A stretch of DNA of 64,000 nt from Squalus acanthias. Taxonomy: Eukaryota. The stretch spans positions 260,524,001-260,588,000 of the forward strand of contig CM059425.1 of NCBI GenBank assembly GCA_030390025.1, read 5' to 3'. The notes under the pieces are model-generated. The model was given only the letters and a program-made list of their open reading frames with translations. It was not told the origin of the DNA and ran no database searches. The first letter of the stretch is position 1. Each line of letters opens with the position of its first letter. The translations under genes and the position numbers were made by a program. Below, piece by piece: positions 1 to 64,000 of this stretch.

Positions 1-151
1 TCCTTTAGGGAGAGGTAGTCTGACCTTTAGACCCAATTAAGCATCTTATAGAATTCGGCTATCTTTAACTTTAGTTGAAGGGGAACGTCTGGGGAATACG
101 CCTGATCTGGGGTAGAACGAAAAGGGCTAGGACTTGTAATTATCCCTTCAA

Positions 152-807
152 CCATTGACCAGAAACTTAACTGGACCAGCCACATAAATACTGTGGCAAC
201 AAGAGCAGGTCAGAGTCTAGGTATTCTGTGGTGAGTGTCTCACCTCCTGACTCCCCAAAGCCTTTCCACCATCTACAAGGCACAAGTAAGGATTGTGATG
301 GAATACTCTCCACTTGCCTGGATGAGTGCAACTCCAACAACACTCAAGAAGCTTGACACCATTCAGGACAAAGCAACCTGCTTGATTGGCACCCCATCCA
401 CCACATAAACATTCACTCCCTACACCACCAGTGTACCGTGGCTGCAGTGTGTACCATCTATAAGATGCACTGCAGCAACTCGCCAAGGCTTCTTCGACAA
501 CACCTCCCAAACCCGCGACCTCTTCCACCTAGAAGGACAAGGGCAGCAGGCGCATGGGAACACCACCACCTCCAAGTTCCCCTCCAAGTCACACACCATC
601 CTGACTTAGAAGTATATCGCCGTTCCTTCAACGTTGCTGGGTCAAACTCCTGGCACTCCCTCCCTAACAGCACTGTGGGAGTACCTTCACCACACGGACT
701 GCAGCGGATCAAGAAGGCGGCTCACCACCACCTTCTCAAGGGCAATTAGGGACGGGCAAATGCTGGCCTTGCCAGCGATGCCCACATCCCATAAACAAAA
801 AAAAAAA
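152..807 (+). mobile_element. 3' fragment of a CR1/L2-group non-LTR retrotransposon
   Basis: Degenerate RT C-terminus (SHLLTPQSLSTIYKAQVRIVMEYSPLAW) with a 3' tail ending in poly(A); second copy at 5070-6275. Confidence 0.75.
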
Positions 808-1810
808 CACTGGCAATCACTGCACAAAGGTGAACACTTGCAAAATCCAGGCTCTCCAATGACTTCCTCCATATGCTTATGGATGGAGTCACAGTACGCA
901 GGGAGGTTCTCTTCCCTTCCAAGGGCGGAAGAGACCTCCCCAGGACACCAACTTACCTTGCACCTCCACCCAACCCTCTCTATCTACTTTATCACTTCCC
1001 CATCTCACGAGCCACCCCTCACACTCACCCTCATCCTACTGCAAGCATACCAACTAACAAAACACAAAAGTAGGCACTTGAGAGGTTTAGCCAATGTCCA
1101 TGTGAAGTTTCTGTTAATGTGTTGTCATACAGTGTAATATCTTTTTCCAAAAGTGCCCCTTATTAGACATATCTGAGCATACATTGAGAAGTGTCTTACT
1201 GAGTTACAGTGATCGTTCAGTCATAACTCCCCCTCCCACCCCCACCCCTGCTATGGTGATGAGTGTGCATGGAATGGCTTGGACATTAAAGGGATGCTTC
1301 ACGGTGCTGGTGTGGGATGGTGTCAACCTGGCGCATCATGTGGCAGCCAGGGTTTACAGCGTCAAGTGAAAAAAATCTGGCCATGGTGATGCCTCCCGGC
1401 CAGCAATGTTGTCAGGGGCTGATGCCCTGTGTCCAGTGCAGCATCAGGTGATGGCAGAGAAGGTTGGTGATGAGGTTGGTGATGTTGGTGTTGGGGCTGA
1501 TCGTGGAAGGATTCAGAGGACCAAGGTCTGATTGTTTCATTGGCTCCAATGTTGCTGGAATAGATGGCAGCTGCAGGTGAGATGACAGAAGCGATCTGTC
1601 ACTGGTGAGAGAGGTTCTCCCAATGAGATGGCACTGGACATACAGTTGGATCTAAAAACTTGTAAGCTAAAAAAATCTCCAAATGTATTAAAAATGCAGT
1701 AACCAACATGTTTTGCACCCTGAAACTCACCATCTGCAACATGGCAGCCTTGACACCACTTCTGCAGCTGTCAGCTTTTCACAAACATCAGAGCAGAATC
1801 ACAACACGCC
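808..1810. mobile_element. Degenerate PIF/Harbinger relic
   Basis: LMDGVTVRREVLFPS matches the Myb-like N-terminus at 20356-20595 and is similar to the intact Myb gene at 38237. Segment ~1590-1640 resembles ~19715-19760. Confidence 0.5.
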
Positions 1811-1822
1811 AGGTTGAAACAT

Positions 1823-2225
1823 AGAATCTAGGAGCAGGAGTAGGCCATTCGGCCCGTCGAGCCTGCTCCATCATGGCTGATCATCCAAATCCAGTACCCT
1901 GTCCCTGCTTTAATCCCCACAGTACACATATCCCACCCTACCCCTGTAACCCCACGTATTTAATTCCCCCTAACATATCCCATCCTATCCCCATAACCCC
2001 ACATATTTAATCCCCCCCTAACACTAAGGGTCAATTTATCATAGCCAAATCAACCTAACCCGCACATTTTTGGACTGTGGGAGGAAACCGGAGCACCCGG
2101 AGGAAACCCACGCAGACACGGGGAGAATGTGCAAACTCCACACAGACAGTCACCCGAGGTCAGATTCAAACCCGGGTCCTTGGCGCTGTGAGGCACCAGT
2201 GCTAACCACTAAGCCACCGTGTTGA
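1823..2225 (-). mobile_element. tRNA-derived V-SINE (HE1-like) with CR1-type 3' tail
   Basis: Minus-strand A-box TGGCTTAGTGG and B-box-like GGTTTGAATC, V-domain GTGGAGTTTGCACATTCTCCCCGTGTCTGCGTGGGTTTCCTCCGGGTGCTCCGGTTTCCTCCCAC, and a tail shared with local CR1 ends. Confidence 0.8.
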
Positions 2226-2832
2226 GCTGGCCTGTTCCCTGAACAGCAGGTAACCCGTGGGGGAGAAGGTAAAATTACAAGTAAGCCTCAAAATACTCTT
2301 AAATTGGATCTTAACAAGCCATTTAAGTGGATGAAGTGTATCCCCCGCCGCTTGGTGTCGGGTCAGTTCTGTGCTGACAGACCCGACACCTGGGAGACTC
2401 GCGTGGAGGCGTTTCCTACCCGCTGTCAATCTTTGCAATTTTGACAGCGGTCCCGCCTCCAAACCCGCCCCCTCAGCGCGATTAAGTTCGTGGCCAATGG
2501 GCACAACTCATTCAGCTCATCGCCCCTGCTGCTTCCACAGATCATGTACACTGTTCCCCAAGATGGACTGTGAATCAACAATCCATTGTGGAGACACACT
2601 CCTGCACTAAAATATAAGCAATCAAAAATTGTAAATTATACAAGCTATACAAGCAACAGAAAGATCGAATCAATATTCCTGGACTCCAAGCCTGTATGTT
2701 GTGGCCTTGCGGAAAGGCTGTAACCCTTCCTCCAGTATTAGACACTGAAAGAACACTCTCCTTAACCCAATTTCAGTTTTAGACACCGGATCTACTCTGC
2801 CTCAGTCTGGGGTCTAGAAGTTTAGAATTGAA

Positions 2833-2926
2833 ATAAAAACAGAAAATGCATTCAGCGGGTCAGGCAGCATCTGCGGAGAGAGAAACAGAGTTAACGTTTC
2901 AGGTCGATGACCTTTCATCAGCACTC
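2833..2926 (-). mobile_element. 94-bp Penelope-like terminal fragment with 14-bp target-site duplication
   Basis: Direct repeat AGTTTAGAATTGAA at 2819-2832 and 2927-2940; body matches the Penelope ends at 24086-24180 and 25340-25440. Confidence 0.7.
2888..2925 (-). ncRNA. Minimal hammerhead ribozyme motif in Penelope end
   Basis: CUGAUGA-A-AGGUC-AUC-GACCU-GAAA-CG-UU-AAC: intact core, 5-bp stem II and palindromic ACGU stem III; stem I is poorly preserved in this copy. Confidence 0.6.
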
Positions 2927-2964
2927 AGTTTAGAATTGAAGTTCAGTTGCAGGCAAGTCCTTAC

Positions 2965-3357
2965 CTATTACCTGTAGACGTGTTCCAGGTTTATGTTCAA
3001 ACTTTTCCCCGGGCTTGTCAAGCTCCACACGGCAGAAGTAGTTATTCGTATCATTTTTCATAAGTTTTTGTATCATTATTGAAGCATCATTTTTCCTTGG
3101 GTCTCCTGTCAGTCGATAGCGATTCTCTCCAGTTTGATCAGTCACATTCTGATTTATGCAATTCTGCTGTGGGTCGACAGTTATACATTTAAAAATAGGC
3201 GGTCCATTAAAATGCTCATGTATCCTCCAGGTGACATTGATTTTCCCGTTATAGTCAGTGTGGGGGTGCGTGAACTTGCAGGACAAGATGACAGACTCTC
3301 CTTCCCGACCGGTCACTTTCCGTGGGACTGACATTGACCATTGACTCTGACTGCTGC
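2965..3357 (-). CDS. SIGLEC15: V-set Ig domain exon of a Siglec-15-like gene
   Basis: Acceptor ccctgtcccacag|gc at 3358/3357 and donor ATAG|gtaag at 2965/2964 define a 393-nt phase 1-1 exon. Translation WSMSVPRKV..G..VILSCKFTHPH..YNG....WR..E...GP.IFKC........C...RYRLTGDPRKNDAS....L...D...YFCRVE closely follows the recalled human Siglec-15 V domain (WSMQVPPEV...LPCTFTHPH..YDG...WR..E..AGPQVFRC...C...RFRLLGNPRRNDLS...YFCRVE), including the sialic-acid-binding Arg in FCRVE. Orthologue versus paralogue is not resolved. Confidence 0.88.
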
Positions 3358-3446
3358 CTGTGGGACAGGGATAGTATGTTAGTCTTGTACACAAAGCTCT
3401 TGTGACGCAACGGTTCAAGAAGAAGGCTCAGCACCACCATCTCAAT

Positions 3447-4520
3447 AAGAACATAAGAACCTAAGAATTAGGAGCAGGAGTCGGCCATACAGCCCCTTGA
3501 ACCTGCTCCGCCATTCAATAAGATCTTGGCTGATCTTCGACCTCAACTCCACTTTCCCGCCCGATCTCCATATCCCTAGATTCCCCTAGAGTCCAAAAAT
3601 CTATCGATCTCAGCCTTGAATATACTCAACGACTCAGCATCCACAGCCCTCTGGGGCAGAGAATTCCAAAGATTCGCAACCCTCTGAGTGAAGAAATTCC
3701 TCATCATCTCAGTCTTAAATTGCCTACCCCTTATCCTGAGACTATGCCCCCTAGTTCTAGACTCTCCAGCCAGGGGAAACAATCTCTCAGCATCTACGCT
3801 GTCAATCCCCCTCAGAATCTTAAATGTTTCAATGAGATCACCTCTCATTCTTCTAAACTCCAGAGAGGAGAGACCCAATCTACTCAATCTCTCCTGATAA
3901 GACAACCCTCTCATCCCAGGGATCAATCTAGTGAACCTTCATTGCACCGCCTCTAAGGCAAGTATATCCTTCCTTAAATAAGGAGACCAAAACTGTGCAC
4001 AGTACTCCGGAGGTGTGGTCTCACCAGAGCCCTGTACAATTGTAGCAGGACTTCCTTACTCTTGTACTCCAACCCTCTTGCAATAAAGGTCAACATGCCA
4101 TTTGCCTTCCTAATTGCTTGCTGTACCTGCACGCTAACCTTCTGTGTTTCCTGTATGAGGACACCTAAATCTCTCTGAACACCAACATTTAATAGTTTCT
4201 CACCATTTAAAAAATATTCTGTTTTTCTATTCTTCCTACAAAGTGAATAACCTCACATTTTCCCACATTATACTCCATCTGCCACCTTATTGCCCACTCA
4301 CTTAACCTGTCTAGGTCCCTTTGCAGGCTCTTTGCGTCCTCCTCACATCTTACTATTCCATCTAGCTTTGTATCGTCAGCAAACTTGCATACAATGCACT
4401 CGGTCCCTTCATCTAAGTCATTAATATAGATTGTAAATAACCGAGGCCCCAGCACTGATCCTTGCGGCACCCCACTAGATACAGCCTGCCAACCTGAAAA
4501 TGACCCGTTTATCCCAACTC
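3447..4520 (-). mobile_element. CR1 (HER1-like) LINE 3' fragment
   Basis: PQGSVLGP...FADDTKL RT motifs, RRMRGDLIE...NSLP C-terminus, (TTCTTATG)n-type tail. Confidence 0.88.
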
Positions 4521-4539
4521 AAGGGCAACTCGGAATGTG

Positions 4540-5034
4540 TAATAAAGTGCCAGCGATGACCACATCCTGTGAATGAATACACAATTACAATAAAGCAAAT
4601 ACAGAGCCACAGATATCACAATATCACTGTTTCTGCCTGTGTTGAGTTGCTCCCAGCTCCGCTCTCGTTCAGCTCTCGCTCAGGTCCGCTCCTTTTCCCT
4701 CAACTAACATCACTAAAAAAAAACAGGTTACCTGGACAGTATCACATTGCTGTGTGTGGGAGCTTGCTGTGCACAGATTGCCTTTCACGTTTCCTTCATT
4801 ACAACAGAGACTCCACTTCGAAAGTACTTTATTGACTGTAAAGCACTTTGGGACGTCCTGATGTCGTGAAAGTTGCTATAGAAATGCAAGTTCTTTCTAC
4901 CGTTATTTATCATTTGAAAAGTAAGTGTGTTCGGTCTAGACTGTCAGGTCTCACAGTTTTATTGTGATATCTGTGGCTCTGTATTTGCTTTATTGTATTC
5001 ATTCATGGGATGTGGTCATCGCTGGCATTTTATT
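4540..5034. repeat. ~80-90 bp inverted repeat pair (4540-4629 and 4955-5034)
   Basis: aataaagtgccagcgatgaccacatcc...caataaagcaaatacagagccacagatatcacaata is the reverse complement of tattgtgatatctgtggctctgtatttgctttattg...ggatgtggtcatcgctggcatttttatt. Confidence 0.85.
4710..4900 (+). mobile_element. Deu-domain SINE (SacSINE1-like) 3' part
   Basis: cacattgctgtgtgtgggagcttgctgtgcac...aaagcactttggg...ctatagaaatgcaag, matching copies at 21826-22135, 22263-22405 and 19553-19712. Confidence 0.65.
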
Positions 5035-5069
5035 ACCCATCCCTAGTATTTGAATATAGTCTAAATATT

Positions 5070-6275
5070 GTAAGGAGCTGAATTCCAGAAGTGAGGTGAG
5101 AGTGACTGCCCTTGACATCAAGGCAGCATTTGACCGAGTGTGGCATTAAGGGCCCCTAGTAAAACTGAAGTCAATGGGAATCAGGGGGAAAACGCTCCAC
5201 TGGCTGGAGTCATACCTAGCACAAAGGAAGATGGTTGTGGTGGTTGAAGGTCAATCATCACAGCTCCAGGACATCGCTGCAGGTGTTCCTCAGGGCAGTG
5301 TCCTAGGCCCAACTATCTTCAGCTGCTGCATCAATGACCTTCCCTCCATCATAAGGTCAGAAATGGGGATGTTCGCTGATGACTGCATAGTGTTCAGTGC
5401 CATTCACAACTCCTCAGATAATGAAGCAGTCCATGCCCACATGCAACAAGACCTGGATGACGTTCAGGCTTAGGCTGATAAGTGGCAGGTAACATTCGCG
5501 CCACAGAAGTGCCAGGTAATTTCTATCTCCAACAAACGAAAGTCTAACCACCTCCCTTGACATTCAACGGCATTACCATCGCCGAATCCCCCACCATCAA
5601 CATCCTGGGGGGTCACCATTGACCAGAAACTTAACTGGACAAGCCACATAAATACTGTGCCAACAAGAGCAGGTCAGAGGCTAGGTATTCTGCGACTAGT
5701 GTCTCACCTCCTGACTTCCCAAAGCCTTTCCATCATCTACAAGGCACGAGTCAGGAGTGTGATGGAATACTCTCCACTTGCCTGGATGAGTGAAGCTCCA
5801 ACAACACGCAAGAAGCTCGACACCATCCAGGACAAAGCAGCCCGCTTGATTGGCACCCCATCCACCATCTTAAACATTCACTCCCTCCACCACCGGCGTA
5901 CCGTGGCAGCAGTGTGTACCATCTACAAGATGCACTGCAGCAACTCGCCAAGGCTTCTTCGGCAGCACCTCCCAAACCCGCGACCACTTCCACCTAGAAG
6001 GACAAGGGCAACAGGTGAATGGGAACAGCACCACCTCCAAGTTCCCCTCCAAGTCACACACCATCCTGACTTGGAAATATATTGCTGATCCTTCATCGTC
6101 GCTGGGTCAAAATACTGGAACTACCTCCCTAACAGCACTGTGGGAGTACTTTCACCACACGGACTGCAGCGGTTCAAGAAGGTGGCTCACCACCACCTTA
6201 TCAAGGGCAACTAGGGATGGGCAATAAATGCTGGCCTTGCCAGTGACGCCCACATCCCATAAACGAATAAAAAAA
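5070..6275 (+). mobile_element. CR1/L2-group LINE 3' fragment (RT with stops)
   Basis: [23 protein letters not shown] and FADD motifs; 3' tail as in 152-807. Confidence 0.85.
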
Positions 6276-6289
6276 CAACCACGGTTGGC

Positions 6290-9285
6290 TCAGCTGTACA
6301 GGGGGGAGGAAGAAGATCGGGAATGCAATGGTGGTAGGGGATTCAATAGTTAGGGGAACAGACAGGCGTTTCTGCAGCCACAGACATGACTCCAGGATGG
6401 TATGTTGCCTCCCTGGTGCCTGGGTCAAGGATGTCACTGAGTGGCTGCAGAACATTCTGAGGGGGGAGGGTGAACAGCCAGAGGTCGTGGTCCATATCGG
6501 TATCAATGACATAAGTAGAAAGAGGGATGAGGTCCTGCAGGCTGATTTTAGGGAGCTAGGAGAGAGATTAAAAAGCAGGACCTCAAAGGTAGTGATCTCC
6601 GGATTACTCCCAGTGCCACGTGCTAGTGAGTACAGAAATAGAAGGACAGAGCAGATGAATGCGTGGCTGGAGAGATGGTGCAGGAGGGAGGGCTTTAGAT
6701 TCCTGGGACATTGGGACCGGTTCTGTGGAGGTGGGACCTGTACAGGCCGGACGGGTTGCAACTCAACAGAACTGGGACCAATGTCCTTGCAGGGAGGATT
6801 GCTGGTGCTGTTGGGGAACATTTAAACTAATTTGGTAAGGGGATGGGCACCAGAATGTAGCAATAGCAAGAAGAAACATGGTGCACAAAAGAGTGGGAGA
6901 ACAGGCTATCCTAGATTGGGTATTGTGCAGTGAGAAGGGGTTAATTAATAATCTTGTTGTGCGAGGTCCTTTAGGGAAGAGTGACCATAACATTATAGAA
7001 TTCTTCATTAAGATGGAAAGTGAAGTAGTCCAATCCGAAACTAGGGTCCTAAATCTAAACAAAGGAAACTACGAAGGTATGAGGAGGGAGTTAGCTATGA
7101 TAGATTGGGGAGCATCATTAAAAGGCATGAAGGTGGATAGGCAATGGCTAACATTTAAGGAATGAATGCATGAATTGCAACAGTTATACATTCCTTTCTG
7201 GTGCAAAAACACAAAAGGAAAAGCAGCCCAACCATGACTAACAAAAGAAATTAAGGACAGTATTAGATCCAAAGAGGAGTCATATAAAGTTGCCAGAAAA
7301 AGTAGCAAGCCTGAGGATTGGTACCAGTTTAGAATTCAGCAAATCAGGACCAAGAGATTTATTAAGAGGGGAAAAATAGAGTATGAGAGTAAACTTGCAA
7401 GGAACATAAAAGCGGACTGTAAAAGCTTCTACATGTATGTAAAAAAAAGATTAGTGAAGACAAATGTAGGTCCCTTACAGTCAGAAATGGGGGAATTTAT
7501 AATGGGGAATAAGGAAATGACAGAGCAATTAAACAAATACTTTGGTTCTGTCTTCATGGAAGAGGACACAATAACTTCCCAGAAATGCTAGGGAACCAAG
7601 GGGGAAAATTCAGTTGGTTTGCGCCTCCCGTTAGCGCCTTAAGAGGGCGCTAATGGGGCGCAAAGCAACTAACGCCCGGGTGTGGCGCCACCCACACCTC
7701 CCGTGAAATTCAGCGGGAGGTTAGCGGTGGCGCTAACCGGTAGCGCCCTGTGGTGCTGCGCCGCCAGCGGTGGCATCATCGCCATGCGCAGCGCCCCGCT
7801 TGCGCTCCGGCCACGATCTTCGGTAGCGCCCCTTGACTTACCGCAGGACGCTATGTCCGACGGGGTCAGGGGGGCCTACCTGCGGCCGGGGCGGCGCTAG
7901 TTAAAGTGGAGGTGGAGGGCGGCCATTTTTGTTGCTGGCCGCCTGCCAGCACCTGCCCCCGTTGCTGTCCCCGGCCCCCGTGAAGCACCCCCCGCGAAGT
8001 GCCGGCTCTGCTCCAAGAGCCCGGCACTTCTCTTGAGTGCCAGGCTCTTTTGCCGGCACTCCCAATCCCCAGCTGGGCCCCGGTTCATGCTGCGCAAGGC
8101 CCCTCCCCTTTAAGAAGGGGAGGAAGGGCTGCAATACCGCGGTGCGATGTGCCGCAGCGCCACGATATTGACTCGCAGCACCCCAAGAGGGATGCGGGGC
8201 GCATCCAGTAGCGCCCCGCTTCCCTCTTGGGGCGCAACCACTTAATTTCTGGCACGGGGGCGCTAATTTTTATGGGGCGCTAAAAGTAGCGCCACGGCGA
8301 AGTTAGTGCCCCAAAGGGGGCGCGACTCAATTTTTCCCCCCAAGGGTCTAGTGAGAAGGAGGAATTAAAGGAAAATAGTATTCGTAAAAAAATAGTGCTG
8401 GAGAAATTAATGGGACTGAAAGCTGATAAATCCCCAGGGCCTGATAATCTGCATCCCAGAGTACTAAAAGAGGTAGCCATGGAAATAGTGGATGCATTGG
8501 TTGTCATCTTCCAAAATTCTATAGATTATGGAACAGTAACTGCAGATTGGAGGGTGGCAAATGTAACCCCACTATTTAAAAAAGGAGGGAGAGAGAAAAC
8601 AGGGAACGACAACCCAGTTAACCTAACATCAGTAGTTGGGAAAATGCTAGAGTCTATTCTTAAGGATGTGATAACAGGACACTTAGAAAATATCAATGGG
8701 ATTAGACAGAGTCAACATGGATTTATGAAAGGGAGTTTTTTGAGAATGTAACTGGTAGAATAGATAAGGGAGAACCAGTGGATGCGGTGTATTTGGATTT
8801 TCAGAAGGCCTTTGATAAAGTCCCACATAAGAGGTTAGTGTGCAAAATTAAAGCACATGGGATTGGGGGTAATATACTGGCATGGATTGAAAATTGATTA
8901 ACAGACAGGAAACAGAGAGTAGGAATAAATGGGTCTTTTTCGGGGTGGCAGGCGGTGAATAGTGGGGTACCGCAGGGATCCGTGCTTGGGCCACAGCTAT
9001 TCACAATCTATATCAATGAGGGAACCAAATGTAATATTTCCAAGTTTGCTGATGACACGAAACTAGGTGGGATTGTGAGTTGTGAGGAGGATGGAAAGAG
9101 GCTTCAAGGCGATTTAGACACGTTGAGTGAGTGGGCAAATACATGGCAGATGCAGTATAACATGGATAAATGTGAAGTTATCCACTTCGGTGGAATAAAC
9201 AGAAAGGCAGAGTATTATTTAAATGGTGATAGATTGGGAAATGTTGATGTACAAAGGGACCTGGGTGTCCTTGTTCACAAGTCAC
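6290..9285 (+). mobile_element. CR1 LINE with ORF1 SGNH/GDSL esterase domain and degenerate ORF2, interrupted by a MITE
   Basis: VVGDSIVRGTDRRFC..VCCLPGA..HIGINDI esterase motif, followed by [22 protein letters not shown] and FADDTKL; internal deletion and frameshifts. Confidence 0.85.
7600..8340 (-). mobile_element. Harbinger-type MITE (741 bp), TSD CAA
   Basis: caa|GGGGGAAAATT...AATTTTTCCCCC|caa; removing it restores CR1 gggaaccaagggtctag. The 7600 end is the reverse complement of the right end of the 37880-42082 element. Confidence 0.85.
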
Positions 9286-10467
9286 TGAGTCATAACGGCA
9301 CAGAAGGAGGCCATTCGGCCCGTCGAGTCCGTGCCAGCTTTCTGTAGAGCAATCCAGTCAGTCCCATTCCCCCGCTCTATCCCCATAGCCCTGCAAGTTT
9401 ATTTCCCTCAAGTGCCAATCCAGTCTCCCCTTGAAAACATTGAGTGTCTCCGCTTCCACCACTTCCGTCGGCAGCGAGTTCCAGGTCCTCACCACTCGCT
9501 GCGTAAAGTTTTTCCTCACATCCCCACTGTATCTCTTGCCCAAAACCTTAAATCTGTGTCCCCTAGTCCTTGTACCATCAGCTAGTGGGAACAGCCTTTC
9601 CCCATCTAGCCTATCCAAACCCGTCATAATCTTGTATACCTCTATCAAATCACCCCTCAACCTCCTTTGCTCTAATGAAAACAAATCCAGATTCTCCAAC
9701 CTGTCCTTGTAGCTAAGATCCTCCATCCCCAGAACCATTCTGGTAAATCCCCTCTGCACCCGCTCAAGGGCCTTCACATCCTTCCTAAAGTGTGGTGACC
9801 AGAACTGGACACAATACTCCAGTTGTGGCCTAACCAGCACTTTATAAAGGTTCAGCATAACTTCTCTACTTTTGTACTCAATACCTCTATTTATGAAGCC
9901 CAAGAACACATATACTTTGTTAACCAATCTCTCAATATGTCCTGCCACCTTCAGGGACCTATGCACATTAACTCCCATGTCCCTCTGTCCCTGTACACTC
10001 TTTAAAACTGTGCCATTATGTGTATATTGCCTCTCCTTGTTCCTTCTGCCAAAATGCATCACCTCACACTTCTCTGTATTAAATTCCATCTTCCACTTGT
10101 CTGCCCATTCTGCTAGCCTTTCTATGTCCTGTTACAATCGATTGGTATCATCTCTGTTTGCCACACCCCCAAGTTTGGTGTAATCGGCAAATTTAGAAAT
10201 TCTACTCTGTATTCCAATATCCAGGTCATTTATATATATCAAAAAAAGCTGTGGCCCCAGCACTGACCCTTGGGGAACACCACTGTCTACCATCCTCCAG
10301 TCTGAAAAACAGCCATTTACCACAACTCACTGTTTTCTGTCCTTAAGCCAATTCCTTATCTAAGCTGCCACTGACCCACCTATACATGAGCCTCAATTTT
10401 GTTAACCAGCCTTCTATGTGGTACTTTGTCAAACGCCTTCCGAAAATCCATGTAGACAACATCCATT

Positions 10468-13400
10468 AGAACATAAGAACATAAGAAATAGGAGCAGGAG
10501 TCAGCAACTTGGCCCCTTGAGCCTGCTCCGCCATTCAATAAGATCATGGCTGATCTTGGGCTCAAAGCCACTTCCCTGCCCGCTCCCCATAACCCTTCAC
10601 TCCCTTATCTTGCAAAAGTCTATCTATCTCCACCTTAAATGTATTTAATGACCCAGCCTCCACTGCTCTCTGGGGCAGAGAATTCCACAGATTTACGACC
10701 TTCTGACCTCTCCAGAATCCAGGGAATTTTGGTATATTGCAACCAATGCATCCACTATCTCTGCAGCCACTTCTTTTAAGACCCTGGGATGCAGGCCATC
10801 TGGTCCAGGGGACTTGTCATCTTTTAGTCCCATTATTTTACCAAGTACTTTTTCCATAGTGATTGTCTTTAGTTCCCCCCTCCCTTTGGCCCCTTGATTA
10901 TCCATTATTGGGATGTTGTTAGTGTCTTCTACCATGAAGACAGATACAAAATATTTGTTCAGTGTCTCTGCCATTTCCCCATTCCCCATTATTAATTCCC
11001 CATTCTCATCCTCTAAGGGACCAATGTTTACTTTAGCTACTCTCTTCCTTTTTATATACCTGTAGAAGCTCTTACTATCTGTTTTAATATTTCTTGCCCG
11101 TTTACTTTCATAATTCATCTTCCATCTCTTTATTATTTTTTTAGTCATCCTTTGCTAGTTTTTAAAAATTTCCCAATCCTCTGGCCTTGCATCAATCTTG
11201 GCAACATTGTATGCCTTCGTTTTTAATTTGATACCATCCTTTACTTCCTTAGTTAGCCACGAATAGTGCTCCCTTCTCGTAAAATCTTTCTTTCTCACTG
11301 AGAGTTATGAAATATCTCCTTAAACGTACGCCACTGCATTTCAACTGTCTTACCTTTTAATTTATTTTTCCAGTCCACTTTAGCCAGTTCTACCCTCATG
11401 CCATTGTAATTGCCTTTGTTTAAGATCAGGACACTAGTTTGAGATACAACTTTCTCACCCTCCAACTGAATTTGAAATTCAACCATGTTATGATCACTCT
11501 TTCCTAGAGGATCCGTTACTATGAGATCATTTATTAATTCTGTCTCATTACACAGTACCCGATCCAAGATAGCTTTCTCCCTGGTTGGTTCCATTACATA
11601 CTGTTCTAGGAAACCATCCTGGATGCACTCTATGAACTCCTCCTCAAGGCTACCATGGCCAATTTGATTTGTCCAATCAATATGGAGATTAAAATCACCC
11701 ATGATTATTACCGTACCTTTTTTACAGGCCTCCATTATTTGTTGATTTATAGTCTGTCCAACAGTATTGCTACTGTTCGGGGGCCTGTAGACTACACCCA
11801 CCAGAGACTTTATCACATTATTATTTTTTATCTCCACCCAAACCGATTCTACATCTTGATCTTCTGAGCCAATATCACTTCTCACCACTGCACTGATCCC
11901 ATCCTTTACCAACAAAGCCACCCCACCTCCCTTTCCTTTCTGTCTATCAGAACTTGAGAGCAAGAAAGCAGCTCTACAGATGCCTGAAGACCGAGGTCCA
12001 ACAAAAAACTCGTGACCTAAAGAACAGATGGTGGGTGGAGAAAGTGCAGGAGATCCAGCAGTTAGCTGACAACCACGACATGCGTGGAATCTTAAGCGCA
12101 GTCAAGACCACCTACTGCCCAAGCACGCAAGGTCCTACCCCACTGCGGACCAAGAACGCAGAGGTACTCATCAAGGACAGGGAGGCAGTCAGTGCCCGCT
12201 GGAAGGAGCACTTCGAAGATCTCCTTAACCGAGACTCTGTCTTCGACGCGAGTGTCCTCAACTCCATCCCGTAGCATGCTACCCGCCACCACCTCAACAC
12301 AACCCCAGCCCGGCATGAGGTTGAAAAGGCCATCCGACAACTGAAGAACAACAAGGCCTCAGGAGCAGATGGAATCCCCGCCGAGGCGCTAAAACATGGC
12401 AGAGAAGCACTATTGGCGCGAATACATGAACTCATTTCTCTTATTTGGAAGGAGGAGAGCATGCCAGGGGATCTCATGATGCTGTAATCGTGACCATCTT
12501 CAAGAAAGGTGACAAGTCCGATTGTGGTAATTACAGAGGAGTCTCCCTGCTGTCTACCACAGGGAAAGTCATCACAAGAATCCTCCTCAATCGCCTTCTC
12601 CCAGTGGCTGAAGAGCTCCTCCCAGAGTCGGAATGTGGATTCCGCCCACTAAGGGGCACAATGGACATGATCGTCACCGCGCGCCAATTACAAGAGAAAT
12701 GCAGGGAACAGCACCACTGCTGTACATGGCCTTCTTTGACCTCACAAAGGCCTTCCACAACATCAATCGTGAGGGATTATGGAGTGTCCTCCTCAAATTT
12801 GGCTGCCCTCAAAAGTTTGTCACCATCCTCCGCCTGCTTCACGACGACATGCAAGCCGTGATCCTGACCAACGGATCCACCACAGATCCAATTCACGTAC
12901 GGACTGGGGTCAAGCAAGGCTGTGTCATCACACCAACGCTCTGCTTGATCTTCCTGGCTGCAATGCTCCATCTCACCCACAGTAAGCTCCCCGCTGGAGT
13001 GGAGCTAATCTACAGAACAAACGGGAAACTGTTCAACCTCCATCGCCTCCAGTCCAGATCCAAGGTCGTCCCATCCTCTGTCATCAAATTACAGTATGCA
13101 GACGACGCTTGCGTCTGCGTACACTCTGAGTCCAAACTCCAAACCATCGTCTACACCTTCACCAAAGCGTTCGAGATCATGGGCCTTACATTAAACATCC
13201 GTAAGACAAAGGTCCTCTACCAACCTGCCCCCGCCACACAGTACTGCCCCCCGATTATCAAAATCCATGACGAGGCCTTGGACAACGTGGACCACTTTCC
13301 ATACCTCGGGAGCCTACTGTCAACAAGGGCAGACGTCAACGGCGAAGTCCAACACCGCCTTCAGTGTGCCAGTGCAGCCTTCGGTCGCCTTCGGAAGAGA

Positions 13401-14964
13401 GTGTTTGAAGACCAGGACCTCAAAGCCAGCACCAAGCTCATGGTCTACAGAGCAGTAGTGATACTCCTGTGTGCTTCAGAGACATGGACTATGTACAGCA
13501 GGCACCTCAAAGCACTGGAGAGGTACCACCAATGCTGCCTCCGCAAGATCCTGCAAATCCATTGGCAGGATAGGCGCACAAACGTCAATGTTCTCGCTCA
13601 GGCCAACATCCCCAGCATCGAAGCTTTGACCACGCTCGATCAGCTCTGATGGACGGGCCACATCGTCCACATGCCCGATACTCCCAAAACAAGCGCTCTA
13701 CTCGGAGCTCCGACACAGCAAGAGAGACCCAGGTGGGCAGAGGAAACGCTTCAAGTACACCCTCAAAGCCTCCTTGAAAAAGTGCAACATCCCCAGCGAC
13801 ACCTGGGAATCCCTGGCCCAAGACCACACAAAGTGGAGGAGAAGCATCCGGGAAGGCGCCGAACACCTCGAGTCTCTTCGCCGGGAGCAAGCGGAAGCCA
13901 AGCACAAACAGCGGAAGCCAAGCGCAAACAGTGGAAGGAGCGCAAGTCAACCCAAGCACACCACCCACCCGCCCCTTCAACCACCGTCAGCCCCACCTGT
14001 GACAGAGACTGTAGATCTCGCATTAGACTCATCAGTCACCTGAGAACTTATTTTTAATGTGGAAACAAGTCATCCTCGGTTCCGAGGAACTGCCTAAGAA
14101 GAGAGATCCTTCCGAATTGTCAAATACCCTGGAATATTCAGTTCCCAGCCCTGGTCACCTTGCAACCATGTCTCTGTAATGGCGATCAGATCATACCCAT
14201 TTGTATCTATTTGTGCCATCAACTCATCTATCTTGTTACGAATGGCTGTGTGCATTCAGCTATAGAGCTTTTAACTCTGTCTTTTTACCATTTCTCCTTG
14301 TTTTGGCCCCATTTTCTGTTGCACTCTTTTTAAACATTCTGTCCCTTCCTGTCACACGCTGGTTATTATTTCCCCCATCTCTATCCTGCTCTATTATTTT
14401 CTCATTTCTCATTGACTTTTTGAATTCCCGCTCACCTGAACCCTCCCCCCCACTACTTAGTTTAAAGCCCTCTCTACAGCCCTAGTTATTCGATTCGCCA
14501 GGACTCTAGTCCCAGCATGGTTCAAGTGAAGCCCATCCAAATGGAACAGCTCCCTCTTATCCCAGTACTGGTGCTAGTGCCCCACAAATCGAAACCCATT
14601 TCTCCCACACCAGTCTTTGAACCACTCGTTCATTTCTCTGATCTTATTGACCCTATGCAAATTCGCTCATGGCTCAGGTAGTAATCCAGAGATTATTACC
14701 TTTGTGGTTCTGCTTTTTAATTTAGCCCCTAGCTGCTCATACTCCCTCAGCAGAACCTCTTTCTTTGTCCTACCTATGTCATTGATACCTACGTGGACCA
14801 TGACAACTGGATCTTCCCCCTCCCACTCCAAGTTCCTCTCCAGCCCAGAGGAGATGTCCTTAACCCTGGCACCGGGCAGGCAACACAGCCTTCGGCACTC
14901 ACGCTCTCGGCTACAGAGAACAGTATCTATCCCCCTAACTATACTGTCCCCTATCACTACATTC
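10468..14964 (-). mobile_element. Inner CR1 LINE (esterase ORF1 and EN, RT largely deleted), interrupted by an RTE
   Basis: IGDSIVRGID esterase (14667-14957), GDFN/SDH endonuclease motifs (11295-11963) and a (TTCTTATG)n tail at ~10468-10490. Confidence 0.78.
11949..14105 (+). mobile_element. RTE-clade LINE, 5'-truncated
   Basis: KASGADGIPAE, CGFRPLRGTMDMI, GVKQGCV and YADD motifs, C-terminal C-x2-C...SHLR motif, AAG-type tail; ATC duplicated at 11946-11948 and 14106-14108. Confidence 0.85.
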
Positions 14965-17669
14965 CCATTGCATTTCCTTCATCAATCCTCTCTGTTACTT
15001 CATCAAAAAATTCAATTAGATTAGTCAAACACAATCTGCCATTTACAAATCCGTGTTGGCTCTCCTTAATTAGCTTAAACCTTTCCAAGTTCCCGTTAAT
15101 TTTTCCTTAATTATTGTTTCTAAAACCTTACCCACCACCGGCCTGTAGTTACTAGGATTGTCCTTACACACTTTCTTGAACAATGGTGTCACATTTGCCA
15201 CTTTCCAATCCTCAGGCACCTCCCCTGCATCTAGGGAAGATTGGAAAATTATGGCAAGCACTTCCGCTATCTCCTCCCCCAATTCCCTTAGCAACCAGGG
15301 ATATAAGCCATCTGGACCAGGTGACTTGTCCACTCTAAGCATACCCAGCCTTTCTAGTACATCCTGTCTATCAATTTTCACCCCTTCCATTGCTTCTACC
15401 TTTTCCACTTCTACCGATATTTTGTCAGCATCCACCTCCTTAGTAAACACCGATACAAAGTACTCATTGAATATTCTAGCCTTGCCCTGCGCCTCTAAGC
15501 ATATATCACCTTCTTTGTCTCTACTAGGCCCCACCCTGCCACTTAGTACCCGCTTACTGTTTACATGCCGGTAGAATATTTTTGGGTTCCCTTTTATGTT
15601 AACCGCCATTCTACTCTCATATTCTCTCTTTGCCAATCTTATTTTCAGCTTCACATCCCCTCTCAACTTATTGTATTTGGTCTGGTTCTCCCATGAAGAA
15701 TTCACCTGATATGCATCATACACCCTCTTTTTTTTTGTTTCATCATCTTCTCTATCTCCCTCATCATTCAAGGAGCCCTTGCTTTGGTTCCCTTACCCTT
15801 CCCCCTTGTTGGAATGTACCTAGCCTGTACTTGGAACATCTCCTCCTTAAAGATTACCCATTGTTCCATTACAGTTTTTCCTGTCAGTCTTTGGTTCCAT
15901 TTTACCCTGGCTAGATCCTTTTGCATCCTATTGAAGTTAGCCCTATTCCAGTTTAGAAGTTCCACTCTAGATTGTTCCTTGCTCCTCTCCATTGCTAATC
16001 TAAATCTAATGATACGATGATCACTCATATACAAGTGTTCTCCCACATACACTTGGTCGACCTGGCCCACCTCATTCCCCAGCACCAGATCCAGCAATGC
16101 CTCCTTCCTAGTTGGGCCAAGAACATACTGGTCAAGGAAATTCTCCTGAACACATTTCAGAAATTCCTCCCCCTCCTTTCCCTTTACCCTAGCATTATCC
16201 CAATCGATATTTGGGTAATTAAAGTCCCCCAATATCACCACTCTATAGTTCTTGCATATCTCTTGAGATTTCCCTGCAGATTTGCTCCTCTACCTCCCTC
16301 TCACTATTTGGAGGTCTATAGAATACCCCCAATAGCGTGATCATACCATTTTTGCTCCTCAACTCTAACCAAATGGATTCTGTCCTTGTCCCCTCAAGAA
16401 CATCCTCCCTTTCCAACACTACAATGTCTTCCCTAATCAGCACTGCCACCCCCACCTCCATTTTTTCCTTCCCTATCTTCTCTGAACATGTGTACCCTTG
16501 AATATTAAGTGCCCAGTCCTCACCGTTTTTAAGCCACGTTTCCGTTATTGCCACATCATATTGCCACATGGCTAATTGTGCTTGTAGCTCACCAACCTTA
16601 TTCACCACACTTTGTGCATTTACGTACATGCATTCTAAACCCATTTTTGAATTTTTTGTAGTCTTTCTTAGTCTGCTCCTATCTAATATGGTACTACTAC
16701 CGCCCCTAGTACTATCTTCTCTAGTACTATCCAACACAATAACTCTTTTATGCACCTTATTCCTCTTTTCTGCTGCTATATGCTGGTGCCCATCCCCCTG
16801 CCAAGCTAGTTTAATCCCTCCCCAACAGCACTAACAAACCTCCCCGCGAGAATATTGGTCCCGGCTCTGTTGAGGTGTAACCCGTCCGGCTTGTACAGCT
16901 CCCACCTTCCCCAGAAACGGTCCCAATGCCTCAGGAATCTATAGCCCTTCCCCCTGCACCATCTCTCCAACCGATTCATCTGTTCTATCCTCCTATTCCT
17001 GTACTCACGAGCACAGTTGAGTATATTCAAGACAGAGATCGATAGATTTTTGAATATTAAGGGAATCAAGGGATATGGTGATAGTACAGGAAAGTGGAGA
17101 TGAGGTAGAAGATCAGCCATGATCTTATTGAATGGCGGAGCAGGCTCGAAGGGCAAAATGGCCGACTCCTGCTCCTATTTCTTATGTTCTTATATAAATG
17201 CAAGTTGTTGTTGTTGCAGTGCGCTAAAAATATAGCAAGAGATCTCAAGTCGTGGAGAAAATAAATTTCTAAAACTGATGGCCTCCTATAGTTGAAGGGA
17301 GCGCTTGCCAGAGAAATCTGTGATACTGTCGCGCCGATCCTCAGCTCCCTTCGAGATCTTCATTGGGAGCATGGGATCGCTCGGTCCAACCTGATATCTG
17401 TGGTACCTTCGTAAACGGACTTTCATTCTCAACTTTAAAACTGGCCCAGAAATTCCGTTCGCAGCCCTCCCGCGGGCGGAGGGCTGCGATTCGGAAAAAT
17501 CTCCGCTTGGACCGGAGGGCTCCCGGGACACACACACTTCCGTTGCTGTGCCTGTTCAATCTGCCGGTGTGCAGGGCACGCGTATCCCAGGGGCGCAACT
17601 AGTTCGCAGCGTCCCTGGGATCACGTGGGCCATGGGGAGCCAATCAGAGCAGGGACTCTCCATTCATAG

Positions 17670-17910
17670 ATTTGACAGAAGGCCCTAAGCTCTGGAATTC
17701 CCTCCTTAAACCTCTCCACCTCTATACCTCTCTTTCCACCTTTAAGACGCTCCTTAAAACCTACCACTTTGACCAAGCTTTTGGTCATCTGCCCTAATAT
17801 CTCCTTATGTGGCTCGGTGTCAAATTTTTGTCTTATAATAGTGTTGTGAAGCGCCTTGGGATAATTTATTACGTTAAAGGCGCTATATTAATACAAATTG
17901 TTGTTGTTGT
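17670..17910 (+). mobile_element. L2-type LINE 3' tail
   Basis: ctctggaattccctcc...gtgaagcgccttggg...ggcgctata...(ttg)n tail. Confidence 0.55.
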
Positions 17911-17929
17911 TGGTCGCTAGTTTGTGCCT

Positions 17930-18190
17930 CGACATACTGATATCAAACTATCTTGAATGCATTCTATGAACTCATCTTCCGCACTATTACTGCAAATTTG
18001 CTTTGCCCAGTCTATATGGAAATTAAAGTCTCCCATGATTACTGTATTACCTTTGTTACATGTACCTCTAATTTCCTGATTTATATTGTGCCTGACTCTA
18101 CATCTACTGTTGGGGGGCCTATAAACTCCTCTCACCAGTGTTTCCTGCCCTTTGCTGTTTCTTAGCTCCACTCAACGTGATTCTACATCT
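17930..18190 (-). mobile_element. CR1 endonuclease fragment
   Basis: VYRPPNS...GDFNFHIDW motifs. Confidence 0.7.
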
Positions 18191-18463
18191 TGTCTCAAGT
18201 TGCTCATATTCTGTATCGCAAAATCTTCTAATTTACAAAGATAATTCGATCACACACAAATGTAACAACACGCGTACGCATAAATATAAAGGTTTTTATC
18301 CGTGGCAGGGCCACACTTGGTTCGAGACTTCAGTATAGTACCAAAGAACTGATCCTTCTCAGTTTCCAGTGAGGTCCAGTTCTTTCCTACGCAGTTAATT
18401 ATTTTACTAAAACGGTTTAACGTTAAGAAAATGAGTTCCTGCCTCCTCTTGGGGAATACGTAC

Positions 18464-18512
18464 GTTCTGCCAAGATGGCCAGGGCGAGTGCACAAAAGAC
18501 AATCCACAGCAT
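18464..18512 (-). CDS. Candidate first coding (signal peptide) exon of the Siglec-15-like gene, MLWIVFCALALAILAE
   Basis: Minus strand ATG CTG TGG ATT GTC TTT TGT GCA CTC GCC CTG GCC ATC TTG GCA GAA C|gtacgt gives a hydrophobic leader ending in a phase-1 GT donor compatible with the V exon. It lies in one of the few non-repetitive islands and is absent from the ORF track. Confidence 0.65.
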
Positions 18513-18594
18513 TCTCTTCACTCCTTCAGCGCCCAGATCTCTCTGACTGCCGACCACCGACTCTGTGGAACTGCGACGGTTGCTCGCTATTTCT

Positions 18595-18710
18595 TGTTAC
18601 TTCCTTCTTAAATTTGGGGTTAACGAAGAAAATAAAAATACTTGTGATATTTGACAAGGCAAACCAGCTAGCTGCAGATGAGGAAGTCCCTTTCAGCACG
18701 TTTGCAAATC
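18595..18710 (-). promoter_or_regulatory. Candidate promoter with ETS/PU.1-like motifs
   Basis: GAGGAAGT at 18680-18687 overlaps an NF-kB-like GGGACTTCC on the minus strand and E-box CAGATG at 18675-18680. A second GGAA core lies at 18599-18606. All are about 90-180 nt upstream of the candidate ATG. Confidence 0.35.
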
Positions 18711-18741
18711 TCAGGATGCAATACTGAGCCTGCAAAGACCT

Positions 18742-18945
18742 TGAGCTCAGTCGGTGGCTCTCTCGCCTTTGACTCAGTCGGTCATTGGGTTAAATCCGCT
18801 CCAGAGACTTGAGCACAAAATCTAGGCTGACACTCCAGTGCAGTACTGAGGGAGTGCTTCACTGTCGGAGGTGCCGCCTTTCAGATGAAAAGTTAAACCA
18901 AGGCCAGATCCGTCCTCTCAGCTGGACGTGAAAGATCCCACAGCA
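18742..18945 (+). mobile_element. Deu-domain SINE 5' part
   Basis: tRNA-like head followed by gaggtgccgcctttcagatgaaaagttaaacc...aaagatccca, as recalled for the Deu domain. Confidence 0.65.
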
Positions 18946-18949
18946 CCAG

Positions 18950-19445
18950 AAACATAGGAACATAGGAACAGGAGGAGGCCATTGAGCGCCTCGAGCCTGT
19001 TCCGCCATTCAATGAGATCATGGCTGATCTGCGACCTAACTCCACATACCCGCCTTTGCCCCGTATCCCTTAATACTCATTCAAACATACAAAATTCTTA
19101 CAGAGCTTGACAGGGTAGATGCAGGGAGGATGTTTCCACTGGCTGGGGAGTCTAGAACCAGGGGTCACAGTCTCAGAATAAGGGGTCGGCCATTTAGGAC
19201 TGAGATGAGGTGAAATTTCTTCACTCAGAGGGTGGTGAATCTTTGGAATTCTCTACCCCAGAAGGCTGTGGAGGCTCAGTCGTTGAGTATACTCAAAACA
19301 GAGATCGATAGATTTTAGGATATTAAGGGAATCAAGGGATATGGGGATAGTGCAGGAAAGTGGAGTTGAGATAGAAGATCTGCCATGATCTTATTGAATG
19401 GCAGAGCAGGCTCAAGGGGCCTAATGGCCTCCTCTTGCTCCTATT
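18950..19445. mobile_element. Two CR1 3' fragments in opposite orientation
   Basis: 18950-19072 is a minus-strand tail and 19075-19445 is a plus-strand 3' end; both match 3447-3720. Confidence 0.7.
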
Positions 19446-19714
19446 ACAGTGCGTATGAGATATAGGTATCAGTTAGAGCTCACGTACCAAGGACTCCTTC
19501 AGGAGGCTGCAAGTGTATCGTTTTGACTGATTACACTGCCCACAGCAAGATTAGAAAGAAAGGAACACTTACATTTATATAGCGCCTTTCACAACCACCG
19601 GACGTCTCAAAGCATTTTACAGTCAATGCAGTACTTTTTGAAGTGTAGTCACTATTGTAATGTGAAACACGGCAGCCAATTTGCACACAGCAAGCTCCCA
19701 CAAACAGCAACGAA

Positions 19715-20845
19715 GCGATCTGTCAATGGTGAGAGAGTTCTTCCAATGAGGTGAGACTGGATGGAGACTTTGCTGGAAACACTTGCAACCTGCAGAATCT
19801 GTGCTGAAAATGGACTGAGCAACAGCTTCTGCCTGAGGAAAGTGATCATCTGTCAGGTGGGAGCTTTTACTGTACATTTAGTGCTGTCAAGCAATCAGCT
19901 GGAGCAATGGCCACTGAACTCCCGCCTCAGGTTGACAGAGATGGTTCCCGAGCTGCGTGAATCCTGTGGTCATGCAGGGAAATTTAAAAAGATGGGGGAA
20001 AAGGCTCTTCAGTGCCTGATAATTATCTCAAGTGGGCGCCCCGTCACTGCCGGTCGGGTCGGCTCCGCGATGACAGACGCGCCTGTGGGAAAGGCGCGTG
20101 GGAGCGAGTTGATAGCGGGTTCCTGACCCACTGCTAAAAATACCAACTTTCCCACCCGACCCTCCATCAATCGCACCCGCTACCACCCCGGAAAATTCCG
20201 GCCAGAGACTCTGCTTGTCTCTCAACAGTTGCTGCCTGACCTGCTGACTATTTCCAGCAGAGTGATGGGGATGTGATGAGAGGCACAGCAGGATGTGGCT
20301 TTGTACTAACATTTCCTGATCTAATGAGATCATTGAAACATTTCCAGCACTGCACTCATGTCCTCCTGACCACATCGCTGCTTGTGACCTTCTGTGCAAT
20401 CTGCAACCAGACTGCATTGGTCTCCTGGGGGGGTCTCTTCTGCCCAGGGGAAGGGAAGAGAACCTCCCTGCGTGCTCCGACACCCTCCATAAGCATATGG
20501 AGTGAGGCATTGGAGAACCTGGATGCAGCCCTCTGCCTCTGTGCAGTCATTGTCAGTGTTTGCAGCACTCCAATGCTGTAGTGCACTGATAGCACTAGGT
20601 TAGATTAAACTTCAAATGTAATGAGGCCATGGTCCTTTTAAAGATCCCGGCTGAAAACGCGTCATGAAAGACGTCACCAGATTCGCGCCATCTCATTGGG
20701 CCAGGTAACACGCTGGGTGGGCTTAATAGGCCCCATTAAGAAATGTTCATTTTCAACAGCGGGGTGGAGCCAGGTGCGGGGTCGGGATCCGACATGGTCA
20801 CCGCCCACACCGGATCCCCCCGCAAGATGAAGAAAATTCCGGCCA
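19715..20845. mobile_element. Degenerate Harbinger fragments with Myb-like exon remnant
   Basis: Minus-strand AASRFSNASLHMLMEGVGARREVLFP...WLQIAQKVTSSDVVRRT at 20356-20595; terminal-like gaaaattccggcc at ~20191-20203 and ~20833-20845. Confidence 0.55.
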
Positions 20846-21305
20846 ACGTTTCAGGTCGATCACCTTTTGTGCAAACAGGAAAAAGTTCGAGATGTAACAG
20901 GTTTTAAACAAGTACGGAGGCAGGGAAAGGGGGGAGGAGAGGAAAGATCAAAAGGGAAGGTCTGTGATAGGATGGAAGGCAGGAGTGATTAAATGACAAA
21001 AGGGATGATGGTGCAAGGCGAAAGGAGATGGTAAAGGGACAAGTAAAGAAACAAAAGATGGGTCTAGAGGAGGTGGAAATGGGAAGAGCAGATTCAGCAG
21101 CAACAGTTGCCGTCTGGAAAAAATGGGGGCAGAGGTCATGGTCTGGAATTGTTGAACTCAATGTTGAGTCCGGAAGGTTGTAAAGTGCTTAATAGAAAGG
21201 TGAGGTGCTGTTCCTCGAGCTTACGTTAAGCTTCATTGGACCAGTGCAGGAGGCCGAGGACGGAGAGGTCCGAGTGGGAGTGGGGCGGTGAATTAAAATG
21301 ACAGG
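20846..21305 (-). mobile_element. Penelope-like element terminal fragment
   Basis: Near-identical to 22500-22760 and to the inverted 24218-24330 / 25229-25340 segments. Confidence 0.7.
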
Positions 21306-21825
21306 TGAATAAGTGGATCTATATTTTAAAGGCTTACTATGACTATTCTACCTGGTACACCTGTACTTACCTGTCCCCACCTCCAGGCTTGAAAAGAACC
21401 TTCGTTTTGCGGCTTTGAGGCCTACTTTCCAGTCAGAGCGAACATGTCCATCGTATTCTTTCTCATCTTAACTAGTTTCAGGATTCTTTAACCGAGCAAA
21501 CGGGGGCAATCAGCAGGAATTGTTGTGTTACCAGCAGGAACGCTGGGGCCGTTCTTACCCGGGGTGCTGTCCCTCCGACCTCCGACCATTCATGCTTACC
21601 CCGTTTGGCTATAGTCTGCTCATGGTTACTGTTGTGTTGCTGCATATGTACCAAATGCTTTTGCGAGGTGGAATATAGATTTCAGGCTTAAGGGAAGGAA
21701 AGGAATCGGACGATCAAAATTTATGACTGCTCATCATGCTTCTGTCTGGAGAGAAATGTTTATTTGAATTTACATAGAATATACAGCTCAGAATCAGGCC
21801 ATTTGGTCCAACCAATCCATGCCGG

Positions 21826-22405
21826 TGTTAACCCGAGGCCCCGCCTGCCCTCCCAGGTGGAAATAAAAGATCCCACGGGCATTATTTCGAAGATGAGCAG
21901 GGGAGTTCTCCCTGGTGTCCTGGGGCCAATATTTATCCCTTGACCAACATCACTGAAACAGATGATCTGGTTATTATCATATTGCTGTTTGTCGGAGCTT
22001 GTTCTGCGACAAATTGGCTGCCCCATTTCCTACATCACAACAGTGACTACACTTCAAAAGTGCTTCATTGGCTGTAAAGCGCTTTGGGCATCCTGAGGTT
22101 GTGAAAGGCGCTATAGCAATGCAAGTCTTTCTTTATTTTCCTTCGTCATCTGACGCAGCTCGCCTGTGTAGTCAGTTTGCAATAATTCCCACGCTTCCCA
22201 CGGGGTTTAACTAAGGCACGAGGCTCTCTTATTCCAGGAGGGAGGATTGTAATGTGCACAGAACGAAAGACTTGCATTTATATAGCGCCTTTCACAACCA
22301 CCAGACTTCCCAAAGCGCTTTACAACCAATGAGGTATTATTTTTGCGAAGTGTAGTCACTGTTGTAATGTAGGAAATGCGGCAGCCAATTTGTGCACAGC
22401 AAGTC
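21826..22405. mobile_element. Tail-to-tail pair of Deu-domain SINEs (21826-22135 plus; 22263-22405 minus)
   Basis: Same family sequence in opposite orientations about 130 bp apart. Confidence 0.7.
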
Positions 22406-22499
22406 ACACGTGGGCCGGATATAGTTGGGGGCGGGACTGGAAGCCAGAAACCACCTGACCCGCTCCCAACCCGCATACAATGACAAAATCGCGGCCTTA

Positions 22500-24085
22500 G
22501 TGACAAAAGGGATGATGGTGCGAGGCAAAAGGAGATGGTAATGGGACAAGTTAAGAAACAAAAGATGACTCGAGATGAAGTGTAAATGGTAATGGCAGAA
22601 TCATCAACAGCTGCCATGTGAAAGAAAAAAAATGATAGGGGCAGAGGTTATGGTTTGAAATCGTTGAACTCGATGTTGAGTCCAGAAGGCTGTAAAGTGC
22701 CTATTCGAAAGATGAGGTGCTGTTCCTCGAGTTTACATTGAGCTTCATTGGAACAGTGTAAGAGGTGCCAGGCGAAGGGGAAGAGGTATTGGGGGTGATA
22801 GAGGAGTGGACCAGGGTGTCGCGGAGGGAGTGGTCCCTTCGGAATGCTGAAAGGGAGGGGAGGGGAAGATGTGTTTGGTGGTGGGGGTCACGCTGGAGGT
22901 GGCGGAAATGGCGGAGGATGATCCGCTAAATGTGGAGGCTGGTGGGGTGAAAGGTGAGGAAAGGGGAACCCTATCATGGTTCTGGGAGGGAGGGAAGGGG
23001 TGAGGGCAGAAGTGCGGGAAATAGAACAGACACGGTCAAGGGCCGAGCCGACCACGGTAGAGGGGAATCCGCGGTTGAGGAAAAAGGAAGACGTGTCGGA
23101 AGCACAAGTATGAAAGGTGGCATCGTCGGAGCAGATGCGGCAGAGACGGAGAAACTGGGAGAATGGAATAGAGTCCTTACAGGAAGCAGGGTGGGAGGAA
23201 GTGAAGTACAGGTAGCTGTGGGAATCAGTGGGCTTATAGTGAATGTTGGTTGATAGCCTATCCCCAGAAATGGAGACAGAGAAGTCGAGGAAGGGAAGGG
23301 GAGAGTCGGAGATGGACCATGTGAAGGTGAGGGAAGGGTAGAAATTGGAAGCAAAGTGAATGAAATTTTCTAGTTCAGGGCGAGAGCAGGAAACAGCACC
23401 GATACAGTCATTAATGTACCAGAAAAAGAGATGAGGGAGGGGACCTGAGTAGGACTGGAACAAAGAATGTTCCACATATCCCACGAAAAGGCAGGCACAA
23501 CTAGGACCCATGCGGGTTCCCATAGCAACACCTTTAATTTGGAGGAAGTGAGTGGAGTCAAAGGAGAAGTTGTTCAATGTGAGAACAAGTTCAGCCAGGC
23601 GGAGGAGGGTGGTGGTGGATGGGGACTGGTTGGGCCTCTGTTCAAGGAAGCAGCGGAGCGCCCTCAGGCCATCCTGGTGGGGGATGGAGGTGTAGAGGGA
23701 TTGGACGTCCATAGTGAAAAGCAGATGGTTGGGACCAGGAAACTGGAAACTGTTAAAGTGGCGGAGGGCGTCGGAAGAGTCGCGGATGTAGGAAGGTGGG
23801 AAGTGACTGTACAAGGGGAGAAAAAATAGAGTCGAGATAGGAAGAGATAAGTTCCGTGGGGCAAGAACAGGCTGAAATGATGGGTCTACCAGGGCAGTCC
23901 TGTTTGTGGATCTTGGGAAGGAGGTAGAAGTGGGCTGTGCCGGGTTGGGGAACTATGAGGTTGGCGGTCATGGAGGGAAGATCTCCAGAGGAGATGAGGT
24001 CAGTGACAATCTTGAAAACGATGGCTTGATTTTCGATAGTGGGGTCATGGTCCAGGGCGAGGTAGGAGGAGGTGTCGGAGAGTTT
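22500..24085 (-). mobile_element. Penelope-like element RT fragment
   Basis: YLLPKIHK..PGRPIIS, TMDVQSLYTSIP, KGVAMGTRMGPS, WYINDC (degenerate YIDD), FLDFSV and YKPTD are Penelope RT motifs; frameshifted. Confidence 0.88.
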
Positions 24086-25445
24086 AGAAAATGCTGGAAA
24101 TACTCAGCAGGTCAGGCAGCATCTGTGGAGAGAGAAACAGAGTTAACATTTCAGGTCGATGGCCCTTCATCAGAACTGGAAAAAGTTGGAGATGTAACAG
24201 TTTTTTAAGCAAGTGTAGCAGCTGTCAATCATTCTACCATTGCCATTTACACTTCATCTAGAGTCATTTTTCGTTTCTTAACTTGTCCCATTACCATCTC
24301 CTTTTGCCTTGCACCATCATCCCTTTTGTCTCTTAGGGGTAGAAATTAGGTCGCGCCCCATTTGGGGCGCAAATATCGTCCGGACGCAAATATTAGCGCC
24401 TGGCGCTAATTATCGGCACTGACGGGAAACTTCACTTTTACCGCCCCGGGAGGTGAGTGGAGCGCTAAAGCAGGCGCTGCACACCTCTCTTAAGGCGCAA
24501 AGGCCGAGCAGTGAGGCGCTAACTCGGAGCGCTGGCGAAGCTCATGTAATGTCAGTCAGCAATGAAACACACACACAATGGCACGGGCCAGTTCTTAAAG
24601 GGGATGGTTAATCTTGCTTTCCATCCACATCCTGTTCATTGCTGCCTTGAATCTCGGCCTGGAGAGACTTGCACATCAAATGTGCTGGAAAGAACAATGG
24701 AGAGCACTAGGCAAAGAGCTCAGAGTGTAGCTCCCACGGTCTCTGCTAAATCGATACAAGGAATGGCAAATCAAAATGAACCTGCAAAGTGCTGCTCAGT
24801 ACCCAAAACTCCTTCCCACAACGTTGAATCTCTCCAGAAGTCTCTCCCTCTCTCTCTCAGAATGCGTAGTTCAAAAATGCCACCAACAATAAAAGACAGG
24901 AAGAGGCCCCCTTTAAATAGCGCCCCCCCCAGCCCCACAGCGATTGATAGCGTTCCAGTCTTCTGGTCGTTGGAAGCGCCAGGCGGTAAGGCAGGGGGCG
25001 CCACTCAATTTCCGCTACGGGGCGCCCCAAGGGCGTTGCACCATGGAATGACGTCACAATCTGCGCGCGCAGGTGGTCGCAGCGGTAAGTTTTAGCGCCG
25101 CCGCACAATCTCAAGTTAAGTTCTCGAGCGGCGCAAACATCGCTGCGCCCGGGCGTTAGCGGCTTTGCGCCCCATTAGCGCCCTCTTAAGGCGCTAACGG
25201 GAGGCGCAAGCAGCTGAATTTTTCCCCCTTAATCTCTCCCACCTTCCATCCTATCACAGACCTTCCCTTTTGTTCTTTCCTCCCCTCCCCCCTCTCCCTG
25301 CCTCTACACTTGCTTAAAAACCTGTTACATCTCCAACTTTTTCCAGTTCTGACGAATGGTCATCAACCTGAAACGTTAACTCTGTTTCTCTCTCCACAGA
25401 TGCTGCCTGACCTGCTGAGTACTTCCAGCATTTTCTGTTTTTATT
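24086..25445. mobile_element. Penelope terminal sequences in inverted arrangement, split by a Harbinger derivative
   Basis: 24086-24217 is the reverse complement of ~25304-25437; each arm has a hammerhead core (24140-24179 minus; 25343-25384 plus). Confidence 0.75.
24336..25228 (+). mobile_element. Non-autonomous Harbinger deletion derivative (893 bp), TSD TTA
   Basis: tta|GGGGTAGAAATTAGGTCGCGCCCC...AATTTTTCCCCC|tta; both ends are nearly identical to 37880-42082. It retains a Myb-like start (MESTRQRAQ) but lacks the coding core. Confidence 0.92.
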
Positions 25446-25446
25446 T

Positions 25447-26825
25447 TGGATAACTTCACATTTCTCCACATTATATTCCATTTGCCATGTTTTTGCCCAC
25501 TCACTTAGCCTGTCTATATCCCCTTGCATCCTCCTCACAACTTACATTCCCACCCAGCTTTGTATCATCAGCAAACTTGGATATATTACCTTTGGTCCCC
25601 TCATCCAAATCATTGATATAGATTGTGAATAGCTGAGGCCCAAGCACTGATCCTTGCGGTACCCTACTAGTTACAGCCTGCCAACCCGAATATGACCCAT
25701 TTATTCCTACTCTCTGTTTTCTGTCCATTATCCAATCCTCAATCCATGCTAGTATATTACACCCAATCCCATGAGCCTTAATTTTGTTTAATAACTTCTT
25801 GTGTGGCACCTTATCGAATGCCTTCTGAAAATTCAAATACACCACATCTGCTAGTTACAACCTCAAAAAACTCTAATAGATTTGTCAAACATGTTTTCCC
25901 TTTCATAAATCCATGTTGACTCTGCCCAATCCTATTATTATTTTCTAAGTGCCCTGTTACCATATCCTTAATAATAGGTTCTCGCATTTTCCCTACTACT
26001 GATGTCAGGCTAACTGGTCTGTAGTTCCCTGTTTTCTCTCTCCCTCCTTTTTTAAATAGTGGGGTTACATTTGCTACCTTCCAATCCGTGGGAACTGTTC
26101 CAGTATCTATGGAATTTTGGAAAATGACATCCAATGCATCCACTATCTCTCTAGCCACCTCTTTCAAAACTCTAGGATGTAGGCCATCGGGTCATCAGGA
26201 TTTATCAGCTTTCAGTCCCATTAATTTCTCCAGTACTACATTTTTACTGATACTAATTTCTTTCAGTTCCTCATTCTCACTGGGCTTTGGTTCTCCACTA
26301 TTTCCGGGAATTTTTTTGCGTCTTCTTCCATGAAGACAGACACAAAGTATTTGTTTAATTTCTCTGCCATTTCCTTATTGGCCATTATAATTTCTTTTGT
26401 CTCAGCCTGTAAAGGACCCACATTTACTTTTGCTAAACTTTTCCTTTTTACATAACTATAGAAGCTTTTACAGTCTGCTTTTATGTCTCTCGCTAGTTTA
26501 CTCTCATATTCTATTTTCCCTTTCTTTATCAATTTCTTGGTTCTCCTTTGCTGAATTCTAAAATCCTCCCAATCCTCAGGCTTACTACTCTTTTTGGCAG
26601 CATTATAAGCCTCTTCCTTTAATCTAATACTATTCTCTTGTTAGCCATGGTTAGACCACTTATCCTGTAGCGTTTTTGTGCCTTAAAGGAATGTATATTT
26701 GTTGTAAATTATGTATTAATTCTTTAAATGCTAGCCATTGCTCGTCCACTGTCATACCTTTTAATGTAGTTTCCCAATCTACCTTCGCCAACTCACCCCT
26801 CATACCTACGTAGTTTGCGTTGTTG
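25447..26825 (-). mobile_element. CR1 LINE RT fragment
   Basis: [32 protein letters not shown] and FADDTKL motifs with frameshifts. Confidence 0.85.
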
Positions 26826-26929
26826 AAATAAGATATAAATCTTTACATGATGTCAGAAATGAGATACATATCCACTAAATCTGAGATCAGTAAGAGCAAA
26901 CCTGAGCAACAAACTAAAGCTGAGATTAG

Positions 26930-27680
26930 GCAGACTGAACTGGAACAGAGACACCTAGCCAGAAGTCAAATCAGGAGTGTGTTGGTAATAGTCACCACTT
27001 GTCTGGGCAGGTGCCGCCGCAACAACACTCAAGAACCTCGGTATCATCCAGGACAGAGAAGTCCACTTGATTGGAGCCTCTGTCACGAGACTCAATATCC
27101 ATCGTCTCCACCACCAGCTCACAGTGACAGATACCGTCGATAGGATGCACTGACACAACTCACTAAGGTTATTCTGATTTCACCTCCTCGGCCCGCGTGA
27201 CCTCAACGACCGAGAAGGACAGAGCAGGAGTGTCATGGGAAACCCCTCACCTCCAAGATTAATTTCAAGTCACGCACCATCTTGACTTGGACATATGTCA
27301 TTGTTTCTTCACTGAGGCTGGGTCAAAACCCTGAAATTCCCGACCTAACACCATCTCAGGGACTGCATTTTTTTTTTTACGGGATGTGGGTTTTGTTGTC
27401 GTTGGCAAGGCCAGCATTTATTGCCCATCCCTAATTGCCCTTGAGAGGGTGGTGGTGAGCAGCCGCCGTGAACCACTGCAGTGATACTTCTTTGTAGTGG
27501 TTTGGTACAACTCAGAGGGCAGTTAAGAGTTAACCACATTGCTGTGGGTCTGGAGTCACATATCGGCCAGACCGGGTGAGGACAGCAGATTTCCTTCCCT
27601 AAAAGACATTAGTGAGCCAGATGGGTTATTATGACAATCCAGTAGTCACCATTACTGATACTAGCTTTTTATTCCAGATT
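26930..27680. mobile_element. Old CR1/L2-group LINE fragments
   Basis: Diverged match to 5690-6140 on plus, then a minus-strand tail matching 6180-6270. Confidence 0.55.
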
Positions 27681-28484
27681 ACAAACAATACAATCATTTT
27701 GCTTGGAATTTTATGTAAAAAAATATTGATATCAAAAGCAAGTAAAAGCCTATTGTAACAGAAAAATAATTCAATCTATTCCTGAGCACTTGGACAAACA
27801 TGAGCTGATTAGAGAGAGCCAGTGGATTTGTAATGGTCGTTACAGGTCATTCATTTCATTGCATTTCTTGAAGGGGAAACATTAGCAGGACTATGGGGGG
27901 GAAAGGGCCGGGGAGTGGGACTAATTGGAGAGCTCTTTCACAAAGAGCCGGCACAGGCACGATGGGCCGAATGGCTTCCTTCTGTGCTGTATCATTCGAT
28001 GATTCTAGGATTCCTCTTTTGTTGGCCACATGGGTTTCCTCTTCTTCCAGTGGTGTTTCTTCCCCACTTTGTAATTCTTGCGTTGTGCATTTCAAAGTGT
28101 ATCCCTTCTCCAAGCTTTGTCCCACTATCAATCTAATCCAGTCCAACTACATTAATTGCTTCATCTCATCTCATGCCTTCAGCAATCACATCCATCTTTC
28201 AATCATTTTTAAATCCTCCACTGCTGCAAACAGGGATTTTGTGCACTTCAACCTTCCCCCCCACCCCGCCCCCGACAGTAAAATTGATGGAATGTTTGAT
28301 ATATCTGGGGCTTAGGTTATGACACGCTCCCATTGCACTTCCATGTCTAACTCCTTATCTTCACACGTCATAAGGTCTAGATTTAGACTTGTTTTTACAT
28401 TGCCAGATTTTTTGACCCTGTTGGCCAGCTCTTGCTCATTTCCTAGGTTAACCTGCAGATGCAAAACACCGCCAAGGTTCAAAC

Positions 28485-28790
28485 ACGAGGTCACAGTCAC
28501 AGAATAAAGGGGTCGGCCATTTAGGACTGAGATGAGGAGAAATTTCTTCACTCAAAAGGTTGTGAATCTTTGGAATTCTCTGCCCCAGAGGGCTGTGGAG
28601 GCTCAGTCGTTGAGTATATTCAAGACAGAGATCGATAGATTTTTGGGAATGAAGGGAATTAAGAGATATGGGGATAGTGTGGGAAGGTGGAGATGAGGTA
28701 GAAGTTCAGCCATGATCTTACTGAATGGTGGAGCAGGCTCGAGGGGCCAAATGGCCTACTCCTGCTCCTATTTCTCATGTTCTTGTGCAA
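28485..28790 (+). mobile_element. CR1 3' end
   Basis: Matches 19160-19445 and the reverse of 3460-3740. Confidence 0.75.
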
Positions 28791-29285
28791 TAAAAGATAC
28801 CAGGAATGAGGCAAAGCTACAAGGCGACATCAAGTGACACTTTCACTGTGTCGCAATACATTTCAAAATAATCTAAGGAAAATGAATTTAGAAAACAAAA
28901 AACTGAAGAAAACTTTTGGCAGTTTTAAAACTCCGGAAACATCATCTGCTGCAACCTGACGTTTCCACGGCGACCAAAGTAGATTTTCCATAGAGGCAGT
29001 TTCAGGAATTGTCCCTAAAAAAAAAGAAAACTTTCTTATGGCGACAGAATCGGAATTTCAGATCTGATTATATATTTCAAAAGAAAGGATAAAGCCAGTG
29101 GATAATTAGTTCCAGAAAGAAAGAAAAGAATTTGCATTTATACATCATCTTTCACACCCTCAGGATGTCCCAAAGCGCTTCACAACCAATGGATAAGGTT
29201 TGAAGTGTAGTCACTGTTGTTTTGCAGCGAAACGCGGCAGCCAATTTGAGGTCAGCAAGATCCCACAAACAGCAACGAGTCCAAT

Positions 29286-29417
29286 NNNNNNNNNNNNNNN
29301 NNNNNNNNNNNNNNNNNNNNNNNNNNNNNNNNNNNNNNNNNNNNNNNNNNNNNNNNNNNNNNNNNNNNNNNNNNNNNNNNNNNNNNNNNNNNNNNNNNNN
29401 NNNNNNNNNNNNNNNNN
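29286..29417. other. Assembly gap (132 N)
   Basis: Run of N. Confidence 0.99.
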
Positions 29418-29764
29418 GTCTAGACAGTGAGCCGGTACCTTGATTAATTCTCCCCCGCCCCCCGCCCCCTGCACCCCTCCCTGACCTGCGTGGCCCACCC
29501 TTATCCCATGGATGCTGAGGCCAATGGAACCCCCACTACTGTTGCCAAATGTTAAAATTCCACAATCGTACGGACCGCATTACTGCCCTACACACACATA
29601 CTGTGGAGATTGTTGTGTGATGTTAGTCATAAACAGATGAATGTACTCGTATCAAATACTTTTGTTCCCTATTTTAGCGGCGGTTTCATTACAGTAGCAG
29701 CCAGAGGAAGTGTTTATGTTGACATATTTGTTATTAATATTACACAGCGCACTTCAACCCTTGA

Positions 29765-30525
29765 ATATAGGGGGTATGATTAAGAAGTTTGCAGATGATA
29801 CTAAAATCGGCTGTGTGGTTGATACTGAAGAAGGAAGCTGTAGACTGCAGGAAGATATCAATAAATTGGTCAGGTGGGCAGAACAGTGGCAAATGGAATT
29901 CAATCCGGAGATGCGTGAGGTAATGCATTTGGGGAGGGCTAACAAGGAAAGGGAATACACATTAAATGGTCGGACACTGAGTAGTGTTAAGGAACAAAGG
30001 GACCTTGGAGTGCATGTCCACAGATCCCTGAAGGTAGCAGGCCAGGTAGATAATATGGTTAAGAAGGCATACAGAATGCTTGCCTTTATTAGCAGTGGCA
30101 TAGAATACAAGAGCAGGGGGGTTATGCTTCAACTGTATAAAACACTAGTTAGGCCTCAGCTAGAGTACTGCGTGCAGTTCTGGTCACCACATTACAGGAA
30201 GGATGTGATTGCACTAGAGAGGGTACAGAGGAGATTTACAAGGATGTTGCCGGGAGTAGAGAATCTTAGCTATGAGGAAAGACTGGATAGGCTGGGTCTG
30301 TTTTCCTTGGAACAGAGGAGGCTGAGGGGAGGCCTTATTGAGGTGTATAATGTTATGAGGGGCTGAGATAAAGTGGATAGAAAGGACCTATTTCCCTTAG
30401 CGGAGGGGTCAAAAACCAGGGGGCACAGATTTCAAGTAATTGGGGGAAGGTTTAGAGGGGATTTGAGGGGAAATTTCTTCACCCAGAGGCCCGAGGGGCT
30501 GAATGGCCTCCTCCTGCTCCGATGA
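29765..30525 (+). mobile_element. CR1 LINE 3' fragment
   Basis: KFADDTKI...LVRPQLEYCVQFWSP...RRLRG motifs. Confidence 0.85.
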
Positions 30526-30827
30526 TCCTAATGCGAGTCTATAACTATTTCACACACCGGCGCTGGTTTGGTTTTTGAATCTGAGATTCAGGTGTCCCTG
30601 AACCAGGTCCCTGCATTTATGTAACAGTCCCCACCACTTACACCATGCATGCTTATAATAAGTATTAAACCCGGCTAGGCCAGGCAGCATCTGTGGAGAG
30701 AGAAACCGAGTTAACATTTCAGGTCGGTGACCCTTCGTCAGAACTGGAAAAAGTTAGAGATGTAACAGGTTTTAAGCAAGTGCAGGGGCAGGGAAAGGTG
30801 GGAGGGGAGGAAAGAACCAAAGGGAAG

Positions 30828-33231
30828 GTGGGGGGGGAAATCCGTGCACGCCAACAGAATTGCTGGTGTCACCGGCAACTCGAGTTAACGGCCGGCGAAA
30901 ATGGCCGCAGCGCTACTGTTGAAAAGTTGGCTCTGGGGGTTGGCGATGTGGAGCGCAGCGCTAACTTACCATGCAGCGCCCTCCTGTGGTGTTAATGGAG
31001 GCCTCCGACCCGAAGTTCCCGTCCACAGTCGGTGTTGCAGCTTCTCACAGCCTGTGGGAGCGAGGCTGTGGAGTCCGTAAGGCATTGTGGGCAATTAAAG
31101 GGGCTCTGAATTAAAGGGGCTCTGAATTAAAGGGCTCTGAATTAAAGGGGCTCTGAATTAAAGGGGCAATGCATTCAGAACTAATAAAAGTTAAAATCGA
31201 GAGAAAAAATGCATTTTTCAGCCCTTACTGCCTTTCAAAAAAAAACAAAGTAATTCCCAAATGGCCATCTTCAGCTCTTAAAGCTGAAGTCTTCCACACC
31301 TAAAACAATGGGGAAAGTGCCTCAGTACCGACACAAGTGGCTCAGCAAACCAGGGAAGGGGCACCCAGGGTCCTGCATGCTGCACTCCAGCTTTGTGCAG
31401 GGGGTCAACACTGAAAGAGAGATCCTCTACCCACAGGGGCCAGGAGACACCAAGAAATCCAATGGGGAATTCAGAAGAAACTTCTTTACCCAGAGAGTGG
31501 TGAGAATGTGGAACTCGCTCCCACAGGGAGTGGTTGAAGCGAATAGCATCGATGCATTTAAGGGGAGGCTAGATAAGCAGATGAGGGAGAAGGGAATAGA
31601 GGGTTACGTTGATAGATTTAGATGAGGAAAGACGGGAGGAGGCTCGTGTGGAGCAGAAATGCCGGCATGGACTGGTTGGGCCGAATGCCCGGTTTCTGTA
31701 CCGTATATCCTTTGTAATCCTATGTAAACCCTCCAGAAAGAAGGATGTGGGACCACATCACCGAGGCCATCACTGCCCGCAGTGTCGCCCCCCACTACCT
31801 GGCTCCAGGGCCCAAAGAAGCTTCATGACCTCAGACCACAGGTCAAGGTCAGTGAATGCATCTTCAAAAGCCGTCTCCTACCAACTGAATCACTAACCTC
31901 ACGCACTGCTCAATGCATGACTCCCCACCCCATCACTCACCTACCAACAAGCTGTATTAATTACGGGGCACATCTCCCATTCCCAGCCTCACCTCACCCC
32001 TTTGGCAGGGGCATGGCTGAGCTCTTGGCCAGCGGTGGGGCTGAAAGGATACAAGATGCTGGTATCCTCATACGTTATCCTCCTTCTGGCATGCTCCTCT
32101 TGCTTTCCCACACTCCCCTCACCACAACTCCACCCTTGTGCCTTCCTCATTTCACTCACCCAAGAAATGCAGCCTGCCCAGCAAGTGGGTGACCAAGAAG
32201 AGGGAGAGGAGAGTGAAGAAGAACAAGAAGGAGAAGATTGATTTGACACTCCCAGCCACCAGCTCCTCAAGGTCAACCAGCAAGGACATTTGCAGTGTCC
32301 CCCACTGAAAGTCAGCAGCCTTCCACCAGCCATGCTGCAGCCACTGGGGTAGCACTGCGTGACATCAGTAGGATAGGCAAAGGCCCACACAAGACAGTCA
32401 CTATGAGAATGCACAAGGGTGATGAGTTGATTTCTTGATGTCATATTGGATGGATGGACGTATAAAGTTCAATTGGAAAGTTTGCTTTGTGGTTGATATC
32501 CCGGCCACAAAGGGGCTGTCTGGGATCCATCCTTCGATCTGCCTCCTCCTCTTTGGCCTCCTCCTCTTCTGTGTCTTTCTCTTCCCTCTGTGAGCGGATG
32601 CTGTAAATCTGAAATGCCAGCATAAAATGCTGGAAATGCTCGGCAGCTCAGGCAGCATCTCGACCTGAGACGCAAACTCTGTTTCTCTCCCCACGGATAC
32701 TGCCTGGCCTGCTGAGTATTTGCAGCATTTTCTTTTTTCTCAGAGGCCTTTCTTTACCATCCGCGGCATTGAAAGAGTCCAGCAGAATTCCCTGTACACT
32801 TAAAAATAGCTTTTAACATCTACTGCAGCAAGCCACTACTTCAATAAAATCAAAAAAAAATCCCAGTCCAAAAGCTTAAATGCAAACTTACCTGAAAGAT
32901 GCGTGTGTCCCTTTTAGAGGTGCTGACAGCGCCTCTGTCAGTCTCTTTACGGGCTGGGTTTCCCTGGCGTGGTTATGACCCAGCACTGAACTCAGCACTA
33001 GGGTCGAAGTTGGCCGTGGTGATGTTACGTTGGCGTTGCATGCCGACTGATATCACCAGTCCCCGCCTTTTTTTTTTGCATGGCGCTAATACTTACCAGC
33101 AGCGCTACGGAGAGGACCAAAATGGAGGTCGCCGCGGTACCCGCCACCAGCTGGAGAAAGAGTGGCGGCTGCTGCTCTCTCGCCATTTTTTGCCGGTAAC
33201 GGGTGGCGTTAAGCCCCCGAATTTTTAGCCC
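30828..33231 (+). mobile_element. Old Harbinger element inserted in a Penelope end, probable TSD AAG, with a nested CR1 tail (~31455-31727)
   Basis: aaagggaag|...aatttttagccc|aaggtctg; removal restores Penelope aaagggaaggtctg as at 20952. Myb remnant ARSVAPTTWLQGPKKLHDLRPQVK|gt parallels SRSMVPRTHVQCRKKFNDLTRVVR|gt. Confidence 0.6.
31093..31167. repeat. 16-bp minisatellite (AATTAAAGGGGCTCTG), about 4.7 copies
   Basis: Read directly. Confidence 0.9.
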
Positions 33232-33534
33232 AAGGTCTGGGATAGGGTGGAAGGCAGGAGAGATTAAATGACAAAAGGGATGATGGCACGAGGCAAAAGG
33301 AGATGGTAATGGGACAAGTAAGGAAACAAAAGATGGGTCTAGAGGAGGGAAAGTGCGAGGTTATCCACTTTGGCAGGAAAAATAAAAAAGCAAATTATTA
33401 TTTAAATGGGGAGAGGCTACAAAATGCTGAGGTACAGAGGGATCTGGGGGTCCTTGTACATGAATCACAAAAAGTTAACATGCAGATACAGCTAGTAATT
33501 AGGAAGGCAAATGGAATGTTGGCCTTTATTGCAA

Positions 33535-33617
33535 AATGTGAGAAGTCGCACAACTCCAGTTTATAGTCCACCAGCTTTATTAGAAATCACAAGCTTTCGG
33601 AGCGCTGCTCCTTCGTC
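33535..33617 (-). mobile_element. Terminal fragment of a second Penelope-like family with truncated hammerhead
   Basis: Minus strand GACGA-A-GGAGC-AGC-GCTCC-GAAA-GC-TT; the core CU is missing at the satellite junction. Family assignment rests on recollection of a common shark repeat. Confidence 0.55.
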
Positions 33618-36600
33618 TTGATAACGGGGGGTTTGTGTTTTTGATAATGGAGGGTTTGTGTTTTTGATAACGGAGGGTTTGTGTTTTTGATAACGGGGGG
33701 TTTGTGTTTTTGATAACGGAGGGTTTGTGTTTTTGATAACGGAGGGTTTCTGTTTTTGATAAAGGAGGGTTTGTGTTTTTGATAAAGCAGGGTTTGGGTT
33801 TTTGATAATGGAGGGTTTGTGTTTTTGATAAAGGAGGGTTTGGGTTTTTGATAAAGGAGAGTTTGTGTTTTTGATAATGGAGGGTTTGTGTTTTTGATAA
33901 AGGAGGGTTTGGGTTTTTGATAAAGCAGGGTTTGGGTTTTTGATAATGGAGGGTTTGTGTTTTTGATAAAGGAGGGTTTGGGTTTTTGATAAAGCAGGGT
34001 TTGGGTTTTTGATAATGGAGGGTTTGTGTTTTTGATAACGGGGGGTTTGTGTTTTTGATAACGGGGGGTTTGTGTTTTTGATAACGGGGGGTTTGTGTTT
34101 TTGATAACGGGGGGTTTGTGTTTTTGATAACGGGGGGTTTGTGTTTTTGATAAAGGAGGGTTTGTGTTTTTGATAACGGGGGGTTTGTGTTTTTGATAAC
34201 GGAGGGTTTGTGTTTTTGATAATGGAGGGTTTGTGTTTTTGATAACGGAGGGTTTGGGTTTTTGATAACGGGGGGTTTGTGTTTTTCATAATGGAGGGTT
34301 TGTGTTTTTGATAACGGAGGGTTTGTGTTTTTGATAATGGAGGGTTTGTGTTTTTGATAATGGAGGGTTTGTGTTTTTGATAATGGAGGGTTTGTGTTTT
34401 TGATAAGGGAGGGTTTGTGTTTTTGATAACAGAGGGTTTGTGTTTTTGATAACGGAGGGTTTGTGTTTTTGATAACGGAGGGTTTGTGTTTTTGATAACG
34501 GAGGGTTTGTGTTTTTGATAATGGAGAGTTTGTGTTTTTGATAAGGGAGGGTTTGTGTTTTTGATAATGGAGGGTTTGTGTTTTTGATAAGGGAGGGTTT
34601 GTGTTTTTGATAACAGAGGGTTTGTGTTTTTGATAATGGAGGGTTTGTGTTTTTGATAATGGAGGGTTTGGGTTTTTGATAATGGAGGGTTTGGGTTTTT
34701 GATAAAGGAGGGTTTGTGTTTTTGATAACGGAGGGTTTGGGTTTTTGATAATGGAGGGTTTGTGTTTATGATAACGGAGGGTTTGGGGTTTTGATAACGG
34801 AGGGTTTGTGTTTTTGATAACAGAGGGTTTGTGTTTTTGATAACGGAGGGTTTGTGTTTTTGATAACGGAGGGTTTGTGTTTTTGATAACGGAGGGTTTG
34901 TGTTTTTGATAACGGGGGTTTGTGTTTTTGATAATGGAGGGTTTGTGTTTTAGATAACGGAGGGTTTCTGTTTTTGATAAAGGAGGGTTTGGGTTTTTGA
35001 TAAAGGAGGGTTTGGGTTTTTGATAATGGAGAGTTTGTGTTTTTGATAATGGAGGGTTTGTGTTTTTGATAAAGGAGGGTTTGGGTTTTTGATAATGGAG
35101 GGTTTGTGTTTTTGATAACGTGGGGTTTGTGTTTTTGATAACGGGGGTTTGTGTTTTTGATAACGGGGGTTTGGGTTTTTGATAAAGCAGGGTTTGTGTT
35201 ATTGATAATGGAGGGTTTGTGTTTTTGATAATGGAGGGTTTGTGTTTATGATAATGGAGGGTTTGGGTTTTTGATAATGGAGGGTTTGTGTTTATGATAA
35301 CGGAGGGTTTGGGGTTTTGATAATGGAGGGTTTGTGTTTTTGATAACGGAGGGTTTGTGTTTTTGATAACGGAGGGTTTGTGTTTTTGATAATGGAGGGT
35401 TTGTGTTTTTGATAATGGAGGGTTTGTGTTTTTGATAATGGAGGGTTTGTGTTTTTGATAACAGAGGGTTTGTGTTTTTGATAACGGAGGGTTTGTGTTT
35501 TTGATAACGGAGGGTTTGTGTTTTTGATAATGGAGGGTTTGTGTTTTTGATAACGGAGAGTTTGTGTTTTTGATAACGGGGGGTTTGTGTTTTTGATAAT
35601 GGAGGGTTTGTGTTTTTGATAATGGAGGGTTTGTGTTTTTGATAATGGAGGGTTTGTGTTTTTGATAACGGAGGGTTTGTGTTTTTGATAACGGAGGGTT
35701 TGTGTTTTTGATAACGGGGGGTTTGTGTTTTTGATAACGGGGGTTTGTGTTTTTGATAACGGGGGGTTTGTGTTTTTGATAACGGAGGGTTTGGGTTTTT
35801 GATAACGGGGCTTTTGTGTTTTTGATAATGGGGGGTTTGTGTTTTTGATAACAGAGGGTTTGTGTTTTTGATAACGGAGGGTTTGTGTTTATGATAACGG
35901 AGGGTTTGTCTTTTTGATAATGGAGGGTTTGTGTTTTTGATAACGGGGGTTTGTGTTTTTGATAACGGGGGTTTGTGTTTTTGATAAAGGAGGGTTTGTG
36001 TTTTTGATAATGGAGGGTTTGTGTTTTGGATAATGGAGGGTTTGTGTTTTTGATAACGGGGGGTTTGTGTTTTTGATAACGGAGGGTTTGTGTTTTTGAT
36101 AACGAGGGGTTTGTGTTTTGGATAATGGAGAGTTTGTGTTTTTGATAATGGAGGGTTTGTGTTTTTGATAATGGAGGGTTTGGGTTTTTGATAAAGGAGT
36201 GTTTGGGTTTTTGATAATGGAGGGTTTGTGTTTTTGATAAAGGAGGGTTTGTGTTTTTGGTAATGGAGGGTTTGTGTTTTTGATAACGGAGTGTTAGTGT
36301 TTTTGATAACGGAGGGTTTGTGTTTTTGATAATGGAGGGTTTTTGTTTTTGATAAAGGAGGGTTTGGGTTTTTGATAATGGAGGGTTTGAGTTTTTGATA
36401 ATGGAGGGTTTGGGTTTTTGATAATGGAGGGTTTGGGTTTTTGATAATGGAGGGTTTGGGTTTTTGATAATGGAGGGTTTGTGTTTTTGATAATGGAGGG
36501 TTTGTGTTTTTGATAATGGAGGGTTTGTGTTTTTGATAATGGAGGGTTTGTGTTTTTGATAACGGAGGGTTTGTGTTTTTGATAACGGAGGGTTTGTGTT

Positions 36601-37879
36601 TTTGATAACGGGGGGTTTGTGTTTTTGATAATGGAGGGTTTGTGTTTTTGATAATGGAGGGTTTGTGTTTTTGATAACGGGGGGTTTGTGTTTTTGATAA
36701 CGGGGGGTTTGTGTTTTTGATAACGGGGGGTTTGTGTTTTTGATAATGGAGGGTTTGAGTTTTTGATAATGGAGGGTTTGTGTTTTTGATAAAGGAGGGT
36801 TTGTGTTTTTGATAACGGAGGGTTTGTGTTTTTGATAACGGAGGGTTTGTGTTTTTGATAACGGGGGGTTTGTGTTTTTGACAACGGAGGGTTTGTGTTT
36901 TTGATAACGGGGGGTTTGTGTTTTTGATAATGGAGGGTTTGTGTTTTTGATAATGGAGGGTTTGTGTTTTTGATAACGGGGGGTTTGTGTTTTTGATAAC
37001 GGGGGGTTTGTGTTTTTGATAACGCTGGGTTTGTGTTTTTGACAACGGAGGGTTTGGGTTTTTGATAACGGGGGGTTTGTGTTTTTGATAACGAGGGGTT
37101 TGTGTTTTTGATAACGGAGGGTTTGTGTTTTTGATAACGGAGGGTTTGTGTTTTTGATAACGGGGGATTTGTGTTTTGGATAATGGAGGGTTTGTGTTTT
37201 TGATAATGGAGGGTTTGTGTTTTTGATAACGGAGGGTTTGTGTTTTTGATAACAGAGGGTTTGTGTTTTTGATAATGGAGGGTTTGTGTTTTTGATAACG
37301 GAGGGTTTGTGCTTTTGATAATGGAGGGTTTGTGTTTTTGATAACGGAGGGTTTGTGTTTTTGATAATGGAGGGTTTGTGTTTTTGATAACGGAGAGTTT
37401 GTGTTTTTGATAATGGGGGGTTTGTGTTTTTGATAATGGAGGGTTTGTGTTTTTGATAACGGAGGGTTTGTGTTTTTGATAATGGAGTGTTTGTGTTTTT
37501 GATAATGGAGGGTTTGTGTTTTTGATAACGGAGATTTTTTTTTTGATAAAGGAGGGTTTGTGTTTTTGATAACGGAGGGTTTGCGTTTTTGATAATGGAG
37601 GGTTTGCGTTTTTGATAAAGGAGGGTTTGTGTTTTTGATATGGAGGGTTTGTGTTTTTGATAACGGGGGGTTTGTGTTTTTGATAACGGAGGGTTTGTGT
37701 TTTTGATAACGGAGGGTTTGTGTTTTTGACAACGGAGGGTTAGTGTTTTTGATAACGGAGGGTTTGTGTTTTTGATAATGGAGGGTTTGTGTTTTTGATA
37801 AAGGAGGGTTTGGGTTTTTGATAATGGAGGGTTTGAGTTTTTGATAAAGGCGGGTTTGGGTTTTTGATAACGGAGGCTT
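33618..37879. repeat. 23-bp satellite array, block 1
   Basis: Tandem GATAAYGGAGGGTTTGTGTTTTT with point variants. Confidence 0.98.
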
Positions 37880-38236
37880 GGGGTAGAAATTAGGTCGCGC
37901 CCCATTTGGGGCGCAAATATCGTCCGCGCGCAAATATTAGCGCCTGGCGCTAATTATCGGCACTGACAGGAAACTTCACTTTTACCGCCCCGGGAGGTGA
38001 GTGGAGCACTAAATTAGGCGCTGCACACCTCTCTTAAGGCGCAAAGGCCTAGGAGTGAGGCGCTACCTCAGCGCACGAGCGCAGCGCAGCTGCTGCCAGT
38101 TAGCGAGGGAACACAGACACACTGGCGCCGGACACTTCTTAAAGCGGGGGGGGCCACTTGCTCCCCAGCCACACCCTGCTCATTGCAGCCTTGAATCTCA
38201 GCCTGGAGAGACCTGTAATCCATTTTGCTGCCAAGC

Positions 38237-40115
38237 ATGGAGAGGGTGAGAGAACGCGCTCATCGCTTCACCGAGCGGGCCTTGGATGCTCTGGTTGACG
38301 CAGTGGAGCGCAGACGATGCATGCTGTTCCCGGAGAGTGGCAGGAGGCCTTTGCCACGCGAGTTCAGAAGAGTGTGGAGGGAGGTGGCTCAGAGCGTCTC
38401 CTCCAGGAGCATGGTGCCCAGGACCCATGTTCAGTGCCGCAAAAAGTTCAACGACCTCACTCGGGTCGTCAGGGTGAGTGGCTTTTTCTCAATACCTCTC
38501 CATCCCTCCATCTCAACCTCACTCTATGGCCAGAGGGTCTTAAAACCCCAATGCACAACACTCATGCAACACCTATGGCCCTTTCATCAAACACACACAC
38601 ACATTCCACACTTTGCATACAGTAAGGGCTATTCACCTATGGGAGGCACATCAGGCAAGACCATGGCTGCATATTGTAAGGGCTATTCACCTATGGGAGG
38701 CACATCAGGCAAGACCATGGCTGTATATTGACTCAGATGCTGTCCTTTTTCTTGCAGGCTAAGCTGGCTCATAATCGGAGACAGCAGCAACGGACGGGTG
38801 GAGGGCGGCTTCAGCTGCAACCCCTCAGCGATCTGGAGGAGCGCGTCCACAGGATTGTGGCAAGCCGGGTGATCGGTCCCGTCGCCACTGGAGACGCCGA
38901 CCCCGTTTTGTCCTCTGTCCTTCCACTTGTCCCTCACAATACCAGCCTTTGACACTTTCAATCCAACTTGCTAACTCGCTGCACTTATTCCTCCCTTACT
39001 GCCACCCTGTCCTCACGCTAAAGCCACTCTTGTACCTCCCTGCTTTCAGATGGTGATTCACCAGCTGAGGAGATGGTCCCTGAAGCTGCCACTGGGAGTG
39101 ATGCTGCAGCTGAGGAGGAAGAGGAAGCCGGAGCATCAGTGCCACCCTCTCCCGAGGAAGCCCATGGCCACACTGGGAACACGCCTTCCCCGGAGGGGAG
39201 CAGGGGGGAAGGGGCTGATGATGGTGAAGTTCCAGGACCCAGCGGGCTGCAGCAACGCCATTGGGGGGGGAGGGAAGAACGGGGGAGCAGGGGGGAAGGG
39301 GCTGATGATGGTGAAGCTCCAGGACCCAGCGGGCTGCAGCCACGCCATGGGGGGGGAGGGAAGAACGGGAGCCTTCTCCCCAGAGGGAGAGTATGCCAGA
39401 CACTCCTAATGCAATGGACGCAGAGGAGGAGCGGCTGATTGCAGAAATGAACAGCCAGGCGGTGGGCATGCACACTGAGCTCATGGGTGCAGTGGGAAGG
39501 GTGCCCGAATGCATTGAGGCACTGGCAAGGAGTGTGGAGCACTTCGCTGTAGCACAGGCGGATGCCACACTAAAGCTTAGTGCTGCAATTCAGTCACTGG
39601 CTGCCAGGAACCCATCTGAGACTGCTCTCATGCAGACTCAGATTGAGGCAACGCGAGCACTGACTGCTGCCATCCTCGATGGTTCGTGCACATGTCCCCG
39701 GGGCTGTCACCGCGCCGCAGCAGGCCAGCAATCTGTTCTCCGGCAAATTGCTCCGGATGCTGAAGTGCTGCCCCGTGGGAGTGCCAGTGTGTCGGGCGAG
39801 CAGGGAGTTGCTGTCCTCTCTCACGATGACAGCATTCCTGCTGCCAACACTGTCACTTCTCCACTGCACTTGCCACCGCCTGTAGGACAGACTGCTGCCG
39901 CCCATGCAGAGTTGGTGCAGTCTGCAGCCGGGCCCTCCAGGCCCAGAAGTGGTCGAGGCCGTCCTTCAGGGGCATCTGCAGTGTCAGGGTCTGACAAGCA
40001 GCAGCCTTCCACCAGCCTTGCTGCAGCCACTGAGGTCCCATTACGGAGGAGCAGTAGGGTTAGAAGGGGGGAAGTGCGCAAGGGAAGGAGATCACCCTCG
40101 AAGGGCAAAAAGTAG
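38237..40115 (+). CDS. Harbinger Myb/SANT-like DNA-binding protein, 3 exons (38237-38473, 38758-~38905, 39050-40115); exon 3 frameshifted in this copy
   Basis: RFTERALDALVDAV...WREVA...RTHVQCRKKFNDL Myb/SANT motif; donor AGG|gtgagt; acceptors ttgcag| and tttcag|. G8 at 39349-39356 versus G9 in copy 2 breaks the frame. Confidence 0.82.
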
Positions 40116-40409
40116 GAGGTGTGCCAAAATGCTGGTCATTTTTTTATTAAAGGCCGAGGTTCATGGCCCAACTTTTGTTTAGTGTTTTGGACATTATCTC
40201 CAGGTTGTGAGAACCAGTTATGTTATTGACTGTTTTTTTGTGTTTATTTCTATGAGTTTGTCATGAGGAATTGACACACACAGAGTTTGTACAATAAATA
40301 AGTTTCTGTATTCAAAATATACATGGCTGGTGGTTGGAATTATTGGTGCCTTGGCCGGCTTAGGGGTTGCGTGCTGGGTTGATTCGTGTTTGTAGCACTG
40401 GCAGGGGCC

Positions 40410-41570
40410 CTAGAAGCGGCTTGCTATTAGTCGTTGACGGACGGCCCTTGCAGTTTGACCATTGTGGGCCGCCCTCCTGCCTTGGTGCTGCTGCTGATCA
40501 TCGTCCTCGGCCTGTTCCTCCTCTTCCTCCTCCTCCTCTTGTGGTGCTGCAAGGCCTGGTGGCATTGGCTGCGTCCTGAGGATTGCCATGTTGTGCAACA
40601 TGCAGCACACCACTACGAATTTGGAAACTTGCTCAGGCGAGTACTGCAGGGCTCCTCCGGAATGGTCCAGACAGCGGAATCGTTGTTTGAGCACGCCGAT
40701 TGTGCGCTCAATAATGTTCCTGGTTGCTTGTTGGCTTTCCTGGTACCGCAGCTCAGCAGGGGTGTTTGGCGCACGGAGCGGTGTCATCAGCCAGGTGCTC
40801 AATGCGTACCCCTTGTCCCCCAGAAGCCAACCAACTGGCTGATGCGGTGCCTCGAAAATTTCTGCCACAGTACTCTGGCGCAGGATGAAAGCATCGTGGC
40901 AGCTGCCCGGATAGTGGGCATTGACAGCGAGAATCACCTGTCTGTGGTCACAGACCAACTGCACATTCAAGGAATGGAACCCCTTTCTGTTCCGGAACTC
41001 CTCTGCATTCTCTCGCGGAGCACGCAAAGCCACATGCGTGCAGTCAATGGCGCCCTGCACCATGGGGAAGCCCGCTACCCTCGCAAAGCCCATAGCACGG
41101 TCATGCTGCTTGTCTGGGGTCATAGGGAAGGAGATGAAGTCTCGTCTCCTTGTGAAGAGGGCATTGGTGACCTGCCGGATGCAGCGATGCACCGCAAACT
41201 GGGAGATATTGGCGAGGTCCCCAACAGCAGCTTGGAATGAGCCAGTGGCGTAGAAGTTCAAAGCCACTGTGACCTTCACTGCCACCGACAGAGACGTCCT
41301 GGACCTCAGCTGAGGCTGCAGATCTGGCTGCAGCAGGTGGCAGAGCTCAGTGACCACCTCCTTGCTGAATCGCAGCCTTCGCAAACACAGCTCCTCGGAC
41401 ATGTGGATGTAGGAGAGCTGTTCACGATATACCCTGGGAGGGTAAGCTCTCCTGTACATGCGCCTGATGGCCCTCCTCCGTCTGGCCATCATTGCCACTC
41501 TCTGTCTGCGTCTCACCATCCTCCGATTGAGCTGGAGCAGGACGACGCCCCCAATCATTGCAGCCCCCAT
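40410..41570 (-). CDS. Harbinger (HARBI1-like) DDE transposase, 386 aa, intact
   Basis: HTH region (ALNFYATGSFQ..VGDLANISQ), GAIDCTH, NRKGFHSLNVQ, PGSCHDA, GDKGY and IERTIGVLKQRF. Confidence 0.95.
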   Translation of the reverse strand: MGAAMIGGVVLLQLNRRMVRRRQRVAMMARRRRAIRRMYRRAYPPRVYREQLSYIHMSEELCLRRLRFSKEVVTELCHLLQPDLQPQLRSRTSLSVAVKVTVALNFYATGSFQAAVGDLANISQFAVHRCIRQVTNALFTRRRDFISFPMTPDKQHDRAMGFARVAGFPMVQGAIDCTHVALRAPRENAEEFRNRKGFHSLNVQLVCDHRQVILAVNAHYPGSCHDAFILRQSTVAEIFEAPHQPVGWLLGDKGYALSTWLMTPLRAPNTPAELRYQESQQATRNIIERTIGVLKQRFRCLDHSGGALQYSPEQVSKFVVVCCMLHNMAILRTQPMPPGLAAPQEEEEEEEEQAEDDDQQQHQGRRAAHNGQTARAVRQRLIASRF

Positions 41571-42082
41571 ATTCTCTTTGCCAGAAAAGTAATGAGGTAC
41601 AGCAACGAAAGTAGCAGCAAACTTAGGATGAACTAGGCAAAACTACCTCACAAAGCGTTGAGTCAATGTAGAAGTCTCTCTCTCTCTCTCTCCGAATCTC
41701 TCTCTCTCTCTCAGAACGAGTGGTGCATAAATGTCGACCACAGAAAAAGACAGGAAGAGGCCCCCTTTAAATAGCGCCCCCCCCAGCCCCACACCGATTG
41801 ATAGCGTTCCAGTCTTCCGGTCGTTGGAAGCGCCAGGCGGTAAGGCAGGGGGCGCCACTCAATTTCCGCTCCGGGGCGCCCCAAGGGCGTTGCACCACGG
41901 AATGACGTCACAATCTGCGCGCGCAGGTGGTCGCAGCGGTAAGTTTTAGCGCCGCCGCACAATCTCAAGTTAAGTTCTCGAGCGGCGCAAACAGCGCTGC
42001 GCCCGGGCGTTAGCGCCTTAACGCCCCATTAGCGCCCTTTTAAGGCGCTAACGGGAGGCGCAACCAACTGAATTTTTACCCC

Positions 42083-45042
42083 TTTGTGTTTTTGATAATG
42101 GAGGGTTTGGGTTTTTGATAACGGAGAGTTTGTTTTTTTGATAACGGGGGGTTTGTGTTTTTGATAATGGAGGGTTTGTGTTTTTGATAATGGAGGGTTT
42201 GTGTTTTTGATAACGGAGGGTTTGTGTTTTTGATAATGGAGTGTTTGTGTTTTTGATAATGGAGGGTTTGTGTTTTTGATAATGGAGGGTTTGGGTTTTT
42301 GATAATGGAGGGTTTGTGTTTTTGATAAAGGAGGGTGTGCGTTTTTGATAATGGAGGGTTTGTGTTTTTGATAATGGAGAGTTTGTGTTTATGATAACGG
42401 ACAGTTTGGGCTTTTGATAACGGGGGGTTAGTGTTTTTGATAACGGAGGGTTTGTGTTTTCGATAATGGAGGGTTTGTGTTTTTGATAATGGAGGGTTTG
42501 TGTTTTTGATAATGGCGGGTTTCTGTTTTTAATAACGGGGGGTTTGTGTTTTTGATAACGGGGGGTTTGTGTTTTTAATAACGGGGGGTTTGTGTTTTTG
42601 ATAATGGCGGGTTTCTGTTTTTAATAACGGGGGGTTTGTGTTTTTGATAATGGCGGGTTTCTGTTTTTAATAACGGGGGGTTTGTGTTTTTGATAACGGG
42701 GGGTTTGTGTTTTTAATAACGGGGGGTTTGTGTTTTTGATAACGGGGGGGTTGTGTTTTTGATAACGGGGGCTTTGTGTTTTTGATAATGGAGGGTTTGT
42801 GTTTTTGATAACGGGGGTTTGTGTTTTTGATAACGGGGGGTTTGTGTTTTTGATAACGGAGGGTTTGGGTTTTTGATAACGGGGGGTTTGTGTTTTTGAT
42901 AACGGGGGGTTTGAGTTTTTGATAACGGGGGTTTGTGTTTTTGATAATGGAGGGTTTGTGTTTTTGATAAAGGAGGGTTTGGGTTTTTGATAAAGGATGG
43001 TTTGGGTTTTTGATAATGGAGAGTTTGTGTTTTTGATAATGGAGGGTTTGTGTTTTTGATAAAGGAGGTTTTGGGTTTTTGATAAAGGAGGGTTTGGGTT
43101 TTTGATAATGGAGGGTTTGTGTTTTTGATAATGGAGGGTTTGTGTTTATGATAACGGAGGGTTTGGGGTTTTGATAATGGAGGGTTTGTGTTTTTGATAA
43201 CGGAGGGTTTGTGTTTTTGATAACGGAGGGTTTGTGTTTTTGATAACAGAGGGTTTGTGTTTTTGATAATGGAGGGTTTGTGATTTTGATAACAGAGGGT
43301 TTGTGTTTTTGATAACGGAGGGTTTGTGTTTTTGATAACGGAGGGTTTGTGTTTTTGATAACAGAGGGTTTGTGTTTTTGATAATGGAGGGTTTGTGTTT
43401 TTCATAATAGAGGGTTTGTGTTTTTGATAACGGAGAGTTTGTGTTTTTGATAATGGGGGGTTTGTGTTTTTGATAATGGAGGGTTTGTGTTTTTGATAAT
43501 GGAGAGTTTGGGTTTTTGATAATGGGGGTTTGTGTTTTTGATAACGGAGGGTTTGTGTTTTTGATAATGGGGGTTTGTGTTTTTGATAATGGAGAGTTTG
43601 GGTTTTTGATAATGGAGGGTTTGTGTTTTTGAAAACGGAGGGTGTTATTTTGAAAAAGGAGGGTTTGTGTTTTTGATAACGGAGGGTTTGTGTTTTTGAT
43701 AATGGAGTGTTTGTGTTTTTGATAATGGAGAGTTTGGGTTTTTGATAATGGAGGGTTTGTGTTTTTGATAATGGAGGGTTTGTGTTTTTGATAATGGAGA
43801 GTTTGGGTTTTTGATAATGGAGTGTTTGTGTTTTTGATAACGGAGAGTTTGGGTTTTTGATAATGGAGGGTTTGTGTTTTTGATAACGGAGGTTTTTTTT
43901 TGATAAAGTAGGGTTTGTGTTTTTGATAACGGAGGGTTTGTGTTTTTGATAAAGGAGGGTTTGTGTTTTTGATAATGGAGGGTTTGTGTTTTTGCTAACG
44001 GAGGGTTTGTGTTTTTGATAACGGAGGGTTAGTGTTTTTGATAACGGAGGGTATGTGTTTTTGATAATGGAGGGTTTGTGTTTTTGATAAAGGAGGGTTT
44101 TGGTTTTTGATAATGGAGGGTTTGTGTTTTTGATAATGGAGGGTTTGGGTTTTTGATAATGGAGGGTTTGTGTTATTGATAATGGAGGGTTTGGCTTTTT
44201 GATAATGGAGGGTTTATGTTTTTGATAAAGGCGGGTTTGGGTTTTTGATAACGGAGGGTTTGTGTTTTTGATAACGGAGGGTTTGTGTTTTTGATAACGG
44301 GGGGTTTGTGTTTTTGATAACGGAGGGTTTGTGTTTTTGATAATGGAGGGTTTGTGTTTTTGATAATGGAGAGTTTGTGTTTTTGATAACGGGGGGGTTT
44401 GTGTTTTTGATTATGGTCGGTTTGTGTTTATGATAATGGATGGTTTGGGTTTTCAATAATGGAGGGTTTGTATTTTTGATAATGGAGGGTTTGTGTTTAT
44501 GATAATGGAGGGTTTGTATTTTTGATAATGGAGGGTTTGTGTTTATGATAATGGAGGGTTTGGGTTTTTGATAATGGAGGGTTTGTGTTTTTGATAACGG
44601 AGGGTTTGTGTTTTTGATAATGGAGGGTTTGTGTTTTTGATAATGGAGGGTTTGGGTTTTTGATAATGGAGGGTTTGGGTTTTTGATAAAGGAGGGTTTG
44701 TGTTTTTGATAACGGAGGGTTTGGGTTTTTGATAATGGAGGGTTTGTGTTTATGATAACGGAGGGTTTGGGGTTTTGATAATGGAGGGTTTGTGTTTTTG
44801 ATATGGAGGGTTTGTGTTTTTGATAACGGGGGGTTTGTGTTTTTGATAACGGAGGGTTTGTGTTTTTGATAACGGAGGGTTTGTGTTTTTGACAACGGAG
44901 GGTTAGTGTTTTTGATAACGGAGGGTTTGTGTTTTTGATAATGGAGGGTTTGTGTTTTTGATAAAGGAGGGTTTGGGTTTTTGATAATGGAGGGTTTGAG
45001 TTTTTGATAAAGGCGGGTTTGGGTTTTTGATAACGGAGGCTT
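42083..45042. repeat. 23-bp satellite array, block 2
   Basis: Same unit, between the two transposons. Confidence 0.98.
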
Positions 45043-45399
45043 GGGGTAGAAATTAGGTCGCGCCCCATTTGGGGCGCAAATATCGTCCGCGCGCAAATAT
45101 TAGCGCCTGGCGCTAATTATCGGCACTGACAGGAAACTTCACTTTTACCGCCCCGGGAGGTGAGTGGAGCGCTAAATTAGGCGCTGCACACCTCTCTTAA
45201 GGCGCAAAGGCCTAGGAGTGAGGCGCTACCTCAGCGCACGAGCGCAGCGCAGCTGCTGCCAGTTAGCGAGGGAACACAGACACACTGGCGCCGGACACTT
45301 CTTAAAGCGGGGGGGGCCACTTGCTCCCCAGCCACACCCTGCTCATTGCAGCCTTGAATCTCAGCCTGGAGAGACCTGTAATCCATTTTGCTGCCAAGC

Positions 45400-47279
45400 A
45401 TGGAGAGGGTGAGAGAACGCGCTCATCGCTTCACCGAGCGGGCCTTGGATGCTCTGGTTGACGCAGTGGAGCGCAGACGATGCATGCTGTTCCCGGAGAG
45501 TGGCAGGAGGCCTTTGCCACGCGAGTTCAGAAGAGTGTGGAGGGAGGTGGCTCAGAGCGTCTCCTCCAGGAGCATGGTGCCCAGGACCCATGTTCAGTGC
45601 CGCAAAAAGTTCAACGACCTCACTCGGGTCGTCAGGGTGAGTGGCTTTTTCTCAATACCTCTCCATCCCTCCATCTCAACCTCACTCTATGGCCAGAGGG
45701 TCTTAAAACCCCAATGCACAACACTCATGCAACACCTATGGCCCTTTCATCAAACACACACACACATTCCACACTTTGCATACAGTAAGGGCTATTCACC
45801 TATGGGAGGCACATCAGGCAAGACCATGGCTGCATATTGTAAGGGCTATTCACCTATGGGAGGCACATCAGGCAAGACCATGGCTGTATATTGACTCAGA
45901 TGCTGTCCTTTTTCTTGCAGGCTAAGCTGGCTCATAATCGGAGACAGCAGCAACGGACGGGTGGAGGGCGGCTTCAGCTGCAACCCCTCAGCGATCTGGA
46001 GGAGCGCGTCCACAGGATTGTGGCAAGCCGGGTGATCGGTCCCGTCGCCACTGGAGACGCCGACCCCGTTTTGTCCTCTGTCCTTCCACTTGTCCCTCAC
46101 AATACCAGCCTTTGACACTTTCAATCCAACTTGCTAACTCGCTGCACTTATTCCTCCCTTACTGCCACCCTGTCCTCACGCTAAAGCCACTCTTGTACCT
46201 CCCTGCTTTCAGATGGTGATTCACCAGCTGAGGAGATGGTCCCTGAAGCTGCCACTGGGAGTGATGCTGCAGCTGAGGAGGAAGAGGAAGCCGGAGCATC
46301 AGTGCCACCCTCTCCCGAGGAAGCCCATGGCCACACTGGGAACACGCCTTCCCCGGAGGGGAGCAGGGGGGAAGGGGCTGATGATGGTGAAGTTCCAGGA
46401 CCCAGCGGGCTGCAGCAACGCCATTGTGGGGGGAGGGAAGAACGGGGGAGCAGGGGGGAAGGGGCTGATGATGGTGAAGCTCCAGGACCCAGCGGGCTGC
46501 AGCCACGCCATGGGGGGGGGAGGGAAGAACGGGAGCCTTCTCCCCAGAGGGAGAGTATGCCAGACACTCCTAATGCAATGGACGCAGAGGAGGAGCGGCT
46601 GATTGCAGAAATGAACAGCCAGGCGGTGGGCATGCACACTGAGCTCATGGGTGCAGTGGGAAGGGTGCCCGAATGCATTGAGGCACTGGCAAGGAGTGTG
46701 GAGCACTTCGCTGTAGCACAGGCGGATGCCACACTAAAGCTTAGTGCTGCAATTCAGTCACTGGCTGCCAGGAACCCATCTGAGACTGCTCTCATGCAGA
46801 CTCAGATTGAGGCCACGCGAGCACTGACTGCTGCCATCCTCGATGGTTCGTGCACATGTCCCCGGGGCTGTCACCGCGCCGCAGCAGGCCAGCAATCTGT
46901 TCTCCGGCAAATTGCTCCGGATGCTGAAGTGCTGCCCCGTGGGAGTGCCAGTGTGTCGGGCGAGCAGGGAGTTGCTGTCCTCTCTCACGATGACAGCATT
47001 CCTGCTGCCAACACTGTCACTTCTCCACTGCACTTGCCACCGCCTGTAGGACAGACTGCTGCCGCCCATGCAGAGTTGGTGCAGTCTGCAGCCGGGCCCT
47101 CCAGGCCCAGAAGTGGTCGAGGCCGTCCTTCAGGGGCATCTGCAGTGTCAGGGTCTGACAAGCAGCAGCCTTCCACCAGCCTTGCTGCAGCCACTGAGGT
47201 CCCATTACGGAGGAGCAGTAGGGTTAGAAGGGGGGAAGTGCGCAAGGGAAGGAGATCACCCTCGAAGGGCAAAAAGTAG
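45400..47279 (+). CDS. Harbinger Myb/SANT-like protein, 3 exons (45400-45636, 45921-~46068, 46213-47279); exon 3 open
   Basis: As in copy 1, with exon 3 continuous (ORF 46236-47279) and ending in a basic NLS-like tail RRSSRVRR...KGKK. Confidence 0.85.
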
Positions 47280-47573
47280 GAGGTGTGCCAAAATGCTGGT
47301 CATTTTTTTATTAAAGGCCGAGGTTCATGGCCCAACTTTTGTTTAGTGTTTTGGACATTATCTCCAGGTTGTGAGAACCAGTTATGTTATTGACTGTTTT
47401 TTTGTGTTTATTTCTATGAGTTTGTCATGAGGAATTGACACACACAGAGTTTGTACAATAAATAAGTTTCTGTATTCAAAATATACATGGCTGGTGGTTG
47501 GAATTATTGGTGCCTTGGCCGGCTTAGGGGTTGCGTGCTGGGTTGATTCGTGTTTGTAGCACTGGCAGGGGCC

Positions 47574-48734
47574 CTAGAAGCGGCTTGCTATTAGTCGTTG
47601 ACGGACGGCCCTTGCAGTTTGACCATTGTGGGCCGCCCTCCTGCCTTGGTGCTGCTGCTGATCATCGTCCTCGGCCTGTTCCTCCTCTTCCTCCTCCTCC
47701 TCTTGTGGTGCTGCAAGGCCTGGTGGCATTGGCTGCGTCCTGAGGATTGCCATGTTGTGCAACATGCAGCACACCACTACGAATTTGGAAACTTGCTCAG
47801 GCGAGTACTGCAGGGCTCCTCCGGAATGGTCCAGACAGCGGAATCGTTGTTTGAGCACGCCGATTGTGCGCTCAATAATGTTCCTGGTTGCTTGTTGGCT
47901 TTCCTGGTACCGCAGCTCAGCAGGGGTGTTTGGCGCACGGAGCGGTGTCATCAGCCAGGTGCTCAATGCGTACCCCTTGTCCCCCAGAAGCCAACCAACT
48001 GGCTGATGCGGTGCCTCGAAAATTTCTGCCACAGTACTCTGGCGCAGGATGAAAGCATCGTGGCAGCTGCCCGGATAGTGGGCATTGACAGCGAGAATCA
48101 CCTGTCTGTGGTCACAGACCAACTGCACATTCAAGGAATGGAACCCCTTTCTGTTCCGGAACTCCTCTGCATTCTCTCGCGGAGCACGCAAAGCCACATG
48201 CGTGCAGTCAATGGCGCCCTGCACCATGGGGAAGCCCGCTACCCTCGCAAAGCCCATAGCACGGTCATGCTGCTTGTCTGGGGTCATAGGGAAGGAGATG
48301 AAGTCTCGTCTCCTTGTGAAGAGGGCATTGGTGACCTGCCGGATGCAGCGATGCACCGCAAACTGGGAGATATTGGCGAGGTCCCCAACAGCAGCTTGGA
48401 ATGAGCCAGTGGCGTAGAAGTTCAAAGCCACTGTGACCTTCACTGCCACCGACAGAGACGTCCTGGACCTCAGCTGAGGCTGCAGATCTGGCTGCAGCAG
48501 GTGGCAGAGCTCAGTGACCACCTCCTTGCTGAATCGCAGCCTTCGCAAACACAGCTCCTCGGACATGTGGATGTAGGAGAGCTGTTCACGATATACCCTG
48601 GGAGGGTAAGCTCTCCTGTACATGCGCCTGATGGCCCTCCTCCGTCTGGCCATCATTGCCACTCTCTGTCTGCGTCTCACCATCCTCCGATTGAGCTGGA
48701 GCAGGACGACGCCCCCAATCATTGCAGCCCCCAT
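47574..48734 (-). CDS. Harbinger (HARBI1-like) DDE transposase, 386 aa, intact
   Basis: Translation identical to 40410-41570. Confidence 0.95.
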   Translation of the reverse strand: MGAAMIGGVVLLQLNRRMVRRRQRVAMMARRRRAIRRMYRRAYPPRVYREQLSYIHMSEELCLRRLRFSKEVVTELCHLLQPDLQPQLRSRTSLSVAVKVTVALNFYATGSFQAAVGDLANISQFAVHRCIRQVTNALFTRRRDFISFPMTPDKQHDRAMGFARVAGFPMVQGAIDCTHVALRAPRENAEEFRNRKGFHSLNVQLVCDHRQVILAVNAHYPGSCHDAFILRQSTVAEIFEAPHQPVGWLLGDKGYALSTWLMTPLRAPNTPAELRYQESQQATRNIIERTIGVLKQRFRCLDHSGGALQYSPEQVSKFVVVCCMLHNMAILRTQPMPPGLAAPQEEEEEEEEQAEDDDQQQHQGRRAAHNGQTARAVRQRLIASRF

Positions 48735-49246
48735 ATTCTCTTTGCCAGAAAAGTAATGAGGTACAGCAACGAAAGTAGCAGCAAACTTAGGATGAACTAG
48801 GCAAAACTACCTCACAAAGCGTTGAGTCAATGTAGAAGTCTCTCTCTCTCTCTCTCCGAATCTCTCTCTCTCTCTCAGAACGAGTGGTGCATAAATGTCG
48901 ACCACAGAAAAAGACAGGAAGAGGCCCCCTTTAAATAGCGCCCCCCCCAGCCCCACACCGATTGATAGCGTTCCAGTCTTCCGGTCGTTGGAAGCGCCAG
49001 GCGGTAAGGCAGGGGGCGCCACTCAATTTCCGCTCCGGGGCGCCCCAAGGGCGTTGCACCACGGAATGACGTCACAATCTGCGCGCGCAGGTGGTCGCAG
49101 CGGTAAGTTTTAGCGCCGCCGCACAATCTCAAGTTAAGTTCTCGAGCGGCGCAAACAGCGCTGCGCCCGGGCGTTAGCGCCTTAACGCCCCATTAGCGCC
49201 CTTTTAAGGCGCTAACGGGAGGCGCAACCAACTGAATTTTTACCCC

Positions 49247-52200
49247 TTTGTGTTTTTGATAATGGAGGGTTTGGGTTTTTGATAATGGAGGGTTTCTGTT
49301 TATGATAATGGAGGGTTTGTGTTTATGATAATGGATGGTTTCGGTTTTTGATAATGGAGGGTTTGTATATTTGATAATGGAGGGTTTGTGTTTTTGATAA
49401 CGGAGGGTTTGTGTTTTTGATAATGGAGGGTTTGTGTTTTTGATAACGGAGAGTTTGTTTTTTTGATAACGGGGGGTTTGTGTTTTTGATAATGGAGGGT
49501 TTGTGTTTTTGATAATGGAGGGTTTGTGTTTTTGATAACGGAGGGTTTGTGTTTTTGATAATGGAGTGTTTGTGTTTTTGATAATGGAGGGTTTGTGTTT
49601 TTGATAATGGAGGGTTTGGGTTTTTGATAATGGAGGGTTTGTGTTTTTGATAAAGGAGGGTGTGCGTTTTTGATAATGGAGGGTTTGTGTTTTTGATAAT
49701 GGAGAGTTTGTGTTTATGATAACGGACAGTTTGGGCTTTTGATAACGGGGGGTTAGTGTTTTTGATAACGGAGGGTTTGTGTTTTCGATAATGGAGGGTT
49801 TGTGTTTTTGATAATGGAGGGTTTGTGTTTTTGATAATGGCGGGTTTCTGTTTTTAATAACGGGGGGTTTGTGTTTTTGATAACGGGGGGTTTGTGTTTT
49901 TAATAACGGGGGGTTTGTGTTTTTGATAATGGCGGGTTTCTGTTTTTAATAACGGGGGGTTTGTGTTTTTGATAATGGCGGGTTTCTGTTTTTAATAACG
50001 GGGGGTTTGTGTTTTTGATAACGGGGGGTTTGTGTTTTTAATAACGGGGGGTTTGTGTTTTTGATAACGGGGGGGTTGTGTTTTTGATAACGGGGGCTTT
50101 GTGTTTTTGATAATGGAGGGTTTGTGTTTTTGATAACGGGGGTTTGTGTTTTTGATAACGGGGGGTTTGTGTTTTTGATAACGGAGGGTTTGGGTTTTTG
50201 ATAACGGGGGGTTTGTGTTTTTGATAACGGGGGGTTTGAGTTTTTGATAACGGGGGGTTTGTGTTTTTGATAATGGAGGGTTTGTGTTTTTGATAAAGGA
50301 GGGTTTGGGTTTTTGATAAAGGATGGTTTGGGTTTTTGATAATGGAGAGTTTGTGTTTTTGATAATGGAGGGTTTGTGTTTTTGATAAAGGAGGTTTTGG
50401 GTTTTTGATAAAGGAGGGTTTGGGTTTTTGATAATGGAGGGTTTGTGTTTTTGATAATGGAGGGTTTGTGTTTATGATAACGGAGGGTTTGGGGTTTTGA
50501 TAATGGAGGGTTTGTGTTTTTGATAACGGAGGGTTTGTGTTTTTGATAACGGAGGGTTTGTGTTTTTGATAACAGAGGGTTTGTGTTTTTGATAATGGAG
50601 GGTTTGTGATTTTGATAACAGAGGGTTTGTGTTTTTGATAACGGAGGGTTTGTGTTTTTGATAACGGAGGGTTTGTGTTTTTGATAACAGAGGGTTTGTG
50701 TTTTTGATAATGGAGGGTTTGTGTTTTTCATAATAGAGGGTTTGTGTTTTTGATAACGGAGAGTTTGTGTTTTTGATAATGGGGGGTTTGTGTTTTTGAT
50801 AATGGAGGGTTTGTGTTTTTGATAATGGAGAGTTTGGGTTTTTGATAATGGGGGTTTGTGTTTTTGATAACGGAGGGTTTGTGTTTTTGATAATGGGGGT
50901 TTGTGTTTTTGATAATGGAGAGTTTGGGTTTTTGATAATGGAGGGTTTGTGTTTTTGATAACGGAGGGTGTTATTTTGAAAAAGGAGGGTTTGTGTTTTT
51001 GATAATGGAGTGTTTGTGTTTTTGATAATGGAGAGTTTGGGTTTTTGATAATGGAGGGTTTGTGTTTTTGATAATGGAGTGTTTGTGTTTTTGATAATGG
51101 AGAGTTTGGGTTTTTGATAATGGAGGGTTTGTGTTTTTGATAATGGAGGGTTTGTGTTTTTGATAATGGAGAGTTTGGGTTTTTGATAATGGAGGGTTTG
51201 TGTTTTTGATAACGGAGGGTTTGTGTTTTTGATAATGGAGAGTTTGGGTTTTTGATAATGGAGGGTTTGTGTTTTTGATAACGGAGGGTTTGTGTTTTTG
51301 ATAATGGAGTGTTTGTGTTTTTGATAATGGAGAGTTTGTGTTTTTGATAATGGGGGGTTTGTGTTTTTGATAATGGGGGTTTGTGTTTTTGATAATGGAG
51401 AGTTTGGGTTTTTGATAATGGAGGGTTTGTGTTTTTGATAACGGAGGGTGTTATTTTGATAAAGGAGGGTTTGTGTTTTTGATAACGGAGGGTTTTTTGT
51501 TTTTGATAATGGAGTGTTTGTGTTTTTGATAATGGAGAGTTTGGGTTTTTGATAATGGAGGGTTTGTGTTTTTGATAACGGAGGGTGTTATTTTGATAAA
51601 GGAGGGTTTGTGTTTTTGATAACGGAGGGTTTGTGTTTTTGATAATGGAGGGTTTGTGTTTATGATAACGGAGGTTTTTTTTTGATAAAGTAGGGTTTGT
51701 GTTTTTGATAACGGAGGGTGTGCGTTTTTGATAATGGAGGGTTTGTGTTTTTGATAATGGAGAGTTTGTGTTTATGATAACGGACAGTTTGGGTTTTTGA
51801 TAATGGAGGGTTTGTGTTTTCGATAATGGAGGGTTTGTGTTTTTGATAACGGAGGGTTTGTGTTTTTGATAACGGGGGGTTTGTGTTTTTGATAATGGAG
51901 GGTTTGTGTTTTCGATAATGGAGGGTTTGTGTTTTTGATAACGGAGGGTTTGTGTTTTTGATAATGTCGGGTTTCTGTTTTTGATAACGGGGGGTTTGTG
52001 TTTTTGATAACGGGGGGTTTGTGTTTTTAATAACGGGGGGTTTGTGTTTTTGATAATGGGGGGGTTGTGTTTTTGATAACGGGGGCTTTGTGTTTTTGAT
52101 AATGGAGGGTTTGTGTTTTTGATAACGGGGGTTTGTGTTTTTGATAACGGGGGGTTTGAGTTTTTGATAACGGGGGGTTTGTGTTTTTGATAATGGAGGG

Positions 52201-55200
52201 TTTGTGTTTTTGATAAAGGAGGGTTTGGGTTTTTGATAAAGGAGGGTTTGGGTTTTTGATAATGGAGAGTTTGTGTTTTTGATAATGGAGGGTTTGTGTT
52301 TTTGATAACGGAGGGTTTGTGTTTATGATAACGGAGGGTTTGTGTTTTTGATAATGGAGGGTTTGTGTTTTTGATAAATGAGAGTTTGTGTTTTTGATAA
52401 TGGGGGGTTTGTGTTTTTGATAATGGAGGGTTTGTGTTTTTGATAACGGAAGGTTTGTGTTTTTGATAATGGAGTGTTTGTGTTTTTGATAATGGAGAGT
52501 TTGGGTTTTTGATAATGGAGGGTTTGTGTTTTTGATAACGGAGGGTGTTTTTTTGATAAAGGAGGGTTTGTGTTTTTGATAACGGAGGGTTTGGGTTTTT
52601 GATAATGGCGGGTTTGTGTTTTTGATAAAGGAGGGTTTGTGTTTTTGATAATGGAGGGTTTGGGGTTTTGATAACGGAGGGTTTGTGATTTTGATAACGG
52701 AGGGTTTGTGTTTTTGATAACGGAGGGTTTGTGTTTTTGATAATGGAGGGTTTGTGTTTTTGATAAATGAGGGTTTGCGTTTTTGATAATGGAGGGTTTG
52801 TGTTTTTGATAATGGAGGGTTTGGGTTTTTGATAATGGAGGGTTTGTGTTTTTGATAATGGAGGGTTTGTGTTTTTGATAAAGGCGGGTTTGGGTTTTTT
52901 ATAATGGAGGGTTTGTGTTTTTGATAATGGAGGGTTTGGGTTTTTGATAATGGAGGGTTTGTGTTTATGATAACGGAGGGTTTGTGTTTTTGATAACGGA
53001 GGGTGTTTTTTTGATAAAGGAGGGTTTGTGTTTTTGATAACGGAGGGTTTGGGTTTTTGATAATGGAGGGTTTGTGTTTTTGATAAAGGAGGATTTGTGT
53101 TTTTGATAATGGAGGGTTTGGGGTTTTGATAATGGAGGGTTTGTGATTTTGATAACGGAGGGTTTGTGTTTTTGATAACGGAGAGTTTGTGTTTTTGATA
53201 ACGGAGGGTTTGTGTTTTTGATAATGGAGGTTTTTTTTTTGATAAAGGAGGGTTTGTGTTTTTGATAAAGGAGGATTTGTGTTTTTGATAATGGAGGGTT
53301 TGGGGTTTTGATAACGGAGGGTTAGTGTTTATGATAACGGAGGGTTTGTGTTTTTGATAACGGAGGGTTTGTGTTTTTGATAATGGAGGTTTTGTGTTTT
53401 TGATAACGGAGAGTTTGTGTTTTTGATAACGGAGGGTTTGTGTTTTTGATAATGGAGGTTTTTTTTTGATAAAGGAGTGTTTGTGTATTTGATAACGGAG
53501 GGTTTGTGTTTTTGATAACGGAGGGTTTGTGTTTATGATAACGGAGGGTTTGTGTTTTTGATAATGGAGCGTTTGTGTTTTTGATAACGGAGAGTTTGTT
53601 TTTTTGATAACGGGGGGTTTGTGTTTTTGATAATGGAGGGTTTGTGTTTTTGATAAAGGAGGTTTTTTTTTGATAAAGTAGGGTTTGTGTTTTTGATAAC
53701 GGAGGGTTTGTGTTTTTGATAAAGGAGGGTTTGGGTTTTTGATAATGGAGGGTTTGTGTTTTTGATAAAGGAGGTTTTTTTTTTGATAAAGTAGGGTTTG
53801 TGTTTTTGATAACGGAGGGTTTGTGTTTTTGATAAAGGAGGGTTTGTGTTTTTGATAATGGAGGGTTTGTGTTTTTGCTAATGGAGGGTTTGTGTTTTTG
53901 ATAACGGAGGGTTAGTGTTTTTGATAACGGAGGGTTTGTGTTTTTGATAATGGAGGGTTTGTGTTTTTGATAAAGGAGGGTGTGCGTTTTTGATAATGGA
54001 GGGTTTGTGTTTTTGATAATGGAGAGTTTGTGTTTATGATAACGGACAGTTTGGGTTTTTGATAATGGAGGGTTTGTGTTTTCGATAATGGAGGGGTTGT
54101 GTTTTTGATAATGGCGGGTTTCTGTTTTTGATAACGGGGGGTTTGTGTTTTTGATAACGGGGGGTTTGTGTTTTTAATAACGGGGGGTTTGTGTTTTTGA
54201 TAATGGGGGGGTTGTGTTTTTGATAACGGGGGCTTTGTGTTTTTGATAATGGAGGGTTTGTGTTTTTGATAACGGGGGTTTGTGTTTTTGATAACGGGGG
54301 GTTTGAGTTTTTGATAACGGAGGGTTTGTGTTTTTGATAACGGGGGGTTTGTGTTTTTGATAATGGAGGGTTTGTGTTTTTGATAAAGGAGGGTTTGGGT
54401 TTTTGATAAAGGAGGGTTTGGGTTTTTGATAATGGAGAGTTTGTGTTTTTGATAATGGAGGGTTTGTGTTTTTGATAAAGGAGGTTTTGGGTTTTTGATA
54501 AAGGAGGGTTTGGGTTTTTGATAATGGAGGGTTTGTGTTTTTGATAATGGAGGGTTTGTGTTTATGATAACGGAGGGTTTGGGGTTTTGATAATGGAGGG
54601 TTTGTGTTTTTGATAACGGAGGGTTTGTGTTTTTGATAATGGAGGGTTTGTGATTTTGATAACAGAGGGTTTGTGTTTTTGATAATGGGGGGTTTGTGTT
54701 TTTGATAATGGAGGGTTTGTGTTTTTGATAATGGAGGGTTTGTGTTATTGATAACGGAAGGTTTGTGTTTTTGATAATGGAGTGTTTGTGTTTTTGATAA
54801 TGGAGAGTTTGGGTTTTTGATAATGGAGGGTTTGTGTTTTTGATAACGGAGGGTGTTTTTTTGATAAAGGAGGGTTTGTGTTTTTGATAACGGAGGGTTT
54901 GGGTTTTTGATAATGGAGGGTTTGTGTTTTTGATAAAGGAGGGTTTGTGTTTTTGATAACGGAGGGTTTGGGGTTTTGATAACGGAGGGTTTGTGATTTT
55001 GATAACGGAGGGTTTGTGTTTTTGATAACGGAGGGTTTGTGTTTTTGATAATGGAGGGTTTGTGTTTTTGATAAATGAGGGTTTGCGTTTTTGATAATGG
55101 AGGGTTTGTGTTTTTGATAATGGAGGGTTTGGGTTTTTGATAACGGAGGGTTTGTGTTTTTGATAACGGAGGGTTTGTGTTTTTGATAATGGAGGGTTTG

Positions 55201-58200
55201 TGTTTTTGATAATGGAGGGTTTGGGTTTTTGATAACGGAGGGTTTGTGTTTTTGATAACGGAGGGTTTGTGTTTTTGATAACGGAGGGTTTGGGGTTTTG
55301 ATAACGGAGGGTTTGTGATTTTGATAACGGAGGGTTTGTGTTTTTGATAACGGAGGGTTTGTGTTTTTGATAATGGAGGTTTTGTGTTTTTGATAACGGA
55401 GAGTTTGTGTTTTTGATAACGGAGGGTTTGTGTTTTTGATAATGGAGGTTTTTTTTTTGATAAAGGAGGGTTTGTGTTTTTGATAATGGAGGGTTTGTGT
55501 TTTTGATAACGGAGGGTTTATGTTTATGATAACGGAGGGTTTGTGTTTTTGATAAAGGAGGGTTTGTGTTTCTGATAACGGAGAGTTTGTTTTTTTGATA
55601 ACGGGGGGTTTGTGTTTTTGATAATGGAGGGTTTGTGTTTTTGATAATGGAGGGTTTGTGTTTTTGATAACGGAGGGTTTGTGTTTTTGATAATGGAGTG
55701 TTTGTGTTTTTGATAATGGAGAGTTTGGGTTTTTGATAATGGAGGGTTTGTGTTTTTGATAACGGAGGTTTTTTTTGATAAAGTAGGGTTTGTGTTTTTG
55801 ATAACGGAGGGTTTGTGTTTTTGATAAAGGAGGGTTTGTGTTTTTGATAATCGAGGGTTTGTGTTTTTGCTAACGGAGGGTTTGTGTTTTTGATAACGGA
55901 GGGTTAGTGTTTTTGATAACGGAGGGTTTGTGTTTTTGATAATGGAGGGTTTGTGTTTTTGATAAAGGAGGGTTTTGGTTTTTGATAATGGAGGGTTTGT
56001 GTTTTTGATAATGGAGGGTTTGGGTTTTTGATAATGGAGGGTTTGTGTTATTGATAATGGAGGGTTTGGCTTTTTGATAATGGAGGGTTTATGTTTTTGA
56101 TAAAGGCGGGTTTGGGTTTTTGATAACGGAGGGTTTGTGTTTTTGATAACGGAGGGTTTGTGTGTTTGATAACGGGGGGTTTGTGTTTTTGATAACGGAG
56201 GGTTTGTGTTTTTGATACCGGAGGGTTTGTGTTTTTGATAACGGGGGTTAGTGTTTTTGATAATGGAGGGTTTGTGTTTTTGATAATGGAGGGTTTGTGT
56301 TTTTGATAATGGAGGGTTTGTGTTTATGATAAAGGAGGGTTTGGGTTTTTGATAAAGGAGGGTTTGGGTTTTTGATAATGGAGGGTTTGTGTTTTTGATA
56401 ATGGAGGGTTTGTGTTTTTGATAATGGAGGGTTTGTGTTTTTGATAACGGAGGTTTTTTTTTTGATAATGGAGGGTTAGTGTTTTTGATAATGGAGGGTT
56501 TTAGTTTTTGATAACGGGGGGTTTGAGATTTTGATAACGGAGGGTTTGTGTTTTTGATAACGGGGGGTTTGTGTTTTTGATAATGGAGGGTTTGTGTTTT
56601 TGATAAGGAGGGTTTGGGTTTTTGATAAAGGAGGGTTTGGGTTTTTGATAATGGAGAGTTTGTGTTTTTGATAATGGAGGGTTTGTGTTTTTGATGAAGG
56701 AGGTTTTGGGTTTTTGATAAAGGAGGGTTTGGGTTTTTGATAATGGAGGGTTTGTGTTTTTGATAATGGAGGGTTTGTGTTTATGATAACGGAGGGTTTG
56801 GGGTTTTGATAATGGAGGGTTTGTGTTTTTGATAACGGAGGGTTTGTGTTTTTGATAACGGAGGGTTTGTGTTTATGATAACAGAGGGTTTGTGTTTTTG
56901 ATAATGGGGGGTTTGTGTTTTTGATAATGGAGGGTTTGTGTTTTTGATAATGGAGGGTTTGTGTTTTTGATAACGGAAGGTTTGTGTTTTTGATAATGGA
57001 GTGTTTGTGTTTTTGATAATGGAGAGTTTGGGTTTTTGATAATGGAGGGTTTGTGTTTTTGATAACGGAGGGTGTTTTTTTGATAAAGGAGGGTTTGTGT
57101 TTTTTATAACGGTGGGTTTGGGTTTTTGATAATGGAGGGTTTGTGTTTTTGATAAAGGAGGGTTTGTGTTTTTGATAATGGAGGGTTTGGGGTTTTGATA
57201 ACGGAGGGTTTGTGATTTTGATAACGGAGGGTTTGTGTTTTTGATAACGGAGGGTTTGTGTTTTTGATAATGGAGGGTTTGTGTTTTTGGTAACGGAGGT
57301 TTAGTGTTTCTTATAACGGAGGGTTTGTGTTTTTGATAACGGAGGGTTTGTGTTTTTGATAACGGGGGTTTGTGTTTTTGATAACGGAGGGTTTGTGTTT
57401 TTGATAACGGAGGGTTTGTGTTTTTGATAACGGGGGGTTTGTGTTTTTCATAATGGAGAGTTTGGGTTTTTGATAATGGAGGGTTTGTGTTTTTGATAAT
57501 GGAGGGTTTGGATTTTTGATAACGGAGGGTTTGGGTTTTTGATAACGGAGGGTTTGTGTTTTTGATAACGGGGGTTTTGTGTTTTTCATAACGGAGAGTT
57601 TGTGTTTTTGATAATGGAGGGTTTGTGTTTTTGATAATGGAGGGTTTGGATTTTTGATAACGGAGGGTTTGTGTTTTTGATAATGGAGGGTTTGGATTTT
57701 TGATAACGGAGGGTTTGGTTTTTTGATAACGGAGGGTTTGTGTTTGAGATAAAGGAGGGTTTGTGTTTTTGATAACGAAGGGTTTGTGTTTTTGATAAAG
57801 GAGGGTTTGTGTTTTTGATAATGGAGGGTTTGGGTTTTTGATAATGCAGTGTTTGTGTTTTTGATAAAGGAGGGTTTGTGTTTTTGATAATGGAGTGTTT
57901 GTGTTTTTGATAATGGAGGGTTTGTGTTTTTGATAAAGGAGGGTTTGTGTTTTTGATAATGGAGTGTTTGTGTTTTTGATAAAGGAGGGTTTGTGTTTTT
58001 GATAATGGAGTGTTTGTGTTTTTGATAATGCAGTGTTTGTGTTTTTGATAAAGGAGGGTTTGTGTTTTTGATAATGGAGTGTTTGTGTTTTTGATAATGG
58101 AGGGTTTGTGTTTTTGATAAAGGAGGGTTTGTGTTTTTGATAATGGAGTGTTTGTGTTTTTGATAAAGGAGGGTTTGTGTTTTTGATAATGGAGTGTTTG

Positions 58201-61200
58201 TGTTTTTGATAATGGAGGGTTTGTGTTTTTGATAACGGAGGTTTAGTGTTTTTGATAACGGAGGGTTTGTGTTTTTGATAATGGAGGGTTTGTGTTTTTG
58301 ATAATGGAGGGTTTGGGTTTTTGATAACTGAGTGCTTGTGTTTTTGAAAACGGGGGTTTGTGTTTTTGATAACTGAGGGTTTGTGTTTATGATAACGGAG
58401 GGTTTGTGTTTTTGATAACGGAGGGTTTGTGTTTTTGATAACGGAGAGTTTGTGTTTTTGATAACGGAGGGTTTGTGTTTTTGATAACGGAGGGTTTGTG
58501 TTTTTGATAACGGAGGGTTTGTGTTTTTGATAACGGAGGGTTTGTGTTTTTGATAATGGAGGGTTTGGATATTTGATAATGGAGGGTTTGTGTTTTTGAT
58601 AATGGAGGGTTTGGATTTTTGATAACGGAGGGTTTGGGTTTTTGATAACGGAGGGTTTGTGTTTTAGATAAGGGAGGGTTTGTGTTTTTGATAACGGGGG
58701 GTTTGTGTTTTTGATAACGGAGGGTTTGTGTTTTTGATAACGGGGGGTTTGTGTTTTTCATAACGGAGAGTTTGGGTTTTTGATAATGGAGGGTTTGGGT
58801 TTTTGATAATGGAGGGTTTGTGTTTTTGATAAAGGAGGGTTTGTGATTTTGATAACGGGGGTTTGTGTTTTTGATAATGGAGGGTTTGTGTTTTTGATAA
58901 CGGGGGGTTTGTGTTTTTCATAACGGAGAGTTTGGGTTTTTGATAATGGAGGGTTTGTGTTTTTGATAATGGAGGGTTTGTGTTTTTGATAATGGAGGGT
59001 TTGTGTTTTTCATAATGGAGAGTTTGGGTTTTTGATAATGGAGGGTTTGTTTTTTTGATAATGGAGGGTTTGGATTTTTGATAACGGAGGGTTTGGGCTT
59101 TTGATAACGGAGGGTTTGTGTTTTTGATAAAGGAGGGTTTGTGTTTTTGATAAAGGAGGGTGTGCGTTTTTGATAATGGAGGGTTTGTGTTTTTGATAAT
59201 GGAGAGTTTGTGTTTATGATAACGGACAGTTTGGGTTTTTGATAACGGGGGGTTTGTTTTTTTGATAACGGGGGGTTTGTGTTTTTAATAACGGGGGGTT
59301 TGTGTTTTTGATAATGGGGGGGTTGTGTTTTTGATAACGGGGGCTTTGTGTTTTTGATAATGGAGGGTTTGTGTTTTTGATAACGGGGGTTTGTGTTTTT
59401 GATAACGGGGGGTTTGAGTTTTTGATAACGGAGGGTTTGTGTTTTTGATAACGGGGGGTTTGTGTTTTTGATAATGGAGGGTTTGTGTTTTTGATAAAGG
59501 TGGGTTTGGGTTTTTGATAAAGGAGGGTTTGGGTTTTTGATAATGGAGAGTTTGTGTTTTTGATAATGGAGGGTTTGTGTTTTTGATAATGGAGAGTTTG
59601 GGTTTTTGATAATGGAGGGTTTGTGTTTTTGATAATGGAGGGTTTGTGTTTTTGATAATGGAGAGTTTGGGTTTTTGATAATGGAGGGTTTGTGTTTTTG
59701 ATAATGGAGGGTTTGTGTTATTGATAATGGAGGGTTTGTGTTTATGATAACGGAGGGTTTGGGGTTTTGATAATGGAGGGTTTGTGTTTTTGATAACGGA
59801 GGGTTTGTGTTTTTGATAACGGAGGGTTTGTGTTTTTGATAACGGAGGGTATGTGCTTTTGATAATGGAGGGTTTGTGTTTTTGATAACGGAGGGTTTGT
59901 GTTTTTGATAATGGAGGGTTTGTGATTTTGATAACAGAGGGTTTGTGTTTTTGATAATGGGGGGTTTGTGTTTTTGATAATGGGGGGTTTGTGTTTTTGA
60001 TAATGGAGGGTTTGTGTTTTTGATAATGGAGGGTTTGTGTTATTGATAACGGAAGGTTTGTGTTTTTGATAATGGAGTGTTTGTGTTTTTGATAATGGAG
60101 AGTTTGGGTTTTTGATAATGGAGGGTTTGTGTTTTTGATAAAGGAGGGTTTGTGTTTTTGATAACGGAGAGTTTGTGTTTTTGATAACGGAGGGTTTGTG
60201 TTTTTGATAACGGAGGGTTTGTGTTTTTGATAACGGAGGGTTTGTGTTTTTGATAACGGAGGGTTTGTGTTTTTGATAATGGAGGGTTTGGATATTTGAT
60301 AATGGAGGGTTTGTGTTTTTGATAATGGAGGGTTTGGATTTTTGATAACGGAGGGTTTGGGTTTTTGATAACGGAGGGTTTGTGTTTTAGATAAGGGAGG
60401 GTTTGTGTTTTTGATAACGGGGGGTTTGTGTTTTTGATAACGGAGGGTTTGTGTTTTTGATAACGGGGGGTTTGTGTTTTTCATAACGGAGAGTTTGGGT
60501 TTTTGATAATGGAGGGTTTGGGTTTTTGATAATGGAGGGTTTGTGTTTTTGATAAAGGAGGGTTTGTGATTTTGATAACGGGGGTTTGTGTTTTTGATAA
60601 TGGAGGGTTTGTGTTTTTGATAACGGGGGGTTTGTGTTTTTCATAATGGAGGGTTTGTGTTTTTGATAATGGAGGGTTTGTGTTTTTCATAATGGAGAGT
60701 TTGGGTTTTTCATAATGGAGGGTTTGTGTTTTTGATAATGGAGGGTTTGTGTTTTTCATAATGGAGAGTTTGGGTTTTTGATAATGGAGGGTTTGTTTTT
60801 TTGATAATGGAGGGTTTGGATTTTTGATAACGGAGGGTTTGGGCTTTTGATAACGGAGGGTTTGTGTTTTTGATAAAGGAGGGTTTGTGTTTTTGATAAA
60901 GGAGGGTGTGCGTTTTTGATAATGGAGGGTTTGTGTTTTTGATAATGGAGAGTTTGTGTTTATGATAACGGACAGTTTGGGTTTTTGATAATGGAGGGTT
61001 TGTGTTTTCGATAATGGAGGGTTTGTGTTTTTGATAACGGAGGGTTTGTGATTTTGATAATGGCGGGTTTCTGTTTTTGATAACGGGGGGTTTGTGTTTT
61101 TGATAACGGGGGGTTTGTGTTTTTAATAACGGGGGGTTTGTGTTTTTGATAATGGGGGGGTTGTGTTTTTGATAACGGGGGCTTTGTGTTTTTGATAATG

Positions 61201-64000
61201 GAGGGTTTGTGTTTTTGATAACGGGGGTTTGTGTTTTTGATAACGGGGGGTTTGAGTTTTTGATAACGGAGGGTTTGTGTTTTTGATAACGGGGGGTTTG
61301 TGTTTTTGATAATGGAGGGTTTGTGTTTTTGATAAAGGAGGGTTTGGGTTTTTGATAAAGGAGGGTTTGGGTTTTTGATAATGGAGAGTTTGTGTTTTTG
61401 ATAATGGAGGGTTTGTGTTTTTGATAATGGAGAGTTTGGGTTTTTGATAATGGAGGGTTTGTGTTTTTGATAATGGAGGGTTTGTGTTTTTGATAATGGA
61501 GAGTTTGGGTTTTTGATAATGGAGGGTTTGTGTTTTTGATAATGGAGGGTTTGTGTTATTGATAATGGAGGGTTTGTGTTTATGATAACGGAGGGTTTGG
61601 GGTTTTGATAATGGAGGGTTTGTGTTTTTGATAACGGAGGGTTTGTGTTTTTGATAACGGAGGGTTTGTGTTTTTGATAACGGAGGGTATGTGCTTTTGA
61701 TAATGGAGGGTTTGTGTTTTTGATAACGGAGGGTTTGTGTTTTTGATAATGGAGGGTTTGTGTTTTTGATAACGGAGGGTTTGTGTTTTTGATAATGGAG
61801 GGTTTGTGATTTTGATAACAGAGGGTTTGTGTTTTTGATAATGGGGGGTTTGTGTTTTTGATAATGGGGGGTTTGTGTTTTTGATAATGGAGGGTTTGTG
61901 TTTTTGATAATGGAGGGTTTGTGTTATTGATAACGGAAGGTTTGTGTTTTTGATAATGGAGTGTTTGTGTTTTTGATAATGGAGAGTTTGGGTTTTTGAT
62001 AATGGAGGGTTTGTGTTTTTGATAAAGGAGGGTTTGTGTTTTTGATAACGGAGAGTTTGTGTTTTTGATAACGGAGGGTTTGTGTTTTTGATAACGGAGG
62101 GTTTGTGTTTTTGATAACGGAGGGTTTGTGTTTTTGATAACGGAGGGTTTGTGTTTTTGATAATGGAGGGTTTGGATATTTGATAATGGAGGGTTTGTGT
62201 TTTTGATAATGGAGGGTTTGGATTTTTGATAACGGAGGGTTTGGGTTTTTGATAACGGAGGGTTTGTGTTTTAGATAAGGGAGGGTTTGTGTTTTTGATA
62301 ACGGGGGGTTTGTGTTTTTGATAACGGAGGGTTTGTGTTTTTGATAACGGGGGGTTTGTGTTTTTCATAACGGAGAGTTTGGGTTTTTGATAATGGAGGG
62401 TTTGGGTTTTTGATAATGGAGGGTTTGTGTTTTTGATAAAGGAGGGTTTGTGATTTTGATAACGGGGGTTTGTGTTTTTGATAATGGAGGGTTTGTGTTT
62501 TTGATAACGGGGGGTTTGTGTTTTTCATAACGGAGAGTTTGGGTTTTTGATAATGGAGGGTTTGTGTTTTTGATAATGGAGGGTTTGTGTTTTTGATAAT
62601 GGAGGGTTTGTGTTTTTCATAATGGAGAGTTTGGGTTTTTGATAATGGAGGGTTTGTTTTTTTGATAATGGAGGGTTTGGATTTTTGATAACGGAGGGTT
62701 TGGGTTTTTGATAAAGGAGGGTTTGTGTTTTTGATAAAGGAGGGTGTGCGTTTTTGATAATGGAGGGTTTGTGTTTTTGATAATGGAGAGTTTGTGTTTA
62801 TGATAACGGACAGTTTGGGTTTTTGATAATGGAGGGTTTGTGTTTTCGATAATGGAGGGTTTGTGTCTTTGATAACGGAGGGTTTGTGTTTTTGATAATG
62901 GCGGGTTTCTGTTTTTGATAACGGGGGGTTTGTGTTTTTGATAACGGGGGGTTTGTGTTTTTAATAACGGGGGGTTTGTGTTTTTGATAATGGGGGGGTT
63001 GTGTTTTTGATAACGGGGGCTTTGTGTTTTTGATAATGGAGGGTTTGTGTTTTTGATAACGGGGGTTTGTGTTTTTGATAACGGGGGGTTTGAGTTTTTG
63101 ATAACGGAGGGTTTGTGTTTTTGATAACGGGGGGTTTGTGTTTTTGATAATGGAGGGTTTGTGTTTTTGATAAAGGAGGGTTTGGGTTTTTGATAAAGGA
63201 GGGTTTGGGTTTTTGATAATGGAGAGTTTGTGTTTTTGATAATGGAGGGTTTGTGTTTTTGATAAAGGAGGTTTTGGGTTTTTGATAAAGGAGGGTTTGG
63301 GTTTTTGATAATGGAGGGTTTGTATTGATAATGGAGGGTTTGTGTTTATGATAACGGAGGGTTTGGGGTTTTGATAATGGAGGGTTTGTGTTTTTGATAA
63401 CGGAGGGTTTGTGTTTTTGATAACGGAGGGTTTGTGTTTTTGATAACGGAGGGTATGTGCTTTTGATAATGGAGGGTTTGTGTTTTTGATAACGGAGGGT
63501 TTGTGTTTTTGATAATGGAGGGTTTGTGATTTTGATAACAGAGGGTTTGTGTTTTTGATAATGGGGGGTTTGTGTTTTTGATAATGGGGGGTTTGTGTTT
63601 TTGATAATGGAGGGTTTGTGTTTTTGATAATGGAGGGTTTGTGTTATTGATAACGGAAGGTTTGTGTTTTTGATAATGGAGTGTTTGTGTTTTTGATAAT
63701 GGAGAGTTTGGGTTTTTGATAATGGAGGGTTTGTGTTTTTGATAACGGAGGGTGTTTTTTTGATAAAGGAGGGTTTGTGTTTTTGATAACGGAGGGTTTG
63801 GGTTTTTGATAATGGAGGGTTTGTGTTTTTGATAAAGGAGGGTTTGTGTTTTTGATAATGGAGGGTTTGGGGTTTTGATAACGGAGGGTTTGTGATTTTG
63901 ATAACGGAGGGTTTGTGTTTTTGATAACGGAGAGTTTGTGTTTTTGATAAATGAGGGTTTGCGTTTTTGATAATGGAGGGTTTGTGTTTTTGATAATGGA
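49247..64000. repeat. 23-bp satellite array, block 3 (runs off the window)
   Basis: Same unit, with recurring blocks of variant units. Confidence 0.98.

Follow-up and report, generated by a model that had tools for sequence, protein, structure and literature searches.

The 64,000-nt stretch of Squalus acanthias DNA analysed here (the window) carries two copies of a Harbinger transposon within an array of a 23-bp satellite, both on the plus strand: E1 (37880-42082, 4203 bp) and E2 (45043-49246, 4204 bp). Both are bounded by 12-bp terminal inverted repeats (TIRs) with one mismatch, which have the A or G start typical of PIF/Harbinger (PHIS) elements; palindromic subterminal motifs are seen in E1. 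Comparison within the window gives an offset of 7163/7164 and exactly four differing sites between the elements: 38008A/45171G, 39264G/46427T, a G8/G9 run near 39349/46512, and 39650A/46814C. The initial annotation had reported two full-length elements at an offset of 7163-7164 and these four differences, all of which stand; it had overlooked two more in the shared right flank, a substitution at 43633/50959 and a G5/G6 indel at 42927/50252. Its description of the element as amplified is not borne out beyond the two copies in the window. An Rfam search of the window returned no matches.

The transposase of E1 is encoded by an intronless 386 aa ORF on the minus strand (40410-41570); the E2 ORF (47574-48734, also minus strand) is identical to it in DNA sequence over all 1161 bp. 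The protein matches Pfam DDE_Tnp_4 (PF13359, E 5e-38) and retains the catalytic triad D176/D252/E288 of a Harbinger-type DDE transposase; the triad is also present in 53 of the 109 homologues that span all three sites among the 120 matches listed. Over 96 conserved columns the transposase shows two departures, and none of 108 homologues shows fewer. A PDB sequence search with the transposase alignment gave a single match at chance level (E 0.95), hence N277Q and H280Q have no placement on a solved structure. The best database matches reach only 60-66% identity, and the family appears, from these comparisons, to be unrepresented among the 373 database matches. The nearest named relatives of the encoded proteins are from sharks and rays; a quick-mode tree (59 rows of at least 330 aa, named reference elements absent) groups the transposase among shark and ray matches with no strongly supported sister.

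Convergent with the transposase ORF of E1 is a Myb/SANT gene of three exons (38237-40115, plus strand; exon 1 38237-38473, exon 2 from 38758, exon 3 from 39050), the second gene expected of PIF/Harbinger (PHIS) elements. Exon 1 matches Pfam PF13873 (E 1.3e-9) and exon 3 has no Pfam match. Homologue searches returned one protein by the word-indexed route and 74 by the representative route, 19 of which were compared; the frames of exons 2 and 3 agree with homologues P0124, P0125 and P0126. The E2 gene (45400-47279, plus strand; exon 1 45400-45636, exon 2 from 45921, exon 3 46213-47279) is open in every exon, whereas in E1 the G8 run near 39349 shifts the reading frame of exon 3, which there reaches a stop after 128 codons; in E2 it stays open for 354. 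Neither copy shows a phase-1 GT donor of consensus type where exon 2 ends. The element had been called an intact autonomous Harbinger; intactness holds for the transposase, whereas the Myb gene is of doubtful integrity, with exon 3 frameshifted in E1 as assembled and no consensus exon-2 donor seen in E1 or E2. The further description "young, possibly active" is overstated, given the E1 frameshift, the doubtful exon-2 donor in both copies, an insertion junction lacking a fresh target site duplication (TSD) of 3 bp, and copies that have already diverged. Judged by its sequence the element is well preserved, and its activity is putative only.

The TSD of the family can be read from two non-autonomous derivatives in the window, each with an empty-site paralogue. 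MITE1 (24336-25228, plus strand) is an 893-bp derivative of the same family in a dispersed repeat; it shares its ends with E1 and E2 (84% and 93% identity to the element ends), is flanked by TTA, and has its empty site at 20930-21060. MITE2 (7600-8340, minus strand) is a 741-bp member of a related subfamily in a LINE fragment, flanked by CAA, with its empty site at 26255-26320. Both TSDs are exact and 3 bp long. These two complete TSDs (targets C-TTA-A and C-CAA-G) are accompanied by one half site; for a terminus at 33231 no partner end was found within the window. An ISL2EU-type family with 2-bp TSDs is ruled out, in view of the 3-bp TSDs at both MITEs with empty-site controls and of a second gene of Myb type. 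The element resembles PHIS transposons such as zebrafish Harbinger3_DR, NuwaI/II and shark proteins named "putative nuclease HARBI1" in its size of about 4.2 kb, short G-starting TIRs, pairing of DDE_Tnp_4 with Myb/SANT, and MITEs with 3-bp TSDs, as far as these are described in PMC4482050, PMC9179366 and PMC2836001. The TSD consensus is given as TWA for PIF/Harbinger sensu stricto and as CWG and C|TNA|G for NuwaI/NuwaII (PMC4482050); however, the local TTA and CAA are not strictly TWA or CWG, and neither satellite copy has an exact 3-bp TSD. E1 and E2 instead share an identical non-canonical junction, ggaggctt|GGGG...CCCC|tttgtg, with flanks CTT and TTT; left and right parts together amount to 25 nt as compared to the 23-nt unit, a net gain of 2 bp, which would be reconcilable with a 3-bp TSD if a homopolymer run had lost one base.

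The satellite begins at a boundary with unique sequence and is divided by the elements into a left segment (33618-37879, ~186 units), a middle segment (42083-45042, ~129 units) and a right segment (49247-64000, ~644 units), the last of which continues beyond the window and contains recent block duplications of its own of 0.5-0.76 kb. TRF reports a period of 23 with 93% matches, and a monomer parse resolves the array into 963 units. Each element lies in a larger shared block: D1 (37620-43679, 6060 bp) consists of 260 bp of left flank, E1 and ~1.6 kb of right flank, and D2 (44783-51005, 6223 bp) has seven extra units behind the element. The 260 bases of left flank are identical, as are 65 of the 67 satellite units of the right flank, which exceeds chance agreement; of the array's 463,203 unit pairs, only 134 have a run of at least 11 identical units, a count that includes the pairs made by duplication. 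A 22-bp "gatat" unit is found only at 37620 and 44783 among the 963 units, and an "acggacag" unit lies at 42399 and 49724, on a diagonal of 7325 (7164 + 161). The initial annotation was right to place both elements at the same position of the 23-bp unit, with these rare flank variants in common and a shift of 161 bp.

Such a pair could stem from two independent insertions, whether target specificity or local hopping brought both to the same phase of the unit, or the elements entered satellite blocks that were already duplicated. In favour of this explanation, the target preference of vertebrate Harbingers is described as extended (PMC2836001), and position 6 of the insertion unit is a rare C. 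TAA is present 961 times in the 963 units, so target choice does not explain the shared site. The two copies also share the defect in their junction, and three left-flank unit types occur beside them and nowhere else, while older paralogues of the insertion site are empty and lack the C; these largely refute independent insertions, which we regard as extremely improbable. Neither a third element copy nor an empty site with the same C variant was found within the window. It is instead well supported by the sequence that there was one insertion, which a host process, and not transposition, later copied together with the satellite on either side. The proposal of a single insertion later duplicated thus survives on the private flank variants and the shared junction, together with other recent block duplications in the array; among these are two blocks without an element, of 758 and 666 bp, whose copies show no differences.

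The proposed ~7.2-kb transposon-plus-satellite unit gives way to a block of ~6.1 kb present twice, with 1103 bp of unshared satellite in between (43680-44782). The units at 44230-44275 in this spacer are paralogous to the insertion site, older and without an element. The spacer is not repeated in register: of its 49 units (B69-B117), six match the left array and five the right. No near-identical match to it was found elsewhere in the window, the best offset (18 of 49 units) being an older paralogue; beyond 43679 loose homology extends for about 12 more units. A clean 7163-bp tandem, or higher-order repeat, unit is rejected, as 1103 bp fall outside the shared part of the period and the block is present just twice. 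The unit pair that precedes 44782/44783 occurs nine times; the consensus unit follows it eight times and the 22-bp unit this once. The left-array context of the 22-bp unit agrees with three older paralogues; the left context of D1 therefore looks ancestral and the left junction of D2 newly formed. A new right junction is weakly supported, by a single C/T at a CpG.

The explanation that we consider probable is that out-of-register satellite recombination copied one Harbinger insertion with its flanks, the transposase being dispensable. A Harbinger transposon of cartilaginous fish would have entered the 23-bp array once, as the junction and flanks suggest, with one junction base lost at insertion or later. 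Homology-directed host recombination between out-of-register units would then have placed a second copy of a ~6.1-kb stretch, made up of the element with 260 bp to its left and ~1.6 kb to its right, about 1.1 kb further along the array. It would have done so as a synthesis-dependent gene-conversion tract or through an unequal exchange of homologues that differed in structure; of the two copies, the second is probably derived. The element-free duplications of 0.5-0.76-kb blocks are observed, and probably arose through the same process. Unequal crossover, as first proposed, is upheld as host duplication; a single exchange producing a 7.2-kb tandem, however, misfits the unshared spacer, and the complete tandem period predicted by a one-step sister-chromatid crossover is absent. 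Given the spacer, a crossover model has to invoke remodelling at a later stage, an exchange between homologues of different structure, or a conversion tract.

Assembly of satellites is prone to error, and two haplotypes of one insertion, differing in array structure, could have been concatenated through the satellite. The divergence between copies (four substitutions per 6015 bp, 0.067%) is within the allelic range or below it, with 12 expected at a pi of 0.002, the value for the epaulette shark; derived changes are also present on both copies. Conversely, the sequence between the copies is free of N gaps (the sole gap is at 29286-29417), and a false join would have had no more than about 20 nt of a single consensus unit to go by. 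Exact matches of 666, 758 and 1161 bp suggest an accurate consensus, and reads of the class that yields one would normally span the 11.4 kb; the unshared 1.1 kb has variants with genuine paralogues and is no blend of both arrays. An assembly artefact is unlikely. At the rate of the epaulette shark, the four substitutions in 6 kb suggest about 0.5 million generations, which does not sustain the term "young".

The element's own proteins could also have started the process, by cutting at the TIRs followed by sister-chromatid gap repair resolved out of register, leaving two copies with flanks. The DDE triad is intact and TIRs are present, the element lies at the centre of a copied tract whose flanks are short, and intact TIRs have been proposed to increase rates of breakage and exchange in tandems (10.1101/158386). 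The array, however, duplicates blocks even where there is no element, the breakpoints are 260 bp and ~1.6 kb away from the TIRs, the integrity of the Myb partner is doubtful, and excision in the superfamily is described as usually precise (PMC2836001); we consider a transposase trigger very unlikely. Similarly improbable is that copy 2 represents a vertebrate Harbinger with natural competence, whose own cutting in the satellite provokes out-of-register repair, so that it gains copies by remodelling of the host array, which would be an early step to a transposon-bearing higher-order repeat in cartilaginous fish; the vertebrate Harbinger assay described in PMC2836001 used a reconstructed zebrafish element.

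Out-of-register host copying has precedents in satellites (bioRxiv 10.64898/2026.09.17.752431, section 9, and 10.1101/2021.05.30.446350), and the two copies described here have the same strand, junction and flanks expected of a satellite-copied transposon. Copying by host recombination is described for Gypsy in the wasp Anoplius, a LINE in the bird Porphyrio and retroviruses in red deer (bioRxiv 10.64898/2026.09.17.752431), where near-identical same-strand copies that lie in a satellite and agree fully in flanks or TSD are likewise attributed to one integration and subsequent host copying; as described, those retroelements number 5-11 copies and lie in centromeric satellites, whereas the present case is a class II Harbinger with two copies in a 23-bp satellite. 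ATHILA in Arabidopsis CEN180 also forms non-adjacent post-integration duplicates within an array, ascribed to gene conversion or an HOR-forming process, but is a plant LTR retrotransposon with copies reported 8.9-538 kb apart (bioRxiv 10.1101/2021.05.30.446350). Among DNA transposons, the copy number of the piggyBac-type Pokey in Daphnia rDNA is described as tracking recombination of the host tandem array; Pokey targets a specific 28S site and has 65-537 copies (PMC12869080), whereas satellite targeting is not claimed here. A tandem array of the cut-and-paste transposon hobo in Drosophila was multiplied locally, with unequal exchange proposed, but is described as starting from a head-to-tail dimer made by double insertion (bioRxiv 10.1101/158386), while here the pre-existing satellite provides the homology.

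Post-integration copying in satellites has thus already been described, vertebrates included, and is met here in a less usual type of element. If real, the present case would extend it to a class II element of cartilaginous fish, with both breakpoints placed within about one 23-bp unit. The element is also a resource, offering a shark Harbinger transposase in unusually good preservation and, in the local MITEs, candidate substrates for transposition; with a process already on record and no more than two copies, neither point would change the field. The locus would also serve as a warning that near-identical transposon copies in arrays are no sign of recent transposition.

E1 (37880-42082) and E2 (45043-49246) are two full-length plus-strand elements that form the only two interruptions of a 23-bp satellite, which extends from 33618 to the window end and parses, partial units counted, into 963 units; 188 lie left of E1 (segment A), 130 between the elements (B) and 645 right of E2 (C). 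Global alignment of E1 with E2 gives 3 substitutions and 1 homopolymer indel, exactly the four differences listed in the initial annotation. Their left flanks are identical over 260 bases, including 3 unit types absent elsewhere in the array; the right flanks are identical over the first 39 bases, after which copy 2 (the block around E2) has 7 extra units, followed by 65/67 identical units. The chance identity of two random satellite units is 0.067, and runs of at least 11 identical units occur in 134 of 463,203 unit pairs in the array. A ~7.2-kb transposon-plus-satellite tandem unit had been proposed; since the shared block ends sharply (37620-43679 in copy 1, 44783-51005 in copy 2) and the 1103 bp between are unshared, with in-register matches over units B69-B117 of 6/49 to the left array and 5/49 to the right, the arrangement is instead a ~6.1-kb block present twice. 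The duplicated feature truly exists in the assembly, and probably in the genome as well.

Duplications without an element are also present in the satellite, measuring 758 and 666 bp (0 differences), 643 bp (1) and 528 bp (2). An older motif order of ~80-100 units recurs from 42330 onward, and 58420-63723 displays a recent higher-order periodicity of ~1.7-1.9 kb (75-82 units) with exact 666-758-bp blocks. Units vary most often at their last base (C/T), where a CpG is formed with the next unit; this is consistent with methylation-driven deamination. The short sequence just before the abrupt satellite start (33540-33620) is presumably a common shark dispersed repeat.

The satellite junction of the element has CTT at the left end and TTT at the right, a net gain of 2 bp that we infer to be a 3-bp duplication of the target site (TSD) minus one base of a homopolymer run. 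This defect is common to E1 and E2, older paralogues of the insertion site at 44253 and 56128 are consensus-like and lack the element, and TAA is available 961 times in the array; together these argue strongly for one insertion that was copied later, upholding the single insertion and duplication first proposed, and strongly disfavour two separate insertions.

Junction polarity was judged against older satellite paralogues. The context left of copy 1 keeps a unit order found three times elsewhere, while the junction left of copy 2 (44782/44783) is the exceptional one (1/9); copy 2's right-hand junction is exceptional too (1/9), but only through a single C/T at a CpG. These sequence comparisons make copy 2 the probable derived block. 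One conversion tract would account for both block ends in one step; unequal exchange between homologues with already different arrays would account for them equally well; sister exchange would require the loss of 1.1 kb afterwards. A join of haplotypes by the assembler predicts a sequence identical to that of inter-homologue exchange; it is nevertheless considered unlikely, because no gap lies between the copies, the join would depend on ~20 nt, and the long exact matches suggest accurate reads.

The duplicated block carries 4 substitutions in 6015 bp (0.067%), 2 homopolymer indels and one 7-unit indel. At the mutation rate reported for the epaulette shark, 7e-10 per site per generation (95% CI 1.4-14.1e-10; PMC10587355), the copies are ~4.8e5 generations apart (Poisson interval 1.3e5-1.2e6), an estimate that borrows another species' rate and would be lowered by consensus errors. 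Provided that the differences are genuine, this figure is a minimum age for the insertion under every model considered; with the homologue as donor, the duplication could be far more recent. With this separation and no sign of current activity in the window, the description of the element as young and possibly active is not sustained.

By family definitions taken from PMC4482050, PMC9179366 and PMC2836001, the element is a Harbinger on the basis of its transposase, Myb gene, terminal inverted repeats (12 bp, 1 mismatch) and family TSD. The intronless transposase gene lies on the minus strand, encodes 386 aa, has the same sequence in E1 and E2, and matches Pfam DDE_Tnp_4 (E 5e-38). A homology search gave 373 homologues, the best of them being sawshark proteins annotated 'putative nuclease HARBI1' (60-66% identical); sharks and rays supply the overwhelming majority of named matches, which points to a cartilaginous-fish host. 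The catalytic residues D176, D252 and E288 are all retained; of the 109 listed matches that cover the three sites, 53 retain them as well. The protein departs from consensus at 2/96 conserved columns, and none of 108 listed matches has fewer departures; the two, N277Q and H280Q, lie slightly upstream of the catalytic E in columns with N in 104 and H in 94 of 120 listed matches. The catalytic E is absent from many of the shark and ray proteins that bear the name 'putative nuclease HARBI1'. Short-branch cross-species pairs among the homologues (P0004/P0005, P0009/P0012, P0039/P0040) may be domesticated Harbinger genes.

The Myb/SANT gene is convergent with the transposase gene and has 3 exons, whose frames are backed by homologues. 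In E1 a G8 run, which could be a consensus error, shifts the reading frame of exon 3 so that a stop follows 128 codons; in E2 the exon is open over 354 codons. Exon 3 requires a phase-1 donor in both copies, and a donor scan with a scoring matrix found no consensus GT in phase 1 near the exon 2 end of either. Of the 'intact autonomous' element originally described, the intact transposase stands; neither E1 nor E2 can be called autonomous, given the E1 frameshift and the lack of a consensus phase-1 exon 2 donor in both. Internal tandem duplications common to both copies are seen at 38614-38730 (54 bp, Myb intron 1) and 39195-39369 (87 bp or 29 codons, exon 3); the G runs of the latter hold 2/4 E1/E2 differences.

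The first 33.6 kb of the window is a mosaic of decayed retroelements with RVT_1, endonuclease and GDSL-type ORF1 domains, and contains the window's one assembly gap (29286-29417). Two non-autonomous relatives lie here, each with an empty-site paralogue: MITE1 (24336-25228; 893 bp, TSD TTA, in a dispersed repeat) belongs to the same Harbinger family with 7-16% divergence from the element and is a candidate substrate for a transposition assay, and MITE2 (7600-8340, minus strand; 741 bp, TSD CAA, in a LINE fragment) belongs to a related subfamily. In a decayed Harbinger-like remnant (31700-33231), 32250-32384 resembles Myb exon 3 and 33231 is a TIR-like end, which is followed by AAG and abuts the same dispersed repeat as MITE1; a search for the partner terminus of this end found none. 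Other old Harbinger-like traces are a match to Myb exon 1 at 20320-20526 (minus strand; 46% identity, E 2e-12), an unpaired TIR-like start at 17443, and an ORF at 610-1137 that resembles the one around 20320-20526, with a DNA match at 805-951. The sole host-gene-like sequence noticed is an Ig V-set exon (2930-3427, minus strand; PF07686, E 5e-15); an immune-receptor cluster possibly adjoins the array.

Harbinger is recorded in the genomes of the grey reef shark and the whale shark (PMC12498223, PMC8455134) and listed as not detected in the elephant shark (PMC9179366). DNA transposons reported to ride tandem arrays include Pokey, in rDNA (PMC12869080), and hobo (10.1101/158386). Full-text searches of a library without most subscription journals and Repbase listed no paper reporting, in its title or the opening of its abstract, that a Harbinger was copied within a satellite of a vertebrate. 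Host copying of a single integrated element within satellites is described for a wasp Gypsy, 11 bird LINEs and 6 red deer retroviruses (10.64898/2026.09.17.752431), and for five ATHILA duplications (10.1101/2021.05.30.446350). The Harbinger pair behaves alike, here with two copies and a putative Myb gene; the process is already described, and the pair is probably a further case of it.
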